A DNA stretch of 64,000 nucleotides from Candidatus Levybacteria bacterium RIFCSPLOWO2_01_FULL_38_21 (lineage in GTDB: Bacteria; Patescibacteriota; Microgenomatia; Levybacterales; UBA12049), in contig MFOT01000024.1 of the NCBI GenBank assembly GCA_001782475.1, positions 42,578 through 106,577 of the forward strand, in the 5' to 3' direction. Positions within the stretch are counted from its first letter, which is position 1. Each line of letters opens with the position of its first letter. Positions 1 to 64,000 of this stretch are shown piece by piece. The translations under genes and the position numbers were made by a program. The notes beneath the pieces were generated by a model. The model was given only the letters and a program-made list of their open reading frames with translations, was not told the DNA's origin and searched no databases.

Positions 1-18
1 GCCACGGAAAGATTTAGT

Positions 19-279
19 ATGGAATCTGGTGAGAGGTTAATAAAGAAGTTTTTTAAGAATGTGCAATTGCAAAAATACGCAAGTATAATTTCCGTAGATT
101 CTATTAACCCTTATCTTATCTACTGTAATACACTCCGCTATTTTTGGAATCAAGATTTTTCTGATTCCCAATGGAACGAAGTTATGGAATTTGTGAAAGA
201 GTACTTGCGGGAAATTTTAGCAAGACGTGGAGTAATAAAAGAAAGAAATATTTTTGGCATTTTTTTCGCTACAAGGTAA
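19..279 (+). CDS. hypothetical protein
   Basis: 86-aa ORF with no recognisable motif; sits directly upstream of the nucleotidyltransferase gene. Confidence 0.3.
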   Translation: MESGERLIKKFFKNVQLQKYASIISVDSINPYLIYCNTLRYFWNQDFSDSQWNEVMEFVKEYLREILARRGVIKERNIFGIFFATR

Positions 280-291
280 AAGATTAAGGAT

Positions 292-1002
292 ATGAAAAAA
301 GAAATTGAGGCTGTAATATTGGCGGGTGGACGAGGAAGAAGAATGGGCGAACTTACTGATTCAACTCAAAAATGTTTATTGCCCTTTAAAGACAAGCCAG
401 TACTCTTACATATTTTAGACACGATAAGCGATGCATTCGGATCAGCCAATGTTATAATAGCAACAGGCTATCATGGAGAAGATGTAAAAAAAATAGTTGG
501 AGATCAATATAGAAATATTCAAATAGAATACACCAATTCCCCTGAACAACTTGAAACTCGCAGAAGGCTTCTACTTGCAAAAAACTTACTGAAAGGACCT
601 TTTCTTCTGACTGCCGGAGATATAATTTATAATCCCGAACTCTTAACACAATTAGCTACTTCTTACGAAGCCAATAAAGTAGAAAGTATAATCGGCGCAA
701 TTTCAGTGAGCAGCCTCCACAAAGTAGCCCCTACTCACGCATTGATAGCTGTATCTGGAGGTTATGTAACGGAAATCACTTATCCTCCAACAACTACCTG
801 GCAAGCTAATCAGCTTAGAGAGATGGGTACTGCTTTTTATGATCATGATTTACTGCGCATCGCGGAACAGGCTTCTGCCAGCATTACACAAATAACAGAA
901 TTGATGATAGATGCTTTAAAAAATGGAGGGAAATTCCGAGCCGAACAGTATTTCTCGCAATGGTATCATTTTGCAACCCCAGAGGATTTAGTAAAATCTT
1001 GA
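292..1002 (+). CDS. sugar-phosphate nucleotidyltransferase (NTP_transferase family)
   Basis: N-terminal ILAGGRGRRMGELTDSTQKCLLPF matches the G-x-G-x-R signature of glucose-1-P nucleotidyltransferases. Confidence 0.7.
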   Translation: MKKEIEAVILAGGRGRRMGELTDSTQKCLLPFKDKPVLLHILDTISDAFGSANVIIATGYHGEDVKKIVGDQYRNIQIEYTNSPEQLETRRRLLLAKNLLKGPFLLTAGDIIYNPELLTQLATSYEANKVESIIGAISVSSLHKVAPTHALIAVSGGYVTEITYPPTTTWQANQLREMGTAFYDHDLLRIAEQASASITQITELMIDALKNGGKFRAEQYFSQWYHFATPEDLVKS

Positions 1003-1013
1003 AGATAGATAAC

Positions 1014-1040
1014 TCAAGCTCGACTTCTTCCCCGGATATA
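1014..1040. repeat. 27-bp direct repeat, left copy (TCAAGCTCGACTTCTTCCCCGGATATA)
   Basis: Exact 27-nt match with 3957..3983; the two copies bracket a 2.9-kb three-gene minus-strand cassette. Confidence 0.85.
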
Positions 1041-1069
1041 AATCGTAAATATTGGCAACAAACTTCCTT

Positions 1070-2071
1070 TCACCAATTTATACCCTTTTCTACTTCTTGA
1101 ATATACTGGTCAAAAGAATTAATTTCAACAATTGTCTTTCTACCAAAATAAAAAATAAATGCCTTTTTACGGAGAGCTTCATCATCTATGGCCCGACTTA
1201 TTTCAAACAACCATTTTCCATCCTGTCTTTGAATGGTTTGAGTACCAGCGTAAAAGAGCATTTTCTGTTCGTTCTCAGGCGAAATTGGTTCAACTTCCGT
1301 ATACGCTTGGATCATTTCACCGATAAATTGAGCCGCTTGCTGCGGAGTAATATATCCGAAGATGGAAAAGACGGGAATTTGACCGAAAAAGTTAGGTAAC
1401 ATATAGTCAGGGTCTCCAAAGTGGCAACAGTCAAAATCAATAGCCCTGACTGGTGAACCGGAATTGCCGAACAGGACGTTTTTTGGATGTCCGTCAGGCC
1501 AAACAAATTTTTGTTGACTTAAATACGTATTTCGCATCCGCTCTCCCCATGCGGGATATGCTAAATCTACCTCCATCCCCCGCGTCCAAATCTGTTCAAA
1601 CGGCTGCTCAATTGTAGAAAATGGCTGCCAATCGGCAGTTTCCTGTTTTAATTCTGCTAAAAATCTGCCTAGTGCGCGTGCGTGGATAGACTCTGCTTTA
1701 CCTTCAAGTAAATACGGGAAACCAAGTTGCGCATCTTGACCCACATCAGTCATAAGCAATACATCCTGCTCAGGATAAAACTGAAGCACATTCGGAACCA
1801 CAGTGGGAAAAAGCGGATGTAGATAAGTCAAAACTTCTGCTTCGGTGCGTATCCTCGTTTCAGACATAACTTGGCGTATGGGATAAAAGGAATCTCGATT
1901 CCTAGCGTGTTTAATAATTGTTGGTTGACCGTCTAATGCAGCCCTGAAGACCGTTGAAGTGTAACCGCCAGAAAGCAACTCAAAGTTGGTAGCTCTGATA
2001 CCTTGTTCAAATAGAAAAACTTGTAAACCGTCAGCTCCGTCAAGACTATAGGGATATTCTTTCATTTTCAT
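1070..2071 (-). CDS. phosphotransferase-family kinase (APH / MtnK / choline-kinase-like fold)
   Basis: DGHPKNVLFG ... VRAIDFDCCHFGDPDYML resembles the HGDxxxxN catalytic loop and IDFE/D motif of APH-family kinases. Start is probably at the MKMKEY Met (2071) rather than the ORF-track start (2107), because the next gene ends at 2046. Confidence 0.55.
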   Translation of the reverse strand: MKMKEYPYSLDGADGLQVFLFEQGIRATNFELLSGGYTSTVFRAALDGQPTIIKHARNRDSFYPIRQVMSETRIRTEAEVLTYLHPLFPTVVPNVLQFYPEQDVLLMTDVGQDAQLGFPYLLEGKAESIHARALGRFLAELKQETADWQPFSTIEQPFEQIWTRGMEVDLAYPAWGERMRNTYLSQQKFVWPDGHPKNVLFGNSGSPVRAIDFDCCHFGDPDYMLPNFFGQIPVFSIFGYITPQQAAQFIGEMIQAYTEVEPISPENEQKMLFYAGTQTIQRQDGKWLFEISRAIDDEALRKKAFIFYFGRKTIVEINSFDQYIQEVEKGINW

Positions 2072-3137
2072 TCGATTTCGCTTTCCAGTCTGGCCCAATA
2101 GATACAAGCGAAATAGCTGTCCTAAATTTATTTATGTCTATAGCTCCGTCGGTTGTTAGTGGTATAACTTCCCGCGTTTGTAGGAAGCAAGGAACCGCTG
2201 CTAATCCTACTGGCGTGGGAACGACCCGCATATGAATTTTGCGGCAGTTACCGCAATCCAAATCAGCGCAATGATCTTGAAAAAACTTGACTGCGGGTTT
2301 GGTTTTATCAGGATTTCCAGGCTCATGAAGATATACCTGGTTGAGTGATGGATAATAGTATGGCTCAAGATCAAATAAGTCGGCAATGTCGTTAAGTAAA
2401 GCCAGATATGCCTGTCTGGTTTCGTATTTAGTGCCCATAACTCCGTTGACTTCCAAGATATGTGTGGTCATAACTGGGCGATGCTTCATAGCCTCTCGTA
2501 GTACACTTAACACTCGTTCTTCATTGCCGGCATATACCACATTAATCTTTATGTCTCGGCCAGGCGTTTTCTCAAACTCCCCAGCTAAGGGAACTACTAC
2601 GTCCTGAAAAAGCTTGCGTCCCTCCGCACCGATAGTAGAATGATAAGGTTTAGACATTTCGCCTTCAATAAGTGAGTCAATGCCCAACGTTACTCTTTGA
2701 AGCGGAGAATCAACCATCATTGCTAGTTTTCGAGGACTTAAAAACGGAATCCCGTTAGTACTGATTCCCCATCTAATTCCTGGAAATTGCTCTTGCCAGT
2801 CATTACTAAGATTTCCAAGCAAAGTTTCTAAATGCCGGTATACTCCTGGATCACCGCCAGTCAACTTAATTGACTTAACTCCGAATTGCTGGGCAGTAGC
2901 GACTAATTGACCAATTGAATCTACGGAAACATCATATTCTGAAAGTTGTTCCCGTTTAGCCCAAGGAGGCGGTTGGCCTTCGTTGTGACAGTGTGGGCAA
3001 CGCAAATTACATCTAGGCGTGACTGACAGACGCAGATTGCGTCTACCTGGCATAACCGTTGGGGATGTTTCGACCTGAATTTGCTCAGGCGGAATGTTTT
3101 GAAAAACTTCGTTAGTAATTCGCTCTTTCATATACAC
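2046..3137 (-). CDS. radical SAM enzyme, MoaA/twitch-like, with a C-terminal auxiliary Cys cluster
   Basis: CNLRCPHCHNEG is a CxxxCxxC motif; KLTGGDPGV and GISTNG are MoaA-like; a second Cys cluster CADLDCGNCRK...C lies near the C-terminus. Confidence 0.7.
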   Translation of the reverse strand: MYMKERITNEVFQNIPPEQIQVETSPTVMPGRRNLRLSVTPRCNLRCPHCHNEGQPPPWAKREQLSEYDVSVDSIGQLVATAQQFGVKSIKLTGGDPGVYRHLETLLGNLSNDWQEQFPGIRWGISTNGIPFLSPRKLAMMVDSPLQRVTLGIDSLIEGEMSKPYHSTIGAEGRKLFQDVVVPLAGEFEKTPGRDIKINVVYAGNEERVLSVLREAMKHRPVMTTHILEVNGVMGTKYETRQAYLALLNDIADLFDLEPYYYPSLNQVYLHEPGNPDKTKPAVKFFQDHCADLDCGNCRKIHMRVVPTPVGLAAVPCFLQTREVIPLTTDGAIDINKFRTAISLVSIGPDWKAKSNENERISL

Positions 3138-3904
3138 GCAAGTATTGCTTTCGTCGATTTTTGATTTGTAACCAAAGTACTTTCTGAGTCTAATGTCCAG
3201 GCCCTACCATCAAGATCTAAAATTTCGCCGCCCGCTTCTTTGATAATGGACCATGCCGGGACAATTGCATAACGATCGGAATAATTATTTACCATTGCCT
3301 CAAGCCTTCCATGAGCCACATAGCAGATTGTTAATGCGACGGAACCGATGGCTCGTACAGTACATCTGCGACCAAGAGATGTAAACAAACGCACACCTTC
3401 CTCAATTTTTGCTTTACCCCTGCGCTTTTGCCAATCGACATTAATAAAAGCATGTTCGCCAAAAGGCCTTCGGGATACTGATATTTTTTTTCCGTTGCAA
3501 AAAGCACCTGTATGTTTTTGACCAATATATAGCTCGTCAAGCATTGGATCATATACGACTCCAAAAATTGGTTTTTTATTACGTATCAACCCCACCGCTA
3601 CCGCAAAGCCTGGTAGTCCATGGATAAAATTTCGTGTATTAGAAAGTGGATCGATATACCATTCGAACTCAGACGAGTTGGGCATTATGCCAGACTCCTC
3701 GCTGTAAACTGTATGGCTTGGATAAACAGCGGTAAGCGTTTTTATAATCAGTTTTTCAATCTGCGTATCAAAAGCGGTAACATAGCTTTGTTTTTCTTTT
3801 AGGGTATATCGTATCTTACTATCACAATTATTTCGAAGAAGAACACCTGCATCCCTAACAGCATCTATAACAGTCTTGTACATATATAAAAAAATCAGTG
3901 TCAA
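3128..3904 (-). CDS. inositol monophosphatase family phosphatase (IMPase / SuhB / CysQ-like)
   Basis: WYIDPLSNTRNF matches the WxIDPLDGT metal-binding motif; FGVVYDPMLDELY follows downstream. Start may instead be the MYKTV Met at 3883. Confidence 0.65.
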   Translation of the reverse strand: MTLIFLYMYKTVIDAVRDAGVLLRNNCDSKIRYTLKEKQSYVTAFDTQIEKLIIKTLTAVYPSHTVYSEESGIMPNSSEFEWYIDPLSNTRNFIHGLPGFAVAVGLIRNKKPIFGVVYDPMLDELYIGQKHTGAFCNGKKISVSRRPFGEHAFINVDWQKRRGKAKIEEGVRLFTSLGRRCTVRAIGSVALTICYVAHGRLEAMVNNYSDRYAIVPAWSIIKEAGGEILDLDGRAWTLDSESTLVTNQKSTKAILACI

Positions 3905-3956
3905 TTATACCAAATAGCACAAGGAAATGCGCGGATTCTAAAGCTGCAAAAGAACA

Positions 3957-3983
3957 TCAAGCTCGACTTCTTCCCCGGATATA
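3957..3983. repeat. 27-bp direct repeat, right copy
   Basis: Identical to 1014..1040. Confidence 0.85.
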
Positions 3984-4038
3984 CCTCCCCATAGCTTCGG
4001 TTCTTGACATTAGTCTTGATCTTGCCTAACATAAAAGA

Positions 4039-4758
4039 ATGGATACTAATCAGCTTCCTCAAGAACCACAAAAAAGGAAATTCAGCGGGCTATTGTTTTT
4101 GGAGGTTGGTTTAATTGAGGTATTCTCTGTTATTCTTGCACTGCTCCTGATTTTTGGAACCCTTAACTATTTTGGCATACTCCCCATCTCCGAATCCCTC
4201 CCCTTTCTTTCCTTTCTTCCGCAGAAACAAAAAACAATTACGAATAAAACTGTAAAAACCAGCACTCAATCAAAATCAAACAAGCAGTTGCCTATAGAGA
4301 TATTAAGAACCATCCCTGTCGTTGGCTGCCCAGTTGAACAAAATTTGTGTACGAATGGCGTAACTATTCCAGAATCTAAAGAAAATACCGCATCGCTTTC
4401 CGCAATCGCCTATAATTTAGAACAAGGGGCCACAGTCTCGGCTGTGATGAATGGTGATATAGAAATAAAAAATGAAAACATAAATGGACAAAAGCTGCTT
4501 ATATTAAGCATTATAAATAAATCAAGAAATATTAAGGTAAATTATGAATTTGAGATCAATTCATTCAGATATACAGCTTCTCAAGCTAATAAGACTGAGC
4601 AAGGAAAGGTCTTGGGGAATATAGTTGGTGAAGACACGATCAATCAATTTGGCAATAAATTTAATCTGATCTTTTCTGTCCAAAACCTAAATGCTCTCCA
4701 GTACCTCAAAATAAAACCTTCCCCAGACGGTAAAGGAATCCTCAACACTGGATTTTAA
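4039..4758 (+). CDS. hypothetical membrane-anchored protein
   Basis: N-terminal hydrophobic helix LLFLEVGLIEVFSVILALLLIFGTL; no catalytic motif. Confidence 0.35.
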   Translation: MDTNQLPQEPQKRKFSGLLFLEVGLIEVFSVILALLLIFGTLNYFGILPISESLPFLSFLPQKQKTITNKTVKTSTQSKSNKQLPIEILRTIPVVGCPVEQNLCTNGVTIPESKENTASLSAIAYNLEQGATVSAVMNGDIEIKNENINGQKLLILSIINKSRNIKVNYEFEINSFRYTASQANKTEQGKVLGNIVGEDTINQFGNKFNLIFSVQNLNALQYLKIKPSPDGKGILNTGF

Positions 4759-4919
4759 TTTTTAGTTCTTGACACAAATTTAGAATCCCATCTCTTGGAT
4801 AGTAGAATCGTACCAAAACACCCCTAGGGTATGCTCAAGAAAACTTCTTTAAAGTCTTACCGATGTGATCAGCCAGAACACTCCCTTGACTCACCCAAGA
4901 AACATGGTAAAATAATAGT

Positions 4920-5162
4920 ATGAATCAGACAATTACCGTATCTCAAGAAACAATCGAGGAAATTCTTACTCGTCTTGACAGACTCACTAGAGAAATAAAA
5001 GCTATTAGGACAAAACTTTTTGAAGAGGAACCGCCCTATGGAAGCGACGAGTGGTGGGAATGGTCTGATAAAAAATCGATCGAAGATTACAAAAAAGGTC
5101 GCTATACAGTGATTCGTTCAAAAAAAGAACTTAATGAATTTTTTAGTTCGTTAGGAAAATAA
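4920..5162 (+). CDS. putative antitoxin, partner of the RelE/ParE-like toxin
   Basis: 80-aa ORF; its stop lies 1 nt before the toxin gene start, the usual antitoxin-toxin gene order. Confidence 0.4.
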   Translation: MNQTITVSQETIEEILTRLDRLTREIKAIRTKLFEEEPPYGSDEWWEWSDKKSIEDYKKGRYTVIRSKKELNEFFSSLGK

Positions 5163-5163
5163 A

Positions 5164-5424
5164 GTGAAACAAATTCTTCTTACAAAAGGGACTGAGAGAT
5201 CTTTTAAACGGCTTCCAAAGAAGAATCAAGAAAAAACCAAGAAACAATTTGAACTTTTATTAGCCAATTATCGTCATCCTTCGCTTCGAGCACGCAAAAT
5301 GCCCGGAGCAAACTATTTCGAGGCAAGAATTGATATACACTACCGTTTTACTTTTAGTTTAGTGAGGAAAGGAATTTTAGTTCTGACTATTGGTCCCCAC
5401 GATGAAGGGTTAGGGAAAAAGTGA
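5164..5424 (+). CDS. RelE/ParE-family type II toxin
   Basis: C-terminal RKMPGANYFEARIDIHYRFTFSLVRKGILVLTIGPHDE follows the RelE/ParE pattern (G..L.e.R...YRiiy...d..v.vl.igHR). Confidence 0.6.
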   Translation: MKQILLTKGTERSFKRLPKKNQEKTKKQFELLLANYRHPSLRARKMPGANYFEARIDIHYRFTFSLVRKGILVLTIGPHDEGLGKK

Positions 5425-5433
5425 TTTAAACCT

Positions 5434-5462
5434 TGACAAAGACTATGAGATAGGATAGAATC
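5434..5462 (+). promoter_or_regulatory. sigma-70-like promoter (TTGACA, 17 nt, TAGAAT)
   Basis: cTTGACAaagactatgagataggaTAGAATcg lies 12 nt upstream of the ATG at 5474. Confidence 0.4.
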
Positions 5463-5473
5463 GCTTTTGTATT

Positions 5474-6262
5474 ATGGGGAATAGAATTGAAAAATCTCCA
5501 AGAAGAATGTCGAGAAGAAGGTTATTGAAGTTAGGAGGCTTGGCGGCTGGTGCTGTCGTCGCTAGCGCTTTGCTTGAAGCCTGCGGAGGCGGAGCTGAAA
5601 CGACAACTCCAAACCCAACTGCAGATGTATTGAAAACGGAAAGCCCGATGCCATCGGCAACCCCTATGGCAACCCAAGCTGCCGAATCCCCCATCCCAAC
5701 TGCTATTAGCACAGCGAAGCCGCCAGAACCAACCCCAACCCCAACAGAAGTATCTAAAGCCCCAGTCAATTGTGAAGTTCTCCCCCAGGAATTCTGCTCC
5801 CAGGGAAAAAGAATAACAATGGAACTTCAAGGGGAAAAACATGAGTACATTGCATTCAATTTACCCCCAGGTACTCCTATTCTTGCTCGATTTGATGGTC
5901 TTTTAGACAAAATCGAAGAGAGCGGTGATCCATTTTCCGGCTTTAGCGCAGTACTGACGCCTGATAACTATAGATCCTTTGATATTGCTAGAGGAGATAT
6001 CCATTTCGACGATATGATACAAAGGCAAGTAAGGCAGGGCGATGTAATTGGCTATGTGGGTGATGCAGGCATCAAGAATTTTGACTACAATGTTCTTTAC
6101 CTAATTAGTACTGCAAGTCCTGACGGACCGATTATTGATGAAGGAAAAATGAAGGAATTGTTTCCCGAGGCATTTGAAAAGGAGAGTGTAGAGATTACGT
6201 ATAATGGCCCTGTTAACCCCCCAGTATCCTACGACTATTCCTCTACCCCTCCAGGCCAATAA
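5474..6262 (+). CDS. Tat-signal lipoprotein with a degenerate (non-catalytic) LytM/M23 peptidase domain
   Basis: SRRRLLKLGGLAAGAVVASALLEAC is a twin-arginine signal with lipobox; a PT-rich linker follows; the C-terminal domain (HEYIAFNLPPGTPILARFDG ... QGDVIGYVGDAGIKNFDYNVLYL) aligns to the M23 HxxxD and G.IGyvGsTG..HLHFE motifs but lacks the catalytic Asp and His residues. Confidence 0.5.
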   Translation: MGNRIEKSPRRMSRRRLLKLGGLAAGAVVASALLEACGGGAETTTPNPTADVLKTESPMPSATPMATQAAESPIPTAISTAKPPEPTPTPTEVSKAPVNCEVLPQEFCSQGKRITMELQGEKHEYIAFNLPPGTPILARFDGLLDKIEESGDPFSGFSAVLTPDNYRSFDIARGDIHFDDMIQRQVRQGDVIGYVGDAGIKNFDYNVLYLISTASPDGPIIDEGKMKELFPEAFEKESVEITYNGPVNPPVSYDYSSTPPGQ

Positions 6263-6337
6263 AGCTAAGTGTAAGTAATTGTAGTAAAATTATTACTCCC
6301 CTTGACATATAATCTTTGCATATAGTAACTTTAGATT

Positions 6338-6910
6338 ATGGGGGTTTTATTTAAAAAACCAATTTTTTGGATTGGAATAATTATTGTATTAATAATTGGG
6401 CTTCTAATCCTTGTTCTCCAATCTACTAGTCCTAAGAATCTCAAAAATATTTCTCCAAAAATATCTGAGAAATCAAAATCAGGGCCAAAGCCCGGAACCT
6501 GCCTTATCTTAGAACAAAAATTCTGCTCCCAGGAAAAAAGAATAACAATAGAAGTTCAAGGGTTAAAACATGAGTACATTGCCTTCAATCTGCCCCCTGG
6601 CACTCCTCTTTTTGCTCGATTTGATGGTCTTTTAGACAAAACTAAAGAGAGTGATGCTCCATTTTCTGATTTTAGCGCGTCACTAACGTTTAATAATTAC
6701 AAATCTTTTGATATTATCAGAGGAGATTTTAGTTTCGACAGCATGCTACAGAAAAACGTAAAACAAGGCGAGATAATTGGCTATGTGGGCGATACAGGCG
6801 TCAAAGACTTTGGTTACAACGTTCTTTATCTAATTACTACTGCCGGCCCTAACGGACCGATTATTGATGAGGGAAAAATGAAAGAGTTATTTCCCAAGGT
6901 TCTAAAGTAA
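6338..6910 (+). CDS. membrane-anchored paralog with a degenerate LytM/M23 domain
   Basis: N-terminal TM helix; its C-terminal ~150 aa are near-colinear with 5474..6262 (HEYIAFNLPPGTPLFARFDG ... QGEIIGYVGDTGVKDFGYNVLYL). Confidence 0.5.
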   Translation: MGVLFKKPIFWIGIIIVLIIGLLILVLQSTSPKNLKNISPKISEKSKSGPKPGTCLILEQKFCSQEKRITIEVQGLKHEYIAFNLPPGTPLFARFDGLLDKTKESDAPFSDFSASLTFNNYKSFDIIRGDFSFDSMLQKNVKQGEIIGYVGDTGVKDFGYNVLYLITTAGPNGPIIDEGKMKELFPKVLK

Positions 6911-6911
6911 T

Positions 6912-9900
6912 ATGAAGTTAAGCAAATTTTTGGCTGTCCCCGCAGTAACTTTTCTATTTTTTGTCTTCTTATCTGGCAGTGCCTATGCTTCTTTCTCTTA
7001 CTCATACGATTCCTCTCCGCCCTCCGCCGACCAGGTAGCTGATTCATTCTGCGCTGGCTCCATCCAGACTTGTTGGAACAGTTCGTCTGTTGGTGTAACA
7101 GATTGTGGAACTGCTTGTACCGGCGGTAACGCCTGGGAAAAGCATGTATATTCAGGCTGTTATTATGTAGCTTTTTTAGGTTATAAGGCATGGCTTCCAT
7201 TTGCATCCGCTACCTGCTCAACCGGGGATAAGTGTACGAGTAGTTGGCCTTATCTAAACGCTGGATATTGCGATTGCTCAGTCGGAGGCATATATAAAAC
7301 CTGCTGTGATACTACGACAGGAAGAGCTGATGGGGCTTGCGTGGCATATGCTGTTGATACCACAAATCCTCCATGGGAAGGTTATTGTCCTGCGGGAACA
7401 GCGACGGAGTTCTGTGGCTTCGGAGGCTATCCTGCCTGCGGAGATGCGGCTTGCGCAAAGTACGCCCCCCCTCCAGATTGTAATACTGGGGTTTCTTGTT
7501 CTGGAGCCTGCAGCGCGCCGGCAAATACCTGCTCTACAAATAATGGAACGCAAACAAGCTGTGTCTATACAGCCTACAGCGGAGGAGGATCCTGCACTCA
7601 AACAACTGCTCCCAACCAACAATGCACAGTTAATAATTGTTCTGCGGGATATACTTGCCAGAGTGGCATTTGTACGGCAGGACCGAATCCTCCTACTGCC
7701 GCAATCAACGGACCCACTTCCATTACACTTGGCCAATCAGGCAGCTTTACTGCAACCGCCAACCAAGACTCAACCAGTTCGCTTGCATCCGGAGAAATTT
7801 ATTGGTCGCCAACCGGTTCTCAATCCTGGACTCTTCTTAATCCCGTAGCTGCGCTTTCGGGCTCAACTGGGTCATTTTCCAGAACGTGGACTCCGACTGC
7901 TACCGGTACTTACTACGTAGTTGTCAACGCTTACAATGTAAATGGCCAACAATGCACAGGTAATCCTTTCGGGATTGATCCCGGCTGGGTTAATTGCGGA
8001 TCAAACGATGCTGTAACTGTCACAGTCACAACTGTAGCAGCAACCCCAACCCCAACTCCCACACCTGCCTCTTCATGCAATGCTGCGTGCATTGCAAGTG
8101 GTTATTATTATGGAATATGCCAAGGTGCATGCGGTGGAAACTATGATGGATCGCCTAGTCAATATGAATGTGCAAGTAATATTGGTGCACCTCTTTGCTG
8201 TTGTTCACGTGTGCCAGCCACTCCAACTCCAACCCCGACTGGCGCTCCAACTCCCACTCCAACTCGAGCTCCCTCAACATACGACATTTCTGGTACTGTT
8301 TGGGTAGATACCAATGGGAATGGGTTTAAGGACATATTAGAAGATGGATTCCAGAGCGCTCGCATAACCATAACCGGCGGTGCTTTTAGGAATACAGACA
8401 ACTCTGGATTTTACCTTTTTTCAAGTCTAGCTTCCGGAACATATACAATTACTCTTACTGTACCTTCTGGCTATATCTTAACCACTTCAAATCCTGTCAC
8501 CAGAACCCTCCCGAACAATGCCACAGCTAATTTTGGGATACAACCCCTATCAACCATCTCTGGAACTGTATTTGTGGACACTAATGGGAGTGGGGCTAAG
8601 GACACAGGAGAACCGGGATACAGCGGGGCTACCCTAACCGGACCCGGCGGTGAGACTGATACTACAGGCGCCAGTGGATCTTACGGTTTTCCAGGTCTAG
8701 CTTCCGGAACCTATACAATTACTCTTACTGTACCTTCTGGCTATATCTTAACCACTTCAAATCCTGTCACCAGAACCCTCCCGCCCGATGCCACAGCTAA
8801 TTTTGGGATAAGATTCAACAAGCCAGACCTGGTTGTCTCAAATCTTAGTGTCCAGTCGGTTGCCGCAGGCCCGATAACACCAAGAGATGGCAGTAGCTTT
8901 GATACCAATGGCGGCTCGGGCGCAAGTTGGTCAAATCCAACCTATGCTCAGACTTCCAATAGCCAGCGCGCCTCTGTTTCACTGGACGGTAATCCCAGTT
9001 CCCGTTATCTTAAGGCTCAAGGCTTTGGTTTTAACATTCTACCCGGTTCTACCATCAATGGTATTCTCGTTGAGGTAGAACGCAGGGCCGAAGAAGAAGG
9101 CTGGGGCGGCAATCCCAGAATAGTAGATGATGTCATCAGACTTGTCAAAGCCGATGGAACAATTGGCGGAAGTAACAGAGCAGGCAGTAGTTACTGGCCA
9201 GAATCGGATGCTTATACAAGCTATGGCTCAGGTACCTACCTGTGGGTCCTAACCTGGACACCGGCCGATATCAATAATTCCAATTTTGGGGTGGCAGTCT
9301 CGGCCAGGAATGAGGGTGATGACGCAATTGCATACATTGACCATATCCGTATCACGGTGTATTTAGCTTCCGAAGCAGGAGAGTCGTTAGAAGCAGTCTT
9401 TACCTTAAAAAATAACAGTTCTATTACCACGCCACCCGGGGTTAATTTTAGGATTGATCTTTGGCCGGACCGCACCAGCTCTCCCAATCTTGGAGAACTA
9501 AGTGATTGTACCCCGACCCCTTGTAAGATAGACCAAACAGAAATGGCCGCCAATGAACAGAGATCCGTGACTATACCTTTCACCGCTCCCTTAACCGCTG
9601 GAACAAAGACGGTCCAAATTTTGGCTGATTCGCCGGACGTCATTGACGAAATGGAGGAGTTAACTAATAATAGGATATCTAAAATCTACTTTGTTACTGC
9701 ACCCCCAACATACACAATTTCTGGAAATGTATTTGTAGACGCCGATAAAAATCGGCTCAAGAATGGAGGGGAGACAAACTACACAGGCGCAATCACTATT
9801 TCCTCAACAGAAGGAACTGTATCTGCTCCCTCTGGTACTGGGGTTTACACTGTAGACGGTTTAATAGAAGGAACATATACAATTTCTTACACAGATCTTC

Positions 9901-10904
9901 CTTCTGGATATCAACTAACATATCCTCTAAACGGTCCCCCGCCCTCTTTTACGGTTACGGTTGGGGCATCTTGTTCTGTTGGCGGTTCAAACAGCGCAAC
10001 TTGCGGTGGAGGAAGCATTTCAAATCTTAACTTTGGCATAACCAATTCAAATCCATGGATCCAGTCAACCTGTACAGATATAAGATTTGATACTGGCTTT
10101 GATGACCCCATACCAATAACCGCTGATCCTGTTCTCTGTGGCGGGCCAAATGCATCTATCAATGCATCTATTTCAGTCGTTTGCACAACTCCGGGAATCA
10201 TTATGTCTGGAGACAGCTCATATTCCTTTGGTCAAGGACAGGCCTCATCTACGAACTGGGTCGTGGGGGGAACTACCTATCCGGAAGTTTTTGCTCCCAC
10301 AAGAGGAGGCGGCTTTGCAACTTCTTACGCATATGTCTTATCTGTTATAAAACAAGCAGGTCTAACACCAACGGATCTTTCAACCGTATGTACCCTTTCA
10401 AACTGCACTTTACCCGCAGGATTTTCTCACGGTCTTTACAAGGCAAATTCTGATCTCTACCTTAACGCTTTTACATTCCTAGCCTCATCAAATTATGTAA
10501 TCTTGGTCAACGGAAATCTCTACATTCGCGGTAAAATCCTCGTACCAAATGGTTCAACCGCAACCTTTATTGTCTCTGGCAACATTTATGTAGACCAAAC
10601 CGTAGGAGAAGCAGTTATTTCATCAACAACCCCTGATATTGAAGGCTTCTATAGTACGGATAAGAGTTTTATAATCCAGGGTACAAACGACTGCATGGTG
10701 GGAGCGGATTTACGACTAAATGTTGCCGGCACAATTGTAGTTAATGCAGGACTTACGGGCGGATCATTCCAAAACTTAAGAGATCTTTGCGGAGGAAATC
10801 TTTCCTGTCCTGTATTTTCGATATCAGAAAGGCCAGATTTTATTCTAAATGCTCCGGAGGTAATAAAAAGACAGAATGCAATTTATCAGGAAGTAGCACC
10901 CTAG
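6912..10904 (+). CDS. giant secreted/cell-surface protein (1330 aa) with Cys-rich N-domain, PT linkers and tandem Cna-B/SdrD-B-like repeats
   Basis: Signal peptide MKLSKFLAVPAVTFLFFVFLSGSAYAS; about 40 Cys in the first 400 aa; linkers ATPTPTPTPASS and PATPTPTPTGAPTPTPT; two near-identical repeats ...SGTYTITLTVPSGYILTTSNPVTRTLP..ATANFGI... (DNA 8404-8530 and 8665-8800). Confidence 0.6.
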   Translation: MKLSKFLAVPAVTFLFFVFLSGSAYASFSYSYDSSPPSADQVADSFCAGSIQTCWNSSSVGVTDCGTACTGGNAWEKHVYSGCYYVAFLGYKAWLPFASATCSTGDKCTSSWPYLNAGYCDCSVGGIYKTCCDTTTGRADGACVAYAVDTTNPPWEGYCPAGTATEFCGFGGYPACGDAACAKYAPPPDCNTGVSCSGACSAPANTCSTNNGTQTSCVYTAYSGGGSCTQTTAPNQQCTVNNCSAGYTCQSGICTAGPNPPTAAINGPTSITLGQSGSFTATANQDSTSSLASGEIYWSPTGSQSWTLLNPVAALSGSTGSFSRTWTPTATGTYYVVVNAYNVNGQQCTGNPFGIDPGWVNCGSNDAVTVTVTTVAATPTPTPTPASSCNAACIASGYYYGICQGACGGNYDGSPSQYECASNIGAPLCCCSRVPATPTPTPTGAPTPTPTRAPSTYDISGTVWVDTNGNGFKDILEDGFQSARITITGGAFRNTDNSGFYLFSSLASGTYTITLTVPSGYILTTSNPVTRTLPNNATANFGIQPLSTISGTVFVDTNGSGAKDTGEPGYSGATLTGPGGETDTTGASGSYGFPGLASGTYTITLTVPSGYILTTSNPVTRTLPPDATANFGIRFNKPDLVVSNLSVQSVAAGPITPRDGSSFDTNGGSGASWSNPTYAQTSNSQRASVSLDGNPSSRYLKAQGFGFNILPGSTINGILVEVERRAEEEGWGGNPRIVDDVIRLVKADGTIGGSNRAGSSYWPESDAYTSYGSGTYLWVLTWTPADINNSNFGVAVSARNEGDDAIAYIDHIRITVYLASEAGESLEAVFTLKNNSSITTPPGVNFRIDLWPDRTSSPNLGELSDCTPTPCKIDQTEMAANEQRSVTIPFTAPLTAGTKTVQILADSPDVIDEMEELTNNRISKIYFVTAPPTYTISGNVFVDADKNRLKNGGETNYTGAITISSTEGTVSAPSGTGVYTVDGLIEGTYTISYTDLPSGYQLTYPLNGPPPSFTVTVGASCSVGGSNSATCGGGSISNLNFGITNSNPWIQSTCTDIRFDTGFDDPIPITADPVLCGGPNASINASISVVCTTPGIIMSGDSSYSFGQGQASSTNWVVGGTTYPEVFAPTRGGGFATSYAYVLSVIKQAGLTPTDLSTVCTLSNCTLPAGFSHGLYKANSDLYLNAFTFLASSNYVILVNGNLYIRGKILVPNGSTATFIVSGNIYVDQTVGEAVISSTTPDIEGFYSTDKSFIIQGTNDCMVGADLRLNVAGTIVVNAGLTGGSFQNLRDLCGGNLSCPVFSISERPDFILNAPEVIKRQNAIYQEVAP

Positions 10905-10916
10905 CGCAAAGCGCTA

Positions 10917-10952
10917 AGGAAATTCTAAACACTAAATCCGAAATCCTAAACA
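10917..10952. repeat. left terminal inverted repeat of a MITE-like element (AAATCCTAAA-type arm)
   Basis: ttctaaacactaaatccgaaatcctaaac is the reverse complement of the arm at 55592-55622 and is inverted relative to 11322-11385. Confidence 0.5.
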
Positions 10953-10959
10953 AATAATA

Positions 10960-11319
10960 ATGGACCAGATCACAAATAATAAACGGTATGACCTAGAAGA
11001 ACGATGCTTAAATTTTGCCAAGAGGGCCAATAAGTATATAAACCATTTACCCAAGACTATTACTAATATCGAAAATGGAAAACAATTAGCAAGATCCGTA
11101 GGATCTGTTGGAGCAAATTATATAGAAGCAAATGAAGCGCTAAGCAAAAAAGATTTCATAATGAGAGCTAAAATTTGCAAGAAGGAAGCTAAAGAAAGCA
11201 GATTTTGGTTTACTCTTTCAGAACCTTTGCAAGGAGAACAAAAAGAAAAAGATCTGCTCATTCAGGAAGCAACAGAACTTATGAAAATCTTTGGATCGAT
11301 TCTTGAAAAATCTAAATAG
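10960..11319 (+). CDS. four helix bundle protein (TIGR02436-like; 23S rRNA intervening-sequence protein family)
   Basis: RSVGSVGANYIEANEALSKKDFIMRAKICKKEAKESRFWFTL is the hallmark of this family. Confidence 0.7.
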   Translation: MDQITNNKRYDLEERCLNFAKRANKYINHLPKTITNIENGKQLARSVGSVGANYIEANEALSKKDFIMRAKICKKEAKESRFWFTLSEPLQGEQKEKDLLIQEATELMKIFGSILEKSK

Positions 11320-11321
11320 TT

Positions 11322-11385
11322 CTGGGATTTGAGGATTTAGAATTTAAATATTGTTTAGTATTTAGATATTAGAATTTAGGATTTA
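11322..11385. repeat. right terminal inverted repeat of the MITE-like element
   Basis: gggatttgaggatttagaatttaaatattgtttagtatttagatattagaatttaggattta matches arms at 55497-55530 and 55590-55622. Confidence 0.5.
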
Positions 11386-12408
11386 ATTAAGATAAGTGAT
11401 TTCTTCCTCTAGTTCCAGCTTGTATTTTTCTTTTATAATCTCTTTTATTTCTCCAATTAAACTTCTTACATCTTCCGATGTCGCGTTGCCAAGATTGACA
11501 ATAAAATTAGGATGCTTTTCGGAGACCATTGCGCCTCCTTGTCTTTTCCCTTTTAAACCTGCTACTGCTAAAAGTTTAGCTGTTGGCAAAATAGGAAAAG
11601 GATCATCTTTTATCGAACTACTTAGTCCTCCTAATAATTTTTGGGGAACTTTTTCGATTGGGATGTTTTTGAAAATACTTCCTATATTTGGGTATTCTAG
11701 AGGATGTCTTTCTTTCCGATAATTGATCTTTTTCTCGATCTGTCTTTTAATTAAATCTTTATTGCCCCCTTGAAGTTTTAATTCCACTGAGATTATAATT
11801 TCACTTTTCCCCTCCCCGTCTTTAAAAATACTTGATCTATACCCAAAATTGCACTCTGAGTTTTTTCTTTTTCTAACCTCGTAGGTTGCGAGATTACCAA
11901 CCTCGTAGGTTGAGAGACTTTCGACTTCGTAAGCACTATCTTTTATTTCCCCTTTAAATGCTCCAGCATTCCCCCTGACAGCGCCGCCGATTGTGCCAGG
12001 AAGACCTCCTGCCCACTCAAGTCCGGATAGACAATTTTGAACACAAAAATTGAGCAAATCCTCCAATAAAACACCGGCGCCGGCTAAAATCTTAATATTG
12101 CCAGCCTCGCCAACCTCGCAGGTTTCGTGCGTGCAACCTGCGAGGTTACAATAACCCAATATCCTGATCTCTTTTATTTTATTGTGAATAACAAGTCCAT
12201 TAAATCCTTTATCGCTTACTAAGACATTCGTCCCCCCACCGAAGATAAACATATCCTGCGAAGGTGATTTTTTTGAGATTTTTTTCCATTGTTTAAGGCC
12301 TTCGATTAACTCCTCAACGCTTGAAACCTTAAGAAGATACTTGGCTCTGCCCCCGATTTTGAAATTGTTGAGGTCTTTTAAAGAGATATCTTTTTGAATC
12401 GAAACCAT
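11383..12408 (-). CDS. murB: UDP-N-acetylenolpyruvoylglucosamine reductase
   Basis: FAD-binding N-terminus (GGRAKYLL...FGGGTNVLV) and MurB C-terminal domain; contains in-frame palindromic insertions (YEVESLSTYEVGNLATYEV; CTHETCEVGEAG). Confidence 0.75.
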   Translation of the reverse strand: MVSIQKDISLKDLNNFKIGGRAKYLLKVSSVEELIEGLKQWKKISKKSPSQDMFIFGGGTNVLVSDKGFNGLVIHNKIKEIRILGYCNLAGCTHETCEVGEAGNIKILAGAGVLLEDLLNFCVQNCLSGLEWAGGLPGTIGGAVRGNAGAFKGEIKDSAYEVESLSTYEVGNLATYEVRKRKNSECNFGYRSSIFKDGEGKSEIIISVELKLQGGNKDLIKRQIEKKINYRKERHPLEYPNIGSIFKNIPIEKVPQKLLGGLSSSIKDDPFPILPTAKLLAVAGLKGKRQGGAMVSEKHPNFIVNLGNATSEDVRSLIGEIKEIIKEKYKLELEEEITYLN

Positions 12409-12411
12409 AAG

Positions 12412-13530
12412 CTACCTACTCGGGGCGGGTTTTAGAGCTGCTTTTGTGTCAATTGTCTTCCCATTTCTCCAAACTGTAATATTTATGCTGTCTTCTACTT
12501 TTTTTCTTGAAATTATGCCTGCAACGTCTGTTTTGCCCTCAATCCTTTTGCCGTCGATTTTTATAATTATATCTCCTTTCTCAATTCCTGCCTTTTCTGC
12601 CGAGGAACCAGCGATAACTTCCTGAACAAAAGCGCCCTCCGGGACATTATTTAAAAGAGCAACATCCCGATCTATAATCTTATAGGCAATTCCCAAATAC
12701 GGCCTGTTAAACTGGCCGCTTTCATTAAAATTTTTAAGCGAATCTTTAACAACGTTTATCGGAAGCGCAAATCCGATATTTTGTCCTCCCCTTGCAATTG
12801 CGGTGTTTATTCCGATAACTTGCGAAGAGGAGTTCAAAAGAGGGCCTCCGCTGTTTCCGGGATTAATTGCCGCAGATGTTTGTATAACATTATCAAGCCG
12901 CTCAACATACCCTTCAAATTCCGATCCTGCTGTAATCCCCCGGCCTAACCCAGATATTACTCCTGTTGTTACAGTATTTCTAAATTCACCAAGCGCTGTT
13001 CCGATTGCAATTGCAAACTGACCTACTACAAGTTTTGATGAATCGCCCATTTCAACAGGCTTTAATTTCTGAGGCGGATTTTGGGAGGGGTCGATTTTAA
13101 GAATTGCAATATCATTTAGCGGGTCTCTGTAGATTTTTTGAACATCGTATTTTTTATCGGCTGCGGTTATTATCTGATAAGAAACTCCGCTGTCTCCCAC
13201 GACATGTTTGTTTGTTACAATAAACCCGTCTTTTGAAACCATAAACCCAGATCCAATATTTTGGGACTGCGGTTGCGCGGGAGATTCAAAGATTGAAAAA
13301 GGTCCAAAAGAAAACTGACGGGAGGACGAGGAAACTTCAACAACTGTTACAACCGAGGGTCCAACTTTTTTAACAGCATCTATTACTATAGATTCTTCTG
13401 TAACAATTTTTACTTTTTCTTGCGAAGGCGCTTCGGGATTTTTAAGAGCCTGAGGCAGATAATTTGCTACAGCGCTTAAAATGAATAAAACAGCAACTAA
13501 AATAGCGGCAAGAATTATTAACCTTCTCAT
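12412..13530 (-). CDS. htrA: periplasmic serine protease HtrA/DegP (trypsin-like plus PDZ)
   Basis: GSGFMVSKDGFIVTNKHVV carries the catalytic His; INPGNSGGPLLN carries the catalytic Ser; a PDZ domain sits at the C-terminus; N-terminal TM anchor. Confidence 0.8.
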   Translation of the reverse strand: MRRLIILAAILVAVLFILSAVANYLPQALKNPEAPSQEKVKIVTEESIVIDAVKKVGPSVVTVVEVSSSSRQFSFGPFSIFESPAQPQSQNIGSGFMVSKDGFIVTNKHVVGDSGVSYQIITAADKKYDVQKIYRDPLNDIAILKIDPSQNPPQKLKPVEMGDSSKLVVGQFAIAIGTALGEFRNTVTTGVISGLGRGITAGSEFEGYVERLDNVIQTSAAINPGNSGGPLLNSSSQVIGINTAIARGGQNIGFALPINVVKDSLKNFNESGQFNRPYLGIAYKIIDRDVALLNNVPEGAFVQEVIAGSSAEKAGIEKGDIIIKIDGKRIEGKTDVAGIISRKKVEDSINITVWRNGKTIDTKAALKPAPSR

Positions 13531-13536
13531 GTGTGA

Positions 13537-14811
13537 TTATTTTACTAATTCTTCTATTGCTTTTTCAAGTTGAGAATCGCGGGGTTGGTCTTTTTGATCA
13601 AGCGAAACAGATATATCCGGGACCAGTCCTTTCCCGTTTATCCAAGTTCCGTTTGGCGTAAGCCATTTTGCAATAGTTATATGAAGCCCGGCTCCATTCC
13701 CCAAATCCCGAGCCTCTTGGATTGTTCCTTTTCCAAAAGATGTCTCTCCGACTAGTTTTGCTCTACCATTATCCCTTAAGGCTCCGGAGACAATCTCGCT
13801 TGCCGAGGCACTCCCTTTATTGATCAAAATCACAATTGGTGTATTTACAAATAACCCTCTTCTTGAAGCTTTAAGAATAGACCGCTCTGCCTGCCCACTT
13901 TCCTGTATCACAACAGGCGTCCCCTCCTTTAGAAATTCCGATGCTATAAAAGCTGCATCTGTTAAGTATCCTCCGGGATTATTTCGTACATCCAGAATTA
14001 TTCCTTTAAAATTTGGGTTGTTCGCAACTTTTAAGTTGAGGTTATTAACAAGAGCGAGCCAGTCTTTATTTGTGTTATCTCCAAACTGGGAGAGCTTAAG
14101 ATAAATAATCTCATCATTCTCATGGGATTTAAGAAGTGAGGATAATTTAATATTTTCTATATCTTTAACTTTTTTTATGAAACCGTCTATGCTTTTCACC
14201 ACAATTACATCTCTTATTATTTTTATATCCTGCGGAGTTTTTGAGTCTTTATGAAGGATAGAGAGCGTAACAACAGTTCCCTTAGCCCCTCTTATTTTCG
14301 AAACAGCCTGAGAGAGCGTCCAGCCTTCTATGGATGCGCCGTCTACCTTAAGAACTGTATCCCCTGCTTTTATGCCCGCCTTTTGCGCCGGGCTTGAGTC
14401 CAAAGGCGCAATAACAATAATCTTCTTATCTTTTATTCCAAGTTCTGCTCCGATTCCCTGAAATTGCCCTGCAAGCCCCTGTTTAAAATCATTATTTGAG
14501 ACAGGAGGAAGATAAATTGTATACGGGTCTCCGATGCTCTGAACTAGCCCCGATATCGCACTGTTTAGCATTTTAGAAGGATCTAATTTGGATTTATCAT
14601 AATAATTACTCTCAAGGCTCTGCCATACTGTCCAAAAGTTGGAAAAATCCAGATTAGATAAGGAAGGCGGAGGTTCTTTACTTGATATTGATAGGGCTGG
14701 TTTATAATTTTTCCAGTCTAAGGAAATTTTATTAAGCCCAAAATAATAGCCGCCAAAAAAAGCTATTAGAATAAGGATTATAATTTGAAAACCTCGCAGC
14801 CTATCCTTCAT
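13537..14811 (-). CDS. ctpA: carboxy-terminal processing peptidase (S41 family, CtpA/Prc-like)
   Basis: PDZ domain followed by GIILDVRNNPGGYL and the KGSASASEI catalytic Ser region. Confidence 0.8.
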   Translation of the reverse strand: MKDRLRGFQIIILILIAFFGGYYFGLNKISLDWKNYKPALSISSKEPPPSLSNLDFSNFWTVWQSLESNYYDKSKLDPSKMLNSAISGLVQSIGDPYTIYLPPVSNNDFKQGLAGQFQGIGAELGIKDKKIIVIAPLDSSPAQKAGIKAGDTVLKVDGASIEGWTLSQAVSKIRGAKGTVVTLSILHKDSKTPQDIKIIRDVIVVKSIDGFIKKVKDIENIKLSSLLKSHENDEIIYLKLSQFGDNTNKDWLALVNNLNLKVANNPNFKGIILDVRNNPGGYLTDAAFIASEFLKEGTPVVIQESGQAERSILKASRRGLFVNTPIVILINKGSASASEIVSGALRDNGRAKLVGETSFGKGTIQEARDLGNGAGLHITIAKWLTPNGTWINGKGLVPDISVSLDQKDQPRDSQLEKAIEELVK

Positions 14812-15565
14812 AAATAATAATTATCTTCTTTTCGCAGTCCATATAAATTTTTTTACCATTGTGCTTTGCAAGTTTTTCAAAATTTTCACCACTTACCACA
14901 AATACTGGTGTTTTTATCATCTTTTTTTCTAAATCATCCAAATCTTCATCTTTAATATTCACAGAAACTAGCCCCGCTATCCCAAGCCCTATTGATTTTG
15001 ATATTGCCTCTCTTGGAAAAGCTTTTCCTAAAATTATTTTTCCTCTAATCTCCCCATCCAAATCCTGCGAATCTACCTCTTTGTTGCCTATTAAAACCAG
15101 TTGAGCTTGTATAATTCCTTTTCCGCAAACCCTATCTGCCAAAATCGCATCTTTGTCAGTCTTTATTACAATTTTTTCATTATCGCACAATTTAACAACT
15201 CCATCAACAGGCGAAAATAAATTTTCTACATTTGCGCTCTTTTTTTCTCCTCTTATGTAGATAAATCCTGTCTTTTCATCAAACTTAAAAATTGTTCCTG
15301 TTATCGGACTTGCGATTTTTTTTCCTCCAATACCTAAGAATCCTTTTTTAACTGCGAGAATCGTGCCTTTTTCTGCTTTGTCTCCGGGTCTTTTGATAAG
15401 ATATTTTAAGACTTGACCGGGAGAAACGCCGAGAAGCTTGCCTAAATCTCCTCTTTCATCATTTTCTATGGTTCTTTCTGCTATAACCTGGCCTAAGGCT
15501 ACATTATCACCTGTTTTAACCTTTGGAACAAAATCTTCTTCAAGAGGTATGGACAACAAAGTCAT
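14801..15565 (-). CDS. hypothetical protein
   Basis: ORF-track start at 15667 overlaps rpsR; the internal MTLLSIPLEEDF Met at 15565 is the more likely start. No recognisable motif. Confidence 0.35.
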   Translation of the reverse strand: MTLLSIPLEEDFVPKVKTGDNVALGQVIAERTIENDERGDLGKLLGVSPGQVLKYLIKRPGDKAEKGTILAVKKGFLGIGGKKIASPITGTIFKFDEKTGFIYIRGEKKSANVENLFSPVDGVVKLCDNEKIVIKTDKDAILADRVCGKGIIQAQLVLIGNKEVDSQDLDGEIRGKIILGKAFPREAISKSIGLGIAGLVSVNIKDEDLDDLEKKMIKTPVFVVSGENFEKLAKHNGKKIYMDCEKKIIIIYEG

Positions 15566-15579
15566 TATCAAAAAAGGGT

Positions 15580-15822
15580 TTAAATTTCTCGAGCCGTAAA
15601 CGGCAATAAAGCCAAATGTCTTGCCTGTTTTATTTTTTTTGAAACAACTCTTTGATGTTTTGCACAAACACCGCTTCGACCTCTTGGAATAATCTTGTTT
15701 CGCTCGCTTAAAAATCTTTTAAGAACCGCTGTATCTTTAAACGACGGTTCTTTTTTGTCTTTACAAAAATAGCAGACTCCTTTTGTTTTAGGTTTACGAA
15801 TTTTTATTCTCTTTTTAGCCAT
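15580..15822 (-). CDS. rpsR: 30S ribosomal protein S18
   Basis: CYFCKDKKEPSFKD ... FLSERNKIIPRGRSGVCAKHQRVVSKKIKQARHLALLP. Confidence 0.85.
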   Translation of the reverse strand: MAKKRIKIRKPKTKGVCYFCKDKKEPSFKDTAVLKRFLSERNKIIPRGRSGVCAKHQRVVSKKIKQARHLALLPFTAREI

Positions 15823-15905
15823 AAACTAATTGCTAGACAGAATACAATTCTAACAATTTCTTCAAGATTTGACAACTGGTTAAAACTAGTTGCTAGGGGC
15901 TAGTG

Positions 15906-16424
15906 TTAAAATGGGATATCGTCCGGAGCAATTTCTTCGTTAGGAGCTTCTTCTGGTACTTCCTGGGATCCAGGCTCTTTTTTGCCCTTTGGCCCCGCCT
16001 TTGGCGGGGTTGATTTTCCTTTCAATTTTTTACCGCTTGTTTCTTCGGCTACTTCCTCTGGTTTTTCCTCCATTTTCTCTTCCTCGGGTCTTCTTGAGTC
16101 AAGTAAAATCATATCGGATATTATTATCTCTGTTGTTGATCTTTGTGTTCCGTCCTGAGCGTTCCAGGATCTTGTAGAAAGTCTCCCCTCGAGATAGACC
16201 TTTCGCCCTTTAACCAGAAACTGGCTGCAGATTTCGGCCAATTTATTCCATGCGACTACTCTGTGAAAATCAGCCTCGTCTCTTTTTTCTCCTGTTTCGG
16301 TAGTCCATCTTCTGTTTGTAGCAACACTAAAAGAGCAGACAGCAGTTCCGTTTGGAGTGTACCTAAGCTCCGGATCCCTCGTTAAATTTCCAATAATTTG
16401 TGCTCTGTTCAAACTCCTAGCCAT
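15906..16424 (-). CDS. ssb: single-stranded DNA-binding protein
   Basis: OB-fold N-terminus (MARSLNRAQIIGNLTRDPELRYTPNG) and acidic C-terminal tail ending DDIPF. Confidence 0.85.
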   Translation of the reverse strand: MARSLNRAQIIGNLTRDPELRYTPNGTAVCSFSVATNRRWTTETGEKRDEADFHRVVAWNKLAEICSQFLVKGRKVYLEGRLSTRSWNAQDGTQRSTTEIIISDMILLDSRRPEEEKMEEKPEEVAEETSGKKLKGKSTPPKAGPKGKKEPGSQEVPEEAPNEEIAPDDIPF

Positions 16425-16509
16425 ATCCTTAAAATTTCTAATTACTAATTTCTAATTGACCTAAGCGCTTAGAATAATTAGAGCGATTAGGTTAATTAGG
16501 TCAATTTTC

Positions 16510-16788
16510 TTACTTCTTTTTAAGAAGTAAGTGTCTTAAAATATTGTCGTTTGTAATAAGTTTTTTTTCAAAATCTTTTGGGAGCTCTCCTTTTAGCTCA
16601 AAAACCCAATTGAGATAGTATCCTGCGATCTCCCTTGTAATAGAATAGGCAAGGGGTTTTTGCCCCCATTCTTCTTCTTTGACAATTTTAAAATCAGGCA
16701 AAAAGCCTTTAATGGTCTCTAAAAGTTTTTTTCTGTTTGTCTCCGAAAGCGAGGTTTTAAGAACTAAAACTAATTCGTAAACGCGCAT
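16510..16788 (-). CDS. rpsF: 30S ribosomal protein S6
   Basis: MRVYELVLVLKTSL...; sits in the conserved rpsF-ssb-rpsR arrangement. Confidence 0.7.
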   Translation of the reverse strand: MRVYELVLVLKTSLSETNRKKLLETIKGFLPDFKIVKEEEWGQKPLAYSITREIAGYYLNWVFELKGELPKDFEKKLITNDNILRHLLLKKK

Positions 16789-16875
16789 TGCCCACTCATC
16801 CTAGCATATTTAAAAATGAAAAAGCAAGCCCCCACTCTTGTCTTTCATCTTCCTTTATGATATAAAAGGAGCATC

Positions 16876-17427
16876 GTGAGGAATTTATTTATTGGTATTG
16901 CTGTTGGCATCATTCTAATTGCATTTGTAGGAGGAGCTTATTATTTTGGCAAAAACCAAAATGAGATACCGCCAAATCCAACTCCCGCCCCGACACAATA
17001 CATAAGCTCAGCACCAACACAAATCCTAACAGAAGGCATGTCTCCTACCTCGGTTCCAAAAAATACAAGAAGTTATGTTTCTGAGAACATTATTGCAGCT
17101 GTATCTTCCAAAAATTATGCGGCTTTAGAAGGATATATGTCCGATACTGTGAGTGTCATTCTATACGCTTCAGAATGTTGTGGACAGATCAGTAAAGCGA
17201 AGGCAACAGGGCAAATGTCATATCTTAACTCAAGTAGCGGAACTTGGGATTTTTCCGAAAACAACTCCACAAGAGCAAAGCTTATACAAAATAACCCTCA
17301 AAATTTTTCCTCCGATATGATAATTGGAATTTCTTCTGATAAGTATGCGGTCGGCTTTAAATTAAATTCGCAGAATGAGATTGAAAAAATAATTCTCGTA
17401 TCGAACTATTCGCTTATAGTTCCCTGA
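16876..17427 (+). CDS. hypothetical membrane-anchored protein
   Basis: N-terminal TM helix FIGIAVGIILIAFVGGAYYFG. Confidence 0.35.
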   Translation: MRNLFIGIAVGIILIAFVGGAYYFGKNQNEIPPNPTPAPTQYISSAPTQILTEGMSPTSVPKNTRSYVSENIIAAVSSKNYAALEGYMSDTVSVILYASECCGQISKAKATGQMSYLNSSSGTWDFSENNSTRAKLIQNNPQNFSSDMIIGISSDKYAVGFKLNSQNEIEKIILVSNYSLIVP

Positions 17428-17443
17428 TCCGGGGGCAAAATTA

Positions 17444-18379
17444 CTATCCGATTTTAAATTCAATCACGTCTCCGTCTTTTACTATATAATCCCTTCCTTC
17501 AAGCCTTATTTTCCCTTCCTCTTTTGCATTTTTCCACCCGCCAACAGATAATAAATCCCCAACTAAAATTACTTCTGCTTTAATAAAGTGTTTGGCAAAA
17601 TCTGTGTGGACTAAATTCGCCGCATCGATAATGTTTGCGCCGTTTTTAATTGGCCATGCTTGAGTCTGTTTCCCGCCAACAATCGTAAAGAAAGTTATTA
17701 AATTTAATAATTTGTAAGATTCTACAATAACTTGATCTAATCCTGAACTTGCTTGCCCTGAGTTTGTCGAATGGGCCGAAGGATCAACACCTAGCTCCCT
17801 AAGATAGCCCTCCTGTTCTGATTCTGAAAGATCTGAAAGTTCTGCTTCTAGTTTTGCGCAGATTTTAATGAATGAAAACGGAAGGCTGAAATCCTGCCTG
17901 CCGGCAGGCATGGCTTTTTTTAAATCTTTTTCGGAAACATTTAATACATAAATCGTTGGCTTTTTTATGCTTGCTAATTCAAGTTCTTGATTAACAGTTT
18001 CAACATCGATTATTGGGTCAATTTTCTGATAAGGATGCAAAACACTCGGGTTTTCAAAGACCCTTACAATATGTAAAATCGCATCTGCTTCTCTTATATG
18101 AGCTAAGAACTGATTTCCTAAACCTTCGCCGGCATGCGCCCCTTTGATCAGACCTGCTATATCTATAAATTTTATTGAAGCAGGTACTTTTTTATTAATA
18201 TTTGCGACTGCGGCAATTTTATCAAGTCTTTCGTCAGGCACCTCAACTACACCCACATTTGGTTCAATTGTCGTATACGGATATTCACCAACTTGTGCGA
18301 TCTGTCTTTTTAAAAGCGCATTAAAAAGTGTGGACTTCCCACTATTTGGCAGGCCAACGATCCCGATTGATAAGGACAT
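17444..18379 (-). CDS. ychF: ribosome-binding ATPase YchF (Obg-like)
   Basis: GIVGLPNSGKSTLFNAL ... YPYTTIEPNVGVV ... FIDIAGLIKGAHAGEGLGNQFLAHIREADAILHIVR; TGS-like C-terminus. Confidence 0.85.
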   Translation of the reverse strand: MSLSIGIVGLPNSGKSTLFNALLKRQIAQVGEYPYTTIEPNVGVVEVPDERLDKIAAVANINKKVPASIKFIDIAGLIKGAHAGEGLGNQFLAHIREADAILHIVRVFENPSVLHPYQKIDPIIDVETVNQELELASIKKPTIYVLNVSEKDLKKAMPAGRQDFSLPFSFIKICAKLEAELSDLSESEQEGYLRELGVDPSAHSTNSGQASSGLDQVIVESYKLLNLITFFTIVGGKQTQAWPIKNGANIIDAANLVHTDFAKHFIKAEVILVGDLLSVGGWKNAKEEGKIRLEGRDYIVKDGDVIEFKIG

Positions 18380-18462
18380 AAGAGGATTATATCCTAATGG
18401 AGGTCAAGATTCGAGCTCTCTACTTTATAACCGACCTATAAGTTGAAAAAAGGCTTTTGTTA

Positions 18463-18954
18463 CTAGGCTGCTTGAGTTAGTACAAATTTACCTCGCTTTG
18501 CATAGCCTTCGAGACGGTTATATTCTTTGTTTTCTGCGTCAGTCAGAACTGATTCAATTTTTTTTCTGCCCAGCAATCTGTATCTTTCTGCTGATGCTTG
18601 TGGATCAATTAATTCTTTAGCTTCTGCTTCGATAAGAGCTTTGTATGCTGCATCTTTTGCCTCTAATTGTTTCTCTGACAAATTTGCTTCGAACAATCCA
18701 AAACTCGCCATCTGATTCAGGTTTTCGCGCTCCCTTCTTTCTTCCTCGCTTAAAACACCGTCAAGCTGTTTTTGCCCCAATTCCCTAAATCTTGCCGCAA
18801 GTCCTGAGTATTTTTCTCCCAAAGGTAAGCTCTCTGGCGTAACAGCCACTCCTGACGGCGGACTAAACTCCGCTTGGGTGGTAACGGGTTCCGTGCTGTC
18901 CAACGTTCCTCGTTGTTGGGGCTCAACTGCCTCTGGTGTTCCATTATCCTGCAT
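18463..18954 (-). CDS. hypothetical protein
   Basis: 163-aa acidic/charged ORF, no motif. Confidence 0.3.
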   Translation of the reverse strand: MQDNGTPEAVEPQQRGTLDSTEPVTTQAEFSPPSGVAVTPESLPLGEKYSGLAARFRELGQKQLDGVLSEEERRERENLNQMASFGLFEANLSEKQLEAKDAAYKALIEAEAKELIDPQASAERYRLLGRKKIESVLTDAENKEYNRLEGYAKRGKFVLTQAA

Positions 18955-19064
18955 TACTTATACCTCCTTAAGAATATCTATATATTATTAATAACAGTTA
19001 TCTATAGCATCGTCAAGTCTACAGTCCCGACTGACAAGTTGATATTGAAAATTATAGCAGATTT

Positions 19065-19093
19065 CAAATGATTGTTGACAAAAGCTACGATAA
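19065..19093 (+). promoter_or_regulatory. strong sigma-70-like promoter (TTGACA, 17 nt, TACAAT)
   Basis: gTTGACAaaagctacgataattctTACAATcaag. Confidence 0.5.
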
Positions 19094-19157
19094 TTCTTAC
19101 AATCAAGTCAAGTTAATATCTTTTATCAATTGAGTTAAATTGCTGACCGCAAACGGA

Positions 19158-19192
19158 GGCAATCCCAGTTCAAACGGGGTTGCCTTTTTTTT
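19158..19192 (+). terminator. intrinsic terminator/attenuator hairpin in the 5' leader of the ugd-like gene
   Basis: ggcaatccc-agttcaaac-ggggttgcc forms a 9-bp stem followed by TTTTTTTT. It lies about 60 nt downstream of the promoter and 14 nt upstream of the ATG at 19206. Confidence 0.5.
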
Positions 19193-19205
19193 GCAGGCTT
19201 TATCG

Positions 19206-20456
19206 ATGAATTACAAAAAGATTTTATCTGAAAAAATTAAAACAAGAAAAGCTGTTGTTGGCATTATTGGAATTGGGTACGTCGGTGGAGCACTTGCTCA
19301 AGGAGCTGCTACTGCAGGATTTCGGGTTTTTGGATTCACCAGAAGTACGACCCGCGCTAATCATGTTAACAAACAAAAAATCCATAATTATACCGCTACT
19401 ACCGACATTACTCTACTCTCAAAATGCAGTATCATTTGTATCTGTGTTCCTACTCCGATACACGAGAACAAGTCACCCGATCTTGAACCTCTTCAGGACG
19501 CGCTTTCGAAGACAGCCGAATATTTAAAACCCGGATCACTTGTTATTATCGAGAGCACCGTAGCACCCGGTACCACCCGAAATATTGCTCTTCCAATGCT
19601 TCAGACGTCAGGGTTAAAAAAAGAAGAAGAAGAGTTTTTTCTATCTTTTTCTCCTGAGCGAGTCGATCCGGGAAATAAAAAATATACTATATGTAATACT
19701 CCAAAAGTAGTAGCCGGTTTAAGCAACACATCCAGTGATCTTGCCTGTAAGTTTTTTCAGAGTTTTGTTGAAAAGGTAGTCCCCGTTTCCTCTATTGAGG
19801 CAGCCGAAATGTCCAAGATTCTTGAGAATACGTTCCGACTTGTCAATATAAGCTTTATTAATGAACTTGTTCCATACGCAAAAAGTCTGGGTGTTGATAT
19901 ACATGAAGTGATAAATGTGGCAGCCACAAAACCATATGGATTTCTGCCGCATTATCCCGGTCCTGGGGTTGGCGGACACTGTATCCCAGTTGATCCATAT
20001 TACCTGCTTTCGGATGCGCGAAAACGGGGAATCTCACTTACCATAGTTGAAGACGCAGGTAGAGTGAATGAAGAACAACCAAAAAAAGTAGTCACCAAAG
20101 CTCTTGAGATTTTGAAAAAAACAAACGGACACAAGGCAACTTACAAGGTTTTGCTTCTCGGGCTTACATATAAAAAAGACATCGGCGATCAACGCGAATC
20201 AGCATCGCTTAAAATTTGGAAACTCTTGGAAGAAAAGAATGTCAATGTTTCTTACCACGACCCATATGTACCTTCATGGAACGACCACGTATCTGTGGAG
20301 CTGACCGATAAAACGCTTTCTGAAAATGACGTTATTATTATCACGACAGACCATGAGAATATCGACTATGCAAAACTTACCTCGCATCAAAAGCCTATCC
20401 TTGATACACGTAATGTACTGCGCAAAAACGGTTTTCCGTTTGTGTATGGAATATGA
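19206..20456 (+). CDS. nucleotide-sugar dehydrogenase (UDP-glucose / UDP-ManNAc dehydrogenase family)
   Basis: VVGIIGIGYVGGALA Rossmann motif; GPGVGGHCIPVDPYYL holds the catalytic Cys. The ORF-track start at 19140 lies inside the leader; 19206 is the more likely start. Confidence 0.75.
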   Translation: MNYKKILSEKIKTRKAVVGIIGIGYVGGALAQGAATAGFRVFGFTRSTTRANHVNKQKIHNYTATTDITLLSKCSIICICVPTPIHENKSPDLEPLQDALSKTAEYLKPGSLVIIESTVAPGTTRNIALPMLQTSGLKKEEEEFFLSFSPERVDPGNKKYTICNTPKVVAGLSNTSSDLACKFFQSFVEKVVPVSSIEAAEMSKILENTFRLVNISFINELVPYAKSLGVDIHEVINVAATKPYGFLPHYPGPGVGGHCIPVDPYYLLSDARKRGISLTIVEDAGRVNEEQPKKVVTKALEILKKTNGHKATYKVLLLGLTYKKDIGDQRESASLKIWKLLEEKNVNVSYHDPYVPSWNDHVSVELTDKTLSENDVIIITTDHENIDYAKLTSHQKPILDTRNVLRKNGFPFVYGI

Positions 20457-21394
20457 AACATGTTTTAGTAACAGGCGGCGCGGGTTTTATAGGCGCAAGT
20501 TTAGTTCGAAAGCTTCTTGAAAATGGCGATAAGGTTGTAGTAATTGATAATCTAATTACTTCAAACGGGGAAAGTATTAAACCGCTACTTAAAAATCCCA
20601 ATTTCAAATTTATCAAACGCGACATAATAAAACCTTTGCCTTCATCAATCATCAATCATCAATCATCAATTGGGCATATCTTCCATCTTGCCTGTCCGAC
20701 CGGCGTTCCGAATCTCACAAAACTTGCCAGAGAAATGCTACTTACCTCCGCGATCGGAACAATGAATGTTTTAGAACTTGCCAGAAAACACAAGGCAAAG
20801 TTTATATTCACAAGTTCTTCTGAAGTTTATGGTGATCCCAAAGTTTTTCCGCAGAACGAAAACTATACAGGCAATGTCAGCTCTGTAGGTATTAGAAGTC
20901 CATATGAAGAAGGAAAAAGATTTGCCGAAAGTCTGATTATGACTTACGTTCGAAAATATAATTTGGATGCAAGAATTGTCCGGGTGTTTAATACCTACGG
21001 ACCCCTGATGTCTATTAACGATACGCGCGTTATTCCAAAATTCTTAAAACAAATTAGTAAAAACCAGCCTCTGACAGTTCAAGGAGATGGCAGGCAAACA
21101 AGAACATTTTGTTACGTTGACGATCTAATAAAAGGTTTAGTTCTTCTTATGGACAAGGGGGGGGAGGGCGAAGTTTATAATCTCGGGAGTAACAAAGAAA
21201 TAAGTATAAATACCCTGGCTGGGCTCATGATAAAAATTACAAAATCTAAAAGTAAAACAATAAATATTAGTCGTCCGTCTCATGACCACAACCGCCGTCT
21301 CCCCGACCTGAGAAAAGCAAACAAACTTAATTGGTACACTAAGGTAGGCCTTGATGAAGGTTTAGAAAGGACCGTACGATGGTTTGGGTTTTAG
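20453..21394 (+). CDS. NAD-dependent epimerase/dehydratase (UDP-glucuronate decarboxylase/UXS-like)
   Basis: VLVTGGAGFIGASLVRKL ... PYEEGKRFAE (YxxxK). Contains an in-frame heptanucleotide tandem repeat encoding SSIINHQSSIG. Confidence 0.65.
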   Translation: MKHVLVTGGAGFIGASLVRKLLENGDKVVVIDNLITSNGESIKPLLKNPNFKFIKRDIIKPLPSSIINHQSSIGHIFHLACPTGVPNLTKLAREMLLTSAIGTMNVLELARKHKAKFIFTSSSEVYGDPKVFPQNENYTGNVSSVGIRSPYEEGKRFAESLIMTYVRKYNLDARIVRVFNTYGPLMSINDTRVIPKFLKQISKNQPLTVQGDGRQTRTFCYVDDLIKGLVLLMDKGGEGEVYNLGSNKEISINTLAGLMIKITKSKSKTINISRPSHDHNRRLPDLRKANKLNWYTKVGLDEGLERTVRWFGF

Positions 21395-22602
21395 CGTTCC
21401 TTACGCTTGCAGGATATAATTTTTCTTTTTGGCTAATTGTAGGAATAGCTAGATTTTTGTTCGAGAGAATCCCGCATTCTGATAAAAGAAAGAGGGGTCG
21501 GCCGTCAAAACCAATTTTGCCAAAAGACGTTGCGGCAGTCATTCCCGCGCATAATGAACAACGAACGATCGCAAAAGCAATAAGATCTCTTAGGAAGATT
21601 TTACCTGTGGGAAATATTTATGTTGCTAGCGACTACTCAACCGATAAGACGGTTAAAATTGCCAGATCTTTTAAAGTCAAGGTTTTAGACATTAGACCAA
21701 ACAGAGGAAAAGCAAGAGCATTGGTTTACATAATGAAACGCTATCATCTATTAAGCCGCTTCAAAGCAATAATTATTCACGACGCGGACGTTGAGGTTAG
21801 TAAAGATTATTTGAAAAATGCATTGCCATTTTTAAAAGACCAAAACGTAGCGGCGGTAGCAACTCACGGAGTAACAAGACTTAAGAACTACAAAGTGCTT
21901 GAGAGATTTTATATTACTTATAGGTTGAGACTTTGGAGAATTCTACAATACGGAATGCGTTTTGGTCAGACATGGAAATACACCAATGTAACTTATATCA
22001 TCCCCGGCAGTTTATCTCTCTATAGAACGAGGGTTCTTAAGAAACTTAAAATTGATGCACCTGATCTTATTATTGAAGATTTTAATATGACTTTTGAGGT
22101 GCGCAGAAAAAAACTTGGAATAATTGCCTATAATCCATCAATTTTTGGAGTTCATCAGGACCCTTACACATTTAGAGATTATACTAAACAATTAAGACGC
22201 TGGAATTTAGGTTTTTGGCAGACAGTTAAGAAAAACGGCATTTGGCCAAGTCTTTTCTGGCTTTCTATGGGGTCTTTTCTCATAGAACTTCTTCTTTATA
22301 CGTTTTTCATATTGTCCGTGCCAATTTTAATATTTATTTTCATTCTTCATTCCTTCAATCCGATAAGCATTCCCCTTGTATCATCTTACTTAACATTCCT
22401 TGATCTTCTCATTGGACTATTCCTTATGGATTATGTCCTTACTATAATTGCAGCGGCTGCGGAGAGAAAACCTGAAATGCTTATTTATGGTCTTGGCTTT
22501 TTCTTTCTTCGCTATGTTGATGCTATCATCTATACATATACTCTGCCTTTGGCATTTCTGGTTAAATCGAAGGGCACGTGGAGCAGTCCGGAGAGAAAGT
22601 AA
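21379..22602 (+). CDS. processive family-2 glycosyltransferase (NodC/HasA/PgaC/CesA-like, QxxRW)
   Basis: D, DAD, IEDFNMT (ED) and QLRRW motifs; one N-terminal and about four C-terminal TM helices. Confidence 0.7.
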   Translation: MVWVLAFLTLAGYNFSFWLIVGIARFLFERIPHSDKRKRGRPSKPILPKDVAAVIPAHNEQRTIAKAIRSLRKILPVGNIYVASDYSTDKTVKIARSFKVKVLDIRPNRGKARALVYIMKRYHLLSRFKAIIIHDADVEVSKDYLKNALPFLKDQNVAAVATHGVTRLKNYKVLERFYITYRLRLWRILQYGMRFGQTWKYTNVTYIIPGSLSLYRTRVLKKLKIDAPDLIIEDFNMTFEVRRKKLGIIAYNPSIFGVHQDPYTFRDYTKQLRRWNLGFWQTVKKNGIWPSLFWLSMGSFLIELLLYTFFILSVPILIFIFILHSFNPISIPLVSSYLTFLDLLIGLFLMDYVLTIIAAAAERKPEMLIYGLGFFFLRYVDAIIYTYTLPLAFLVKSKGTWSSPERK

Positions 22603-23667
22603 TTAGAAAAGCAATTTAAGGGCTTTTGTAATGGTAGAAATCTCATCTTCAGTTAAGCTTGGGTGGATAGGAAGAGCAAGGGTCGTATTTGATATATCCT
22701 CTGCATTTGGAAAATCTTTCTTAGGCAATTTCAGGTAACGATGTAAAAGCTGATAGTTTTCAATGGGAATGACTGTTGAGATTCCTTTTTTTGCAAGATT
22801 TAATTTAAACGAATCTCTGGTTTTTTTATCTTTGAATTTAATTATAAAGCGATAGTGATTTAAATTTTTATCCTCTTTTTTTGGCCAAAACTCAATTTCT
22901 TTTTGTTTTTTAAGCACAGGGGTGTATTTCGAAGCAATATATCTTCTTTTCTTAAATAAATTATCAATCCTTTTAAACTGCACATTGCCAATAGCGGCGG
23001 CAAAATCTGTCAGCTGATAATTATATCTTACTCTGTAATTCTTACGACGATCATAATGGATCAGATCTCTGACGATTTTGTAATATTTTTTATTATTAGT
23101 TACAAGCATTCCTCCATGACCCGTGGTTATTACTTTTGTTGCATAAAATGAGAAGATGGTTATGTCTCCGAATGATCCCAGAGGTTTACCTTTATAGAAA
23201 CCTCCAAGAGAGTGCGCACAGTCTTCGACTATCAGAAGTTTAAATTTCTTGATCTCATCGATTTTTGCCGGAAATCCAAGAACATGAGGAACAATAATTG
23301 CTTTTGTTTTCTTATTAATTTTTTTCTTAATCTCCAGAGGATCAATTGTGAACCAATTTTTTTCAATATCTACGACTACAGGAGCAGCACCCATATAATA
23401 TATTGCGTTAAGAAGTGCAGTACAGACATAAGTTGGAACTATAACCTCATCTCCTTTTTCAACCCCGAGTGCGATTAGACTTAGATGAAGAGCGGCAGAA
23501 CCTGAACTTGTCGCAACGGCATATTTTCCTTTGACATAATTTTTAATATTGTTCTCAAGTTTCCTAGCTTCCTTATTTGGTATAAGCCACTTACTCCTCA
23601 GAGTCCTTGCAACTGCTTTTATTTCTTGCTCATCAAGGTAAGGCGTATTATGTAAAATCTGTTTCAT
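22603..23667 (-). CDS. DegT/DnrJ/EryC1/StrS-family PLP-dependent sugar aminotransferase
   Basis: KYAVATSSGSAALHLSLIALGV...DEVIVPTYVC...; the PLP lysine region is conserved. Confidence 0.8.
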   Translation of the reverse strand: MKQILHNTPYLDEQEIKAVARTLRSKWLIPNKEARKLENNIKNYVKGKYAVATSSGSAALHLSLIALGVEKGDEVIVPTYVCTALLNAIYYMGAAPVVVDIEKNWFTIDPLEIKKKINKKTKAIIVPHVLGFPAKIDEIKKFKLLIVEDCAHSLGGFYKGKPLGSFGDITIFSFYATKVITTGHGGMLVTNNKKYYKIVRDLIHYDRRKNYRVRYNYQLTDFAAAIGNVQFKRIDNLFKKRRYIASKYTPVLKKQKEIEFWPKKEDKNLNHYRFIIKFKDKKTRDSFKLNLAKKGISTVIPIENYQLLHRYLKLPKKDFPNAEDISNTTLALPIHPSLTEDEISTITKALKLLF

Positions 23668-23671
23668 AAAA

Positions 23672-25015
23672 CTAATGCTTCATTCCTCCGCTTAGAAAAA
23701 GAAGTGCATTTAATCGCATGCCTTCATTGGTAGAATAATCAGGGCTTCTTAGTGTAATTGTATTTTCCAAAAGATGTTTTTGATATCCTGGTTTAGTGGA
23801 GATAACCGCCGCCATTGCTGCTGTGGCGACAAAGGCTACCTCGACGTATTCAGTTTCCAGTGGGGTACCGGTTTTAGGATCATAACCTCCTCGGATTTGA
23901 TCTGGATTTTCTGTCTCAAAAAATGCATTAATCTGCTGTAGTTGAGCTATCGCGTCTTTATCTTCATACCATAGCGCTGCCATCCCTTGTCTCCATGGGA
24001 TACGAATTGCTTCATATCCGAATTTATCGTTGTTCCCTCCTCTTTGAGGCACCATACTTCCATCTGCAGTTGTCCAATCTGGCGGCAGAAGAGTTTGGCG
24101 TTTTGCTTTGATTGCAGCAAAAACTTGCCGTCCGGCCTCTGTGACGCGATCCCAATCGGTATTTCCTGTGTACTCTTTAAACAACTGATAATATGCAGGG
24201 GAATAGTATGAAGGGTTTGTTTCATAAAATCCTCCCCAATCATTCCCGCCTTTTAAAACATATGACCCCGGCTCAACGTCATGCTTTAAAATATTTTCAA
24301 TCATTCTCGTTGCGTCATCTCTGTATCCACCCCATATGTTATCAGCAATAATAAGTCCATAAGCTATATCCAGATCAGCGTCTGCTGCGGAACTATCATC
24401 AGCCGGAGTATTATCTGCATTTATTTCATTGCTCATAAGCCCATCCGAATTTAAATGAGACTTGGCATATTTCCATAACGAGTCAAATGTAGGCTTATCT
24501 TCAGCATTAACTGCGTATATCATACTGTATGCAACAACTTCTGAATTTGAATTTCTTTTATCTTTGTCCCATATCGCACGAAGTTCATCAGCGTCTCCTA
24601 ATCCCTCATTTCTAACCCAGGCGCTTTTCCATTCTTCGTATCCTTTTTGAAAAGCTTCTTTTGCAATTTGTCGTATTTCGGGATCAATTGAGATACCTTC
24701 TACTGGCGCTGTAGTAGTGGATTCTGTTACAGTTGGCGTTGTTGGGGGCCCTGCGGTGATAGTTGGTTCTGTTGTGGCTGACTCTGTTGTAATTGAGGTT
24801 GCTGTTGGATCTACTATTGGCTCCGCTGAAGGAATAACAGATACAGTGTCAACATTTCGCGTTGGGGCTGAACTACCTCCATTACTTGAAGAGCAAGCCT
24901 TCAGTGCTAAATCCAAGCCAGCGATCCCTGTTAATTTAAAAGCTCCTCTTCTAGAAATAACTGGACCATTTAACAAATGATCTAATTTTTCTGCTAATCG
25001 TTCAATTCTATCCAT
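23672..25015 (-). CDS. Tat-lipoprotein glycoside hydrolase family 8 (endoglucanase / chitosanase / xylanase family)
   Basis: AADADLDIAYGLIIADNIWGG matches the GH8 signature ATDADxDIAyAL..A...WG; Tat signal plus lipobox (SRRGAFKLTGIAGLDLALKAC); PT-rich linker. Confidence 0.6.
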   Translation of the reverse strand: MDRIERLAEKLDHLLNGPVISRRGAFKLTGIAGLDLALKACSSSNGGSSAPTRNVDTVSVIPSAEPIVDPTATSITTESATTEPTITAGPPTTPTVTESTTTAPVEGISIDPEIRQIAKEAFQKGYEEWKSAWVRNEGLGDADELRAIWDKDKRNSNSEVVAYSMIYAVNAEDKPTFDSLWKYAKSHLNSDGLMSNEINADNTPADDSSAADADLDIAYGLIIADNIWGGYRDDATRMIENILKHDVEPGSYVLKGGNDWGGFYETNPSYYSPAYYQLFKEYTGNTDWDRVTEAGRQVFAAIKAKRQTLLPPDWTTADGSMVPQRGGNNDKFGYEAIRIPWRQGMAALWYEDKDAIAQLQQINAFFETENPDQIRGGYDPKTGTPLETEYVEVAFVATAAMAAVISTKPGYQKHLLENTITLRSPDYSTNEGMRLNALLFLSGGMKH

Positions 25016-25023
25016 AATTAAAA

Positions 25024-26160
25024 CTAATTCTTAAGCTTACCTACTTCTTCCCAGACTCTTGGGTCTTCTCCGCCCAATCTCCAGAAGGCAAGGCCTCCGA
25101 CTCTAAATTCCTTTGCCAAATCAAAACGGGCTGAAGCACTCTCTGAATTTTCGAACCATATTACATACTTTTGTCCACTTTGTAAATACTCAAGGTAAGG
25201 GCTTTTTGAAGGACTGTCCCATTTAGTCTCCGCTCCATTTTCTTGTGCGGTAGATAAAATATCGAAGAACTTAAGGTCGTCACTTATCCCTGCATAAGAT
25301 TTGTCTGATCCGACTCGCCATTTAACCCCATCAAGTCCTATGCCAAGAAAGACCTTCTCAGGCGGCACTCCTACTTCGCCAATTGCGTAACTTAGCACTC
25401 TTCTTATCCACCCAAATTCCCCGATTGAGCCGGGTTCTGAGAATAGTTCGTGCTGGGTATAGGTCATAAAATACATTTGATCTGCCGCTTTAGAAATCCG
25501 TAATAAATCCTGAGCATGTGCACCGTTGTTTTCCTGGGGGTCATTTTCTGAAGTCTTAGGGTGGATAGCAACTCCCAATACTTTCCCCTTTTTATGTAAG
25601 CTTTTCGAAAGTTCCTCAATAAATAGACTAAAGTTTTCCCTTTCTGATACCTTCAATGCTTCATAATCAATATCAATTCCATCTAAATTATTTTCATCTA
25701 CTAGAGTGAGCAAATCATTTATGTGCTTGACTCTTTTCTCTTGAGTTGAGATAACTCTGGCAACCCTGCTATCATCGAAACCCTCTCCTTCTCCATAGTC
25801 TACTAAATTCGCTACAACTGCCAACACTTTTACATTGTGCGCGTGAGCAAAATCTATTATTGATTTGTCGACAATTGTCGATTTATAAGTTCTGAGATTT
25901 CCGCTTGCATCGACTCTGTACCAAAAAAACGAAACAAAATCAAAAGCAGATGTGTTCTTTGAGAAACTCTCAAACGCAGCTTCCTGATCCCAAAAAGGAA
26001 TCCATCCAATAACCTTCGGGTTAAATCTTAAAACTTGCTGGCTTGGCACTTGTTTTTCTTTATAAAATTTATGTCTGTTGTATGACATAGCAATTAATAA
26101 CGCAGTCCAAACTAAAAAAAATACTGCGGAAAATAATAAAAACTTTCTAAATCGCATCAA
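25024..26160 (-). CDS. membrane-anchored glycoside hydrolase family 18 (chitinase-like)
   Basis: LDGIDIDYE matches the GH18 DxxDxDxE catalytic motif; N-terminal TM helix. Confidence 0.6.
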   Translation of the reverse strand: MMRFRKFLLFSAVFFLVWTALLIAMSYNRHKFYKEKQVPSQQVLRFNPKVIGWIPFWDQEAAFESFSKNTSAFDFVSFFWYRVDASGNLRTYKSTIVDKSIIDFAHAHNVKVLAVVANLVDYGEGEGFDDSRVARVISTQEKRVKHINDLLTLVDENNLDGIDIDYEALKVSERENFSLFIEELSKSLHKKGKVLGVAIHPKTSENDPQENNGAHAQDLLRISKAADQMYFMTYTQHELFSEPGSIGEFGWIRRVLSYAIGEVGVPPEKVFLGIGLDGVKWRVGSDKSYAGISDDLKFFDILSTAQENGAETKWDSPSKSPYLEYLQSGQKYVIWFENSESASARFDLAKEFRVGGLAFWRLGGEDPRVWEEVGKLKN

Positions 26161-26797
26161 GTACCCACTTCTTTCCTTTGGTGAATAAATAGTGAATGCT
26201 TGAGTACGGGTACATTGCAGTTAAATTATTATTTACAAACTCATGATTTAAGCCTTGATTTTTTATTTCATTTAATCTTGTCTCATCCAAGTATTCTCTT
26301 GCTCCAACACCGGATAAATATATATCGCCTTTGTATTTCTTACATATGTTTATTAAAAGCTCATGTTTTATTCCCGAAACTTCCTCATCGATCACAACAG
26401 GTGTTTTTATGTTTAAAATGTCTCTGATCGTTAATATCATCTCAGCATTTAAATCTATAAGTCTCTTCCAATTTTTCTTGTAAACCGAAGTGATCTCTGA
26501 AATGTACTCCTTACCTTTGGATTTTCCATAAATCATCTCAAGCGTCTTTATGTGTTTTTTTCTCCAGTCAGCTTGGTTATTTATCAAAACATCCTTAACC
26601 TTTTGATTTTGCGACCCAAAAACCGGCACTGTAAGCCATATATCATTATTGAGTCCTTTTATTTTGTGTCTTTGCTGCCAACCTTCTTGCTTTTCAAATT
26701 GAAGATTACTAATTACGACAAAAAGGTCGGAAAGTCTCATTTTATTAAAGAATGCAAGATTAGGCAGAAAATTTGGCTGGTGAGCTGCTATTTTCAT
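26147..26797 (-). CDS. WbqC-like family protein
   Basis: MKIAAHQPNFLPNLAFFNKM is the characteristic WbqC N-terminus. Confidence 0.65.
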   Translation of the reverse strand: MKIAAHQPNFLPNLAFFNKMRLSDLFVVISNLQFEKQEGWQQRHKIKGLNNDIWLTVPVFGSQNQKVKDVLINNQADWRKKHIKTLEMIYGKSKGKEYISEITSVYKKNWKRLIDLNAEMILTIRDILNIKTPVVIDEEVSGIKHELLINICKKYKGDIYLSGVGAREYLDETRLNEIKNQGLNHEFVNNNLTAMYPYSSIHYLFTKGKKWVLDAI

Positions 26798-27540
26798 AAG
26801 CCGTGCGCGTATCTATGAATAAAAAAACCTTCTGAGAAATCGTTGCCGCTCTGTGTCCCTCGAAGTTTTGCTAAGGTTTTAAGTGCTTCTGGAGAACGTG
26901 GATTTGGGAAGTTTCGAAGCTGAGATCTGTATAACCTTATTGCTTTTGATTTATTCTCAATCTCCTTTTCGTTAAGTGGAATAAAGAAATTCGGTATGAG
27001 CTGTTCTCCGCTATTCCAAAAATCTACCAATTCCTCATATCCCAGAACAATTGACACAAAGTGTTTTACATCTTTTTCCGAAGGACGAAGGCCTGCATGC
27101 GCTGCGTAAGCTGCGACCCGATGATCTTGATTGTACGAGTGGAATGATGGAAAAGCAACGATTGAGGGTCGGACCCTCTCAAGAGAAACAATACCTCCCC
27201 GCTCTATCGTATCCATTATCGGAAGTTGTCCGAGTCTATCGAGCTTTAGATGATATTTATTTCCAGGGAATGCGATGGCGTAATTATCGTATTTTAGAAA
27301 TGCCGCAACTTTTTTTATTTCTTTTTTCCGCTCTGAGGTTTTTGAGACTCCGTTTTTTGAAAAATCTTGGGCATCGCCCAGCGTCAAGAACAAGACATAA
27401 ACTTTCCCGCCTTCTTTTTTAATTTTTTGAATGAGTCCGCCGCACCCAATGACCTCATCATCCGGATGCGGAGCAATTACTAACAATCTCTGCCCTTTAA
27501 AATCCATCATGTAAAAGGGCAGTATCGCATAGGATATCAT
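26794..27540 (-). CDS. PIG-L/LmbE-family N-acetylglucosaminyl deacetylase
   Basis: LVIAPHPDDEVIGCGG (AHPDDE motif). Confidence 0.75.
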   Translation of the reverse strand: MISYAILPFYMMDFKGQRLLVIAPHPDDEVIGCGGLIQKIKKEGGKVYVLFLTLGDAQDFSKNGVSKTSERKKEIKKVAAFLKYDNYAIAFPGNKYHLKLDRLGQLPIMDTIERGGIVSLERVRPSIVAFPSFHSYNQDHRVAAYAAHAGLRPSEKDVKHFVSIVLGYEELVDFWNSGEQLIPNFFIPLNEKEIENKSKAIRLYRSQLRNFPNPRSPEALKTLAKLRGTQSGNDFSEGFFIHRYAHGL

Positions 27541-27582
27541 AGAAGAAAACTTCTTTCAAGAAGAATTTCTAGAATGAGAGGT

Positions 27583-28416
27583 TTATAATTTTTTCGCTAT
27601 CTTGTAGAGTCCGAATAAAACGGCAATAAGAAAAAGAATATTAATGACTATGTTTCCTCCAACTGCCTGATTTACGAAACCTCCGGCATTGGTAATCATT
27701 TTGGTAAATCCCTCAAGATTTTTCATTCCCAGATTGCCGGTTGCATTAAGGTATATAATAATACCTCCCGTTAAAAAGAAGATGATACTTGCTATTAAGT
27801 TACTCATAATTAGCGTTCTTTCCCTGCCAAGAAAGTGAAACTTAAGAACCGGTTTTCTAAGCACCATAAATCTATCCATCTTTCCCGAAAGAAAAACCGA
27901 AATGATAAGAAGAGGTGTTACCATCCCAAGAACATATAATGCGCCGATACCTAATGCGCCGAGAAAATTGGGTGAGAGAAAAGTAAGAGTCAGAATTCCA
28001 ATAAGAACCGGCGCGCAGCAGGCGCTTGTTATTCCGGAAAAAATACCCAAAGTGAAGATCGATAAAACATCTGTTTTCCCCGAAGCTCCTTGAGAAAGAT
28101 GCGGCATGGGAAGTTTAATATCAAGAAATGTTACTAGAGCTGTTGCAAGCATTACTAAACCGCCAATAAAGTAGATCGTATCATGATAGACAAACAAAGC
28201 CTTTGAAAGAAGAGCAACCCCTAGAACTGCAGGCATCATTACTATAAAGATGCCAAAGCCAAATACAAGCGTCATTAAAAGTACTTTTTCTTTTTCCTTA
28301 AATACACCACCAAGATAGGCAGGGAGAAGAAACGTTATGCAGCATGGAGCAAAAAGGGCAACAGTTCCTGCGGCAAATGCCGCGATAAGAGATGTCTGAA
28401 AAAGTGCATTTTCCAT
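27583..28416 (-). CDS. polytopic membrane protein with two vicinal-Cys motifs in TM helices (MerT/DsbD_2-like)
   Basis: FAPCCITFLLPAYLGG and TSACCAPVLIGIL each embed a Cys pair in a hydrophobic helix; about 7 TM segments. Confidence 0.4.
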   Translation of the reverse strand: MENALFQTSLIAAFAAGTVALFAPCCITFLLPAYLGGVFKEKEKVLLMTLVFGFGIFIVMMPAVLGVALLSKALFVYHDTIYFIGGLVMLATALVTFLDIKLPMPHLSQGASGKTDVLSIFTLGIFSGITSACCAPVLIGILTLTFLSPNFLGALGIGALYVLGMVTPLLIISVFLSGKMDRFMVLRKPVLKFHFLGRERTLIMSNLIASIIFFLTGGIIIYLNATGNLGMKNLEGFTKMITNAGGFVNQAVGGNIVINILFLIAVLFGLYKIAKKL

Positions 28417-29364
28417 TTATGCTCCGCACCCTCCCGGAGCAGCGAAACCTGGAATATTCTGTACTTGTTGGTGCACTTTTTGCATACCTTGCAAAGATGA
28501 ATACTCGGCTGCAAGAACTTTTTTTGCGTCAACGGTATTCCATTTTGCCCCTTGCTTATCAAGATATGCTGCAAGCTCAACGTATTGCTGAGGAAACCAG
28601 AATGAATTAAGCGCTAAAACGTCTTTGTATATTTGACGCTCAGACACACCTTGTTTTACCGCAAGCTCAATGTATCCTAAGGCTGCCATGCCGTGATTGC
28701 AGTCCGGAAATGATGTTGGATTACCACAACAAGGTCTATAAATATTCTGCGCTATTTTTTTAACAATTTCCTGTTGCTGTGGCGTTAGCTTAATAATCTC
28801 TTGCGATGAATAGAGTTGGCTGGTGGGTTTTGAGCCCAGATTCCATCCTCCGGTTGAAGCATAAGCCATGGGGTCTTTGTTTCCATACGTTTTCATTGCT
28901 CCCTCCGAAAGAATAGGATTTTTATTCACAAGTCCTAATGCCCATAATGTATTTACCATAAAACGTGAGTTTTTTTCACTAATCATCATGTGGTTACCAG
29001 ATGGATTATTAAGGTATTTCATCTGCTCTTTTGCAAAAGAATCCTGAGCAAACAACTCTGCGTATTTTACCTTATCTATTACGCCTGATGAAATAAGCTG
29101 TTTTCCAATATCGTTCCATTTTACCGAAAGTATATAGCCTTGTTGAGGCACTACCTGCTGCTTTAATATCTGCACAAATTCTTCGGGACTTTTTGTTTTT
29201 TGGTAAAGAGCAGCAATCTGGTTATTGAAGTTTCTTTTCATAAGATAGTATTCAAAAAGACCAACTGCCGCAGATGATTCGATTATCAATATTACTACCA
29301 GGTAAAGAGGGATTGCCTTATTAAGAACTGACTTTAACTTTTTTCTGGTCCTCTTACTTCTCAT
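28417..29364 (-). CDS. membrane-anchored extracytoplasmic protein with a Cys-rich motif
   Basis: N-terminal TM helix; RPCCGNPTSFPDCNHG; C-terminal GGCGA. Confidence 0.35.
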   Translation of the reverse strand: MRSKRTRKKLKSVLNKAIPLYLVVILIIESSAAVGLFEYYLMKRNFNNQIAALYQKTKSPEEFVQILKQQVVPQQGYILSVKWNDIGKQLISSGVIDKVKYAELFAQDSFAKEQMKYLNNPSGNHMMISEKNSRFMVNTLWALGLVNKNPILSEGAMKTYGNKDPMAYASTGGWNLGSKPTSQLYSSQEIIKLTPQQQEIVKKIAQNIYRPCCGNPTSFPDCNHGMAALGYIELAVKQGVSERQIYKDVLALNSFWFPQQYVELAAYLDKQGAKWNTVDAKKVLAAEYSSLQGMQKVHQQVQNIPGFAAPGGCGA

Positions 29365-29365
29365 A

Positions 29366-29866
29366 TTATTTAATAACTGTCCCTGTTAATGTAAAAGTTA
29401 ATTTTGAATTTCTGCTATCATTTGTTTCTATTAGAACAAATCTGTTGATTGGTCCAATTCCCTGCACTCCGTGAAAAGCCGGGTCAAAAATAGCAGTAAG
29501 CTTTGCTTTGTCTCCTGCAGGCACTTCCCCCACCCACGAAGAAATGCTATCCATGCCAAAGTCCGGACTATCCTCTTCGGCAATTGTTACGCGTGCCTTT
29601 GTGCAATGACATGATGTTTTTACATTAAAAACCTTAAGCACCCCGCTTCCTGCGTTTTTGATAGTAAAAGTTTTTGTTACATTTCCGCCGTTTATTGGTA
29701 CGTTGCCCAAGTCAAAGCTTGTTGGTTCTAAGGTATATGCTTTGGCGTCTTTTGAGGCACCTGCTTTCGGCGTATTATTTGTTGTTGAGCCTAGAACGAA
29801 TACACCGCCAAAAATAATAATAACCGTTATAACAATCACTAAGATGATCAACTTTTTTTCATTCAT
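29366..29866 (-). CDS. DUF1573-like membrane-anchored protein (CxC motif)
   Basis: N-terminal TM helix; KTFTIKNAGSGVLKVFNVKTSCHCTKARV resembles the DUF1573 beta-sandwich with a conserved SCgCT. Confidence 0.4.
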   Translation of the reverse strand: MNEKKLIILVIVITVIIIFGGVFVLGSTTNNTPKAGASKDAKAYTLEPTSFDLGNVPINGGNVTKTFTIKNAGSGVLKVFNVKTSCHCTKARVTIAEEDSPDFGMDSISSWVGEVPAGDKAKLTAIFDPAFHGVQGIGPINRFVLIETNDSRNSKLTFTLTGTVIK

Positions 29867-30144
29867 ACACTTTTCCCATTATTTCTAAAGATTCGCATAA
29901 TCTCTTCTACCGATTGCTTGGTCTTTCCGCTTTTTATAAAATCGACAATACATCTTTTTAGGTGGTTTTGCAAAAGAAGATAGTCAACTTCTCTAAGTGC
30001 ACTTTGGACTGCCCGGGATTGGTTGATGATATCGATGCAGTATTGATCTTCCTTGATCATTTTTGTGACTTTCTCAAGATGCCCTCTTGTTATCTTTAAG
30101 CGATGGAGAATTCGTTCTTCTATATTTCTTGGTCTATATGCCAT
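29863..30144 (-). CDS. CsoR/RcnR/FrmR-family metal-sensing transcriptional repressor
   Basis: ILHRLKITRGHLEKVTKMIKEDQYCIDIINQSRAVQSALREVDYLLLQNHLKRC carries the C-H-C metal-ligand pattern; the start is probably the MAYRPRN Met. Confidence 0.65.
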   Translation of the reverse strand: MAYRPRNIEERILHRLKITRGHLEKVTKMIKEDQYCIDIINQSRAVQSALREVDYLLLQNHLKRCIVDFIKSGKTKQSVEEIMRIFRNNGKSV

Positions 30145-30226
30145 ACCTGTGCTGAGTATACCGAAGTATATCCCCCTCCTGGGGATATTATCACAAAAAT
30201 AAAAATACATTGCAAGTAGGAAAAGG

Positions 30227-31558
30227 CTATGTGGGCTGATTGCCGTTGTCACGCTTGTTTCTCCTAATTGCAAGCTCTTGTGCGCCAGTGGTTCTTATTG
30301 CTTTTGGATCTTCATCAAAATATGGACGGAGTTTTTCGGCTCGGGTGGGATCGCGGAGTTTTCCTAAGGCTTGTGCTTCAATTTGACGAATTCTTTCTCG
30401 AACTACATTAAACTCCCGACCAATCTCTTCCAGAGTTCTCCCTCTGCCATCCTCAAGGCCATAACGCAATATAAGAACTTTTTGCTCTTTCGGTGGTAGG
30501 GTTGCTAACGTTTCCATTAATGCTTTTTTACGTTCTGCCTCAAAGCTTTCTTCGTGAACGTCTGGTCCTCTATCTGGTATAAATTCGCCAAACTCGTCTA
30601 CTCCTTCGCCTACTGGTTCATTAAGTGAGACAATTTGTTGTGCTTTAATGGCAGCCAGAAGTACTGCCCCGCCTGCATCAAGCTCATCAGCCATGTCTTC
30701 AAGGCTTGGCTCGTAACCGAGCTCTTGAGCAAGCTGAGCTTTTACCTCCTTATACCGACGGAGCTTCTCTTTGGCGTGGGCAGGTATACGAATTGCTGAT
30801 CCATAATTAGCAATTCCCCTGATAATCGCTTGGCGAATCCACCAGACAGCATAAGTTGAAAATCTATACCTTGGTCGATTATCGTATTTTGCCGCAGCAA
30901 TCATAAGACCAATGTTACCGAAACTAATTAACTCGGGGAGCGATAAGCCCAGTCCTTGATATTTCTTAGCCCAAGAAACAGAAAGTCGCAAATTAGTATT
31001 AACCAAATCATTGTATGATTCAAGACCTTTGTACAGACGGTTAGTCTGCCGATCGATAAATTCCTGGAGAGTCCGTTCTCTTAGCTGGGTAGTCTCAATT
31101 TGCTCAATAGTCTCAAGCCTCTCTCTTACCTGGTCAACGTAACTTTCCGCAATTTTCACTAACTTGTTGTTAAAGTGGTCGAGAAGAAATCGGGCTTGTC
31201 GTGCTTGTAGTGATTGTTTATCTTCAAATAGGAAACTGATCTTTTCTTTCTGGGGTGGTGTTAGCAAGCTCGACTGGACTGTTTCCCTAAGAGCCAGAAG
31301 GGCCAGTTGACCAGCAAAAATTCGGCGAGCGCACCGCCATTGTTCCTCAGTTTCAAGTATCTTGAATTGACCAATCTCTTCTAGATAAAGACTGACCGGA
31401 TTGATATCTTCCCCATCATCCTCCGCATCTGGATGGTAATCAATCGCTCCAACTGCTTCTCCGAGTCGTCCAATTAGTGATTTTGGGCCGCTTAAAGTCT
31501 CGGGGACAATGTCCTTTGTAGGCAAAATATTTCCTCGCTCAACCCCAGCGCTCATCAT
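30227..31558 (-). CDS. rpoD: RNA polymerase sigma-70 factor
   Basis: Region 2 (YAVWWIRQAIIRGI) and region 4 (TLEEIGREFNVVRERIRQIEAQALGKLR). Confidence 0.85.
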   Translation of the reverse strand: MMSAGVERGNILPTKDIVPETLSGPKSLIGRLGEAVGAIDYHPDAEDDGEDINPVSLYLEEIGQFKILETEEQWRCARRIFAGQLALLALRETVQSSLLTPPQKEKISFLFEDKQSLQARQARFLLDHFNNKLVKIAESYVDQVRERLETIEQIETTQLRERTLQEFIDRQTNRLYKGLESYNDLVNTNLRLSVSWAKKYQGLGLSLPELISFGNIGLMIAAAKYDNRPRYRFSTYAVWWIRQAIIRGIANYGSAIRIPAHAKEKLRRYKEVKAQLAQELGYEPSLEDMADELDAGGAVLLAAIKAQQIVSLNEPVGEGVDEFGEFIPDRGPDVHEESFEAERKKALMETLATLPPKEQKVLILRYGLEDGRGRTLEEIGREFNVVRERIRQIEAQALGKLRDPTRAEKLRPYFDEDPKAIRTTGAQELAIRRNKRDNGNQPT

Positions 31559-31645
31559 CTGAATTCTAGATAGCTTTTTAACATTTGTAAAGAGACAAAA
31601 CTAAGTTTTCTGCCGACGGGCTAGAATTTTTCCAAGAGGGCTTCT

Positions 31646-32110
31646 TTACTGAGAGAATTGGGATGCATCAGCAGTATTTTTGTCAAGATCCGCGCCGACT
31701 GCATCGGGATTTGAATTTTCCACTTGCTGCAAGGCATTTAGAACATCCTGTTGGCTTGTGATTGGTTGTTTTGATACTATTTCTTGATTCTGATCGCTCG
31801 GCGTTGGCGTTATAATTTGCTGAGCCTGTGGTGTTGGAACAGCAGGCTTATTGGACTTACCCAGCGTTCTCGAAAATATTATTACGATAAGTATTATAGC
31901 TAGTACTAAAACTGCACCAATGATTAAAAACATTAATTTATTATCGCTCTTGGGCGATTTGCTCTCTTTAGGATCATCTGCTGAAGCTGAATTGTCAGCT
32001 TGTGGTTGGTCAAGCGGTTGAGAAGCCACTTGTTGATTTTCAACTGGTTGAGTGTTTTGTTGCGTACTATCCATTGTATTGTTTACTTGCGTATTATCTT
32101 GATTATCCAT
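31646..32110 (-). CDS. hypothetical Q/N-rich membrane protein
   Basis: Single TM helix LMFLIIGAVLVLAIILIVIIF; low-complexity regions. Confidence 0.3.
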   Translation of the reverse strand: MDNQDNTQVNNTMDSTQQNTQPVENQQVASQPLDQPQADNSASADDPKESKSPKSDNKLMFLIIGAVLVLAIILIVIIFSRTLGKSNKPAVPTPQAQQIITPTPSDQNQEIVSKQPITSQQDVLNALQQVENSNPDAVGADLDKNTADASQFSQ

Positions 32111-32116
32111 ATTATT

Positions 32117-32824
32117 TTATTGTGATAAAGTTGGCAAAGCTGTCGGCTCTATGCTTGGCTGAGTGGCCGACCCAGTAGCATTCCCTTCTCCAGTTCCTCT
32201 TATTGAAGCAACTGCAACAATTAAGTTTCTCACAGACTTTTTATAAGCCTTAAGTCCTGCAATAACTGCGTGCATGTCTTCTTTGAATTGATCCAATTGC
32301 CCTTTAGGATCATTTCCATCGCATTTGAAATTCGCAATATCTGTCTGTATTGCCTGTAAAAGTGGTGCTATTGCGTTTTTATTTGTTTGAATATCCAAAA
32401 CTAAAGCATTATAGTTTGACAAAGTCTTTCCTTGCGGAACCAATCTTGTCAAATAATAGTTTTGAATTCTTGTTGCTATTGAATCAAATACTTCTACCAT
32501 ACGGTTTGCATGGCGGATCATTTGATTTGAGCGATTAACTATATTTTTTTCGCGCAGCCGGCATACACGCAGTTTGGCTTCTTCAAGACGGCCTTTACCA
32601 AATGGAGGCGTACCCGATGGCCTATTGAATGGCAAAGCTCCTCCCGGTGAAGCAGGTTTTCCCCAAACTGTCGTATACGTCTGCTTTTTCAACAAACCCG
32701 GTGGAACATTCTGACCTGATGCTGAATTATCAACCGCAGAGACTTGAGAAGCAAAAACAAGTAATGAAACTGCAAGAATTATCAAAGATATTATAAAAAA
32801 ATGTGAATTTAAAACTTTCCTCAT
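32117..32824 (-). CDS. hypothetical secreted protein
   Basis: N-terminal signal/TM helix FFIISLIILAVSLLVFASQVSA. Confidence 0.3.
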   Translation of the reverse strand: MRKVLNSHFFIISLIILAVSLLVFASQVSAVDNSASGQNVPPGLLKKQTYTTVWGKPASPGGALPFNRPSGTPPFGKGRLEEAKLRVCRLREKNIVNRSNQMIRHANRMVEVFDSIATRIQNYYLTRLVPQGKTLSNYNALVLDIQTNKNAIAPLLQAIQTDIANFKCDGNDPKGQLDQFKEDMHAVIAGLKAYKKSVRNLIVAVASIRGTGEGNATGSATQPSIEPTALPTLSQ

Positions 32825-32880
32825 CTTCTTAAAGAATACGAGATATTAAAGCATTTTGTCAAGTAACCTTTTTAAAAAAA

Positions 32881-34308
32881 CTACTTAATTCTTTCTACGC
32901 TCGTTGTTCCGTCTTCATTGTCCTGAATCTCATACCCTAATTTTTTAATCTTGTGCCTTACTTGATCTGCGAGATGATATCTTTTTTTCTTTCGCAATTC
33001 ATTTCTCTCCTCAACTAATTTTTGAATATTTTCCGGAATTTTTTCTTCCTCTTTTTTTATGTAATTTTTTGCATTTTCCAAATCAAGTCCCAAAACTTTA
33101 TCAAATTTAAAAAGGCTTTCTGCCTTAGCCCTCATTGGATAGTCTGATTTAACAAGGTCCCAAACTATGCTTAATGCCTGCGGGATATTTAAATCATCGT
33201 TAATCGCATTAAGAAATTTTTCTTCATATTCTGCGCATCCGATTTTTGGTGTGTCATAAGTTGAAACAATTTCTCTTAAATGATTTAAAGCAGTTTGAGC
33301 TCCCTTAAGTGCTTTAAATGTAAAATTCATTTTAGAACGATAGTGAATTGTTAGTGTGAGGTAGCGAAAGGAGAGGGGGTCGAATCCTTTTTTTTCAAGA
33401 TCAGAAATTGTGTAGATATTTCTCTTGGAACGAGACATTTTCTCTTCATTCACCAATAAATGCCCAGCGTGAACCCAGTAGTTTACAAATTTACTGCCGG
33501 TTGCAGCCTCGCTTTGTGCAATTTCATCCTCATGATGAGGAAAAATTAAATCCTCTCCGCCTGTATGGATATCGAAAGTATCACCTAGGTATTTGATGCT
33601 CATCGCAGAGCACTCAATATGCCAACCCGGAAAGCCAAGCCCCCAAGGGCTGTCCCATTTCATGAGCCTCTCTTTTTCTGCTTTTTTCCAGAGCGCAAAA
33701 TCAGCACTGTCTTTTTTATCAGTCTCAAGCGATACTCTAACTGCCTTTAAAAGATTGTCCATCTTCGAAAGAGTATTTCCCGAAAGCTTTCCATAGTTTT
33801 TAAACTTTTTAACATCAAAATAGACTGTTCCGTCAACCTCATATGCGAAGCCTTTTTTAAGAAGGACTTTGATAATTTCGATCATCTCCTTAATATTTTC
33901 GCTGGCCTTAGGATAGACAGTTGCAGGCAGAATATTTAATTTCTTTTCGTCCTCAAGATAAATTTTTGTAAAATGATCAGCAATCTCTTCGGGTGTTTTT
34001 TCCATCTTTATTGCTTCCTCTATTATCGGATCTATCTGTTCGACTTGTGGTGAGCCTGTCGAACCATGATGTCCTGTACCGATATTCCGCATATGTCCTA
34101 CATCGGTTATGTTCTTGATATATAAAACTCTATAACCGTTGTACATTAAAACCCGCCGCAAAAGATCCGAAGTGATATATGTTCTAAAGTTTCCTATATG
34201 AACTTCTCTATAAACCGTAGGTCCGCAGGTGTAAATACTAACCTTATCTTTATCAATTGGCTTAAACTCTTCAATTTTCCGGGAAAGTGTGTTATAAATT
34301 CTTAACAT
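32881..34308 (-). CDS. cysS: cysteine--tRNA ligase
   Basis: [17 protein letters not shown] (HIGH) and KMSRSKRN (KMSKS). Confidence 0.9.
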
Positions 34309-34315
34309 AAGAGGC

Positions 34316-34807
34316 TTATCCGCTTGTGCCGGGAAATTTCTCTACTCTCTCTCGAATTTTTTGAACAAGGGGCGGCGGTTCCTTTTTCTTTTTTTCCGCA
34401 AGCTCAACCATCTCCTCTCTTTCCTCCCGCTCAACTTTCTCAGTAGGCCTTTCTTCCTTCTGAGATTTAGGTGGATTTACTAAAGGTTCGTAATAAACTG
34501 CTTTATGAAGCTCTCGTCTTAACTCTTCAAGCTTTTTTTTCTTTTCTATTGCCTGCGGAGTATTATCCTCGGGCTGTTGAAGGTTTTGATTCGTTGATTT
34601 ATTTGGCAACTGACCTACCTTCTCATCGCTTTCTTTATATAATGACTTAACAATATCTTGCGTATCTTGACTTCGCCCACTTATTTGTGATCCGGCCGCT
34701 TTTGCCGTATCGGAAACTGCAGCAGCAGCAACTTTTCCTGATTTTTTTATCAGGGAGATTCCCGACTCCAGTGCCTCCTCCCCGCTTAAAACTCCCCCCT
34801 TACTCAT
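34316..34807 (-). CDS. hypothetical charged protein
   Basis: K/E-rich low-complexity sequence. Confidence 0.3.
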   Translation of the reverse strand: MSKGGVLSGEEALESGISLIKKSGKVAAAAVSDTAKAAGSQISGRSQDTQDIVKSLYKESDEKVGQLPNKSTNQNLQQPEDNTPQAIEKKKKLEELRRELHKAVYYEPLVNPPKSQKEERPTEKVEREEREEMVELAEKKKKEPPPLVQKIRERVEKFPGTSG

Positions 34808-35438
34808 AAACTTGTCTTCCCTCCATAGCCCTTTGAAGTGTTATTTCATCTGCATATTCAATATCTGCTCCAACCGGAAGTCCTCTTCCAATCCTAGTAA
34901 TTGTTAATTGTTGATTGTTAATTGTTGATTGTTCGCGAAATTTTTTCGCGATATACATCGCAGTTGCCTCCCCCTCCATTGTAGGATTTGTTGCTAAAAT
35001 TATCTCTTTAATTCCTTCTTTCTTAAATCCATTTGATGATTCCTTGACTCTTTCCAAGAGTTCTTTTACGTAAATCTCATCCGGCCCGATATTGTTTAAC
35101 GGATCAATTCTTCCATGAAGAACATGATAGACCCCGTTGTATTTTCCGCTTTTTTCAAAAGACAAAACATCCAAAGGGCTTTCAACAACACAAATTGTTG
35201 AGCTGTCTCTTTTTTCATCAGAACAGATATGGCACGGATCGCTTTCCGCAACCAAAAAACAGATTGAACACAAAACTGTATCTCTTTTTAGATTTTGGAC
35301 TGATAAAGAAAACTTGTCCAATTCACCTTGAGGTACATGCAAGAGATAAAAAGTTAAACGCTGGGCAGTCTTAGGACCAATCCCTGGTAATCTCTCGAAA
35401 GATTCAACCAGATTTTGTATTGCTTTTGGAATTTTCAT
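34800..35438 (-). CDS. recR: recombination protein RecR
   Basis: HhH motif (LPGIGPKTAQRL), C4 zinc finger (CSICFLVAESDPCHICSD) and Toprim domain; carries an in-frame heptad-repeat insert TINNQQLTITR. Confidence 0.85.
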   Translation of the reverse strand: MKIPKAIQNLVESFERLPGIGPKTAQRLTFYLLHVPQGELDKFSLSVQNLKRDTVLCSICFLVAESDPCHICSDEKRDSSTICVVESPLDVLSFEKSGKYNGVYHVLHGRIDPLNNIGPDEIYVKELLERVKESSNGFKKEGIKEIILATNPTMEGEATAMYIAKKFREQSTINNQQLTITRIGRGLPVGADIEYADEITLQRAMEGRQVYE

Positions 35439-35509
35439 AAAAATTATTGCTCAATTACTTTATTGTTCGATCGCTTCAACAATTTAGCAATGAAACAATT
35501 TAACAATTT

Positions 35510-36433
35510 TTATTCTAGCTCTTTGGCTATCATCTCTGATATCGACAGAATTTCTAGCTTACCAAAACGCTTCTCTTCCGGAACATCAATCGTATCTGTT
35601 ACGAAAATTTTTGATGCTCTTAAATTTTGCAAAATATTCTTTGCATCGTTTGAAAAAACAGGATGGGTTGCAAAGACAATATTTTCTTCTATTCCGTTTT
35701 TAACTAAAAGGTCAACAGCTGAGGCAATTGTTCTTCCAGTTGAAATCATATCATCAACAATAATAGCTCTTTTTACTCGTTTTTTCCAGCCTGAAGAAGC
35801 GCTATCTATTCTATTTGACTTGATATCTCCGCTTACCAAGTCTCTATCTTTAACTATTGATATAAAAGGCATATTTGAAAGCAGTTCTGATAAAATTTTT
35901 ATTCTTCTTATTCCTCCCATATCCGGAGAAACTAGAATAGTATCTTTTAAAAAATGGGGGGTGGCGATCTCCTTTATTTTCTCTGCAATAATAGGAAGAG
36001 CGGAAAGATGGACAATGGGAATTGAAAAAAGCTCGGGTATTTTTATTGAATGAAGATCAAAGGTAATAAGCTTATCCATTCCAACTGCCTCAAGAGTTTC
36101 TATAATCACTTCCAAAGAAACTGCTTCGCCGTCTCGAAAAACATGATCTTGTCTCTGATACCCAAGATACGGAACAACTGCTGTTATTGATTTTGCTCCG
36201 CTTCGTTTTAGCGCATCTACAATAAAAAACAGCTCCATATAGTGAGTATCGGGATTTGGGGAGGTAGACTCAATAATAACAGTATCCTCATCTACTACTC
36301 TATCGGTAACCCGGACTCTTCTTTCTCCGTCTGGAAAAATAACAATTTCAAGAGGCGAGATTAGGGTATTTAAACTTTTTGTAATTTTTTCTGCCAACGG
36401 CTTATTGGAGGATCCGGAAAAAACCTTCATCAA
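35510..36433 (-). CDS. prs: ribose-phosphate pyrophosphokinase
   Basis: IIVDDMISTGRT PRPP-binding motif; overall Prs architecture. Confidence 0.85.
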   Translation of the reverse strand: MMKVFSGSSNKPLAEKITKSLNTLISPLEIVIFPDGERRVRVTDRVVDEDTVIIESTSPNPDTHYMELFFIVDALKRSGAKSITAVVPYLGYQRQDHVFRDGEAVSLEVIIETLEAVGMDKLITFDLHSIKIPELFSIPIVHLSALPIIAEKIKEIATPHFLKDTILVSPDMGGIRRIKILSELLSNMPFISIVKDRDLVSGDIKSNRIDSASSGWKKRVKRAIIVDDMISTGRTIASAVDLLVKNGIEENIVFATHPVFSNDAKNILQNLRASKIFVTDTIDVPEEKRFGKLEILSISEMIAKELE

Positions 36434-36454
36434 CTTTTATTGTACTATGAAGTT

Positions 36455-37249
36455 CTACTTTTTCCTAGGACCTCCTCGTCTTAAACTGACCCCGATAGAT
36501 TTTAATCTATTCGAAATTGTTTGACCGCTAACATGCATAATTTCTTCAATTTCTTCTAATGACTTATTATCATCGACATACAATTGCCTCATTAAGGATA
36601 AGTCTAAATCTAATTTTCTTCGACCTCCAGGTCTTGTTTTAACTCCGGCTTCGCTTAATCTTTGCAAAACAGTTTTAGCTGATATATCTAATGGCTTTGC
36701 TATTTCATCTGCAGACATTTCTTCAGCTATATATTGCCGAGCTAATAAATTAATATTGATTTTAATTTTTCTTCTTCCCCTTCTAGTTGGTGTACCAGCT
36801 GCTCTCAGTCGACCAGAGATAACGTCCTTACTGCAAGTCATCAGATCCGCTATTTCTCTCATTGTCTTTTCTTCTACGGTGTATAATCTGACTACCTCAT
36901 TTACATCTATATCGTCGCGTGGTCTGCCCGCATTCGTCTGTCTTTTTCCTTCCAACAATCTTCTAATTTTTCTTAACGCTCGGGCTTCTTTTTGTCTTAC
37001 TGCTTCTCTTGTTATATTCGTATCAGAACCTATATCAGAAAGGCTACGAGGCTTTCCCTCTCCTGGATAACGTTGTAGCAGAACTTCTTGCAAACCAGAA
37101 GGTAGTTCATCAATAAGCCCCTTTTCCTCTCCCGCTCTTACCAACTCTACATTCGCAGGTTTTAAAACTGGAACTCCTTTTATATATCCTCTTCTTTTTT
37201 GCATTGATTCACTTATTTCCCCCACAGGAGGACCTTCAATTCTTCCCAT
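36455..37249 (-). CDS. atypical DNA-binding protein: sigma-70 region-4-like N-domain plus three tandem HTH repeats
   Basis: N-terminus RSLSDIGSDTNITREAVRQKEARALRKIRRLL resembles sigma region 4. It is followed by three ~40-aa repeats of the form E(E/M)..(E/D)IA..(L/M)..S..T(V/I)..RL...G(V/T)..R.GG.RK. Confidence 0.4.
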   Translation of the reverse strand: MGRIEGPPVGEISESMQKRRGYIKGVPVLKPANVELVRAGEEKGLIDELPSGLQEVLLQRYPGEGKPRSLSDIGSDTNITREAVRQKEARALRKIRRLLEGKRQTNAGRPRDDIDVNEVVRLYTVEEKTMREIADLMTCSKDVISGRLRAAGTPTRRGRRKIKININLLARQYIAEEMSADEIAKPLDISAKTVLQRLSEAGVKTRPGGRRKLDLDLSLMRQLYVDDNKSLEEIEEIMHVSGQTISNRLKSIGVSLRRGGPRKK

Positions 37250-37300
37250 AAATTTATCTTATAGTATAACTTAGATGAGTTCTGAAGTCAACGATGGAAA

Positions 37301-37582
37301 TTATTGGCCGCCGCCCAAAAGGCCAGCAAGTCCTCCGCCCATTTGCGAAAGTTTTTTAGCCGCAACCTCTTGAGATTTTTTAATTGCTTCATTTATTGCC
37401 TCTTTTATGTCGTTGTCGGACATGCCGTTAGTATTTAGTTCTTTAATTTTCTGATCACCGGTAATTAGAATATCGACTCCGTTTTTTGATACACTTACCT
37501 CCTCTGACTGCAATTCCCTTTGAATTTGCATAGCCTGATCTCTCATTTTCTTTAAATCCTGCAACTTTTGAAATGGATTCAT
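37301..37582 (-). CDS. ybaB: nucleoid-associated protein YbaB/EbfC
   Basis: 93 aa, MNPFQKLQDLKKMRDQAMQIQRELQ; conserved dnaX-ybaB-recR context. Confidence 0.8.
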   Translation of the reverse strand: MNPFQKLQDLKKMRDQAMQIQRELQSEEVSVSKNGVDILITGDQKIKELNTNGMSDNDIKEAINEAIKKSQEVAAKKLSQMGGGLAGLLGGGQ

Positions 37583-37595
37583 AAAATCACCTCCC

Positions 37596-39065
37596 CTAAG
37601 ATTTTAACATAACCGAAACCGGAATTCTTTTTCCGCCGATCTGAAATAGAGCCTTTTCTATTATTTCCTTTGATTTTTTTTCATCCAGTTTTTCTTTGTG
37701 AAATTTAAATCTTGCTTCAATAACGAACTTTTTTTCATTATAACTTTTAAGACTGCAGCCTCTAAGAACTCCGGCAATAGAATGGTTTTGCGATTTAACT
37801 TTATTGATCAGCTCATGCCATAGAGTATTGTTACTTTGCCCATCTGAAGGAGAACTGAACGCCGACTTAGATTTATTTTCGAAATTCTTTTTTTCTGATT
37901 GTCGGCGTTCACTTAGCGAGCGGGGATTTTGTCGAGATTGTAATAAATCATTGCGAGCGTCTCCTGCAGTATGCGGCAAAGTAACAGAAGACTGATCCTG
38001 CGTAGACCACTCTATAATCGCAATCTCCAAAGGCAGCTGGGGTAAAACAGAATATTTAAGTTTTGAATAAGCATTTGTCAATAAATCCATAAGCATTCTG
38101 ATATCCTCAATACTTAGAATATCCATACCTGATTGCTCCCCTGAAACACCAACTTTTACAAGCAGAAGCTCGTGAAGTTTAAGCATAAGCTTCTCTAGGA
38201 AATACTTCATATCAACGCCTGTTGTTGTAATTTTGTCAACAAGAAGCATTGCTTTTTTTACATTTTTTTCGGAAAGAAACTTAATCATTTCCCCTATTTT
38301 ATAATCTAAATTTACCGCCTGATGCATCTTTTCAACCGTCTCTTTTGTAATTTTTTTATTTCCAACCTCCGAATAAATTTCCTCTAAAATTTTTACTCCG
38401 TCTCTAAAACTGCCATCTGAAAATTCCGAAATCTTAAAGAGCGCCTCTTTGTCTACGGAAATCTTTTCTTTTTTGGCAATCCGCAAAAACGCGCGAACAA
38501 GTTCGTTCGCTGTTGCCTTTTTAAAGGCCATATGAAAACAGCGCGACGCAATGGTTTGGGGAACTTTATGAGGCTCAGTCGTGCAAAGTATAAAAATAAC
38601 ATGATTTGGAGGCTCCTCTAGGGTTTTTAACAAGGCGTTAAAGGCCTCTGTTGTAAGCATATGAACTTCATCTATTATGTAAACTTTTTTTAGTGCCTGG
38701 AAAGGAGACAATCTAATCTTTTCCCGAAGGTCTCTTATTTCATCTATTCCCCTGTTTGAAGCTCCGTCTATTTCCAAAACATCTATATTTGTTCCGTTTG
38801 TTATGGAGACACACTGATCGCATTTATTGCATGGCTCAACTGATAACTTACGGCTTTTAGCTGTCTGCTTTTGGTTAAGTTTTTCGCAATTGACCACTTT
38901 TGCAACTATTCGCGCAGCAGAGGTTTTACCAAGACCCTTGGGGCCTGTAAAAAGGAGAGCGTGAAAAGAAGAAGGTCTTGACAAAATATTAGTCAGTTTA
39001 TCTCTGACAACTTCACTATCCAGTTCTTCTATTGTTTGGGGTCTGTACTTGCGGTAAAAAACCAT
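37596..39065 (-). CDS. dnaX: DNA polymerase III subunit gamma/tau
   Basis: YRPQTIEEL ... LFTGPKGLGKTSAARIVAK (Walker A) ... zinc module CNKCDQC. Confidence 0.85.
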   Translation of the reverse strand: MVFYRKYRPQTIEELDSEVVRDKLTNILSRPSSFHALLFTGPKGLGKTSAARIVAKVVNCEKLNQKQTAKSRKLSVEPCNKCDQCVSITNGTNIDVLEIDGASNRGIDEIRDLREKIRLSPFQALKKVYIIDEVHMLTTEAFNALLKTLEEPPNHVIFILCTTEPHKVPQTIASRCFHMAFKKATANELVRAFLRIAKKEKISVDKEALFKISEFSDGSFRDGVKILEEIYSEVGNKKITKETVEKMHQAVNLDYKIGEMIKFLSEKNVKKAMLLVDKITTTGVDMKYFLEKLMLKLHELLLVKVGVSGEQSGMDILSIEDIRMLMDLLTNAYSKLKYSVLPQLPLEIAIIEWSTQDQSSVTLPHTAGDARNDLLQSRQNPRSLSERRQSEKKNFENKSKSAFSSPSDGQSNNTLWHELINKVKSQNHSIAGVLRGCSLKSYNEKKFVIEARFKFHKEKLDEKKSKEIIEKALFQIGGKRIPVSVMLKS

Positions 39066-39146
39066 AAGCTAAGATTTATGATTTATGAATTATGATTTAT
39101 GAATTTTAAAATGGTCAATGGTAAATGATAAATTGTCAATCGTTTG

Positions 39147-39533
39147 CTATTCATGGTTTATTCCAAGTAAGTGCATTATTCCGTGTTCTACAAGTTCTCC
39201 GATCTTTTCATCCACCAGAACTTCTTCAGCCGCTGCCTCTCTTATTACCTCAGGGTAGGATATAACAACATCACCCAAGAAAAGGACGTCGGAGGAAGTC
39301 CCAACTCTCTCTCCCTCGGCCTGGGAAAACGAAAGCACATTTCTTGTTTTATCTTCGCCTTTATATTTTTTACTAAGGGAGCGCATTTTTCTATCTCCGA
39401 CAATTGCAATAGAAACTTCAACTTTTCCTACAACTCCCTTTTTTTTTAATAAATTATTAACCAAGGATCTAATACGTTTTCTATTTATTTTATATCTGCT
39501 TTCTACAAAAATTGGGACTAAAACTTCTTCCAT
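39147..39533 (-). CDS. ybeY: rRNA maturation endoribonuclease YbeY
   Basis: HGIMHLLGINHE (HxxxHxxxxxH zinc motif). Confidence 0.8.
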   Translation of the reverse strand: MEEVLVPIFVESRYKINRKRIRSLVNNLLKKKGVVGKVEVSIAIVGDRKMRSLSKKYKGEDKTRNVLSFSQAEGERVGTSSDVLFLGDVVISYPEVIREAAAEEVLVDEKIGELVEHGIMHLLGINHE

Positions 39534-39534
39534 A

Positions 39535-39717
39535 TTAAATCCAGGTTTTCTTTATTCGTCTTGCTTCCTCTTGCTTTTGCTTGCGAGCCAAGGACGGTTT
39601 AAGATAAAATTCTCTTCTTTTTGCCTCTTGGATTATTCCTCCGGCAATTACTTTCCTTGAAAATTTTCGAATCAAAGACTCATCACTTTCTCCCGGCATT
39701 TTTTTAACAAATACCAT
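39535..39717 (-). CDS. rpsU: 30S ribosomal protein S21
   Basis: MVFVKKMPGESDESLIRKFSRKV...KRREFYLKPSLARKQKQEEARR. Confidence 0.8.
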   Translation of the reverse strand: MVFVKKMPGESDESLIRKFSRKVIAGGIIQEAKRREFYLKPSLARKQKQEEARRIKKTWI

Positions 39718-39779
39718 AAAAACACCCCCTTTTACCCGCCAAAGCCTTGGCGAAGGCGGGCTTACATTCTTTACCTATT

Positions 39780-40127
39780 TTACTCTATTGAAACCTTTTT
39801 TCCAAGAGGACCGATCAGGTGAAAATGGAGATGATTTATAATCTGCGCACCGCCCCCATTTACAATAATTTTGTATCCTCTGTCTTCCAGTTTTTGATTT
39901 TTGATTAATTTTTGGATAACAGTTTTTAATTTACCAAAAAGCAGATTGTCTTCGAGATCCAAAAAATCTACGATGTGTTTCTTGGGCATAATAAGAAGGT
40001 GGACAGGCGCGATCGGATTAATGTCCGGAAAAACCATCATTTCTTGATCTTTGTATATAAATTCTTTTAGAATTTCTTTCTTTGCGATTTTGCAAAAAAT
40101 ACAATCCATAAGCCAGTTACTAGCCAC
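39780..40127 (-). CDS. HIT-family (histidine triad) hydrolase
   Basis: CIFCKI... and HLHFHLIG histidine triad. Confidence 0.8.
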   Translation of the reverse strand: MASNWLMDCIFCKIAKKEILKEFIYKDQEMMVFPDINPIAPVHLLIMPKKHIVDFLDLEDNLLFGKLKTVIQKLIKNQKLEDRGYKIIVNGGGAQIINHLHFHLIGPLGKKVSIE

Positions 40128-40141
40128 TAGTTGCTAGTTGC

Positions 40142-41089
40142 TTAAATCTTTTCCAATACTTTAATTATTTCTGTCAAAGATAGCTTCGTTGGCTTCATTT
40201 TTGGATTTTTGACAGAGCCGTTTAAAAGCATTTTCCGACCGATATGAAGAAACCAAGTTGCTTGAGGGTCCATTTTTTTTAATCTTTCATAAACTAACGT
40301 CAAATCTATATTCTTGTTGATTGTTGATTGTTGATTGTTGATTGTTGATAAAGGCTTTGCCTTTATCCTAACATACCCTTTTCGCGGGTCTTTGCGAACA
40401 ACAATTACATATCCCATTTTTTGAGACAATTTTATAACGGTGTCATTAATCGTTTCAAAACCTATTCCACGGCCGTACCGCGTTTTAAATTTTTTTCCTT
40501 TTTCTTTAATCTCCCGCTCTGCCCAAATTCTGTTTTCAAATTCGTGCAAAACCGCATCAAGGCATTGCATTACGAAACCTACATAATATTCATCCTGATC
40601 GGGCCTTTGAACCTTAAGTCCATCTAAAATGCCTACTAGAGAAAATTCATGGTAATCCGCCGTTGGGTCTTTCCAAAAAACTTCTTTAAAATGATCAACA
40701 TCCACAACTACCTTAACCATTCTTCCTACAGCTTCCATCCGGTCTTTTACTCCTTCTGAACTCTGAATTCTGAACTCTGAATTCTGAACTCGTTTGACGA
40801 AGTCAAACGTAAGGCTTGCCGCACACACATTTGTATCGGCTACTTGATGATGATCCAAAGGACCAAGGCCCGTATCTACATGAATAACCTCATCATCTCC
40901 TATTTTCTCTATCGCATTGCGCGGGGAGCCCCGCCCGGGCGGGGCGACCTCAGCGCTTTTTCCAATTCGTTCTCCGGCTGGAACGAATCGGACGACCGCA
41001 TCTTCCCATCCCGGTAAAAATCTTTTTATAAGCCAAACAGAAGTTATCGCATCCAAATCCGGCGAACTATGCCCAATTATAATTTTCAT
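40142..41089 (-). CDS. DHH-family phosphoesterase (NrnA-like)
   Basis: MKIIIGHSSPDLDAITS and HVDTGLGPLDHH motifs; contains three in-frame repeat insertions (heptad STINNQQSTINK, ctgaact repeats, GC-rich palindrome). Confidence 0.65.
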   Translation of the reverse strand: MKIIIGHSSPDLDAITSVWLIKRFLPGWEDAVVRFVPAGERIGKSAEVAPPGRGSPRNAIEKIGDDEVIHVDTGLGPLDHHQVADTNVCAASLTFDFVKRVQNSEFRIQSSEGVKDRMEAVGRMVKVVVDVDHFKEVFWKDPTADYHEFSLVGILDGLKVQRPDQDEYYVGFVMQCLDAVLHEFENRIWAEREIKEKGKKFKTRYGRGIGFETINDTVIKLSQKMGYVIVVRKDPRKGYVRIKAKPLSTINNQQSTINKNIDLTLVYERLKKMDPQATWFLHIGRKMLLNGSVKNPKMKPTKLSLTEIIKVLEKI

Positions 41090-41194
41090 AAATTAAACTC
41101 AATAGTAAATGGTCGATTGTAAATTGTCAATTGTTAATTGTCGATGGCGGGGTTGACAAAAATAAAAAAATGAACCAATATATAATTACAGAGT

Positions 41195-41452
41195 ATGAAT
41201 CCTAAAACTGCGGATTTAGATCCAAAACTTAAAGAGACCTATGAGCGGGTAATGGGGACAGTAACTCCTACAGCATCAAATATGCCTCAAGCATCAACTG
41301 ATACTCCAAAACCTCAAACTCAAGTGGTTACGGCTAAGAACAGGGGAAGACTTTCTCCCATTCTTCTTGCGATTGTAATTGTTTTGTTTTTTATAATCTA
41401 TACTTTTGTCTGGACAATAGTTTTTAAACTAAAACTCCCCTTCTTACCCTAA
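41195..41452 (+). CDS. hypothetical small membrane protein
   Basis: C-terminal TM helix ILLAIVIVLFFIIYTFVWTIVF. Confidence 0.3.
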   Translation: MNPKTADLDPKLKETYERVMGTVTPTASNMPQASTDTPKPQTQVVTAKNRGRLSPILLAIVIVLFFIIYTFVWTIVFKLKLPFLP

Positions 41453-42742
41453 TCGTTTAATCGCTTGATCCACAGAAATAATCTCTGTCTTATCTTCATC
41501 TCTTTTTTTCCATTCCACTTGTCCTCCAGAGACTTTATCTGAGATTACAAGCCGAACGGGAATTCCGATTAAATCCGCATCCGCAAATTTCTCTCCAGCA
41601 CTCACATCTTCTCTATCATCATAAAGAACCTCAACTCCTGTTTTCACAAGCTTATCGTACACCTCGGAGGTGGCCGACTCGCCCGGCGAAGCCTTGGCGA
41701 AGCGAGGATGGACTCCTCCGAGGTGGATTAAATGGACCTGATAGGGCGCAACAGATTTTGGCCAAACAATCCCTTTTTTATCGTTGTGAACTTCAGCAAT
41801 TGCTCCCATTGTTCTTGATATTCCTATCCCATAACAACCCATAACAACATATTTTTCTTTTCCGCTTTTATCTTTAAAAGTAAGTCCGAATGCTTTGGAA
41901 AATTTGTCTTTAAGAGGAAAAATATTTCCTACCTCGATTGTCTTTACTTTTTTCAAAGGTCCATGGCCAAGATCACATTCCTTGCCTTCCTTAACTTTGG
42001 TGATTTCTGAATTTTGCGAAAAATCTCCGCTGGGACAATAAATAATCTCATCTTCTCCGTTCCCACAGATAACCTGAAACTCATGGGAAAATTTGGAAAA
42101 TGTCCCGCCTGAAGCAAGTGTTTCTATAGCATTAAGCCCCAATCTTGAAAAAGTTTTTTTATAGACCTTTTTCATCAGCTCATAATAATCCACTAGATCT
42201 TTTTCGCTTTGGTGGAATGAATAAAGATCTTTCATAAGAAATTCTCTTCCTCTTAAAAGTCCTGCCTTCGATCTTGCCTCATCCCGAAATTTATTCTGAA
42301 TTTGATAAAGTTTTAACGGAAGATCTCTGTATGAATTCGCAAAGTTTTTTACCAGAGGCACTAAGACCTCTTCATGAGTAGGACCTAAGGCATACTCAAA
42401 ATCATATCTGCTTTTAACTTTAAAAAGCGCGTCAAAAGAATCCCACCTTCCGGTTTTTTCCCAATTTGCTTTATTTTGAAAGGAAACTAATAGAAGTTCC
42501 TGCGCTCCTGTATTATCCATCTCATCCCGTATAATATTTGAGATTTTATTTAATACCCTAAGTCCTAAAGGCAGAAAATTATAAACTCCGGCAACTTCTT
42601 TTCTTATAAATCCTGCCTGAATTAACAATCGTGCATTTACCGAAGATTCATCTTTGGGGGATTCTTTTATTGTTTTACCAAAAAGCTTTGAATATAGCAT
42701 AGAATATCCTGAGTTTACCGAAGGATAAAACGAGTATAGCAT
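41444..42742 (-). CDS. proS: proline--tRNA ligase
   Basis: Class II aaRS motifs (GPTHEEVLVPL..., FRDE, GCYGIGISR); contains an in-frame GC-rich repeat insertion (GGVHPRFAKASPGESATSEV). Confidence 0.85.
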   Translation of the reverse strand: MLYSFYPSVNSGYSMLYSKLFGKTIKESPKDESSVNARLLIQAGFIRKEVAGVYNFLPLGLRVLNKISNIIRDEMDNTGAQELLLVSFQNKANWEKTGRWDSFDALFKVKSRYDFEYALGPTHEEVLVPLVKNFANSYRDLPLKLYQIQNKFRDEARSKAGLLRGREFLMKDLYSFHQSEKDLVDYYELMKKVYKKTFSRLGLNAIETLASGGTFSKFSHEFQVICGNGEDEIIYCPSGDFSQNSEITKVKEGKECDLGHGPLKKVKTIEVGNIFPLKDKFSKAFGLTFKDKSGKEKYVVMGCYGIGISRTMGAIAEVHNDKKGIVWPKSVAPYQVHLIHLGGVHPRFAKASPGESATSEVYDKLVKTGVEVLYDDREDVSAGEKFADADLIGIPVRLVISDKVSGGQVEWKKRDEDKTEIISVDQAIKRLG

Positions 42743-42743
42743 A

Positions 42744-43724
42744 TTATTTCTTCTTAACTTCCCTGCCCTGAGCTTTTATCCTGAGCGGAGTCGAAGGATG
42801 CCGAATGGGGTGGCCGCCGAAAGCGTTTCGAAGAGCAGAAATCATTTTTGCGGTAAAGGAATTTTGAATTTTTGGATTCTCTTGAGATCTTTTTCTAAAA
42901 TCAAGCGATCTTTCAATAATCTCAACCGGGACGTTTTCTTCTTTCGCCTGATCAATCGTCCAATCTGCTTCTCCCGAGCTTTCGATAAAACCTGAAGATT
43001 TTGATAAATTCGGATCTTTTTTTAAAACATCGACTACCCTATCAAGCATAAAGCCTGAAACCAGTGTCCCTTTTTGCCAAAGCTTTGCAACTTTAAGAAG
43101 ATCAAATTCGTACGGAGCTTTTTCTAAAACCTCAAACCCTTCCGAAAGACTTTGCATAATTCCATATTCTATTCCGTTATGAACCATTTTTATAAAGTGT
43201 CCTGCTCCTCCCTCTCCAAAATATTCATATCCTCCATTGGGTTTTGAGAGAGTATCCAAAATTGTAGTGATGTATTGATACGCTGAGACATCGCCGCCGA
43301 CCATTAGAGGGTATCCAGTTTTTTCGGCAATAATTCCCCCCGAAACTCCAATTCCCAAAAATCTTATCCCTTTTATCTTTAACTGCCTATATCTTCTTGC
43401 AGTATCTTTAAAATAAGAATTTCCTCCATCTATAATAATATCTTCTGTTTCTATAAATTTGACAACTTCATTTAAAGTACTCTCTGTTACGGAACCTGCC
43501 GGAAGCATTAACCAAATAACTCTTGGTTTTTCAAGACTTTTAACCATCCACTCTATAGTTTTAAATAGTCTGTATTTTGCGCCTTTAAAAGAAGCCAGTT
43601 TCGCTTCTAATTTTTTAAAAGGCTCCTCTGATCTATTCCATATTGAAACTTCGTGTCCGTCCAAGATAAGTTTTGCCACTATCCGACTTCCCATTTTTCC
43701 AAGTCCAATAAACCCGACTTTCAT
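42744..43724 (-). CDS. gnd: 6-phosphogluconate dehydrogenase, decarboxylating (short YqeC/GntZ-like form)
   Basis: MKVGFIGLGKMGSRIV NAD-binding N-terminus; 6PGDH C-domain; adjacent to zwf and pgl. Confidence 0.7.
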   Translation of the reverse strand: MKVGFIGLGKMGSRIVAKLILDGHEVSIWNRSEEPFKKLEAKLASFKGAKYRLFKTIEWMVKSLEKPRVIWLMLPAGSVTESTLNEVVKFIETEDIIIDGGNSYFKDTARRYRQLKIKGIRFLGIGVSGGIIAEKTGYPLMVGGDVSAYQYITTILDTLSKPNGGYEYFGEGGAGHFIKMVHNGIEYGIMQSLSEGFEVLEKAPYEFDLLKVAKLWQKGTLVSGFMLDRVVDVLKKDPNLSKSSGFIESSGEADWTIDQAKEENVPVEIIERSLDFRKRSQENPKIQNSFTAKMISALRNAFGGHPIRHPSTPLRIKAQGREVKKK

Positions 43725-43804
43725 AATTTCTAATTACTCCAATTCCTAATCAAATCTCAAATTTTATCAGTATTTATTCACTATTCTTAAATCTCAAATC
43801 TTAT

Positions 43805-45232
43805 TTAGAGCCATTTTCGCCCGTCTCTGTCGATAAGCTCTTGTGCTTCTTTTGGACCCCAAGTCCCAGGCGTATAAATTTTCAATTTAGAACCGTCTTC
43901 CTCCCATCCCTTTAAAATTTTTGTTATAAACTCCCAAGAACTTGCCAGCTCATCTGATCTATTAAAAAGCATCTGATCGCCTGAGAAAATGTCGATGAGC
44001 ACTTTCTCGTAAGCTTCCGTCCCTTTTGTCATGAACGATTCTTCATAAGTAAAATGCATATCTGCAGTTTCTAAAGCAAGTTTTGACCCGGGCTTTTTTG
44101 CAATAACTCGAAGATAAATCCCCTCATCGGGCTGAATTTTTATTGTCAACACATTTCCCATCTCAGGGCATCCGTATTCTTTAAACAATATGTGGCAGGT
44201 TTGAAGAAAGACAATTGAAATTGTTACCTCATCTTTTGGCATTTTTTTACCAGCTCTTACATAAAACGGGACTCCTGAGAGTCTTTCTGATTCGATATTG
44301 AACTTAAAAGCAACAAAAGTTTCGGTATTTGAGCCAGGCAATACATCTTTCTCTTTTATATAATCTTGATACTGACCCCTAACTACTTCTTTTGCTACTT
44401 CCTTGGGCTCAATGCATTTTATCGATCTTATTACTCTTGCTCTTTCGTCTCTTAAGTCTTCTTTTGTAAAACTTTTTGGCATTTCCATGCCAACTGCTGC
44501 AATAAGCTGCATCAAATGATTTTGCCCCACATCCCGAAGTATTCCCACTCCGTCAAAAAACTTCCCTCTTGCCTCAACCCCTTTTTTCTCGGCAAATGTT
44601 ATCTGCACATGGTCTATAAAGTTTTTATTCCAAACAGGTTCAAAAATTCCGTTCGCAAAGCGGAAGGCAAGCATATTCTGTAAAGTCTCTTTCCCCAGAT
44701 AATGATCTACTCTAAAGATTTGTTTTTCCTCAAAAATTTTTGAGAGTTTTTTATCTAAAGTTATTGCGGTTTCCAGATCTTTTCCAAAAGGTTTTTCGAT
44801 GATTACACGCGTCCATTTGTTTGATCCCTGACCGCAACCTTCGGCAAGTTCTGTGGATGAGAGAAAATTTAAAATCATTTCATAATTCTCTGGAGGCGTT
44901 GCGAGATAAAAAAATCGAGTGATACAAGCTCCCATTTTCTTATCGAATGAGTTTAATTTTTTAATAAGCCCTAGATATCCTTGCTCTTTTGTAAAATCTC
45001 CTTTTTGATAATAGAGATGCTTTGAAAAATCTGACCATTCCGGCTTTTGAGAAAGTTCCCCAAAATGCTCTCTGAATTCATCATCTGAAAGCTCTCGTCT
45101 TGAAAAACCAACAATATAAAAATCTTTTGGCAAAAAGTTTTGATTAAAAAGAGTAAGAAGAGCCGGCATAAGGCGGTTTTGAGACAAATCTCCGGTTGCG
45201 CCAAAAATAACCATTACAAAAGCTGATTGCAT
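43805..45232 (-). CDS. zwf: glucose-6-phosphate 1-dehydrogenase
   Basis: IFGATGDLS and RVDHYLGKE signatures. Confidence 0.9.
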   Translation of the reverse strand: MQSAFVMVIFGATGDLSQNRLMPALLTLFNQNFLPKDFYIVGFSRRELSDDEFREHFGELSQKPEWSDFSKHLYYQKGDFTKEQGYLGLIKKLNSFDKKMGACITRFFYLATPPENYEMILNFLSSTELAEGCGQGSNKWTRVIIEKPFGKDLETAITLDKKLSKIFEEKQIFRVDHYLGKETLQNMLAFRFANGIFEPVWNKNFIDHVQITFAEKKGVEARGKFFDGVGILRDVGQNHLMQLIAAVGMEMPKSFTKEDLRDERARVIRSIKCIEPKEVAKEVVRGQYQDYIKEKDVLPGSNTETFVAFKFNIESERLSGVPFYVRAGKKMPKDEVTISIVFLQTCHILFKEYGCPEMGNVLTIKIQPDEGIYLRVIAKKPGSKLALETADMHFTYEESFMTKGTEAYEKVLIDIFSGDQMLFNRSDELASSWEFITKILKGWEEDGSKLKIYTPGTWGPKEAQELIDRDGRKWL

Positions 45233-45304
45233 ATTTATAATTTACTATTGACTATATACCATTTTAAATCATAAATGGTCAATGATAAATGGTCAATTAT
45301 ATTT

Positions 45305-46135
45305 CTATAACTTTTGATCTGTAATTAAAAGAGTTTTTTTGGAAACTTGGGGAGTTTTTAGAAATCTAGCCGGAATTTCTTCTATTGGTCCTTTCGAAAA
45401 CAAAAGCTCTAAGGCCTTCTTCTTTTCCTTTCCAAAAACAAGAAGAATTAAAAGATCCATTTTTGAAAGGGCATGAATTGTCAAAGTGATTCTTTCCCCA
45501 AAGCCAAAAGGCGGAGCCGGAGAACCTTCTTTTGACATTGACTTAGGATCTCTAAATTCCGAAACAAATAAATTTTTTCTTTCTCTTTTGAAAAGTGGAT
45601 TTTTAAAGTCAGGCCGATTTGGAGCGATACTTGCAGTATGACCATCGACTCCTAGGCCTAAAATCGAAATGCATTTTGGAAATTGTGTAAATAATTGACT
45701 CACAATGCTATTATATCTCTCCGCCACCTTCCTTCTTTTCCTCATATTTGTATCTCCACCCTTGGGGTGGAATCGTAGGTCTTGGTGAAGGATTGGGAAA
45801 AACGGAATGTGCTCAGATGCAAAATAACCAAGAAGTCCTGTTTTCTTAATTGATAGTTCATTGCTTATCCTATGAAGCGCTGGCCCAAATCGCTCATCTA
45901 CCATCGCAACTGTCCCGGGTTTTAAAATTTTCTCTTTTGCTAAGATTTGGTATAGAGGTTTTGGGGTGGACCCGCCTGACAAAAACAAAACAGTTCTTTC
46001 ATCAACAATTTTATATATCTCCCTTTTTGCAAGCTCAACCCCTGGGGTTGAGCCGTAAACTTTAAGTATTGAAATCCCATCTTTATTGTTGACCCCGATT
46101 GAATCGAGGTTGACTTTTGAACTTAAATTTTTCAC
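45305..46135 (-). CDS. pgl: 6-phosphogluconolactonase
   Basis: VLFLSGGSTPKPLY motif; GlcN6P-isomerase/6PGL fold. Confidence 0.75.
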   Translation of the reverse strand: MKNLSSKVNLDSIGVNNKDGISILKVYGSTPGVELAKREIYKIVDERTVLFLSGGSTPKPLYQILAKEKILKPGTVAMVDERFGPALHRISNELSIKKTGLLGYFASEHIPFFPILHQDLRFHPKGGDTNMRKRRKVAERYNSIVSQLFTQFPKCISILGLGVDGHTASIAPNRPDFKNPLFKRERKNLFVSEFRDPKSMSKEGSPAPPFGFGERITLTIHALSKMDLLILLVFGKEKKKALELLFSKGPIEEIPARFLKTPQVSKKTLLITDQKL

Positions 46136-46161
46136 TTTTAATTTTTAATTTTTAATTTATT

Positions 46162-47298
46162 TTATGGTTTTGGAAGAATTGGCTGGCCAGAGATAAAACG
46201 AATAATATCGCTTAGGGTAATAGCTGCGATTAAGGCAAGAAGAATTGCCATTCCAATTGCGTGCGCATAACTTTCAAATTTTGTAGAAACTTTTCTGCCT
46301 GTTACGGCTTCTATTAGAATAAAAAAAAGTCTTCCCCCATCAAGCGCCGGAATCGGCAAGATATTCAAAATCGCAAGATTCAAAGACAGGAGCGATACAA
46401 AAGATAAAACCGCCAAAGGACCTATTGCTACAAACTGTCCGGTTAATTGAGCAATTCCAACAGGTCCTGCAACTCCTTTTGGCGCTTGTGCATGGACAAG
46501 TAACTGATAAACAATTCCTGCAAGACCCGACAAAATAAGCCAAGAGTATTTAAGAGCTTCTAAGAGCCCTACAAACGGTGCTTGATATAGTGAATATTTT
46601 TTAGTAATAACATTGGAAGTTATTCCTACTCCCATTGGTCCTTGATCGGATGGATAATTTTTTCGCGGAATTACCTCTACATTTCTTTCTTTTTTAGATT
46701 TGTCTAAAACTCTGAGAGCTAATTTCTGCCCTAAATGCTGTTTTGTGACTGATACTAATTGAGAAGGGCTTGTAATTTTTTCACTATTGATAGTAACAAT
46801 CTGATCTCCTGTTTTAAGTCCCGCTTTTTGAGCAGGAGAATCCTTTACTATCTCTGTTATAAAAACCTTATCGCCGGGAGTCTGGACGCCTGATATTCCA
46901 TAAAAATAAGTGAGTATAAAAACTGCTAAAAGAAAATTCATTACAACCCCAGCTATTACAACCAATGCTCTTTGCCAAACAGGTCTTGAGAAGAATGCTC
47001 TTTGAGCATCTTCAACTTTCAACTTTCCACTTTCAACTTTCAACTTTCCGCCGCCAGCGCTGTCTTCTCCGTAAAGTTTTACAAATCCTCCGATAGGCAA
47101 AAAGTTTATTGAATATATTGTTTCTCCTCTTTTTATTCCGAACGCTCGGGGCGGAAGACCAAATCCAAATTCCTCAACTCTTATCCCTAACTTTTTCGCC
47201 ACAAAAAAATGCCCCGCCTCATGTATTAGAACGAGAACCGTCAATATTATCAAAAAAACTAAAATTGTTATTAGCATAAAATTTAAGTCAAAAGGCAA
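46162..47298 (-). CDS. rseP: RIP metalloprotease RseP (site-2 protease, M50)
   Basis: LIHEAGHFFVAKK (HExxH), PDZ domain, LDGG motif; contains an in-frame caacttt heptad repeat encoding GGGKLKVESGKLKVED. Confidence 0.8.
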   Translation of the reverse strand: MPFDLNFMLITILVFLIILTVLVLIHEAGHFFVAKKLGIRVEEFGFGLPPRAFGIKRGETIYSINFLPIGGFVKLYGEDSAGGGKLKVESGKLKVEDAQRAFFSRPVWQRALVVIAGVVMNFLLAVFILTYFYGISGVQTPGDKVFITEIVKDSPAQKAGLKTGDQIVTINSEKITSPSQLVSVTKQHLGQKLALRVLDKSKKERNVEVIPRKNYPSDQGPMGVGITSNVITKKYSLYQAPFVGLLEALKYSWLILSGLAGIVYQLLVHAQAPKGVAGPVGIAQLTGQFVAIGPLAVLSFVSLLSLNLAILNILPIPALDGGRLFFILIEAVTGRKVSTKFESYAHAIGMAILLALIAAITLSDIIRFISGQPILPKP

Positions 47299-47409
47299 AA
47301 GTCAAAGGTCAAAAGTTAAAGTAAAAAGTTAAAAGTTTTTGAATTTTGAATTGCTCTTCGGTCTTGAGCTCAGGGTCGAAAGATAATTTTGAATTTTGCA
47401 TTTTGAATT

Positions 47410-47970
47410 TTAAATTTGGAGGAGTTCTTCTTCTTTTTTCTTCCCCATTCCCTCAATATCTTCCATGAGTTCATCTGTCAGTTTTTGAACTTCTTTTTCC
47501 ATTCTTCCCGCCTCATCTTCTGAGATTGACTTATTGTTTTGCTGTTTTTTAATATCGGCCATTGCCTCATGTCTTACTTGGCGAACCATAATCCTCCCGT
47601 TCTCAAGTTTTTGTTTCATTAAATGGATTAGCTCCTGACGCCTCTCCTCAGATAATCTTGGGATAGAAATTCTTATTATCTGTCCATCAATTACGGGATT
47701 TAAGCCAAGATTTGCTTCAAGAATTCCTTTTTGAATTTCTCCGATTATTGAATGGTCAAAAGGAGTAACAGCGAGGGTCTGCGGATCAGATGTTGTAATA
47801 GTTGTAAGCTCCATTACTTTAAGTCTTTGAGTTGCGCCATATGCATTTATAACTATATTTTCTACAAGAGAAGGGGCTGCCCGCCCGGTTCGAACTGTTG
47901 AAAGATCATTTCTTACAACCTCAAGTATCTTGTTCATTTTTGACCGGGCATCCGCAATTAGCTGATCCAT
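47410..47970 (-). CDS. frr: ribosome recycling factor
   Basis: VRTGRAAPSLVENIVINAYG... characteristic RRF sequence. Confidence 0.9.
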   Translation of the reverse strand: MDQLIADARSKMNKILEVVRNDLSTVRTGRAAPSLVENIVINAYGATQRLKVMELTTITTSDPQTLAVTPFDHSIIGEIQKGILEANLGLNPVIDGQIIRISIPRLSEERRQELIHLMKQKLENGRIMVRQVRHEAMADIKKQQNNKSISEDEAGRMEKEVQKLTDELMEDIEGMGKKKEEELLQI

Positions 47971-48009
47971 TTGAGAAAAAGTATACGACAGATCCTGTGA
48001 TTTAGCAAA

Positions 48010-48462
48010 TTAAATTTCGAATCTCTCAAACCTTTTGAGAACAATATTTTCCCCAAGCCTTGAGATTGCTTGTTTTATAAAATCTTGAATCGTTAAGGAT
48101 GGGTCTCTTATGTATTCTTGCTTAAGGAGTGAGTTAACATCCCTAGGTTTCATTGCGGCAATCTGCATTGCAATTTCGTGCGCTAAGTTTTTAAATTCAC
48201 TTGTTCTTGCAACAAAATCAGTCTCGCACAAAAGCTCAACTATTGCTCCAACTTTTCCGTTTTGATGGATGTAGCTTTCGATAATTCCCTGAGCAGTTTT
48301 TCTATCTCTTTTCTTCTCTGCCTTTTTAATACCATGTTTTTTAATCCACGCAAGAGCTTTTTTATAATCGTTATTCGTCTCTTCCAAAGCTTTTCTTAAA
48401 TCCACAATTGATACAGATGTTTCATTTCTTAACTGCTTTAATAACTTAATGTCTGTCTTCAT
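48010..48462 (-). CDS. tsf: elongation factor Ts (short form)
   Basis: LVKQLRNETSVSIVDLRKALEETNNDYKKALAWIKKHG UBA-like N-terminus; rpsB-tsf synteny. Confidence 0.8.
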   Translation of the reverse strand: MKTDIKLLKQLRNETSVSIVDLRKALEETNNDYKKALAWIKKHGIKKAEKKRDRKTAQGIIESYIHQNGKVGAIVELLCETDFVARTSEFKNLAHEIAMQIAAMKPRDVNSLLKQEYIRDPSLTIQDFIKQAISRLGENIVLKRFERFEI

Positions 48463-48465
48463 ATT

Positions 48466-49350
48466 TTACTTTTTACTTCTCGCCCTGAGCGAAGCCGAAG
48501 GGTTGACTTTTGTTTTTGGCCTTCGGTCTTTAACTTTTGACACCGCTGAACTTTTACTCTTTATCTCTTTCTTTTCTTCTTTATTTTTTAATTTCTCGCC
48601 CTGAGCTTGTCGAATGGGTTCTTTTTCATTTTTTATTTTATTCCGCCCCTCAATCCATGCATCTATTATATAACTTGTTATAAGTTTTATCGATCCTGTC
48701 GCATCATCGTTTGCCGGAATTGGATAATCAATAATTTCGGGGTTTGCGTTTGTATCAACGATTGCGACTGTTGTAACGCCCATTTTTCTTGCCTCATCAA
48801 TTACCAAGTCTTCAAGATGAGAGTCTATTACAAATACTGCATCCGGAATTTTTTTAAGATCTGCGATTCCTCCGTATAATAATGCGAGTTTTTGCCTTTC
48901 CTTTTCCCAGAGCCCTATCTCTTTCTTAGTATATTTTGATCTTTCTTCCTCACTTCTAAGTTTTTCGGCAAGATCTTTCAATTTTTTAAAGTTCTTTGCA
49001 ACCTCGGAAAAATTAGTAAGCGTTCCGCCTACCCATCTTTCTGTTACATAAAAAATTTGATTTTCTATTTTACCTGAAGATTGCTGTTTTGCCTTTTTAA
49101 CTTCTTCCTCCACAACCGACCGGGCTTGTCTTTTTGTTCCAACAACAATTAAGCTTCCGTTTTTTTGCGAAAGATTGAAAATAAATTTTCCAGCTTCTTC
49201 AAGACCTGCTTTGGTTTTGGTAAGATCAACTATATGAATATTATCGCGGGCTTCAAAGATGTAGTCTCGGGCTTTTGGATTTCCGCGCGTTACCTGATGT
49301 CCAAAATGGCATCCTGCCTCAAGAAGTTCTTCAAGCGTAATTTCCCTCAT
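48466..49350 (-). CDS. rpsB: 30S ribosomal protein S2
   Basis: MREITLEELLEAGCHFGHQVTRGNPKARDYIF. The ORF-track start at 49488 adds a 46-aa hydrophobic extension that is probably not translated. The C-terminal tail carries two GC-rich repeat insertions. Confidence 0.85.
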   Translation of the reverse strand: MREITLEELLEAGCHFGHQVTRGNPKARDYIFEARDNIHIVDLTKTKAGLEEAGKFIFNLSQKNGSLIVVGTKRQARSVVEEEVKKAKQQSSGKIENQIFYVTERWVGGTLTNFSEVAKNFKKLKDLAEKLRSEEERSKYTKKEIGLWEKERQKLALLYGGIADLKKIPDAVFVIDSHLEDLVIDEARKMGVTTVAIVDTNANPEIIDYPIPANDDATGSIKLITSYIIDAWIEGRNKIKNEKEPIRQAQGEKLKNKEEKKEIKSKSSAVSKVKDRRPKTKVNPSASLRARSKK

Positions 49351-49524
49351 AATCCTTAACCTCCGTCCTAAAAGTTTTAAATCAGGATTATTCTGAATAG
49401 GACGTGTATAATAGTAGCAATAATACAAAAAATTAGCAGAAAAAACAACAAGTAAAATTATACAAATATTGACAACCAAAAAAAACATAACTACGATAGA
49501 TATTGCTGGTTAACGAAGTCTAAA

Positions 49525-50394
49525 TTGAATATGAAACTATCAAGAGGCGGAATTGGAATAATGGCTATGATTATGATAATACTCCTTGCCAGTATTTTTA
49601 TAGTCGGCGGAATATTCCCAAAACCCTCAACAACAGATCCAAATGCAGAAAAATTTACTGTCATAACAGGAATACCGCTTGACAGCCACAATACTCTTCA
49701 GCTTAAAACTATAAAATTTAATTCTTGCGCTTCAACCGCCGCCGTTGATTTTTTGGTGGACAGATCTGGCTCCATGCGGTTTGGATCCAAACTTGATAAC
49801 GTAAAGGGGGCGCTTAAAGTTTTTGCCGATAACTTTCCGAATGAAGGTATAATAGCAATGCAAACTTTTAGTGATTTTCCAAGCGCGGATGTGCCCTTTG
49901 ATTATTTTAGAAATGTTAAATCTCAATTTATAAATGCAGTTTATTCAATTTACGCCGATGGAGGCACATCTACAAAAGACGCTTTTACTTTTACAAAATC
50001 TAAATTAGATAACGCAATGCCCAAATTCCCAAATCAAAAATTCTCTCTAATTTTTATATCAGATGGAGTCCCGGAAACTTTGGCAACCAACATAGCGCTT
50101 TGTCCTGGTGGAAACCCAGATCCAACTTATTGCACATACAGCCCGACTACTCCTGGCGCATGCAGATGTTTTGATACAAACCAAGATCCGACTCAGGTCG
50201 CAGATGAGATTAAAAAATCCGGAGTTCGTATTTTTACCATCGGCTTTATACATGATGAGGATTTAAAATTCCAAAACGATTTAACAGAGCTTATGAAACG
50301 CGTTGCGTCTTCTCCAAATGACTTTTACCAGGCACCTATCAATAATCAGCTCACAGACATCCTCCAGCAAATATCGGTAAAAATCTGCAATTGA
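49525..50394 (+). CDS. membrane-anchored von Willebrand factor A (vWA) domain protein
   Basis: N-terminal TM helix; DFLVDRSGSMRF MIDAS motif (DxSxS). Confidence 0.6.
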   Translation: MNMKLSRGGIGIMAMIMIILLASIFIVGGIFPKPSTTDPNAEKFTVITGIPLDSHNTLQLKTIKFNSCASTAAVDFLVDRSGSMRFGSKLDNVKGALKVFADNFPNEGIIAMQTFSDFPSADVPFDYFRNVKSQFINAVYSIYADGGTSTKDAFTFTKSKLDNAMPKFPNQKFSLIFISDGVPETLATNIALCPGGNPDPTYCTYSPTTPGACRCFDTNQDPTQVADEIKKSGVRIFTIGFIHDEDLKFQNDLTELMKRVASSPNDFYQAPINNQLTDILQQISVKICN

Positions 50395-50402
50395 TACTAG
50401 CT

Positions 50403-50768
50403 TTATCCCGCTGACGTTCTTGTGAAGTCAACAATTGTTATTTCATATCCGTCAATTCCGTCAACCCCGATTGATCTTTCATATTCGCCGACATGTTTTA
50501 AGAAATAAGAAGTTTCCTCCAGAGTAGGATTTCCATTAATCAAATGGCTAAGGCATCTGTCAAATTGTTGCCTAGACAATGTTCCATCATTAAACTGTCT
50601 TGCTTGTTCCTTTCTTCTTTCTGCTTTTACCCCCTTACTGTTAGGTCTCCCTAACACCTTATTTGCTGTATCCAAACCTCCTCTGATTCTTCTTTGGTTT
50701 AACGAATGTCCAGCCAAGGGACTTCCGCTTACTCTTATTTCCCATCTTACTTCTTTTGCTCTTGACAT
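50403..50768 (-). CDS. hypothetical protein
   Basis: 121-aa ORF, no motif. Confidence 0.3.
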   Translation of the reverse strand: MSRAKEVRWEIRVSGSPLAGHSLNQRRIRGGLDTANKVLGRPNSKGVKAERRKEQARQFNDGTLSRQQFDRCLSHLINGNPTLEETSYFLKHVGEYERSIGVDGIDGYEITIVDFTRTSAG

Positions 50769-50849
50769 ATGATTTTTTTAATTTGCGTAGCGCAATCTGA
50801 TTTTACCATAACTTGCTAGAATTATTAGAAGGGTTAACATATTGAACGT

Positions 50850-52217
50850 TTATGGAACTGGAAAATTACTACAAAACTCCTTTACTTGCCTATTAATTTC
50901 CAAAAGTTTTTTGTTCCTTACAATCTTTCTTTTAAACTCCTTCCAAAACTCGCTTCTTTTTTCTCTTGTGGTGAGCTTGCCGAATCCATTTTGTAATCGA
51001 CCCCCCTTTATTTCTTCAATTACCTGATTGATCCATTCAGCAATTTTTACCATCTCTTTTTCCTTCATGCCTCTTGTTGTCAGAACTGGAGTTCCTAAAC
51101 GAATTCCCGATGGGTAAAACGGCGGCATTGGATCATTTGGTACGGCATTTTTGTTAACAACTATTCCCGCAACCTCCAGAGCAAAAGCTGCCAAAGCGCC
51201 GTTTACCTTCCTATTCGAAAGATCAATCAACAAAAGATGATTATCCGTTCCTCCGCTTACAAGATTAAATTTAAATTTCCTGAGCTCTTCAGCGAGGACT
51301 TTTGCATTTTTGACCACCTGCTGACTATATTTTTTAAATGACGGGAAACCTGCTTCTAAAAGACTAACTGCAATTGCCGCGGTTTGATTATCATGCGGCC
51401 CTCCCTGTAATCCCGGAAAGACTGCTTTATCAATTTTTTCTCCCAACTGTGAATCTTTTTTTAGCCCCTCACCAGTCACCATGATGATAGCTCCCCTTGG
51501 ACCCCTAAGAGTCTTATGTGTCGTCGTCATAACAATATGGGCATAAGGAACTGGTGAAGGGTGAGCGCCAGCGACTATTAATCCTGCAATATGGGAAATA
51601 TCGGCTAAAAGATATGCTCCTACTCTGTCTGAAATCTTTCCAAATCTTTTAAAATCTATAATTCTAGGATATGCGGTTGCTCCACAGACAATTATTTTTG
51701 GTTTTTCTTTTAAGGCAAGTTTTTCAACTTCATCATAATCGATTAATCCGTTTTTATCCAAATGATATGGCACCACTTTATAGTATTTTCCCGAAATTGA
51801 AACAGGCGATCCGTGGGTTAAATGACCTCCAAAGGCAAGCGAGAGTCCCATTATTTTATCTTTAAAAGGTTTAAGAAGCGCAAGATAAACTGCAGTATTT
51901 GCAGGAGATCCGGAATAAGGCTGGACATTAACATAAGAAACTCCAAACAATTTTTTCGCCCGCTCCTCTGCCAAGATTTCTACACTATCTATAATGGTAT
52001 TCCCCTGATAATATCTTTTCTTAGGATACCCTTCCGAATATTTATTTGTTAGAACACTTCCCAATGCCTCCATTACAGCCTTTGAAGTATAATTTTCAGA
52101 GGGAATCATCTCCAAAACCTCTTCCTGCCTTTTTTCTTCCTCTTTTATTAAATTGTAAATCTCAGGATCTGTCTGTTTTAATTTTCTCATAATATTATTT
52201 CCGAGCGTTTTGAACAT
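50850..52217 (-). CDS. glyA: serine hydroxymethyltransferase
   Basis: LTNKYSEGYPKKRYYQGN and the TTHKTLRGPRG PLP-lysine region. Confidence 0.9.
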   Translation of the reverse strand: MFKTLGNNIMRKLKQTDPEIYNLIKEEEKRQEEVLEMIPSENYTSKAVMEALGSVLTNKYSEGYPKKRYYQGNTIIDSVEILAEERAKKLFGVSYVNVQPYSGSPANTAVYLALLKPFKDKIMGLSLAFGGHLTHGSPVSISGKYYKVVPYHLDKNGLIDYDEVEKLALKEKPKIIVCGATAYPRIIDFKRFGKISDRVGAYLLADISHIAGLIVAGAHPSPVPYAHIVMTTTHKTLRGPRGAIIMVTGEGLKKDSQLGEKIDKAVFPGLQGGPHDNQTAAIAVSLLEAGFPSFKKYSQQVVKNAKVLAEELRKFKFNLVSGGTDNHLLLIDLSNRKVNGALAAFALEVAGIVVNKNAVPNDPMPPFYPSGIRLGTPVLTTRGMKEKEMVKIAEWINQVIEEIKGGRLQNGFGKLTTREKRSEFWKEFKRKIVRNKKLLEINRQVKEFCSNFPVP

Positions 52218-52721
52218 TTACCTCTCTAAATTAATGAATCTGAATTTAATTCCGTTTGATTCTCCGGTTTCTTCGCTTACTACTTTTTTAAACTGCGAAT
52301 AATCCGGGAAAAATGTATCGCAACTAAAGTCCCCCTCAACTTTTGTTAAGTATATTCTATTTACAATACCTTTTTCCAGTACTTCGCGAAAAACATGTGC
52401 TCCCCCAATTATAAAAATCTCGCGATTTTCAGACTTTTTTGCTTTATTAATAGCATCTTCCAACGAATTCGAAATTACTATTCCCTCTTTTTTAAAATCT
52501 GGATTTTGTGTCACAACTATATTTACTCTGTTCGGAAGTGGCTTTCCAATATACTCCAGAATTGATTCAAAAGTTTTTCTCCCCATTATAACAGGGTGTC
52601 CGGTCGTAAGTTTTTTAAATCTCTTAAGATCCTCAGAAATATGCCATGGAATTGTATTATCTTTACCGATTCCGCCTCTGCTGTCTATTGCTACGATTAA
52701 ACTAATTCTTGGTTTGCTCAT
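52218..52721 (-). CDS. folA: dihydrofolate reductase
   Basis: ISLIVAIDSRGGIGKDNTIPWH ... GRKTFESI. Confidence 0.85.
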   Translation of the reverse strand: MSKPRISLIVAIDSRGGIGKDNTIPWHISEDLKRFKKLTTGHPVIMGRKTFESILEYIGKPLPNRVNIVVTQNPDFKKEGIVISNSLEDAINKAKKSENREIFIIGGAHVFREVLEKGIVNRIYLTKVEGDFSCDTFFPDYSQFKKVVSEETGESNGIKFRFINLER

Positions 52722-53274
52722 TGCATTTTTTTCTCAAAACAAGTATATTATACCAATTGCGAGGTGGCAAGCATTCATAAACAAAACAGAAATTTCTATC
52801 CCATATAGAATAGATCGAAACCCTGACACGACTGACGTTGAGAGGGTTTTCATAAATCCAGAGGCAGGCACCAATTGCGAACTTTTAGTTCATTCAATCG
52901 TTTCTGCAAGGGGTTTTGAACTCCCCCGACTTAGATCTTCTGATCTATACGAAGATACTAATTATACTAGTCTCGTTGAAGACATATCACAAGCTCAAAC
53001 TGGAGATATAATAGGTCTTAGCCCAATAAATAAAAATGGTTTTAGAGGAATTCACGTCGCAATGATATGGATTGACGATAGCAAAAAAATACACATAGTT
53101 CATAATGCAAGACACACAGGAGGAGTACGATTGCAGACACTCGAGGATGCAATGCAACATCCTGAGCATGCAAGAATTGCATGGATTAAAAGACCAATTA
53201 GAGAAAATCCTACTCTCTTACAATCAGAGAAACTCAGAGAGCTTGATTTTGGCTATTTAGCAAGAGATCTTTGA
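52714..53274 (+). CDS. hypothetical protein
   Basis: 186-aa ORF; no confident motif. Confidence 0.3.
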   Translation: MLIAFFSQNKYIIPIARWQAFINKTEISIPYRIDRNPDTTDVERVFINPEAGTNCELLVHSIVSARGFELPRLRSSDLYEDTNYTSLVEDISQAQTGDIIGLSPINKNGFRGIHVAMIWIDDSKKIHIVHNARHTGGVRLQTLEDAMQHPEHARIAWIKRPIRENPTLLQSEKLRELDFGYLARDL

Positions 53275-53441
53275 GCAACCCTAACAGCGTCTTCCTCCCG
53301 GAAGTCCGTATATTCCTGTCAGATACCCTGCTTTCTCGGTGTGTTTTACTAAAAGAACCTCATCGTCTTTAATAATTAAAACAGCGACAGTCGGGATTAT
53401 TTCTATCATTTATTAAAAATATTAACCGTTGGATTGTAGTG

Positions 53442-53455
53442 ATGTATCAATACAT
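53442..53455. promoter_or_regulatory. candidate operator palindrome ATGTATCAATACAT (downstream of the TrpR-like gene)
   Basis: Part of a 20-nt exact match GTGATGTATCAATACATCAA shared with 61058-61077. Confidence 0.4.
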
Positions 53456-53464
53456 CAATATGAG

Positions 53465-53851
53465 TTAGCTAAACCATCTTTTTACGAATTTTGAACCACC
53501 GTACGGTCCCTTTTTTAGAAAGTCTTTCTTTTCTCTATCCATTTGTTTTTCTATTCTTTCTAAAGCTAGAATAATTCCGCCCTCTCCCTCTTCAATTATT
53601 CTTTTCATCCTCGAAACGGTTTGAGTACTTGTTTTTGCTTTCAATGCAACAGTTCTTAAGTCCAGACCTTTTATCAAAAGGCTTGCTATGTGCCATCTTC
53701 TTTTTAGCATTCGAAGCTCAGATTTTGTCAGGATATCTTTTAAAAATTTTTTAATTTCCTCCGTATCTTTTAAAGAATTTATAATCTCATAGAGAAAATG
53801 AATCTCTCTAAAATAATCTTCATTTTGAATTTCCTCCCTTGGTTTTGACAT
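53465..53851 (-). CDS. TrpR-like (YerC/YecD family) DNA-binding protein
   Basis: LTKSELRMLKRRWHIASLLIKGLDLRTVALKAKTSTQTVSRMKR fits the Trp-repressor-family HTH. Confidence 0.55.
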   Translation of the reverse strand: MSKPREEIQNEDYFREIHFLYEIINSLKDTEEIKKFLKDILTKSELRMLKRRWHIASLLIKGLDLRTVALKAKTSTQTVSRMKRIIEEGEGGIILALERIEKQMDREKKDFLKKGPYGGSKFVKRWFS

Positions 53852-53895
53852 AAAATAATTATACCAATAACTTATAGCCTATCAATTTTGTTTCC

Positions 53896-53909
53896 ATGTA
53901 TCAATACAT
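53896..53909. promoter_or_regulatory. candidate operator palindrome ATGTAT-CA-ATACAT (upstream of the TrpR-like gene)
   Basis: Inverted repeat with 2-nt spacer; identical copies at 53442-53455 and 61064-61077. Confidence 0.45.
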
Positions 53910-53985
53910 CATTATAGTATCACAACAAAACAAACGATAATAGTTCTAAAAAATACAAGGAGTATTCGAACTAAATCGCAAAATT

Positions 53986-54954
53986 TCAGAAGCCTCCGAC
54001 AACTGTGACTTCTCCTTTGATTGGAGGGTGGGAATCATATCCTTCCAAAGTGAAATCTTCAAATTTTATATCGTCTATGTCTTTTAATTTTGGATTGATT
54101 TTCATTTTGGGAAACGGCCGTGGTTTTCTTTTAATTTGCTCTTTGACCTGATCAAAATGATTGCTGTAGATATGCGCATCTCCAAAGGTGTGAACGAAAT
54201 CCCCGGGAGGATAACCCGTCAGATGGGCAAAAATCATCGTAAAAAGCGCATAGCTTGCTATATTAAACGGAACGCCCAAAAAAAGATCAGCGCTTCTTTG
54301 ATATAGCTGGCAGGAAAGCCGGCCATTTATTACATTAAACTGGAAAAGCGTATGGCAGGGCGGAAGAGCAACCGATTGTCCCGGCTTTGCCATTTCATAT
54401 ACAAACTCCGGATTCCAGGCAGAAATTACAATATGCCGCCTCTCCGGTGTTTTTTTTATCTTTTGAATCGCCCATTTTACCTGATCGATTTTCCGCCCAT
54501 CTGATGCCGGCCATCTTCTCCACTGGACTCCATAAACAGGCCCCAATTCTCCATATTTTTTAACAAACGGATGATCGGATGATGAGCTTTTTATTTTTAC
54601 AACATACTCTTCCTGCGTCAATATTTTTGAGTTTTGAGTTTTGAGTTTTGAGTTTTGGGCTACTTTGTAGCCCTTGTATCCCCATTCATCCCAAATATGA
54701 ACATCGTTATCAACTAGATATTTTATATTTGAATCGCCTCTTAAAAACCAGATCAACTCATGCAAAATTCCCCTAAGAAAAACTTTTTTCGTAGTCAAAA
54801 GAGGAAAACCGGTTGATAAATCAAAGCGAATTTGCCTTCCAAAAACACTCCTAAACGTTATTCCGGAATTAAACTCATGCTTCTCAAACCCATTTTCCAT
54901 GACATCTGTAAGTAAATCTAGATATTGATATTCCGGATGAAGATTTTTTTTCAT
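53986..54954 (-). CDS. thyA: thymidylate synthase
   Basis: [25 protein letters not shown] (catalytic Cys); in-frame ttttgag heptad-repeat insertion ([11 protein letters not shown]). Confidence 0.9.
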
Positions 54955-55490
54955 ACTTGTTTCTCTCTTTTTAGCACGCTAACGCGTCCTCCCTGCCACT
55001 GACCACGATATAAACTTCCTCCACCCAAAACCTGCTCAAATTGGGCGTGAACAAACCGTGCTCCCATCTCAATTGCAACCGGAATAGGCCCTTCATTTTT
55101 AAGCCCGAACGTTAATTTTCCTTTATATCCGGGTGCGACATTTCCCGTCCTTAGGAAAAGACCCGATCGAAAAGTCGTTGTCCTTGGCTTAAAATTAATT
55201 GTGATATCAAACGGCGTATTCACGCTTTCTATTGTCGTGACAAGATAAAAATCCCCAGGCTTGATTAAAATACTCCTGTTCTCTCCCTCTACATATTTTT
55301 CAACAAGCTTGATATCTGCGGTTTTACGGTGGGTTTCTCCAAGGAAAGCATCGCCCGAAATTTTATAGACTTCTCCAAGTCTCAAATCAAATCCGGCACC
55401 TTCAGGATTCTCAAGCTCTCTTTTGGATAAACCCTCGACGAGTTTTTTCGTCTTTACTAATTGCAATAATTTTCTCGGCCCAAGTACCAT
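54951..55490 (-). CDS. dCTP deaminase/dUTPase-fold protein (divergent Dcd paralog)
   Basis: [42 protein letters not shown] matches the dUTPase-superfamily beta-barrel motifs. Confidence 0.6.
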
Positions 55491-55496
55491 AAATGC

Positions 55497-55622
55497 TAAA
55501 TTCTAATATCTAAATCCTAAATAAATTCCAATTTTCAAGATAGCAAATTCGAAACAGTTTTGTATTTATAAATTGTGATTTTGATATTATTTAGGATTTC
55601 GGATTTAGTGTTTCGAATTTAC
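55497..55622. mobile_element. empty MITE-like element (paired inverted repeats, no cargo)
   Basis: Arms ctaaattctaatatctaaatcctaaata (left) and tttaggatttcggatttagtgtttcgaattt (right) match the arms flanking the four-helix-bundle gene at 10917-11385. The right arm supplies the last 9 codons and the stop of tmk. Confidence 0.5.
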
Positions 55623-56283
55623 CGATAATATCGGCTGTTACTTTCTCCTGCGACCTTTCTCCATCTATCGCAGTTATTTCTTTAGAAAATTTCTTTGCGA
55701 TCCAGTCATATCCTGCTTTTATATTTTTAAGTTTTTCCGCTGTTTCGTAATATTCCTGTTTCTTTCTCATTTTAGAAAGTCTTGATATTGCAGTAGTCTC
55801 TGAGACATTAATATAAAAAGTTACATCCGGAACTATAAACTGGTGGTACATAGAAATAATGCTTTCCGAAACTAGAAGAATTTCTTCATTTTTTAATTTA
55901 TGCAGGTCTTCTTTTTTGTCTGAAATCCCATATGCAACTGACGACCAAAAACATCTATCCGAAATTACGATTCTACCTTTTTGAAGTGGTGGCTCAACAA
56001 CAGTTTTCATATGAATCGCTCGGTCTGCAGCAAAAAGGTATTGAACAGAGACCGGTGGCAGATCTATCTTTTCTTGTATAAAATCGTGAATTAGAGTCCC
56101 TATTGGAGGGATGTTTGTAGGTTCTTTTGTATAAACTACCTTCTTTTTTTTATCTTCGAAGTATTTTTTTAAAATAGAAGCTTGAGTTGTTTTACCAACC
56201 CCATCTATTCCTTCAAAAGCAACATAAACCCCTTTATATGGATTTTTTCTAAGCTCGATATCAAAAGAAACATGATGCTTCAT
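55591..56283 (-). CDS. tmk: thymidylate kinase
   Basis: VAFEGIDGVGKTTQ P-loop, DR(C/Y) motif. Confidence 0.85.
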   Translation of the reverse strand: MKHHVSFDIELRKNPYKGVYVAFEGIDGVGKTTQASILKKYFEDKKKKVVYTKEPTNIPPIGTLIHDFIQEKIDLPPVSVQYLFAADRAIHMKTVVEPPLQKGRIVISDRCFWSSVAYGISDKKEDLHKLKNEEILLVSESIISMYHQFIVPDVTFYINVSETTAISRLSKMRKKQEYYETAEKLKNIKAGYDWIAKKFSKEITAIDGERSQEKVTADIIGKFETLNPKS

Positions 56284-56849
56284 TTTTCTTCGTGAATTTT
56301 GCTCTCATCCGGCTCTCTTTGCGTCCTGTATTTTGCGGTTTTCTTTTGCGAATATGGAGTTTCTGCCTCGCTTGACAACTGCTCAAAACTCATTGCGCAA
56401 ATTCTCATGCCGGGGGTAAGCTTTACTGCCATTCGTCCCAAATTGCCAAGCTCCAAAACACACTTCCCGTCCCACCCCGCATCAAAAATTGACGCTGTTG
56501 AATGTACAACTATCCCAAGCCTACCCAAGGAGGACCTACCCTCAAGCCTTCCCATCATATTATTCGGAATTTTAACTCTCTCAAGCGTCACTGCCAAAGC
56601 AAAATCCCCGGGCTGCATAACAAATCCCTCGCCGTTTCTAACAACCACTTTTTTGGTTATTTCACTTGAGAAATTTTTTTTGGAAGGATCGATATACGGA
56701 TATTTGCTATGTTCAAAAACGCGAAAAACATTTCCCAACCGAAGATCAATAGAACAAGTTCCCAGCTGTTTGGAAAAATCAGGAAGAGGTTTTATCACTA
56801 TTTTTTTTGTTTTAATAGCTTTTTTAAGATCTCTATCCGACAAAACCAT
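56280..56849 (-). CDS. dcd: dCTP deaminase
   Basis: MVLSDRDLKKAIKTKKIVIKP ... GRLEGRSSLGRLGI ... canonical Dcd. Confidence 0.8.
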   Translation of the reverse strand: MVLSDRDLKKAIKTKKIVIKPLPDFSKQLGTCSIDLRLGNVFRVFEHSKYPYIDPSKKNFSSEITKKVVVRNGEGFVMQPGDFALAVTLERVKIPNNMMGRLEGRSSLGRLGIVVHSTASIFDAGWDGKCVLELGNLGRMAVKLTPGMRICAMSFEQLSSEAETPYSQKKTAKYRTQREPDESKIHEEK

Positions 56850-56953
56850 AGCAAAAGTTTAACACCAAAACTAAGAATTTAAAAGTAGTAAATTTGATAC
56901 CGCTTGACAAGTTAATAAAAATACCCTACTGTGTTTATAGAACTTATCTAAAA

Positions 56954-57628
56954 ATGGCAAAACAAGCAAAAACAAATCGATCAAGAACATTAGGTCTCTT
57001 TATACTATTTTTAATCGTCGCCGCAATCCCCCTGACCGTTATAATTTCCCAACAGCAACAGGAAACCCGCCAGCGTGCCGCCGGAATAATTGCAACTCCT
57101 GCTCCGGGATCTCGTCCTCCCCCCTGCTATATACCGCAAATAATTATTGACAAAATCAGATCCTCTACCAATAATCAAAATTTAAATACTCAATGGAGAC
57201 GACTCTTTGGCTATGGAGATGTAGATCTGGATGGATCTGTCACCGCTAGGGATGCTGAGCTTGTTTTGAAATTCGTTGTAAATTCTTATAAACTTACTCC
57301 CTTGCAAATAGAAGCAGCAGATGTAAATGGAACGCCAAATGTTCTTTCGGGAAAGTCAGATGTTGATTCAGTTGATGCGCTGAAGATACTCAGATATACT
57401 ACCGGTCGTTTTGAAAAAACTTTCCCCGTCTGCGGCAATTGGCAAGTAACTCCCACCTGTCGGCCTAGACCCCCATGTCTGGACGCAACACCAAAGTGTC
57501 TTATTGCAGAAACAGCTGACATGTGTCCACGCCCGACGCCTACCTGCCGTCCGAGGCCAGCCTGTTTGGATGCAACTCCAAGATGCTTGATTGCGGAAAC
57601 TTCAGATATGTGTCCCCGAACTAAGTAA
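56954..57628 (+). CDS. membrane-anchored dockerin-domain protein with tandem Cys/Pro-rich C-terminal repeats
   Basis: TM helix then ETRQRAAG; YGDVDLDGSVTARDAELVLKFVV ... ADVNGTPNVLSGKSDVDSVDALKILRY are two dockerin-like Ca-binding repeats; duplicated TPTCRPRP(P/A)CLDATP(K/R)CLIAET(A/S)DMCPR. Confidence 0.5.
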   Translation: MAKQAKTNRSRTLGLFILFLIVAAIPLTVIISQQQQETRQRAAGIIATPAPGSRPPPCYIPQIIIDKIRSSTNNQNLNTQWRRLFGYGDVDLDGSVTARDAELVLKFVVNSYKLTPLQIEAADVNGTPNVLSGKSDVDSVDALKILRYTTGRFEKTFPVCGNWQVTPTCRPRPPCLDATPKCLIAETADMCPRPTPTCRPRPACLDATPRCLIAETSDMCPRTK

Positions 57629-57707
57629 AAAAGCTCTCCGATTTTAGTACATATTCATAATTCTATTGGATATGTAACAACAATTTTAGAGAACCCAAGA
57701 TCAGGTA

Positions 57708-59618
57708 TTGACAAAGAGCGCAGTTTTGCGTACCTTTAAAGATATAGGGTTTCTTATGGATAAGGACACAAAAGAGAATTCACCCGCCAAGCCTGCCTCA
57801 GAACCTGTTTCCTATGCGAGAAGCAATAATTTCTTACCGAAATTCTTCGATAAGTTTTTCTCCTTTTTCACCAAAAAAACTGTTGCCGGTCTTGCTATTT
57901 TAGTTTTAGTAATAGGGATCGGAGCAACAATAATTGCAGTCCAGCGCTCAACAGAAATAAGACAACGAGCCGCTACCTCAACCTATTCTCTTTCTGGAGG
58001 GCAGGGAGATCTTTCGGGAAATGACAAACAGCACAAGATTCTTTATGCTTGGCAGCCCCCCAGCAGTCCTGGAGGGCAATATCATATTCTACTTGTCCGT
58101 AAAAACTATAATCCAGAGTGGAATAAGTTTGATTACAGAGTTGGCGAAATAGGAGGTTTGTCATTCATAACATTTACCTATGGCCAACCTTCCAGTACCT
58201 ATAAAGCGGCAATTTTCAACGGTCTCACAGGTGCAATACTTTCCAATGTAGTCTCTGTTACCACCGCTGCTACCTCAACACAAGGAGCACCTGATCTAAT
58301 TATTCAAAGTCTTACTCTTTCTACCTATAATCCTACTCCTGGTCAAACAGTCACTACCACTGTTGTTATCAAGAACCAAGGATCTGTCGCTGTAAACTCC
58401 CTGTTTGCCACTGCTTTGTGGGCGGATCGAGGTTCTGCTCCACCCTGTAATGATAAAACTTATAACCAGAGGAAATCAACTTATAATTCGCTGGCAGCAG
58501 GCGCAACTCAGACATTAGATATGCCTTTTTTTGCGCCCTCAACTAATGGATCAAAAACCGCCTGGGTTTTCGTTGATGACAGCTGTATAATCTCAGAAAG
58601 TAATGAGGGAAATAATACAGCCAGTGTAAACTATACTGTCGGGGCTTCAGCCATAAATTATACCGTCAGTGTCTATGTTTTTGTGGATAAAGATGGAGAT
58701 GGGATAAAAGATGGATCCACCGACCCTTATTATCTTAACGCAACAGCAACTCTAACAGGTGGAGGGTTAAATATTACACGTTCTATGCCTAATGGAAGTT
58801 ATGCTTTTAAAGTACCCGCTGGAACTTATACAATAACTGTCCCCACTCCTGCCGGATACAGGGCGACTACTCCCAATCCTACCTCAAGGACAGTACCGCT
58901 AGATGCCTACGTTGGTTTTGGTATACAGCGCGCACCAACTCCAACCCCAACTCGAGCCCCAACCAGAACACCCACCCCAACTCGTACACCTACTCCAACC
59001 GTGCCTCCTAATCAGACCCCAACTCCAACTGGAGTTGTAACCCCAACCCCAGGCGGAGGAACTCAATTTGCCCTATCTATAGGCCTTGACGGAATAGGAA
59101 GTGTAGGAGATAATGCCACTCCAAATGATAGCAGCGGCTCAAACAAGAATCCCACACGAACAACAAGAAACGCTGTGGTACAAATTTATAATGCGACAAA
59201 CAATCTAGTTGCATCAACAAGCGGAACTGTTGCTTATAATTCCACTCAAGGAATATTTATCGGCAATGTAAGCCTAGGTACAAACACAGATATACAAAGT
59301 GGAAGTTTCATTGTAAAAGTGAAATCAGACGGGTATCTTAGAAGGCGAACTCCAGGAATTCAAAATGTAGTATTGGGGCAAGTCAATACTATACCACAGA
59401 TTAATCTTGTTACCGGAGATATAAATGGGGATAATGCAATAAATATCCTCGATTACAACATTCTCATAAGCTGCTCCATCTTCTCAACCGATAATCATGC
59501 AACCTGCAATAGTAACAGCCAATACGCTACGCTTTCTGACCTTGATGATAACGGAGCAATTAATCAATTTGATTACAACTTGTTCCTAAGAGAACTCTCT
59601 GTCCAAAACGGAGACTAA
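57708..59618 (+). CDS. membrane-anchored surface protein with Cna-B-like domain, PT linker and a C-terminal type-I dockerin
   Basis: TM helix then EIRQRAAT; VFVDKDGDGIKDG...GSYAFKVPAGTYTITVPTPAGY (Cna-B/SdrD-like); APTPTPTRAPTRTPTPTRTPTPT linker; C-terminal GDINGDNAINILDYNILIS ... SDLDDNGAINQFDYNLFLREL dockerin repeats. Confidence 0.55.
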   Translation: MTKSAVLRTFKDIGFLMDKDTKENSPAKPASEPVSYARSNNFLPKFFDKFFSFFTKKTVAGLAILVLVIGIGATIIAVQRSTEIRQRAATSTYSLSGGQGDLSGNDKQHKILYAWQPPSSPGGQYHILLVRKNYNPEWNKFDYRVGEIGGLSFITFTYGQPSSTYKAAIFNGLTGAILSNVVSVTTAATSTQGAPDLIIQSLTLSTYNPTPGQTVTTTVVIKNQGSVAVNSLFATALWADRGSAPPCNDKTYNQRKSTYNSLAAGATQTLDMPFFAPSTNGSKTAWVFVDDSCIISESNEGNNTASVNYTVGASAINYTVSVYVFVDKDGDGIKDGSTDPYYLNATATLTGGGLNITRSMPNGSYAFKVPAGTYTITVPTPAGYRATTPNPTSRTVPLDAYVGFGIQRAPTPTPTRAPTRTPTPTRTPTPTVPPNQTPTPTGVVTPTPGGGTQFALSIGLDGIGSVGDNATPNDSSGSNKNPTRTTRNAVVQIYNATNNLVASTSGTVAYNSTQGIFIGNVSLGTNTDIQSGSFIVKVKSDGYLRRRTPGIQNVVLGQVNTIPQINLVTGDINGDNAINILDYNILISCSIFSTDNHATCNSNSQYATLSDLDDNGAINQFDYNLFLRELSVQNGD

Positions 59619-59688
59619 AATGAATACTACCAATACTACCAATAAACCAATATTGGAATATTTGTAGTATTTGTAGTATTCTTATCTT

Positions 59689-60294
59689 ATGTCCAGACGA
59701 ACTATTATATTAATAATAATACTTATAGGAATAACTGCGATTCTTTTGGCAATTGCATTAACGCCAAAGCAGGCTCCAGTCCCGGTAAAACAACGGCCAA
59801 CTCCCAGCATTTCTTATGCGCAAACCACGCTTAGGATAAGTAACAATCCTGCTTTGGTGAATTCTACCTCCTCAGCAGTTCCTCTTTACTCAGCAGACGT
59901 AACAATAATAACCGGAGACAATAAAGTAAATGCCGTTCAACTTGAGTTAGCTTTTGACGTAGCTCGTCTTTATAATGTCGATATAAAACCAGGTTCTCTG
60001 TTCCAAAATTCGGTGGAGTTGCTTAAAAAAGTAGATAATCAAAAAGGGACTATTTCTTATGCTCTTGCAGGAGGACTTGGTCAAAAGGGAGTGACGGGAG
60101 GAGGAACCGTAGCTGTAATAACTTTTCAGGAAAAAGGAAAGGCTGGAGAAATTGCGAGTATAAATTTCCTGCCAAAAACTTTGGTAACAGCTCAGGGCAC
60201 AGATAAATCGGTTCTTAAAACCGCAGTCGGCGCTACATTCCCAATTCAGGAATCGCCATCTCGGTTAAATACCGGCACTCCATCCGCTCAGTAA
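59689..60294 (+). CDS. membrane-anchored cohesin-domain protein (mini-scaffoldin)
   Basis: N-terminal TM helix; beta-sandwich sequence VNAVQLELAFDVARLYNVDIKPGSLF...GTISYALAGGLGQKGVTGGGTVAVITFQEKGKAGEIASINF follows the cohesin pattern (v.a.q..l.yD...l..v...g.l....g.g..g.G.la.itF). Confidence 0.5.
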   Translation: MSRRTIILIIILIGITAILLAIALTPKQAPVPVKQRPTPSISYAQTTLRISNNPALVNSTSSAVPLYSADVTIITGDNKVNAVQLELAFDVARLYNVDIKPGSLFQNSVELLKKVDNQKGTISYALAGGLGQKGVTGGGTVAVITFQEKGKAGEIASINFLPKTLVTAQGTDKSVLKTAVGATFPIQESPSRLNTGTPSAQ

Positions 60295-61031
60295 CCGCCT
60301 TTTTTAAAGCGCGCGTTTTTAAGAAAAGGGGCGTATAGATCTTCCTTAAGTATAATTTTAATTTTTCCCAAATCTTTTTTTGTTGGGCTTTTTTTTTGAA
60401 AAACAATACCGGGTATTCTTTCTATTACTACAATCGGAGTCTGCTCGTTCCCCTCTCCCATAACCATTACTGCCGCCGCTGCCAAATTGTCTACAACACT
60501 TAACTTTGTAAACTCAAGTTTTCTTCCAAAAATATCCTTCGTCCCAATATAATTTTTAAGCGGCTCAAACCCGCTGTAGGCGACTGAAAATCCTGTTACT
60601 CCCCATCTTAAAGGTGTAGTCCTGCTGTCGGTTATAATCACTCCCACATTTTCAAGGTTGAATCTTGATTTGAGCCATTTTCTAATCCGATTTGCAGATT
60701 TTTGCGGATTTTTTGGCCAAAGAATATAATAACCATTACCGTTTGATTCATCAATCCCTGCACTTGCAACAAGCGCTCCCCCTGTTATGGTAAGACTTAC
60801 GTTGTACGGATTTTGCGATCTTGGAAGATAATATTGCGATTCTCTTTTTATCAACTCGTCCTTATCAATTGTTCCTATTTTGATAATTCGTCCCTCTGTT
60901 ATGGCAACAATTTTTGATGCAATCGCAACAACTGATTTCTCAGAAAGCTTTTTCACATAGCGATCTAAAATCCTGAAGATGTCCTTATCTTTTTGGGTAA
61001 TTTTATGAGTCTTAATCCCCGTAACTTTCAT
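60288..61031 (-). CDS. CofE-like gamma-glutamyl ligase family protein (F420-0:gamma-glutamyl ligase homolog)
   Basis: IITDSRTTPLRWGVTGFSVAYSGF ... DNLAAAAVMVMGEGNEQTPIVVI matches CofE-family motifs. Confidence 0.6.
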   Translation of the reverse strand: MKVTGIKTHKITQKDKDIFRILDRYVKKLSEKSVVAIASKIVAITEGRIIKIGTIDKDELIKRESQYYLPRSQNPYNVSLTITGGALVASAGIDESNGNGYYILWPKNPQKSANRIRKWLKSRFNLENVGVIITDSRTTPLRWGVTGFSVAYSGFEPLKNYIGTKDIFGRKLEFTKLSVVDNLAAAAVMVMGEGNEQTPIVVIERIPGIVFQKKSPTKKDLGKIKIILKEDLYAPFLKNARFKKGGY

Positions 61032-61063
61032 ATTTTACTTTAATGTACCGGATATCTGTTGTG

Positions 61064-61077
61064 ATGTATCAATACAT
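61064..61077. promoter_or_regulatory. candidate operator palindrome ATGTATCAATACAT upstream of the cofE-like gene
   Basis: 20-nt exact match to the site next to the TrpR-like gene; lies about 33 nt upstream of the start at 61031. Confidence 0.45.
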
Positions 61078-61094
61078 CAAATCACAAACGCAGA

Positions 61095-61493
61095 TTATAA
61101 TTCTTCTACTATCCATTCTCCGTTTATTTTTTTTATATAAACAGGGAAAACTGAAACTTTTGGAAATATTAATGACATAAGATCTGAAGTTTTTCTTATG
61201 TCCTTCTTGTGTATTTCTTCTGAAACCGGATTCCCTGCGCAATCTTCATGTCCTGAAACAACTATATTTTTTGATTTATGTTTTTCCAAAGAAATTTTTA
61301 TTTTATTCGCAAGGGAATCAATCAAGTACTTGTCTGGGTGATCTTTTGAGAAAAGCCCAACAAGTCCTGCTTCTGTAATTGTGTCCGGGTATTTCGCGCC
61401 GAATTTTTTCCAGCCGAAATCAGCAATGGGTTTTTGAACCCGGCCATCTATACACCCAACGCTTGTAAAAAATGTATCGCTTGATGAGGACAT
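61095..61493 (-). CDS. hypothetical protein with beta-carbonic-anhydrase-like Cys/His motifs
   Basis: CIDGR and GHEDCAG resemble the CxDxR / HxxCG zinc ligands of beta-CAs; the start is probably MSSSSD, since the longer ORF-track start overlaps a tRNA fragment. Confidence 0.3.
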   Translation of the reverse strand: MSSSSDTFFTSVGCIDGRVQKPIADFGWKKFGAKYPDTITEAGLVGLFSKDHPDKYLIDSLANKIKISLEKHKSKNIVVSGHEDCAGNPVSEEIHKKDIRKTSDLMSLIFPKVSVFPVYIKKINGEWIVEEL

Positions 61494-61520
61494 AATTGTG
61501 ATACTATAACAAAAAGTTGG

Positions 61521-61585
61521 TGGGTCGGGATGGAATCGAACCATCTACCTGTCGCCTCAGGCGACCGTTCTGCCCATTGAAACAG
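61521..61585 (-). tRNA. tRNA-like gene, 3' portion (positions ~8-73, encoded CCA follows at 61518-61520); lacks the 5' acceptor strand; aberrant anticodon arm
   Basis: Minus-strand reading: CTGTTTCAATGGGCAGAACGGTCGCCTGAGGCGACAGGTAGATGGTTCGATTCCATCCCGACCCA + CCA. The T-arm GATGG-TTCGATT-CCATC is canonical. The anticodon arm is a perfect GTCGCC-TGA-GGCGAC hairpin, giving a 3- or 5-nt loop. Confidence 0.5.
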
Positions 61586-61657
61586 TGGGCACGGATAGAA
61601 TCGAACTATCCACCTCTTCTTTATCAGAGAAGCGTTCTACCAATGAACTACGTGCCC
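61586..61657 (-). tRNA. tRNA-Ile (anticodon GAU)
   Basis: GGGCACG-TA-GTTC-ATTGGTA-GAAC-G-CTTCT-CTGATAA-AGAAG-AGGTG-GATAG-TTCGATT-CTATC-CGTGCCC-A forms a canonical cloverleaf; CCA is not encoded. Confidence 0.8.
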
Positions 61658-61890
61658 AAAATTTGCTTTAAAAGCTCTCTTCCTTTTCCGCTTTTCAAAA
61701 ATCTTTCCCTACGACTTGCCCCTAATTTTGTATTATATGTCTCCTTATAAATTAACTCAAACGGTCCAGCCTGGCTCGTATATTTAGTTTGACCGTTATT
61801 ATGTTCAGCAATTCTCCTGTTTAGATTATTTGTCGAACCGGTATAATGCCTACCGTTCTTCAAGCTTTTCAAAACATAAACGTACCACAT
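61648..61890 (-). CDS. GIY-YIG nuclease domain protein (stand-alone URI-domain endonuclease)
   Basis: MWYVYVLKSLKNGRHYTGSTNNLNRRIAEHNNG covers the GIY..YIG, Arg and Glu/Asn catalytic motifs. The ATG lies 6 nt after the breakpoint of the tRNA-like 5' fragment. Confidence 0.65.
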   Translation of the reverse strand: MWYVYVLKSLKNGRHYTGSTNNLNRRIAEHNNGQTKYTSQAGPFELIYKETYNTKLGASRRERFLKSGKGRELLKQILGT

Positions 61891-61892
61891 TT

Positions 61893-61947
61893 TGAACCAT
61901 CTAGCTGTCGCCTCAGGCGACCGTTCTAGCCGGTGAACTACCGACCC
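61893..61947 (-). tRNA. tRNA-like gene, 5' portion (positions 1-56), truncated within the T-loop
   Basis: GGGTCGG-TA-GTTC-ACCGGCTA-GAAC-GGTCGCCTGAGGCGACAG-CTA-GATGGTTC, then diverges (AAAATG...). Positions 21-56 are duplicated at 61533-61568 with one mismatch. Confidence 0.5.
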
Positions 61948-62064
61948 ATTTCAAACCATTATATTACAATTAGGATCAATTTAAAAGGCGAGGGTACAAA
62001 ATTTTCTTAGCACGACAAGCGAACTGCGTGTGCAAGAAAATTTTCGTGCCCGAGCCGAGGTCCT

Positions 62065-62445
62065 CTACTTTATCAAATCCCAAACCTCTTTTGGAATTCT
62101 TTCGTTCCCAAGCTGTTCTTTTGGCTCCCAAACCAAGCAGTTCATCAAAATTTCCTGAATGAGACGTAGCTTCCGAAGCTCATCAAGCATTTTCTTAGCT
62201 TCCTTAGGATTACCGCTTACAAATTTATAATATAGTACAATCAATTGATTGAGCCTATTAGAAACTGCCTGATAAGTTGCGATTATTTTCCCCTGCCTTG
62301 ATCTTTTTTGATAAGTTTTAATTTTTTTAAGATTCTGCCACTCTCCTGCCCTTATTTCAATATCCAAATCCAATTCTTTTTCGGAAAATCCGCCTTCTCC
62401 TTTTTCTTCCGAATTGTCTCTCTCTTTATCCATTTTATTTTGCAA
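62065..62445 (-). CDS. hypothetical protein
   Basis: 126-aa charged ORF followed by a long terminator-like hairpin (61990-62055). Confidence 0.3.
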   Translation of the reverse strand: MQNKMDKERDNSEEKGEGGFSEKELDLDIEIRAGEWQNLKKIKTYQKRSRQGKIIATYQAVSNRLNQLIVLYYKFVSGNPKEAKKMLDELRKLRLIQEILMNCLVWEPKEQLGNERIPKEVWDLIK

Positions 62446-62578
62446 AAATCTTAATAAGACCTATGATCCCAGCAATTATTCCGCCAAAAATAGCTATATT
62501 TTTGAGTTTTTCAGTAAAACTTGGCTGTCCCTCTTTCATAATTTTTAATTCTAAGCTTTGAATTCTAAATTCTATTAG

Positions 62579-62651
62579 AGGCGCGAAGGGGACTTGCACC
62601 CCTGAATGGCTGTTCTGCAGACAGCTGTGTTAGCTACTTCACCACCGCGCC
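62579..62651 (-). tRNA. tRNA-Cys (anticodon GCA)
   Basis: GGCGCGG-TG-GTGAAGTAGCTAACAC-A-GCTGT-CTGCAGA-ACAGC-CATTC-AGGGG-TGCAAGT-CCCCT-TCGCGCC-T. U73 discriminator and G7-U66 are typical of tRNA-Cys; CCA is not encoded. Confidence 0.7.
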
Positions 62652-62764
62652 ACGTTACAATTTGCTTTGCAAATTTACGTGGCTGGAACGTTTTCGCCAA
62701 CAGCGAATTACGTTCCGCCAATATAGAACCAAGTATACCAAAAAGCTTTGATTCTTGCCAACAA

Positions 62765-62795
62765 AAAATCCCTCACCAATTTGGTGAGGGATTTT
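62765..62795 (-). terminator. rho-independent terminator downstream of the 16S rRNA gene
   Basis: Minus strand reads AAAATCCCTCACC-AAATT-GGTGAGGGATTTT followed by TTGTTGG. Confidence 0.5.
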
Positions 62796-63283
62796 AATCT
62801 TAACGACCAAGAAGTGGTAGGAAAACTATTGAATAGAATTCGTCTCGCCCTAAGTATTAACGGGCTAACCAAGCGCTATTCACTCCCGCTTTTGAGCGGA
62901 ATTCGCTTGTGGCCATTACACTTTGTTCCAACTATTAACATTTCACTTTTAACAATTAACAAAAGTTAACTGTAAATTGTTACTGGTTAATTGTTAGTTA
63001 GGTGTCTTCTCTCAATCTAAACTCTATTCCCTCATAAATCTGAAGTTTTGAATTTAGAAAGGAGGTGATCCATCCCCAGCTTCGGCTAGGGATACCTTGT
63101 TACGACTTAAGCCTCATCGCCGATTTTAGACTCCCCCTCACCTTTGTCAACGATAAGCTTTGAAACTCCCATCGTAGAGAGCCGAAGGCTCCTTGCCAGG
63201 CTTTCCCTTCGGTAAATTCAAATGTCTTTCTAAACAAAGGTGAGGGGTTCGTCTACCACCGACTTTGCTGCCTTGACGGGCGG

Positions 63284-64000
63284 ATTTCGATAACTTGGGT
63301 TGTTTCGAGTTCCCACTAGACAAGCGGTTTTCCCGCATCTAGCGAGCCCCTGTTCATCTGTGATTTTAACTGTCGAATCTTCTTATATCCTTCATTACTT
63401 TTATGTTCTCCATTCTTTACCATTAAAGCGATTCGCCGAAAGAGTAAATAATTTTTAAGCTTTTTGCTATGAAGCTGGTTCTTATCAAAAAAAGGTATTA
63501 TTTTTTCATGTAAATCTTTTTGAGCAGTTACGCCAAATCTGTAACAATTTTTTTGATTTGCACGATATTCCTTTTGATAATATACTCCACCGCAATCAAA
63601 AAACTTCTGAACTTTCTTGAGTAATGGAAGTTCGTCTTCCCGAAGTTTTATGAAAAAGTGCATTTCTACTCGAGATTTATGAGTTCTGTTTGGAACTCTA
63701 GTCGCTACATAAAAACACCCTTCTCCATCAGTTAATCCTACGATATAATCATCAGATAAACGATTAGGTTTTTCCCTTCCCCCGCTAAGCGGGGTACTAT
63801 GGATCTGCTGACTTCTCTTCTTCAAGTTCATCTACCTTGAGAATAGATAAACAATTACCCAATTGTCAAGAAGAGATCTCCTAAGGTCACTTACCAAACA
63901 ATTCCTGGCATCCTAATTAGACTTTTTATATGTTCTTCCCTTAGACACACCTGATTAAGGTCGAACGTCTATTTTTTATTAGGCTGTCATTTGCTTCAGG
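63284..64000 (-). mobile_element. 16S rRNA intron (probably group I) inserted near E. coli position ~1400, continuing beyond the window
   Basis: The expected TGTGTACA following CCGCCCGTCA is replaced by more than 700 nt of non-rRNA sequence that contains a LAGLIDADG ORF. Confidence 0.6.
63316..63831 (-). CDS. LAGLIDADG homing endonuclease encoded within the 16S intron
   Basis: DYIVGLTDGEGCFYV is a single LAGLIDADG motif in a 171-aa protein (homodimer type). Confidence 0.75.
   Translation of the reverse strand: MNLKKRSQQIHSTPLSGGREKPNRLSDDYIVGLTDGEGCFYVATRVPNRTHKSRVEMHFFIKLREDELPLLKKVQKFFDCGGVYYQKEYRANQKNCYRFGVTAQKDLHEKIIPFFDKNQLHSKKLKNYLLFRRIALMVKNGEHKSNEGYKKIRQLKSQMNRGSLDAGKPLV

Follow-up and report, generated by a model that had tools for sequence, protein, structure and literature searches.

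A repeat-bracketed operon encoding a MoaA-like radical SAM protein, a kinase and an IMPase-like protein in Patescibacteria

Gene organisation at the locus

A 64,000-nucleotide stretch of contig MFOT01000024.1 from Candidatus Levybacteria bacterium RIFCSPLOWO2_01_FULL_38_21 (hereafter the window) carries adjacent genes for a nucleotidyltransferase, a kinase, a radical SAM protein and an IMPase-like protein, and raises the question of whether these genes together modify a small molecule, as the initial annotation had proposed, and which of them would take part. Pfam searches placed all four open reading frames of the 292-3904 segment where that annotation had put them and in the same families: the IMPase-like protein (ORF 3128-3904, minus strand; Inositol_P, PF00459, a full-length match of 176.7 bits against a 27-bit cut-off), the radical SAM protein (ORF 2046-3137, minus strand; Radical_SAM, PF04055, 60 bits), a kinase resembling MTR kinase (ORF 1070-2107, minus strand; APH-type, PF01636, 36.7 bits) and the nucleotidyltransferase (292-1002, plus strand; NTP_transferase, PF00483, 53.9 bits). 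The longest IMPase-like reading frame opens at a TTG codon at 3904. We revised the gene starts because of orthologue alignments and independent gene calls on the parent contig, where the gene called at the IMPase-like locus encodes 251 aa. The true starts are probably ATG 3883 for the IMPase-like gene (probable CDS 3128..3883, 251 aa), ATG 3131 for the radical SAM gene (2046..3131, 361 aa) and ATG 2071 for the kinase gene (1070..2071, 333 aa). Read from the sequence, the radical SAM start codon overlaps the IMPase-like stop codon (ATGA) and the kinase gene starts before the radical SAM gene has ended, the two sharing 26 nt. The operon is a self-contained, translationally coupled set of three genes in the order IMPase-like, radical SAM, kinase. 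The four genes had been treated as one set; the transcription unit comprises three, and the nucleotidyltransferase is encoded on the other strand and converges on the kinase gene.

The same three genes are set apart by a perfect 27-bp direct repeat, TCAAGCTCGACTTCTTCCCCGGATATA on the plus strand, with an upstream copy at 3957..3983 and a downstream copy at 1014..1040, between the stop codons of the kinase (1070) and the nucleotidyltransferase (1002). Just these two copies were found in the window with 3 mismatches allowed (0 expected), and they bracket exactly the IMPase-like, radical SAM and kinase genes, with no other gene between them. Analogous repeats, unrelated in sequence to those of the window, flank the cassette at related loci L001, L002, L006, L085 and L116. 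The gene for the nucleotidyltransferase, a sugar-phosphate enzyme by family, stands outside the repeats; a methyltransferase gene precedes it on the plus strand of the parent contig, at a distance of 12 nt. The PF00483 domain of the nucleotidyltransferase scored below every equivalog cut-off, and tblastn found no homologue of it within 6-8 kb of any related cassette. We judged it to be a bystander and rejected it as a cassette member on its absence from all related loci, its strand and its position relative to the repeats; its proposed place in the pathway was not borne out.

A candidate extended -10 promoter element, TGGTATAAT (3904..3912, minus strand), was recognised by reading the sequence 20 nt upstream of ATG 3883. 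It has no good -35 box and was therefore not listed by a consensus promoter scan, and the counts from promoter and terminator scans were at chance level. Upstream of the operon no riboswitch or other RNA matched Rfam at E ≤1, the Moco riboswitch included. An ORF pair at 4920-5424 was considered as a toxin-antitoxin system and rejected, with no Pfam or PADLOC support.

Relationships of the three encoded proteins

All motifs initially quoted for the radical SAM protein are present: CNLRCPHC, TGGDPG, STNG and a C-terminal cysteine group (C290, C295, C298 and C317). The cysteines of its SAM-cluster CX3CX2C motif (C43/C47/C50) and of its auxiliary cluster (C295/C298/C317) all align with the ligands of MoaA, and a partial TIM-barrel SAM domain is followed by a Cys-rich auxiliary-cluster hairpin in the manner of SPASM/twitch proteins. 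MoaA of S. aureus (PDB 1TV7/2FB3) shows a comparable arrangement, with a CX3CX2C cluster near the N-terminus and a hairpin that carries the CxxC...C auxiliary cluster towards the C-terminus, and the MoaA-like, twitch-type assignment was supported. MoaA holds two 4Fe-4S clusters, and its three C-terminal cysteines leave one iron site open; C290, a fourth invariant C-terminal cysteine specific to the radical SAM family described here, could close the corresponding site.

Unlike MoaA, to which it is just 20% identical, the protein has a longer hairpin and a conserved N-terminal extension, and it is partnered by a kinase and an IMPase-like protein, not by MoaC. It fell far below the curated MoaA models (TIGR02666, 80.2 vs 284.05; TIGR02668, 72.7 vs 325.25), no family member has the C-terminal Mob_synth_C domain (PF06463) that true MoaA matches carry, and scores drop abruptly between the family, at 134 bits or more, and true MoaA, at 56 bits. 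In MoaA three conserved arginines, R17, R266 and R268, contact guanine, the last two as ligands of its O6 atom, and a C-terminal Gly-Gly motif is essential in the bacterial and eukaryotic enzymes (PMC9026282). MoaA R17 aligns with the invariant R36, R266 with K300 (at least two members have Asn there) and R268 with H302; the protein ends in ...NENERISL, and a GG ending occurs in no family member. MoaA K163 is kept in the family and R71 is replaced by Lys, and some, not all, of the residues that we take to be MoaA triphosphate ligands are kept in the radical SAM protein. No moaC, moaB, moaD, moaE or Moco riboswitch was found at any related locus, nor in the scan of window ORFs, which extended to ~35 kb. 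The protein follows the MoaA architecture, in which a SAM cluster is joined by a second, here putative, auxiliary 4Fe-4S cluster carried by the twitch hairpin, and belongs to a separate small family; the suspicion that it is not a canonical MoaA held on the TIGR02666 score, the lack of Mob_synth_C and the missing Arg pair and GG tail. Few radical SAM enzymes have been studied as closely as MoaA; we found no description in the literature of a sister family with the same two clusters and a different substrate pocket, and characterising the cassette enzyme would show how the MoaA scaffold gets retuned.

The kinase has intact motifs (GGYTS loop, K54, DGHPKN and IDFD) and superposes best, over its full length, on MTR kinase, with APH(9) scoring 14.6. 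A profile of its remote relatives matched B. subtilis MtnK over the full length (E 7e-18), aligning the C-terminal R-x-x-G of the kinase with the RRxxG of MtnK, and the catalytic D-x-x-x-x-N and Mg-binding D-x-D of MtnK (PDB 2PYW, 2OLC) are also shared. The kinase is predicted to adopt the fold of MtnK, with its helical C-terminal domain for substrate binding. Identity to MtnK is, in contrast, 13-14%, and a phmmer search of the PDB gave no match. The MtnK equivalog TIGR01767 scored 25.7 bits against a cut-off of 275 and matched residues 81-161 only, in line with the earlier view that by sequence this is no housekeeping MtnK; among the neighbours scanned there was no mtnA, mtnB or mtnN.

The IMPase-like protein is 30-36% identical to bovine IMPase, Aquifex FBPase/IMPase and SuhB, and it keeps the Glu-Glu motif, the first Asp of DPxD, the Thr and the EAGG motif of that family; it scored under every NCBIfam equivalog cut-off (107-137 vs 275-332; HisN 137 vs 275). 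It departs from the family at Mg site II, where DPLSNT replaces DPxDGT and Y-A replaces W-D. The Mg-II ligands of human IMPase are Asp90, Asp93 and Asp220 (PMC4954947). The equivalents of Asp93 and Asp220 are Ser and Ala here, so that both ligands private to Mg-II are lost, with the Mg-I ligands (Glu and the first Asp) and the conserved Thr retained. DPxSNT was present in 17/17 orthologue clusters and Ala stood in place of the Asp of WD in every cluster with a readable second motif, whereas all next-nearest relatives with a readable motif were canonical; just ahead of the lost Asp lies an invariant NNYSD segment. The protein may be catalytically dead, and the dephosphorylation step of the initial proposal became doubtful, as every orthologue lacks the two private aspartates. 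With Mg site II removed by evolution and the rest conserved, the protein offers a natural test of the IMPase mechanism, for which the involvement of two or of three metals is disputed.

Conservation across related loci

The order of the trio was identical in 10/10 complete related loci (L001, L002, L006, L007, L084, L085, L116, L167, L168 and the parent contig), all of them on Patescibacteria-type contigs and with a different genomic context in each lineage. The kinase (16 clusters) and IMPase-like (17 clusters) families lie in the cassette wherever context could be read, and in their small size they match the Patescibacteria branch of the radical SAM family. The trio looks like an accessory cassette carried by a small number of Patescibacteria, and its insertion looks recent. 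We looked for an unoccupied site and found none: each of the three contigs that share an identical nucleotidyltransferase also has the cassette. Phage and plasmid collections contained no family member. The combination had been called unusual, which the neighbourhood analysis upheld: it is conserved on these contigs and matches no curated pathway model, and our literature search returned no relevant report of it or of MoaA-like paralogues. As a compact accessory function in reduced genomes, the cassette bears on how such organisms acquire metabolism.

Relatives of the radical SAM protein at 40-46% identity occur in quite different contexts, one beside an uncharacterised 460-aa protein and a small membrane protein and another beside a SPASM radical SAM protein and a GT4 transferase; in soil relatives a conserved small protein with a PPWCxAC motif follows. 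The soil-lineage 460-aa partner had no PDB, Pfam or NCBIfam match and was rejected as a kinase homologue (hhalign probability 0.1%). No conserved small peptide ORF was found in or beside the Patescibacteria cassette. Three phosphatase or phosphatase-like folds accompany the radical SAM family at some loci, namely the IMPase-like protein in the cassette, PF04029 at L167 and PF13350 at L164 and L128. A kinase gene stands alongside the phosphatase-like gene in the cassette, an arrangement that is not by itself a pathway.

Possible function of the cassette

We tentatively favour the reading that the repeat-bracketed operon directs radical tailoring of a phosphorylated metabolite that resembles a pentose or a nucleotide. 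A phosphorylated small molecule is our best guess for the substrate because phosphatase or phosphatase-like genes of three folds accompany the family, joined in the cassette by a kinase. We infer every chemical step of the scheme, in which the radical SAM enzyme would abstract a hydrogen atom from an anionic phosphorylated metabolite of this type, held in a basic pocket beside the auxiliary cluster, and would rearrange or redox-edit it. The kinase would phosphorylate a hydroxyl group on the sugar of either substrate or product, probably at the anomeric position by analogy with MTR kinase, and the IMPase-like protein would bind a phospho-intermediate, either going on to hydrolyse it with a changed metal requirement or doing no more than bind it. 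The relatives of the radical SAM protein occur in differing contexts, and the family may therefore not share one common substrate. Incomplete retention of the presumed MoaA triphosphate ligands likewise counts against the scheme. More ambitiously, and with little expectation that all of it is correct, the cassette could be a mobile, self-sufficient module that starts from a universal metabolite, either a purine nucleotide or a 5-substituted ribose derived from SAM, and makes from it a novel modified nucleotide or pentose phosphate through an undescribed radical reaction of a MoaA-derived enzyme; the IMPase fold without Mg-II would then be a non-hydrolytic or mechanistically altered partner, and the product would act in Patescibacteria either in defence or in symbiont-host interaction.

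Other functions were weighed against the tailoring of a phosphorylated metabolite. That the trio is a protein or peptide modification system, the twitch radical SAM enzyme installing a cross-link or other change and an LxmK-like kinase phosphorylating Ser/Thr, would fit the PPWCxAC protein of the soil relatives and the SPASM protein paired with other relatives; it is unlikely, given that the repeat-bounded segment holds three genes only, that the kinase superposes full length on MTR kinase and that we know of no role for an IMPase fold in peptide maturation. A mobile defence or antagonism module that makes a modified nucleotide or antimetabolite, comparable to prokaryotic viperin-kinase pairs, is distinctly unlikely. 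The cassette is self-contained, repeat-flanked and variable in context, and at one locus the neighbours are an MmeI-type methylase and a protease with weak matches to defence models, but the family is missing from the phage and plasmid collections, there was no sign of a phage connection, and PADLOC returned nothing for the partners. For the radical SAM protein PADLOC returned weak pVip matches (30 bits, E 8e-8) that amount to generic radical SAM similarity, on which grounds a known defence system was rejected. The curated viperin model NF038283 scored 28 bits vs 180, and the kinase is MTR-kinase-like, not a nucleotide kinase as in the viperin pairs.

The cyclitol or aminocyclitol pathway of the initial annotation would have the phosphatase release inositol, a BtrN/SpeY-like radical SAM enzyme oxidise it, an APH-type kinase phosphorylate it and the nucleotidyltransferase activate it. 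Adjacent IMPase-family, APH-family and twitch radical SAM genes speak for it, as do the PF13350 phosphatase and GT4 transferases that accompany the radical SAM family in other branches, the weak best matches of the transferases including MshA, an inositol-phosphate glycosyltransferase. It is nevertheless improbable: the nucleotidyltransferase is not conserved with the cassette, the kinase is nearest to MTR kinase, the Mg-II ligands are missing, and the cassette has no inositol-phosphate synthase, dehydrogenase or aminotransferase; nor are BtrN and SpeY, aminocyclitol dehydrogenases, the closest relatives of the radical SAM protein in fold or sequence. Least credible, and very improbable, is a set of housekeeping genes, with MoaA for molybdenum cofactor, MtnK for methionine or 5'-deoxyadenosine salvage, and SuhB/IMPase. 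The fold matches are indeed to MoaA and MtnK, and "MoaA" is the JGI pipeline name for family members, a public label that would wrongly imply molybdenum-cofactor synthesis in these genomes. Against this stand the widely missed equivalog cut-offs (80 vs 284, 25.7 vs 275 and 107-137 vs 275-332), the absence of the MoaA Arg pair and GG tail (PMC9026282), of a Moco riboswitch or other Rfam match and of moa or mtn genes among the scanned neighbours, and the tiny size of the families, which are confined to the cassette; canonical MoaA, MtnK and SuhB identities were rejected on the curated cut-offs and motif tests.

A partial parallel may be drawn with GDP-heptose-type sugar activation, which uses the kinase HddA, the phosphatase GmhB and the nucleotidyltransferase HddC, and whose NDP-sugar logic resembles the kinase and phosphatase pairing here. 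Its enzymes differ in fold from those of the cassette and include no radical SAM step, and the nucleotidyltransferase beside the cassette, which weakly matches the HddC and MurU models, is not conserved with the trio.

Gene organisation and conservation of the cassette

All four open reading frames that the initial annotation had assigned to named families were present, each with a domain match: an NTP_transferase domain protein on the plus strand (292-1002) and, on the minus strand, an APH-type kinase (ORF 1070-2107), a radical SAM protein (ORF 2046-3137) and an Inositol_P family, IMPase-like protein (ORF 3128-3904). The motifs it had quoted (CNLRCPHC, TGGDPG, STNG and the C-terminal cysteines) were likewise all found. 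The true starts are probably ATG 3883 (IMPase-like), ATG 3131 (radical SAM) and ATG 2071 (kinase), judging from alignments of orthologues and from genes called independently on the 106-kb parent contig; the products are then 251, 361 and 333 aa long, respectively. On this revision the stop codon of the IMPase-like gene shares bases with the ATG of the radical SAM gene (ATGA) and the kinase ATG lies 26 nt within the radical SAM gene, an arrangement that marks the three minus-strand genes as one predicted translationally coupled operon. Reading of the sequence alone placed a TGGTATAAT element 20 nt upstream of ATG 3883; no Rfam family, Moco and SAM riboswitches included, matched within window positions 1-5000.

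Relatives of the radical SAM protein were gathered from protein, genome and metagenome collections, and their neighbourhoods were compared by tblastn, ORF clustering and contig look-ups. The order IMPase-like, radical SAM, kinase, on one strand and with genes overlapping or abutting, was found in every relative of at least 54% identity with a long enough contig (loci L001, L002, L006, L007, L084, L085, L116, L167 and L168), and partial copies at five further loci (L005, L086, L126, L152 and L158) were compatible with it. Titled records were from Candidatus Levybacteria or "Patescibacteria group" MAGs, with the exception of one labelled Gammaproteobacteria, which is probably a binning error. 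That the unit consists of three coupled genes, is conserved and is restricted in its distribution can be taken as shown, as can the fold assignments of its products. The initial annotation was right to suggest a radical SAM cassette of a non-standard type in a genome that is reduced, and our literature search turned up no publication describing the radical SAM family or the gene combination.

Flanking repeats and the adjacent nucleotidyltransferase gene

Reading of the intergenic DNA showed that TCAAGCTCGACTTCTTCCCCGGATATA occurs at 1014-1040 and again, unchanged, at 3957-3983; this perfect direct repeat of 27 bp encloses exactly the three cassette genes. Even with up to 3 mismatches allowed, the 64 kb contain no further copy, and 0 are expected by chance. 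Recombination between them would leave the transferase gene followed by 93 nt and then a co-oriented 239-aa gene at 4039. In six loci the cassette is flanked by direct repeats 26-66 nt long: the window, L085 (28 nt, 100% identity), L002 (32 nt, 94%), L001 (26 nt, 92%), L116 (three copies of 53-60 nt, 90-94%) and L006 (66 nt, 86%). None were found in L007, L084, L167 or L168. The copies match perfectly in the window and in L085, and their sequence is unrelated from lineage to lineage; the genes surrounding the cassette also differ in every lineage. The pattern hints at an insertion that duplicated a target or attachment sequence, and the repeats may mark the insertion site of a mobile cassette. 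However, the cassette carries no recombinase of its own, no empty site was found among contigs sharing the nucleotidyltransferase, and no copy of the cassette was found in phage and plasmid collections.

The initial annotation had counted the nucleotidyltransferase as a fourth member of the set. Its stop codon (1002) falls outside the flanking repeats, and tblastn detected no homologue within 6-8 kb of the cassette in any related locus; the unit therefore comprises three genes. On the parent contig the transferase gene starts 12 nt after a methyltransferase gene, also on the plus strand. The ORF at 19-279 is the 3′ tail of this methyltransferase gene, which encodes 277 aa and extends beyond the start of the window.

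The radical SAM protein

The only domain match of the radical SAM protein was the generic PF04055. When 5.8 billion protein clusters were searched, approximately 110 scored at least 134 bits, and the next scores, at 56 bits, belonged to true MoaA proteins; among representative genomes of 185,579 species, family members occurred in just five loci. The family signature runs CNLRCxHCHNEGQxxPW, FTGGDPG, TNG, IGIDS, SKP, NGVMG, FYQDHCxDxDCGNCRKIHxRVxPT...AVPCFLQ and NGxGPxW. As in MoaA, C295, C298 and C317 align with the three auxiliary-cluster cysteines and R36 with MoaA R17. In contrast to MoaA, the family has no Mob_synth_C domain, Lys/His replaces the Arg266/Arg268 pair that contacts guanine O6, the C-terminal GG motif that is essential in bacterial MoaA (PMC9026282) is missing, and there is a fourth invariant cysteine, C290. 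The protein also scored 80.2 bits against the MoaA equivalog cut-off of 284. Together these comparisons argue that the enzyme has MoaA architecture and is not a GTP 3′,8-cyclase, which sets aside the canonical MoaA that the initial annotation had named as the ordinary explanation. The analogy with BtrN drawn in the initial annotation is also wrong. By the same motif and score tests, the label "molybdenum cofactor biosynthesis enzyme MoaA" given by JGI pipelines to the related proteins P0012, P0021 and P0024-P0105 is probably a misannotation.

Outside the cassette, the radical SAM family clearly has different partners in different lineages. Many relatives of 40-43% identity came from soil contigs, two of them binned as Bradyrhizobium (L008, L009 and L088-L163; e.g. 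L091:4288-5658 and L091:7218-7628). In these the radical SAM gene has a neighbour on either side. The product of one neighbour, ~460 aa long, is highly conserved and matches nothing in Pfam, NCBIfam or the PDB; that of the other, ~125 aa long, has a membrane helix at its N terminus, a linker rich in Pro and Arg and, C-terminally, a conserved DFSINxPPWCxAC motif. These three genes make up a separate system, itself uncharacterised. In another conserved context, relatives of 45-46% identity were paired with a SPASM radical SAM protein and a GT4 glycosyltransferase (L164:1645-5669, L165:2553-5799, L087, L114 and L128), with an additional PF13350 tyrosine-phosphatase-like gene in L164 and L128. In L167, the closest relative whose contig exceeds 5 kb, a gene for a ComB-like 2-phosphosulfolactate phosphatase (PF04029) comes after the cassette and overlaps its kinase gene; another radical SAM gene, truncated by the end of the contig, lies beyond it (L167:3937-5632). 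In L003 the radical SAM gene is divergent from a cluster of sugar-transferase, HIT-like and DegT aminotransferase genes. Phosphatases of three folds and glycan enzymes are the themes that recur across these contexts.

The kinase and the IMPase-like protein

The sequence of the kinase hardly reveals its family: it scored 36.7 bits for the APH domain and 25.7 bits against the MTRK equivalog cut-off of 275, failing the housekeeping MtnK assignment that the initial annotation had offered as an alternative, and phmmer found no match in the PDB. Its family consists of 16 clusters, with identities of 54% or more throughout. When 1.84 billion representatives were searched exhaustively with HMMER, one was found at family level (542 bits), and the next relative scored 183 bits. 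The MTRK model was the most frequent match among the remote relatives, whose profile aligned over its full length with Bacillus MtnK (E 7e-18), the C-terminal R-x-x-G motif included; this alignment identifies the protein as a predicted MTR-kinase-like small-molecule kinase. Neither of two remote relatives looked up was linked to a radical SAM gene.

The IMPase-like protein is a clear member of PF00459 (176.7 bits) that fell under every NCBIfam equivalog cut-off. Aligned with bovine IMPase, Aquifex FBPase/IMPase and SuhB, it retains the Glu-Glu motif and the equivalents of Asp90 and Thr95, whereas Asp93 is replaced by Ser, Gly94 by Asn and Asp220 by Ala; in human IMPase the Mg-II ligands are Asp90, Asp93 and Asp220 (PMC4954947). 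The family comprises 17 clusters of at least 283 bits, with the next score at 144 bits. DPxSNT occurs in 17/17, and Ala stands for the canonical Asp in every cluster with a readable second motif; next-nearest relatives with a readable motif were all canonical (DPxDGT and [W/H/C/Y]D). The aligned motifs thus demonstrate Mg-II ligand loss across the family. An invariant NNYSD precedes the lost Asp, and its own Asp might compensate. It is predicted that the protein either works as a phosphatase whose metal requirement has changed or binds without hydrolysing, which weakens the dephosphorylation step of the initial annotation.

Candidate substrates

The cassette represents a variant, so far uncharacterised, of enzyme types already known. 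Basic residues kept near the auxiliary cluster, the presence of a kinase in the unit and the nearby phosphatase or phosphatase-like genes suggest that its substrate would be a phosphorylated small molecule, and the closest folds, a GTP-using enzyme and a ribose 1-kinase, point to one that is likely pentose- or nucleotide-like. We favour radical SAM chemistry on such a molecule, tentatively and at somewhat less than even probability. Action on a protein or peptide seems unlikely, and a defence or antimetabolite module, which would overlap the favoured small-molecule model, quite unlikely. The cyclitol pathway of the initial annotation, now without its nucleotidyltransferase, is very doubtful. 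Housekeeping roles are extremely improbable; the proteins failed the tests for belonging to MoaA, MtnK and canonical IMPase.

Other features of the window

Two abutting small ORFs of 80 and 86 aa (4920-5162 and 5164-5424) resemble a toxin-antitoxin pair, a reading for which no Pfam or PADLOC match was found. The gene group at 5474-6262, 6338-6910 and 6912-10904 includes two paralogous secreted-looking proteins that have a long conserved C-terminal half in common and no Pfam match, beside a 1330-aa Cys-rich surface protein with SdrD_B domains. A glycan-modification cluster at 19140-27540 encodes UDP-glucose/GDP-mannose dehydrogenase, NAD epimerase/dehydratase, GT2, DegT aminotransferase, GH8, GH18, WbqC-like and PIG-L deacetylase proteins.

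Follow-up and report, generated by a model that had tools for sequence, protein, structure and literature searches.

Results

The DNA analysed (the window) is a stretch of 64,000 nt from Candidatus Levybacteria bacterium RIFCSPLOWO2_01_FULL_38_21, a CPR bacterium (assembly GCA_001782475.1, contig MFOT01000024.1, positions 42,578 to 106,577, forward strand). Near its left end, three co-oriented genes lie on the minus strand between two copies of the 27-mer TCAAGCTCGACTTCTTCCCCGGATATA, which occur on the plus strand at 1014-1040 and 3957-3983, while the flanking genes are on the plus strand. The first gene of this operon (3128-3883) encodes an inositol-monophosphatase (IMPase)-family phosphatase (Pfam PF00459, 176 bits against a cutoff of 27); no NCBIfam equivalog cutoff was reached, and its best PDB matches are IMPases and SuhB (2.5e-34). 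The second gene (2046-3131) encodes a radical SAM enzyme (PF04055, 60 bits) which has the CX3CX2C motif plus a C-terminal Cys motif (C288, C293, C296, C315) that is conserved in an alignment of 25 homologues. This protein is MoaA-like but not MoaA, since the NCBIfam model for MoaA (GTP 3',8-cyclase, TIGR02666) gave 80 bits against a cutoff of 284 and covered residues 31-231 only. A profile search of the PDB hit MoaA 1TV7 (6e-18), and the best fold match of the AF2 model (pLDDT 89.8) was MoaA 2FB2 with a TM of 0.59/0.65 at 19% identity. The last gene (1070-2071) encodes an APH-family phosphotransferase (kinase) of 333 aa (PF01636, 36.9 bits against a cutoff of 23.2) with a weak MtnK match far below cutoff and no sequence match in the PDB. 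A candidate extended -10 promoter element (TGgTATAAT, 3904-3912, minus strand) lies inside the cassette 20 nt upstream of the IMPase ATG; it is inferred only from reading the sequence, and a consensus scan did not list it because no -35 hexamer is present.

To the left of the operon, a sugar-phosphate nucleotidyltransferase gene (292-1002, plus strand, PF00483) is preceded by the 3' part (1-279, plus strand) of a SAM-dependent methyltransferase gene, which was identified by Pfam methyltransferase domains and starts 555 nt left of the window (9155-9988 of L001, the record of this contig that extends left of the window). To the right lies ORF4039 (4039-4758, plus strand), a predicted membrane protein with a candidate promoter (TTGACA-17-TAACAT) at 4004-4032. 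The left copy of the 27-mer, an attL-like junction, lies 11 nt after the nucleotidyltransferase stop and 29 nt beyond the kinase stop, while the right copy, an attR-like junction, lies 73 nt upstream of the IMPase ATG and 55 nt upstream of the ORF4039 ATG.

We next tested whether the repeat is real. No other match with up to 3 mismatches was found in the window, and 0 of 100 shuffles gave any match. Aligning 100 nt on either side of the two copies showed that identity stops sharply at both ends of the 27 nt, and the comparison of the upstream and downstream intergenic regions of the operon gave 27/27, which was reached by 0 of 1000 shuffles. The arrangement is not an assembly artefact, since it is identical in the source scaffold, in a JGI assembly, and in an independent MEGAHIT contig from another sample built with k=141, where k exceeds the repeat length. 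In addition, a third, degenerate copy (21/27) was found 664 nt left of the window, at L001 9046-9072. Hence, the observation made in the earlier note, that an exact 27-bp direct repeat brackets this three-gene operon, is confirmed.

In order to find an unoccupied site, which the earlier note had set as the decisive test, we searched for protein homologues and inspected the contigs that carry them. A related Levybacteria species (species B; contigs L017, L018 and L019) is syntenic over about 20 kb and lacks the trio. It has a single copy of the 27-mer (25/27) at the same position (L017 10723-10749), 11 nt after the nucleotidyltransferase stop and 56 nt before the ORF4039 homologue, and its intergenic length is 94 nt, compared to the 93 nt predicted from the window after removing the cassette. 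The 45 nt to the left of the left copy in the window are 44/45 identical to species B. The 27-mer is not a dispersed repeat, since no further copy was found in the 74 kb examined (the window and the 9.7 kb to its left), and exact scans for the 22-nt core of the repeat in metagenome and genome collections found nothing, neither other carriers nor empty sites. Protein-pattern scans with the nucleotidyltransferase returned no close relative in the genome collection and only distant ones in the metagenome collection. The three genes are not in conserved synteny with these flanks in relatives.

The 27-mer is not an arbitrary site. It encodes IKLDFFPGY, the last nine sense codons of an FAD/NAD-binding (FNR-like) oxidoreductase gene, which in related Levybacteria sits between the Na+/H+ exchanger gene and ORF4039. 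In species B, a further copy is the true 3' end of this gene (...RIKLDFFPGYTSE, followed by a stop), and of 120 listed family members all but one, which appears truncated, end in an IK.D.FPGY-like sequence. In our genome the FNR-like gene body has been deleted, and the degenerate third copy is orthologous to the FNR end of species B. The full left remnant of the gene end (1001-1048, plus strand) reads EDR-stop-LKLDFFPGYKS-stop in the FNR frame and is non-functional; a tblastn search with the species-B FNR protein hit 1001-1045, and its right flank AATCGTAAATATTGGCAA resembles the native downstream sequence of FNR in species D and E. The full right remnant (3944-3994, plus strand) reads LQKNIKLDFFPGYTSP followed by a stop, with 11/11 residues identical to the species-B FNR C-terminus by tblastn, and the right copy forms a 33-nt match at 97%, including 5 extra bases (CCTCC), to the real FNR gene end of species B. 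When the right halves of the two window copies are exchanged, two coherent FNR allele types are restored that occur in real genes (EKDR..TSE in genes P0100/P0101; SKN..KE, SEN..ES and SEN..KS), as expected for attL/attR hybrids.

The content after this gene end differs among five syntenic species (this genome being species A), with one contig per genome: nothing, methyltransferase and nucleotidyltransferase, that pair plus the trio, a longer cassette, or unrelated insertions. In species B, the methyltransferase and nucleotidyltransferase pair is bracketed by copies at L017 9053-9079 and 10723-10749, and in our genome the same pair is bounded by the degenerate copy and the left copy. In species C, FNR is followed directly by the ORF4039 homologue (75% aa identity; 45% for the homologue that follows the single 27-mer in species B), and in species D by a truncated ORF4039. 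In species E (contig L020), FNR is followed by a longer cassette (methyltransferase, nucleotidyltransferase, a 403-aa protein and DJ-1) bracketed by copies at 850-876 and 4539-4565. The displaced copies keep native FNR downstream sequence (species B copy versus C, 31/35; species E copy versus D), and no shuffle of 500 reached the observed score in either comparison. The two copies in species E belong to different FNR alleles (F versus H codon), which is not a simple duplication. The adjacent cassette shows mosaic tracts of 87-98% identity between species that are otherwise about 70% identical, so DNA is exchanged at this locus, and a hybrid contig of species A and B exists.

The trio is a conserved unit that is found with unrelated flanks in other Patescibacteria, where it is also bracketed by significant direct repeats (24-32 nt) of other sequence. 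The flanking repeats of loci L010 and L011 are terminator hairpins of marginal significance (28 of 1000 shuffles) and were not counted as evidence, and an apparent resemblance between the window repeat and the repeat of locus L006 was not supported by translation or alignment. The neighbours of the trio in other genomes are often toxin-antitoxin, Abi, Fic, IS or restriction genes, which is an association only; a defence function was not supported, since a search gave only a weak pVip match for the radical SAM protein and nothing for the other two. The radical SAM family is absent from IMG/VR apart from remote hits and absent from PLSDB, and a degenerate codon pattern for KLD.FPGY hit only a terminase gene by chance in viral contigs. 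A literature search for the three-gene combination found nothing relevant. GC, GC3 and codon usage of the trio are within the host range, so there is no compositional sign of recent foreign origin and the composition test suggested in the earlier note is uninformative.

We next looked for a recombinase. Only the kinase, radical SAM and IMPase genes lie between the repeats, no integrase, resolvase or transposase Pfam domain was found in window ORFs of at least 120 aa, and none was found in the 9.7 kb to the left. None of the five arrays contains an integrase-bearing element that could be the helper. The only recombinase homologue nearby, a syntenic Xer-like gene, is unlikely to be the cassette recombinase, since it lacks the catalytic Arg and His and in two species ends before the Tyr region; the 377-aa protein at its place in species C is unrelated. 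The 27-mer has no dyad symmetry typical of tyrosine-recombinase core sites and no dyad like that of a 28-bp dif-like site with two inverted arms of roughly 11 bp around a 6-bp spacer, and there is no GC-skew switch in the surrounding 12 kb. Terminal inverted repeats, which would be expected for a transposon, were not found at the cassette ends, and no tRNA or tmRNA lies near the repeat.

We also considered whether the repeat is a functional cis-element (operator, terminator or RNA motif) kept at both ends of the operon, or a chance or assembly duplication. The right copy does lie in a divergent promoter region. However, folds of both copies on both strands are no better than shuffles (z = +0.5 to +1.8), there is no Rfam hit, and the left copy sits between convergent gene ends, where it has nothing to regulate. 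Chance is excluded by the shuffles and three assemblies agree. Given the empty site and the origin of the repeat as a decayed coding fragment of another gene, this reading is refuted on present evidence and we regard it as very unlikely.

Discussion

These results support, with fairly high confidence, that the 3' end of an FNR-like gene acts as an attachment site where gene cassettes have been inserted one after another, each insertion leaving another copy of the gene end. In this view, the array in this genome reads: degenerate copy, the older methyltransferase and nucleotidyltransferase cassette, copy, the trio with its own candidate promoter, copy, and ORF4039. The trio would have arrived by a reciprocal crossover inside the 27 identical bases between a resident copy (flanks EDR...TSP-stop, the species-B allele type) and a copy carried on the incoming DNA (flanks QKN...KS-stop, the species-D/E allele type), and the cassette would be cargo only. 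The duplication, the empty site, the coding origin of the repeat, the variable content of the site among species and the absence of a recombinase gene in 74 kb are what the analysis establishes, whereas it is inferred that the incoming DNA was a circle or a donor segment already carrying the site, and that a site-specific recombinase encoded elsewhere made the crossover. The 20 nt right of the right copy do not match the species-B or species-C sequence at that position, so a simple history of a circle entering a resident copy needs an extra step or a donor-derived right flank. The earlier note's interpretation, att-site duplication by an integrated element without its own integrase that may rely on a recombinase supplied in trans, is supported, with the corrections that the site is the 3' coding end of a gene serving an array of cassettes rather than a stand-alone att site, that excision or a circular form would be conjecture only, and that host homologous recombination remains a live alternative.

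The alternative of host recombination is possible, although we tentatively prefer a trans-acting site-specific recombinase, itself at somewhat less than even confidence. In this alternative, DNA taken up from co-occurring related Levybacteria is integrated by general homologous recombination, with the short identical FNR-end segments, and on the right perhaps the longer ORF4039 homology, serving as crossover points, and the repeats are by-products of shuffling among genomes that already carry duplicated gene ends. The lack of a recombinase gene in 74 kb, the apparently inactive Xer-like gene, the clear mosaic tracts in the neighbouring cassette between species A and B and the hybrid contig are consistent with this, as is the mismatch right of the right copy, which is expected if the right crossover lay further right in donor DNA. 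In addition, the identity ends exactly where the conserved peptide motif ends, which is where two diverged alleles would share their longest identical run. A length of 27 nt is near the minimum for RecA-dependent exchange in E. coli. RecA-independent exchange between short direct repeats of a small integrase-less island has also been reported (PMC5426353). However, this alternative does not explain how the first duplication of the gene end arose in any genome. Three independent cassette borders (species A, B and E) all fall in the same segment of roughly 27-40 nt although the much longer homology of the FNR gene body lies next to it, and the 24-32-nt repeats of unrelated sequence around stand-alone trios elsewhere suggest a process that regularly yields repeats of this size.

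It is unlikely that the trio is ancestral here and that relatives lost it by deletion between the repeats. Such a deletion would leave exactly the single copy seen in species B, and the trio composition is host-like. In contrast, four of the five syntenic species lack the trio, and species C and D, which are closer to this genome than species B is, have FNR joined directly to ORF4039 with native downstream sequence, so several independent precise losses would be needed. The flanks of two different FNR allele types also point to an incoming partner. In either case, recombination at the 27-mer is the mechanism.

Among known systems, CIMEs (cis-mobilizable elements) in tandem accretion with ICEs/IMEs, as in Streptococcus, keep attL and attR but have no integration or transfer genes, sit at the 3' end of a target gene, and pile up at the att copy that contains the gene end (PMC5704250), and here three copies of the gene end and two adjacent cassettes are found. 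CIMEs are decayed ICEs/IMEs found with integrase-bearing partners, whereas the cassettes here are tiny (1.7-3.7 kb) and contain only metabolic genes with no relic of mobility genes, no integrase-bearing partner is seen in any of five species, the host is a CPR bacterium and the target is an FNR-like gene. Pseudo-SCC elements and composite SCC islands at the 3' end of orfX/rlmH in staphylococci are arranged in tandem and are presumed to depend on a recombinase supplied by another element (PMC2900268); for SCC the recombinase (CcrAB/CcrC, large serine recombinases) is known, whereas none was identified here, and in this genome the target gene itself has been lost, leaving only remnants. Integron gene cassettes also form an array of small cassettes at one fixed site, separated by a recurring recombination sequence, without their own recombinase and with content that differs between close relatives. 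However, no intI-type integrase or active-looking tyrosine recombinase lies next to this array, the repeats have no attC-like hairpin and derive from a coding sequence, and the cassettes carry several genes, have their own candidate promoter and lie in either orientation. The small E. coli K12 island (PMC5426353) is likewise bounded by short direct repeats and lacks its own site-specific recombinase; it was shown experimentally to delete by RecA-independent exchange, while the events here are deduced from sequence and the repeat is a conserved gene end shared between species.

A more far-reaching reading, which we consider unlikely, is that the end of the FNR-like gene is the docking site of a so-far undescribed cassette-capture system in Levybacteria and other CPR bacteria. 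Small promoter-bearing metabolic cassettes without any mobility gene would circulate among co-occurring species and be inserted, stacked and removed at a conserved coding sequence by an unidentified recombinase, functionally like an integron but built on a housekeeping gene end. The trio would be one of its travelling cargos and would encode a new radical-SAM pathway.

CPR/Patescibacteria have tiny genomes and cannot be grown alone, and how they gain and lose genes is poorly known. This locus gives a clean example of gene gain in such an organism, resolved to the base, with occupied and empty sites, and identifies a specific hotspot, the end of a conserved flavoprotein gene, whose content differs in each of five related species. 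Extra copies of the IK.D.FPGY-coding sequence give a simple search handle for more cassettes and, possibly, the responsible recombinase. The locus also flags a conserved three-enzyme operon (IMPase-like phosphatase, remotely MoaA-like radical SAM enzyme and APH-like kinase) that moves between genomes as a unit and whose role, inferred from sequence alone, is probably a small-molecule (sugar-, cyclitol- or nucleotide-phosphate) modification pathway built around the radical SAM enzyme. If the crossover turns out to be made by host recombination on 27 nt of identity, that would itself be informative about gene flow between co-occurring CPR species.

The repeat and the gene cassette

The 27-mer TCAAGCTCGACTTCTTCCCCGGATATA occurs exactly twice in the window, at 1014-1040 and 3957-3983 on the + strand (copy 1 and copy 2, respectively). 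No further match with up to 3 mismatches exists in the window, and none appeared in 100 shuffled sequences. Alignment of 100 nt on either side of the two copies showed that similarity stops at both ends of the 27 nt. Between the copies lie three overlapping minus-strand genes, which encode an APH-family kinase (1070-2071), a radical SAM enzyme (2046-3131) and an IMPase-family phosphatase (3128-3883). In contrast, the neighboring genes, a nucleotidyltransferase gene (292-1002) and ORF4039 (4039-4758), are on the + strand. To determine whether this arrangement could result from misassembly, we compared independent assemblies. The window is part of a 106-kb scaffold (ENA ERZ28563625 scaffold_320, equal to JGI Ga0209541_10000234), and an independent k=141 MEGAHIT contig from another sample carries both copies and differs by two bases over about 7.1 kb. 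Since a 27-nt repeat cannot confuse a k=141 graph, the arrangement is real, and the earlier note was correct in describing three co-oriented genes bracketed by perfect 27-bp direct repeats.

We next tested whether the repeat belongs to a known class of intergenic element. It has no stable fold on either strand (z-scores +0.5 to +1.8), it is not a terminator or a known RNA, and it is not next to a tRNA. It is also not a dispersed repeat, since no further copy above chance was found in the 64-kb window when up to 9 mismatches were allowed, and the 22-nt core is absent from the genome and metagenome contig collections that were scanned. The GC, GC3 and codon usage of the three genes lie within the range of the other 60 genes in the window, so the compositional comparison suggested in the earlier note says nothing either way.

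An empty site in a related species

The nucleotidyltransferase has a 62%-identical homologue in Candidatus Levybacteria MAGs, and the contigs that carry it (L017, L018 and L019; hereafter species B) are syntenic with the source scaffold (species A) over about 20 kb. The shared order is a Glucodextran_B-domain gene, an M24 peptidase gene, an Xer-like gene, HisRS, L31, RF-1, a Na+/H+ exchanger gene, the methyltransferase and nucleotidyltransferase genes, the ORF4039 homologue, a small gene pair, two paralogous genes and a large SdrD_B-repeat protein. Species B has no kinase, radical SAM or IMPase genes at this position. Instead, it has one copy of the repeat (TTAAGCTCGACTTCTTCCCCGGGTATA, 25/27) 11 nt after the nucleotidyltransferase stop, and after another 56 nt comes the ATG of the ORF4039 homologue. 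This intergenic region is 94 nt long, while removing the cassette and one repeat from the window predicts 93 nt. A single-copy empty site between these two genes had been named beforehand as a test of the insertion reading, and the result is positive.

The 27-mer is the end of an FNR-like gene

Species B has a second copy of the repeat 1.67 kb to the left (L017 9053-9079). There it forms the last codons of a gene for a 227-aa FAD_binding_6/NAD_binding_1 (FNR-like) oxidoreductase, which ends in RIKLDFFPGYTSE followed by the stop codon. This protein family is widespread in Patescibacteria (1220 hits), and all but one of the 120 listed members end in IK.D.FPGY-like sequence followed by 0-7 variable residues, while the one exception appears truncated. 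The 27-mer is therefore the coding sequence of the conserved C-terminal motif, and its sharp borders are the borders of that motif.

In the window, both copies translate in this frame. The left one (1001-1048) reads EDR, a stop codon, LKLDFFPGYKS and a second stop codon, and the right one (3944-3994) reads LQKNIKLDFFPGYTSP followed by a stop codon. This genome has no FNR-like gene in the 74 kb examined. A third, degenerate copy (21/27; copy 0) lies 664 nt left of the window at 9046-9072 of L001, the source-scaffold locus that extends beyond the window. Its right flank is orthologous to the sequence after the FNR gene of species B (38/40). At L001 8972-9154, the gene body, which is conserved in the four related species and in more than 1000 Patescibacteria proteins, is deleted, leaving only about 30-45 nt of its 3′ end.

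The content of the site differs in each species

Contigs carrying FNR homologues gave three more syntenic species. In species A, the order is the degenerate copy, methyltransferase and nucleotidyltransferase genes, copy 1, the three-gene unit (the trio), copy 2 and ORF4039. In species B, the FNR end is followed by the methyltransferase and nucleotidyltransferase genes, a copy and the ORF4039 homologue. In species C (L021 and L022), FNR is followed directly by the ORF4039 homologue, which has 75% amino acid identity to that of the window, and there is one copy. In species D (L023-L025), which also has one copy, FNR is followed by a 63-aa 5′ fragment of ORF4039 and then by DUF3800 and PIN genes. 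Here the ORF4039 homologue is cut down by an insertion carrying the DUF3800 and PIN-domain genes, a full-length but very divergent (19% identity) 228-aa ORF lies further on, and no extra FNR-end copies are present there (L023 10749-10940 and L025 6729-9762). In species E (L020), FNR is followed by a methyltransferase, a nucleotidyltransferase, a 403-aa protein, a DJ-1/PfpI gene and a second copy with 4 mismatches (KSENIKLDHFPGYKS, then a stop codon).

The displaced copies keep the native sequence that follows FNR in genomes without insertions. The species-B copy matches species C at 31/35 and the species-E copy matches species D, and in neither comparison did any of 500 shuffles reach the observed score. 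This is the pattern expected when DNA is inserted into the end of a gene, in which the incoming DNA supplies a new gene tail and the old tail is pushed downstream.

The two window copies are hybrids

Among real FNR genes, the residues just before IKLD and the tail after GY go together. One type has (D/E)R with TSE (family members P0100 and P0101), and the other has (E/K)N with ES, KE or KS (family members P0102, P0108, P0110 and P0112, species D, and the displaced copy of species E). In contrast, the window copies are mixed, with EDR...KS in one and QKN...TSP in the other. Exchanging their right halves gives EDR...TSP, the resident species-B-like type, and QKN...KS, a species-D/E-like type that would be the site carried by the incoming DNA. 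In addition, the 30 nt to the right of copy 1, inside the cassette, resemble native FNR downstream sequence of the D/E type. A reciprocal crossover inside the 27 identical bases explains these results, whereas a staggered-cut target duplication does not. One detail does not fit the simplest history, since the 20 nt right of copy 2 differ from species B and C at that position; either the right flank came in with donor DNA or it was later replaced. The repeat copies, the empty site, the coding origin of the repeat and the differing content among species were observed directly in the sequences, while the incoming site, the crossover and the enzyme that would have made it are inferred.

Evidence for DNA exchange at the locus

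Species A and B are 68-76% identical in flanking housekeeping genes. The methyltransferase and nucleotidyltransferase cassette (L001 9046-10749 versus L017 9053-10749; window 1-1040 plus 664 nt to the left) is, however, a mosaic in which blocks of 87-98% identity next to the repeat copies alternate with about 60% identity elsewhere. Identity is 87-95% in the 500 nt after copy 0, 94% in a 100-nt block and 44/45 in the last 45 nt before copy 1. The same segments are not conserved against species E, so constraint does not explain them. Moreover, one 130-kb contig (L016; ENA ERZ4903072 k141_2904761) is identical to species B up to position ~10049, at the 5′ end of the nucleotidyltransferase gene, and identical to species A, including the trio, from ~10104 (L016 10000-10110 corresponds to window 291-401). 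It has two private substitutions in the 54-nt zone shared by the two species, and it is either a natural inter-species recombinant or a chimeric contig.

The trio is a conserved unit (radical SAM 55-75% identical) in other Patescibacteria contigs with unrelated flanks, which are often toxin-antitoxin, AbiEii, Fic, IS, restriction or integrase genes. Where the trio stands alone between intergenic spacers, it is again bracketed by direct repeats of other sequence. In two such contigs, L006 (7067-7098 and 10127-10158) and L007 (4135-4166 and 7195-7226), the repeat is 32 nt with 28-30 identical, and a third weaker copy lies exactly 1000 nt upstream, one gene away across a BacA gene. In contig L013 (about 2560-2609 and 5620-5666), the repeat is 24 nt or more. 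None of 1000 shuffles reached either score. In contig L010, the flanking similarity is between two terminator hairpins and was not counted, and in contigs L004 and L005 the trio is embedded in longer operons and has no flanking repeats.

Further features were found in the window. Two small adjacent genes (4920-5162 and 5164-5424; 80 and 86 aa, 1-nt spacing) are arranged like a toxin-antitoxin pair but have no Pfam hit, and species B has a different pair (DUF433 plus a PIN-like DUF5615) at the same position, so this is a second variable slot about 1 kb from the cassette. Tandem paralogous genes (5474-6262 and 6338-6910) share a 300-nt stretch at 80% identity and are followed by a 1330-aa SdrD_B-repeat surface protein (6912-10904) with internal 256-nt repeats. 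Four copies of a 24-nt motif (TGTAGTGATGTATCAATACATCAA, 75-100% identity) with an internal palindrome, at 43263, 53435, 53889 and 61057, may be an operator or another intergenic signal. A 44-nt direct repeat (61538-61581 and 61894-61937; 89% identity) has a G+C-rich hairpin-like core, and one copy abuts tRNA-Ile (61585-61657). At the window end, downstream of tRNA-Cys and tRNA-Ile, a LAGLIDADG endonuclease ORF overlaps an Rfam group II intron D1-D4 match (63316-63851, minus strand; 38 bits against a gathering score of 35).

No recombinase was found at the locus

No integrase, resolvase or transposase domain occurs in the cassette, in window ORFs of at least 120 aa, or in the five arrays. A tyrosine-recombinase homologue is conserved 5-6 kb to the left in species A, B and D (L001 3685-4575, about 6 kb left of the window; L018 2107-2886; L023 4589-5419), whereas species C has an unrelated 377-aa protein at that position. 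This homologue scores far below the Xer cutoffs, has TGASV or TGVFV where the catalytic TGxR is expected and LRN in place of LRH, and lacks the catalytic Arg and His. In species B and D, it ends before the catalytic Tyr region. It is probably not an active recombinase and is possibly a domesticated, inactive one.

Two possibilities remain for the crossover. A site-specific recombinase may be encoded elsewhere or on a helper element, since three independent cassette borders fall in the same short segment although long FNR homology lies beside it, and similar-sized repeats flank the trio at other sites. Alternatively, the host's homologous recombination may have acted on 27 nt of identity, which is favored by the mosaic tracts, the absence of any helper and the divergent right flank. 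We tentatively prefer the former, although by a narrow margin and without excluding the latter.

The cargo genes

The phosphatase is a clear IMPase-family member, and its best solved relatives are inositol monophosphatases and SuhB. The radical SAM protein belongs to a distinct family with invariant CX3CX2C and C-terminal Cys motifs. Its nearest relative by sequence and by predicted fold is MoaA, but it is far below the family cutoff (80 against 284 bits; TM about 0.6), and the next closest folds are SPASM/twitch enzymes, viperins and DesII. The kinase is an APH-fold protein with no close solved relative. An extended -10 element (TGgTATAAT, 3912-3904 on the minus strand), inferred from the sequence, lies inside the cassette, so the unit appears transcriptionally self-contained. 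For the function of the trio, a possible phosphate-ester (cyclitol, sugar or nucleotide) modification pathway is the most that can be said.

Comparison with known systems

The closest analogues are cis-mobilizable elements in tandem accretion at the end of a target gene (PMC5704250) and ccr-less pseudo-SCC elements at the end of orfX/rlmH (PMC2900268). The locus shares their structural criteria, in that the cargo is att-flanked and has no recombinase, it lies in tandem with a second element sharing the att sequence, and the att site is the gene end. It differs in that the cassettes are very small and purely metabolic with no relic of mobility genes, no recombinase-bearing partner is seen in any of the five species, the target gene is new, and the hosts are CPR bacteria. 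The locus is not an integron, since there is no attC hairpin and no intI; it is not a dif/Xer module, since there is no dyad site; and it is not a transposon, since there are no inverted repeats and no transposase.

Taken together, these results support and extend the interpretation in the earlier note, which had proposed att-site duplication by an integrated or excisable element, or a recombination-generated island, that may rely on a recombinase supplied in trans. Although the general phenomenon is familiar, the locus is an unusually well-resolved case of gene gain in a CPR genome, and it provides a usable handle on a cassette hotspot.

Follow-up and report, generated by a model that had tools for sequence, protein, structure and literature searches.

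We report that a window of 64,000 nucleotides (positions 42,578 to 106,577 of contig MFOT01000024.1, assembly GCA_001782475.1) from Candidatus Levybacteria bacterium RIFCSPLOWO2_01_FULL_38_21 encodes three membrane-anchored paralogs, ORF3, ORF1 and ORF2, each carrying a degenerate LytM-like (M23) domain, ahead of a giant secreted adhesin-like protein (Table 1). A preliminary description of the sequence had noted ORF1 and ORF2 as tandem paralogs with a catalytically dead LytM domain, one a Tat-lipoprotein and one TM-anchored, directly upstream of a 1330-aa surface protein. This observation holds, since both ORFs, their sequence motifs and the adjoining giant gene are present as described, with two corrections: the Tat signal scores below threshold and the number of paralogs is three, not two.

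Table 1. Positions of the genes and sequence features in the 64,000-nt window.
Position	Strand	Feature	Remarks
4039..4758	+	ORF3, third and distant paralog (239 aa)	N-terminal TM anchor (conserved ...LNYFGILPIS..LPFLSFLPQK), linker, CxxxxxxC motif, degenerate LytM-like domain (aa ~99-218, window 4333-4692); no His in the protein
5433..5461	+	Best sigma-70-like match of the region, possible promoter of ORF1-ORF2-giant	TTGACA-17-TAGAAT, 11/12; 12 nt upstream of the ORF1 ATG
5474..6262	+	ORF1, lipoprotein-type paralog (262 aa)
5474..5584	+	ORF1 signal region	RR-containing n-region (SRRRLLKLGG), hydrophobic core, lipobox LLEA-C37
5585..5761	+	ORF1 P/T/S/A-rich low-complexity stalk (aa 38-96)	Length and sequence vary among homologs
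5762..6181	+	ORF1 degenerate LytM/M23-fold domain (aa 97-236)	Includes C100/C108, H123, A127, N206, L208
6338..6910	+	ORF2, TM-type paralog (190 aa)	TM helix aa 8-28 (6359-6421), short basic linker, degenerate LytM domain
6491..6907	+	ORF2 degenerate LytM/M23-fold domain (aa 52-190)	Includes C55/C63, H78, A82, I127, G129-D130, Y160-N161, L163, F185-P186
6912..10904	+	Giant secreted adhesin-like protein (1330 aa)	Starts 1 nt after the ORF2 stop (TAAtATG); signal peptide (..SGSAYA|S), Cys-rich N-terminal domain, SdrD_B/SpaA Ig-like repeats, C-terminal beta-solenoid; no LPXTG motif or C-terminal TM
7068..7421	+	Conserved Cys-rich N-terminal domain of the giant protein (aa 53-170)	...CSTGDKC..PYLNAG.CDC..G.IYKTCC; no PDB sequence match
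9627..10901	+	C-terminal 425 aa of the giant protein	One SdrD-B-like Ig domain plus a DUF3494/ice-binding-protein-like beta-solenoid

The C-terminal ~140 aa of ORF1 and ORF2 align without gaps at 66% identity (BLASTP E=7e-76) and at 80.8% nucleotide identity over 381 nt, and both contain the motifs KH78EYIA82FNLPPGTP, DG97, GYVGDTG154 and Y160N161VLYL (ORF2 numbering; add 45 for ORF1). ORF2 is 100% identical to hypothetical protein A3B44_00260 of Candidatus Levybacteria bacterium RIFCSPLOWO2_01_FULL_38, which places the window in a CPR/Patescibacteria genome. ORF1 begins MGNRIEKSPRRMSRRRLLKLGG...LLEAC37GGG, i.e. a twin-arginine-like motif and, judged by inspection, a lipobox Cys. The lipobox Cys followed by GGG/GxG is conserved in subfamily homologs, which carry canonical IAC/VAC/AAC/VGC-GGG, and an S-R-R-x-[FL] motif recurs in members at the related loci L001, L003, L013 and L027 (loci recovered by homology are numbered L001 onwards). 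However, the ORF1 signal is not recognised by curated Tat models (Pfam TAT_signal 11.9 bits, cutoff 22.7; TIGR01409 13.6 bits, cutoff 16.7), and no Tat translocase gene was found in the window. ORF3 was identified with a family HMM (E=6e-11), while BLASTP against ORF2 gave only E=0.004. The support for the possible promoter is weak because the total number of promoter-like sites equals the shuffle expectation, and the promoter/terminator scan as a whole was no better than shuffles. An Rfam search of positions 3800-11500 returned nothing.

To determine whether the domain belongs to the M23/LytM fold we compared it with Pfam, the PDB and a predicted structure. As single sequences ORF1 and ORF2 score only 17-17.5 bits against Pfam Peptidase_M23 (PF01551; gathering score 28.7) and hit M23 chains in the PDB marginally (EnpA E=0.002). 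A profile of five sequences improved the match (LytU 5kqb E=2e-5) and a profile of 63 sequences made it significant (5kqb E=3.4e-8, LytM 9e-5, DipM 0.002), while 21 of the 63 relatives hit PF01551 at E<=0.1, the best at 2e-6. AlphaFold2 run on the 63-sequence alignment gave a confident model (mean pLDDT 89.9, with the domain mostly above 90), showing only a TM helix, a linker and the LytM domain, and a Foldseek search of the PDB with this model returned only M23/LytM structures in the top 50. The fold assignment is therefore secure, and a non-M23 fold, which had been set beforehand as an outcome that would overturn the preliminary description, was not obtained.

The residues required for catalysis are absent. 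HMM alignments place H78 of ORF2 on LytM H210, A82 on D214 and I127 on the catalytic H260, while the EnpA alignment and the in/out alternation of strand 162-170 place N161 and L163 on the HxH histidines (N161 on the equivalent of LytM H291), in agreement with the preliminary description, which had read HxxxD as replaced by HEYIAFN and HLHFE by NVLYL. Across 140 family domains position 78 is His in only 6, position 82 is G/A (G92/A29), position 161 is N/D/T/K and position 163 is L/I/V/A. Independent of any alignment, the ORF2 domain has one histidine and that of ORF1 two, while 68 of the 140 family domains have none and 47 have one. Since the M23 site uses four histidines (two as Zn ligands, two catalytic) and an aspartate, a shifted register cannot restore it. 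The conserved positions comprise the M23 structural glycines and prolines (L85-P86, G88, P90, G97, G144, G154), a family-specific invariant cysteine pair (C55, C63; Cx7C) in a short element before the first strand, and G129-D130, G159-Y160-N161 (where HxH used to be) and a C-terminal L..LFP helix. D130, Y160 and N161 sit where the active site used to be, which we infer to point to a retained binding site.

An exhaustive HMMER search of 1.84 billion cluster representatives (50% identity) found 288 proteins at E<=1e-3 and 135 at E<=1e-10, which shows that these are not chance ORFs. The 150 that were listed are 137-428 aa long (median 218 aa), with the domain at or near the C-terminus in nearly all of them, and most have an N-terminal TM helix or a lipobox with a PT-rich linker. 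The source names available, including those from cluster memberships and a further homolog search, which added little, are Levybacteria, "Patescibacteria group" and one Terrybacteria; three TPA bins are labelled Gammaproteobacteria but their gene content looks like the others. Neither Pfam nor NCBIfam has a model that covers the family or, for NCBIfam, any of the three paralogs, and literature searches found no paper describing it and no description of LytM-like proteins in Patescibacteria.

For the analysis of genomic context, related loci were collected with a narrow alignment, which biases them towards relatives of this window. The usual gene order in the related Levybacteria-type loci is ORF3-type, (often) a ParE-like TA pair, lipoprotein-type, (often) a 331-355-aa HExxH protein, TM-type, giant secreted protein and a four-helix-bundle protein. 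The ORF3 subtype occupies the same upstream position in L001, L003, L004, L005, L013, L014, L024 and L027. The HExxH protein of these sister cassettes has no Pfam or PDB match and no homolog in the window. In 16 of 18 informative loci, i.e. the window and 15 further distinct loci (L002-L007, L010, L012, L013, L015, L020, L021, L024, L027 and L029), the stop of the TM-type gene is 4 nt or less from, or overlaps, the start of a large signal-peptide protein of 585-1602 aa where complete (several are cut by contig ends). At least six of these loci have flanks unrelated to the MurB/HtrA/S41 neighbourhood of the window, although synteny may partly reflect shared ancestry among Levybacteria. The two exceptions are L018/L019, which is followed by a 283-aa lipoprotein, and the Terrybacteria locus L025/L026, where large CARDB/PA14 proteins lie 0.3-1 kb further downstream, after a type IV pilus assembly cluster. 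Type IV pilus genes were also seen at L015.

Most of the giants share the Cys-rich N-terminal domain (it was found in the downstream giants of L002, L003, L004, L005, L010, L012, L013 and L027), and the full-length giants of the closest loci also share a ~400-aa C-terminal module, while the repeats between these two parts vary. We considered whether the giant protein of the window carries a hydrolase domain that the degenerate LytM proteins activate, but rejected this because its C-terminal module is an Ig domain plus an ice-binding-like beta-solenoid and the rest, apart from the unassigned Cys-rich N-terminal domain, consists of SdrD_B/SpaA repeats, so that in the parts that could be assigned the folds are adhesin-like and not enzymatic. 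It looks like an adhesin with no obvious anchor. We also looked for an amidase, LysM, FtsEX or Tat component among about 60 ORFs of the window scanned with Pfam (several of which have no Pfam hit) and found none.

The LytM domain diverges rapidly. Between genomes the TM-type domain is only 32-49% identical, compared to 54-68% for MurB, and its own N-terminal anchor and linker can be far more conserved (window versus L027: anchor 74%, domain 32%). Within a genome the lipoprotein-type and TM-type domains are often much closer to each other than to any ortholog, with amino-acid identities of 91% (L024), 90% (L004), 87% (L027), 68% (window) and 62% (L003). At the DNA level the values are 99.5% over 372 nt (L024), 94.7% (L027), 87.8% (L004), 80.8% (window), 78%, 67% and 65%, and the similar tract is confined to the domain. 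This graded series indicates repeated gene conversion or domain replacement, although gene conversion between nearby repeats can be neutral. Moreover, L029, a 1059-nt metagenomic contig from another sample, is ~100% identical to window positions 6140-6499 (98% over 6080-6139), covering the end of ORF1, the spacer and the ORF2 anchor up to just past the Cx7C motif, whereupon identity drops to 40-62% through the rest of ORF2 and into a different giant-gene 5' end. The breakpoint, at about 6500-6540, lies next to a conserved motif and could be an assembly chimera; if it is not, the ORF2 domain and the giant gene are exchanged together between near-identical strains. Pairwise divergence of the domain and of the N-terminal domain of the giant showed no obvious correlation in the 10 pairs available, which neither supports nor excludes interaction.

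Taken together, we regard it as shown that ORF3, ORF1 and ORF2 are extracytoplasmic proteins tethered by a TM anchor, a lipid anchor with a ~60-aa PT stalk and a TM anchor with a ~25-aa linker, respectively; that their only globular part is an M23/LytM-fold domain that has lost the Zn ligands and catalytic histidines, so that they cannot be lysostaphin-type peptidases; that they belong to an unannotated family, whose named members are all Patescibacteria, with its own sequence hallmarks; that the TM-type gene is translationally coupled to a giant secreted adhesin-like protein across different genomic neighbourhoods; and that the domain evolves as described above, with the replacement together with the start of the giant gene only apparent, from one contig. 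What they do is inferred, as is any binding to a partner or activation of a hydrolase. Our preferred reading, with a probability of roughly 0.45, is that the dead LytM domains are non-catalytic binding modules that use the former substrate groove to dock, assemble or retain the otherwise anchorless giant protein at the membrane/wall interface, most simply, and plausibly, by gripping its conserved, membrane-proximal, Cys-rich N-terminal domain. The same specificity would be presented at two tether lengths, and gene conversion would keep the two copies matched while the pair co-evolves with a strain-variable partner. A housekeeping amidase activator would not be expected to show the fast evolution, the homogenisation between copies and the apparent cassette swap described above. 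The interpretation in the preliminary description, i.e. degenerate LytM factors with a regulatory or scaffolding role at the cell envelope, is supported, although we favour docking or assembly over the EnvC/NlpD-type activation to which it compared them.

A further-reaching version, which the data do not exclude but which we consider unlikely, is that dead LytM domains displayed at two or three tether lengths are strain-specific membrane sockets for giant anchorless adhesins in some Patescibacteria lineages (chiefly Levybacteria). Socket and adhesin would co-evolve and be exchanged together as one hypervariable cassette, gene conversion would keep the sockets matched, and the cassette would thereby set the surface or host-attachment specificity of these ultra-small, presumably episymbiotic cells. 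If so, this would be a new use of the LytM fold and a new anchoring principle for surface proteins in a sortase-independent monoderm envelope.

Among the alternatives, the one that survives best, though doubtful, is that the domains are EnvC/NlpD/ActS/DipM-type regulators that bind and activate a peptidoglycan hydrolase encoded elsewhere, either an Amidase_3 enzyme or the HExxH protein of sister cassettes, to serve cell separation or to open the wall locally so that the giant protein can be inserted. The HExxH protein in related cassettes keeps such a model alive, but the gene is absent here, no LysM, coiled-coil, FtsEX or amidase was found in the window, and fast, strain-variable evolution is not what we would expect for a partner of conserved housekeeping enzymes. 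Less likely, the domains could be peptidoglycan-binding tethers or spacers whose dead groove still binds stem peptides or cross-bridges and that simply link the membrane to the wall at defined distances, independent of the giant protein. The LytM groove is a peptide-binding site in active relatives, the three anchors have different linker lengths and a conserved polar patch (D130, Y160, N161) lies at the former active site; however, peptidoglycan chemistry is conserved, so fast divergence and strain-level replacement are hard to explain, and the coupling to the giant gene is not accounted for. Similarly unlikely are surface-exposed decoys or variable antigens under diversifying selection from phages or hosts, with no specific partner and linked to the giant gene only by a shared hypervariable surface island. 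Fast evolution, gene conversion, the mosaic allele and the TA modules and other mobile-looking genes inside or around the cassette would fit, while the strong conservation of structural and family-specific residues across 140 domains and of gene order and start/stop overlap across lineages argues against it. Residual peptidase activity through a non-canonical metal site or another mechanism is very improbable, since although H78/H123 aligns with the first Zn ligand and D130 and N161 are conserved, H78 is rare in the family, the Asp ligand is Gly/Ala and the HxH positions are replaced.

Degenerate LytM domains are a known theme and the fold assignment alone is ordinary. What goes beyond it is an unannotated family of at least 288 clusters, its tight and recurrent coupling to giant adhesin-like genes, the unusual evolution of the domain, and giant proteins with no recognisable anchor. 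How CPR bacteria, which are largely uncultivated, display their huge surface proteins and attach to partners is an open question, and a two-component "socket + adhesin" provides a testable hypothesis as well as markers for comparative genomics of host specificity.

Compared with known systems, SpoIIQ of Bacillus subtilis (PDB 3uz0/3tuf) and Csd2 are precedents for dead LytM domains that work by holding a protein. ORF2 has the TM anchor plus dead LytM architecture of SpoIIQ, with partner binding here only inferred from translational coupling and co-replacement, but the partner of SpoIIQ is SpoIIIAH, a YscJ/FliF-type ring protein made by the other cell, and no such domain was found in the window or among the neighbours of related loci; the partner proposed here is a co-translated giant adhesin, and there is no sequence relationship beyond the fold (10-11% identity). 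The EnvC/NlpD/ActS/DipM activators (PDB 4bh5, 8c0j, 7qrl; PMC8360153, PMC5533458) also have a degenerate LytM domain, but the proteins here have no LysM domain and no coiled-coil/FtsX-binding domain, no amidase was found nearby, the domain is fast-evolving and strain-variable, and the gene is coupled to an adhesin gene rather than to division genes. Csd2 of the Helicobacter pylori Csd1-Csd2 heterodimer (PDB 5j1l; PMC5053510) pairs with an active M23 paralog, while the family HMM finds only three copies in the window, which all lack the catalytic residues, and no active M23 protein is in the window. PrgK of Gram-positive conjugative T4SS (LytM domain, PDB 8s0u) also carries SLT and CHAP hydrolase domains and sits in a T4SS operon, neither of which applies here. 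The active lysostaphin-type M23 peptidases (LytM 2b0p, lysostaphin 4lxc, EnpA 6smk, LytU 5kqb) have the same fold, are the closest at the sequence-profile level and share the structural motifs LP.GTP, DG and G.IGY.G.TG, but in the proteins studied here HxxxD and HxH are absent and there is an extra N-terminal Cx7C element and a conserved C-terminal LFP helix. The proteins can therefore not be filed as orthologues of EnvC/NlpD, SpoIIQ or Csd2 and are best described as an uncharacterised degenerate LytM family, apparently restricted to Patescibacteria, with its own motifs, a conserved link to giant adhesins and concerted, cassette-like evolution.

Between ORF3, the distant TM-anchored LytM-like paralog, and ORF1, the lipoprotein-type paralog, a small two-gene module is inserted, and the same pair is present at the same position in the related loci L002 and L027/L028. 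There the second gene has a weak ParE_toxin Pfam hit, while the window copies gave no Pfam or NCBIfam hit; the module is probably a ParE/RelE-type toxin-antitoxin pair embedded in the cassette. Moreover, sister cassettes in L002, L003, L013 and L027 encode a membrane-anchored protein with an HExxH motif (AHEFAHL, THEFGHL or AHEFGHL) between the lipoprotein-type and TM-type LytM-like genes. This protein has no Pfam or PDB match and no homolog in the window, and it may be a metallopeptidase partner or a processing enzyme. At the other end, the giant gene is immediately followed by a gene for a four-helix-bundle protein (Pfam 23S_rRNA_IVP, TIGR02436), and the same gene follows the giant gene in L002 and L024, and in L003 on the opposite strand; it may belong to the cassette.

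Coordinates of the features in the window and in related loci
Locus	Position	Strand	Feature
Window	4920-5162	+	Two-gene module, 80-aa protein
Window	5164-5424	+	Two-gene module, 86-aa protein
L002	207-711		The same two-gene pair
L002	1548-2615		HExxH protein (331-355 aa across the four loci)
L003	5669-6685		HExxH protein
L013	4602-5657		HExxH protein
L027	3594-4589		HExxH protein
Window	about 6500-6540		Identity break with L029 (compared over window 6080-7140)
Window	10960-11319	+	Four-helix-bundle protein
Window	19140-27540		Sugar-modification and glycosyltransferase cluster
Window	23672-26160	-	GH8 and GH18 glycoside hydrolases
Window	56894-60294	+	Second surface-protein cluster: dockerin-containing protein (244 aa), CARDB protein (636 aa), cohesin protein (201 aa)
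Window	61586-61657	-	tRNA
Window	63316-63851	-	LAGLIDADG endonuclease ORF (171 aa) overlapping an Rfam group II intron D1-D4 match (63773-63851)

Comparison of the window with L029, a contig from another sample, revealed a sharp break where the identity drops from ~100% to 40-62%, just after the Cx7C motif of ORF2, the TM-type paralog. This represents either a recombination breakpoint that swaps the LytM domain and giant-gene allele between strains, or a metagenome assembly chimera.

The second surface-protein cluster of the window is positioned next to dCTP deaminase and thymidylate kinase genes. In L006/L021/L022 the syntenic neighbourhood contains a single LytM-like gene that overlaps the gene for a 645-758-aa secreted protein, followed by that for a 1058-aa SdrD_B/dockerin protein, while the window's copy of this locus has no LytM-like gene. 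In two separate lineages the LytM-like genes are located just downstream of type IV pilus genes: in L015/L016/L023 these lie upstream of the LytM-like pair, with pilin-like GFTLIEM proteins and a prepilin-peptidase-like gene in L015, and in the Terrybacteria locus (L025/L026) they include PilM_2 with neighbours in L025. This may be chance or a functional link between pili, giant adhesins and the LytM-like proteins.

The glycoside hydrolases, which lie next to the sugar-modification and glycosyltransferase cluster, are the only wall- or polysaccharide-active hydrolases seen in the window, where no peptidoglycan amidase was found. Finally, at the edge of the window the LAGLIDADG endonuclease ORF overlaps the group II intron match (38.2 bits vs gathering 35); group II introns carrying LAGLIDADG rather than reverse-transcriptase ORFs are uncommon in bacteria.
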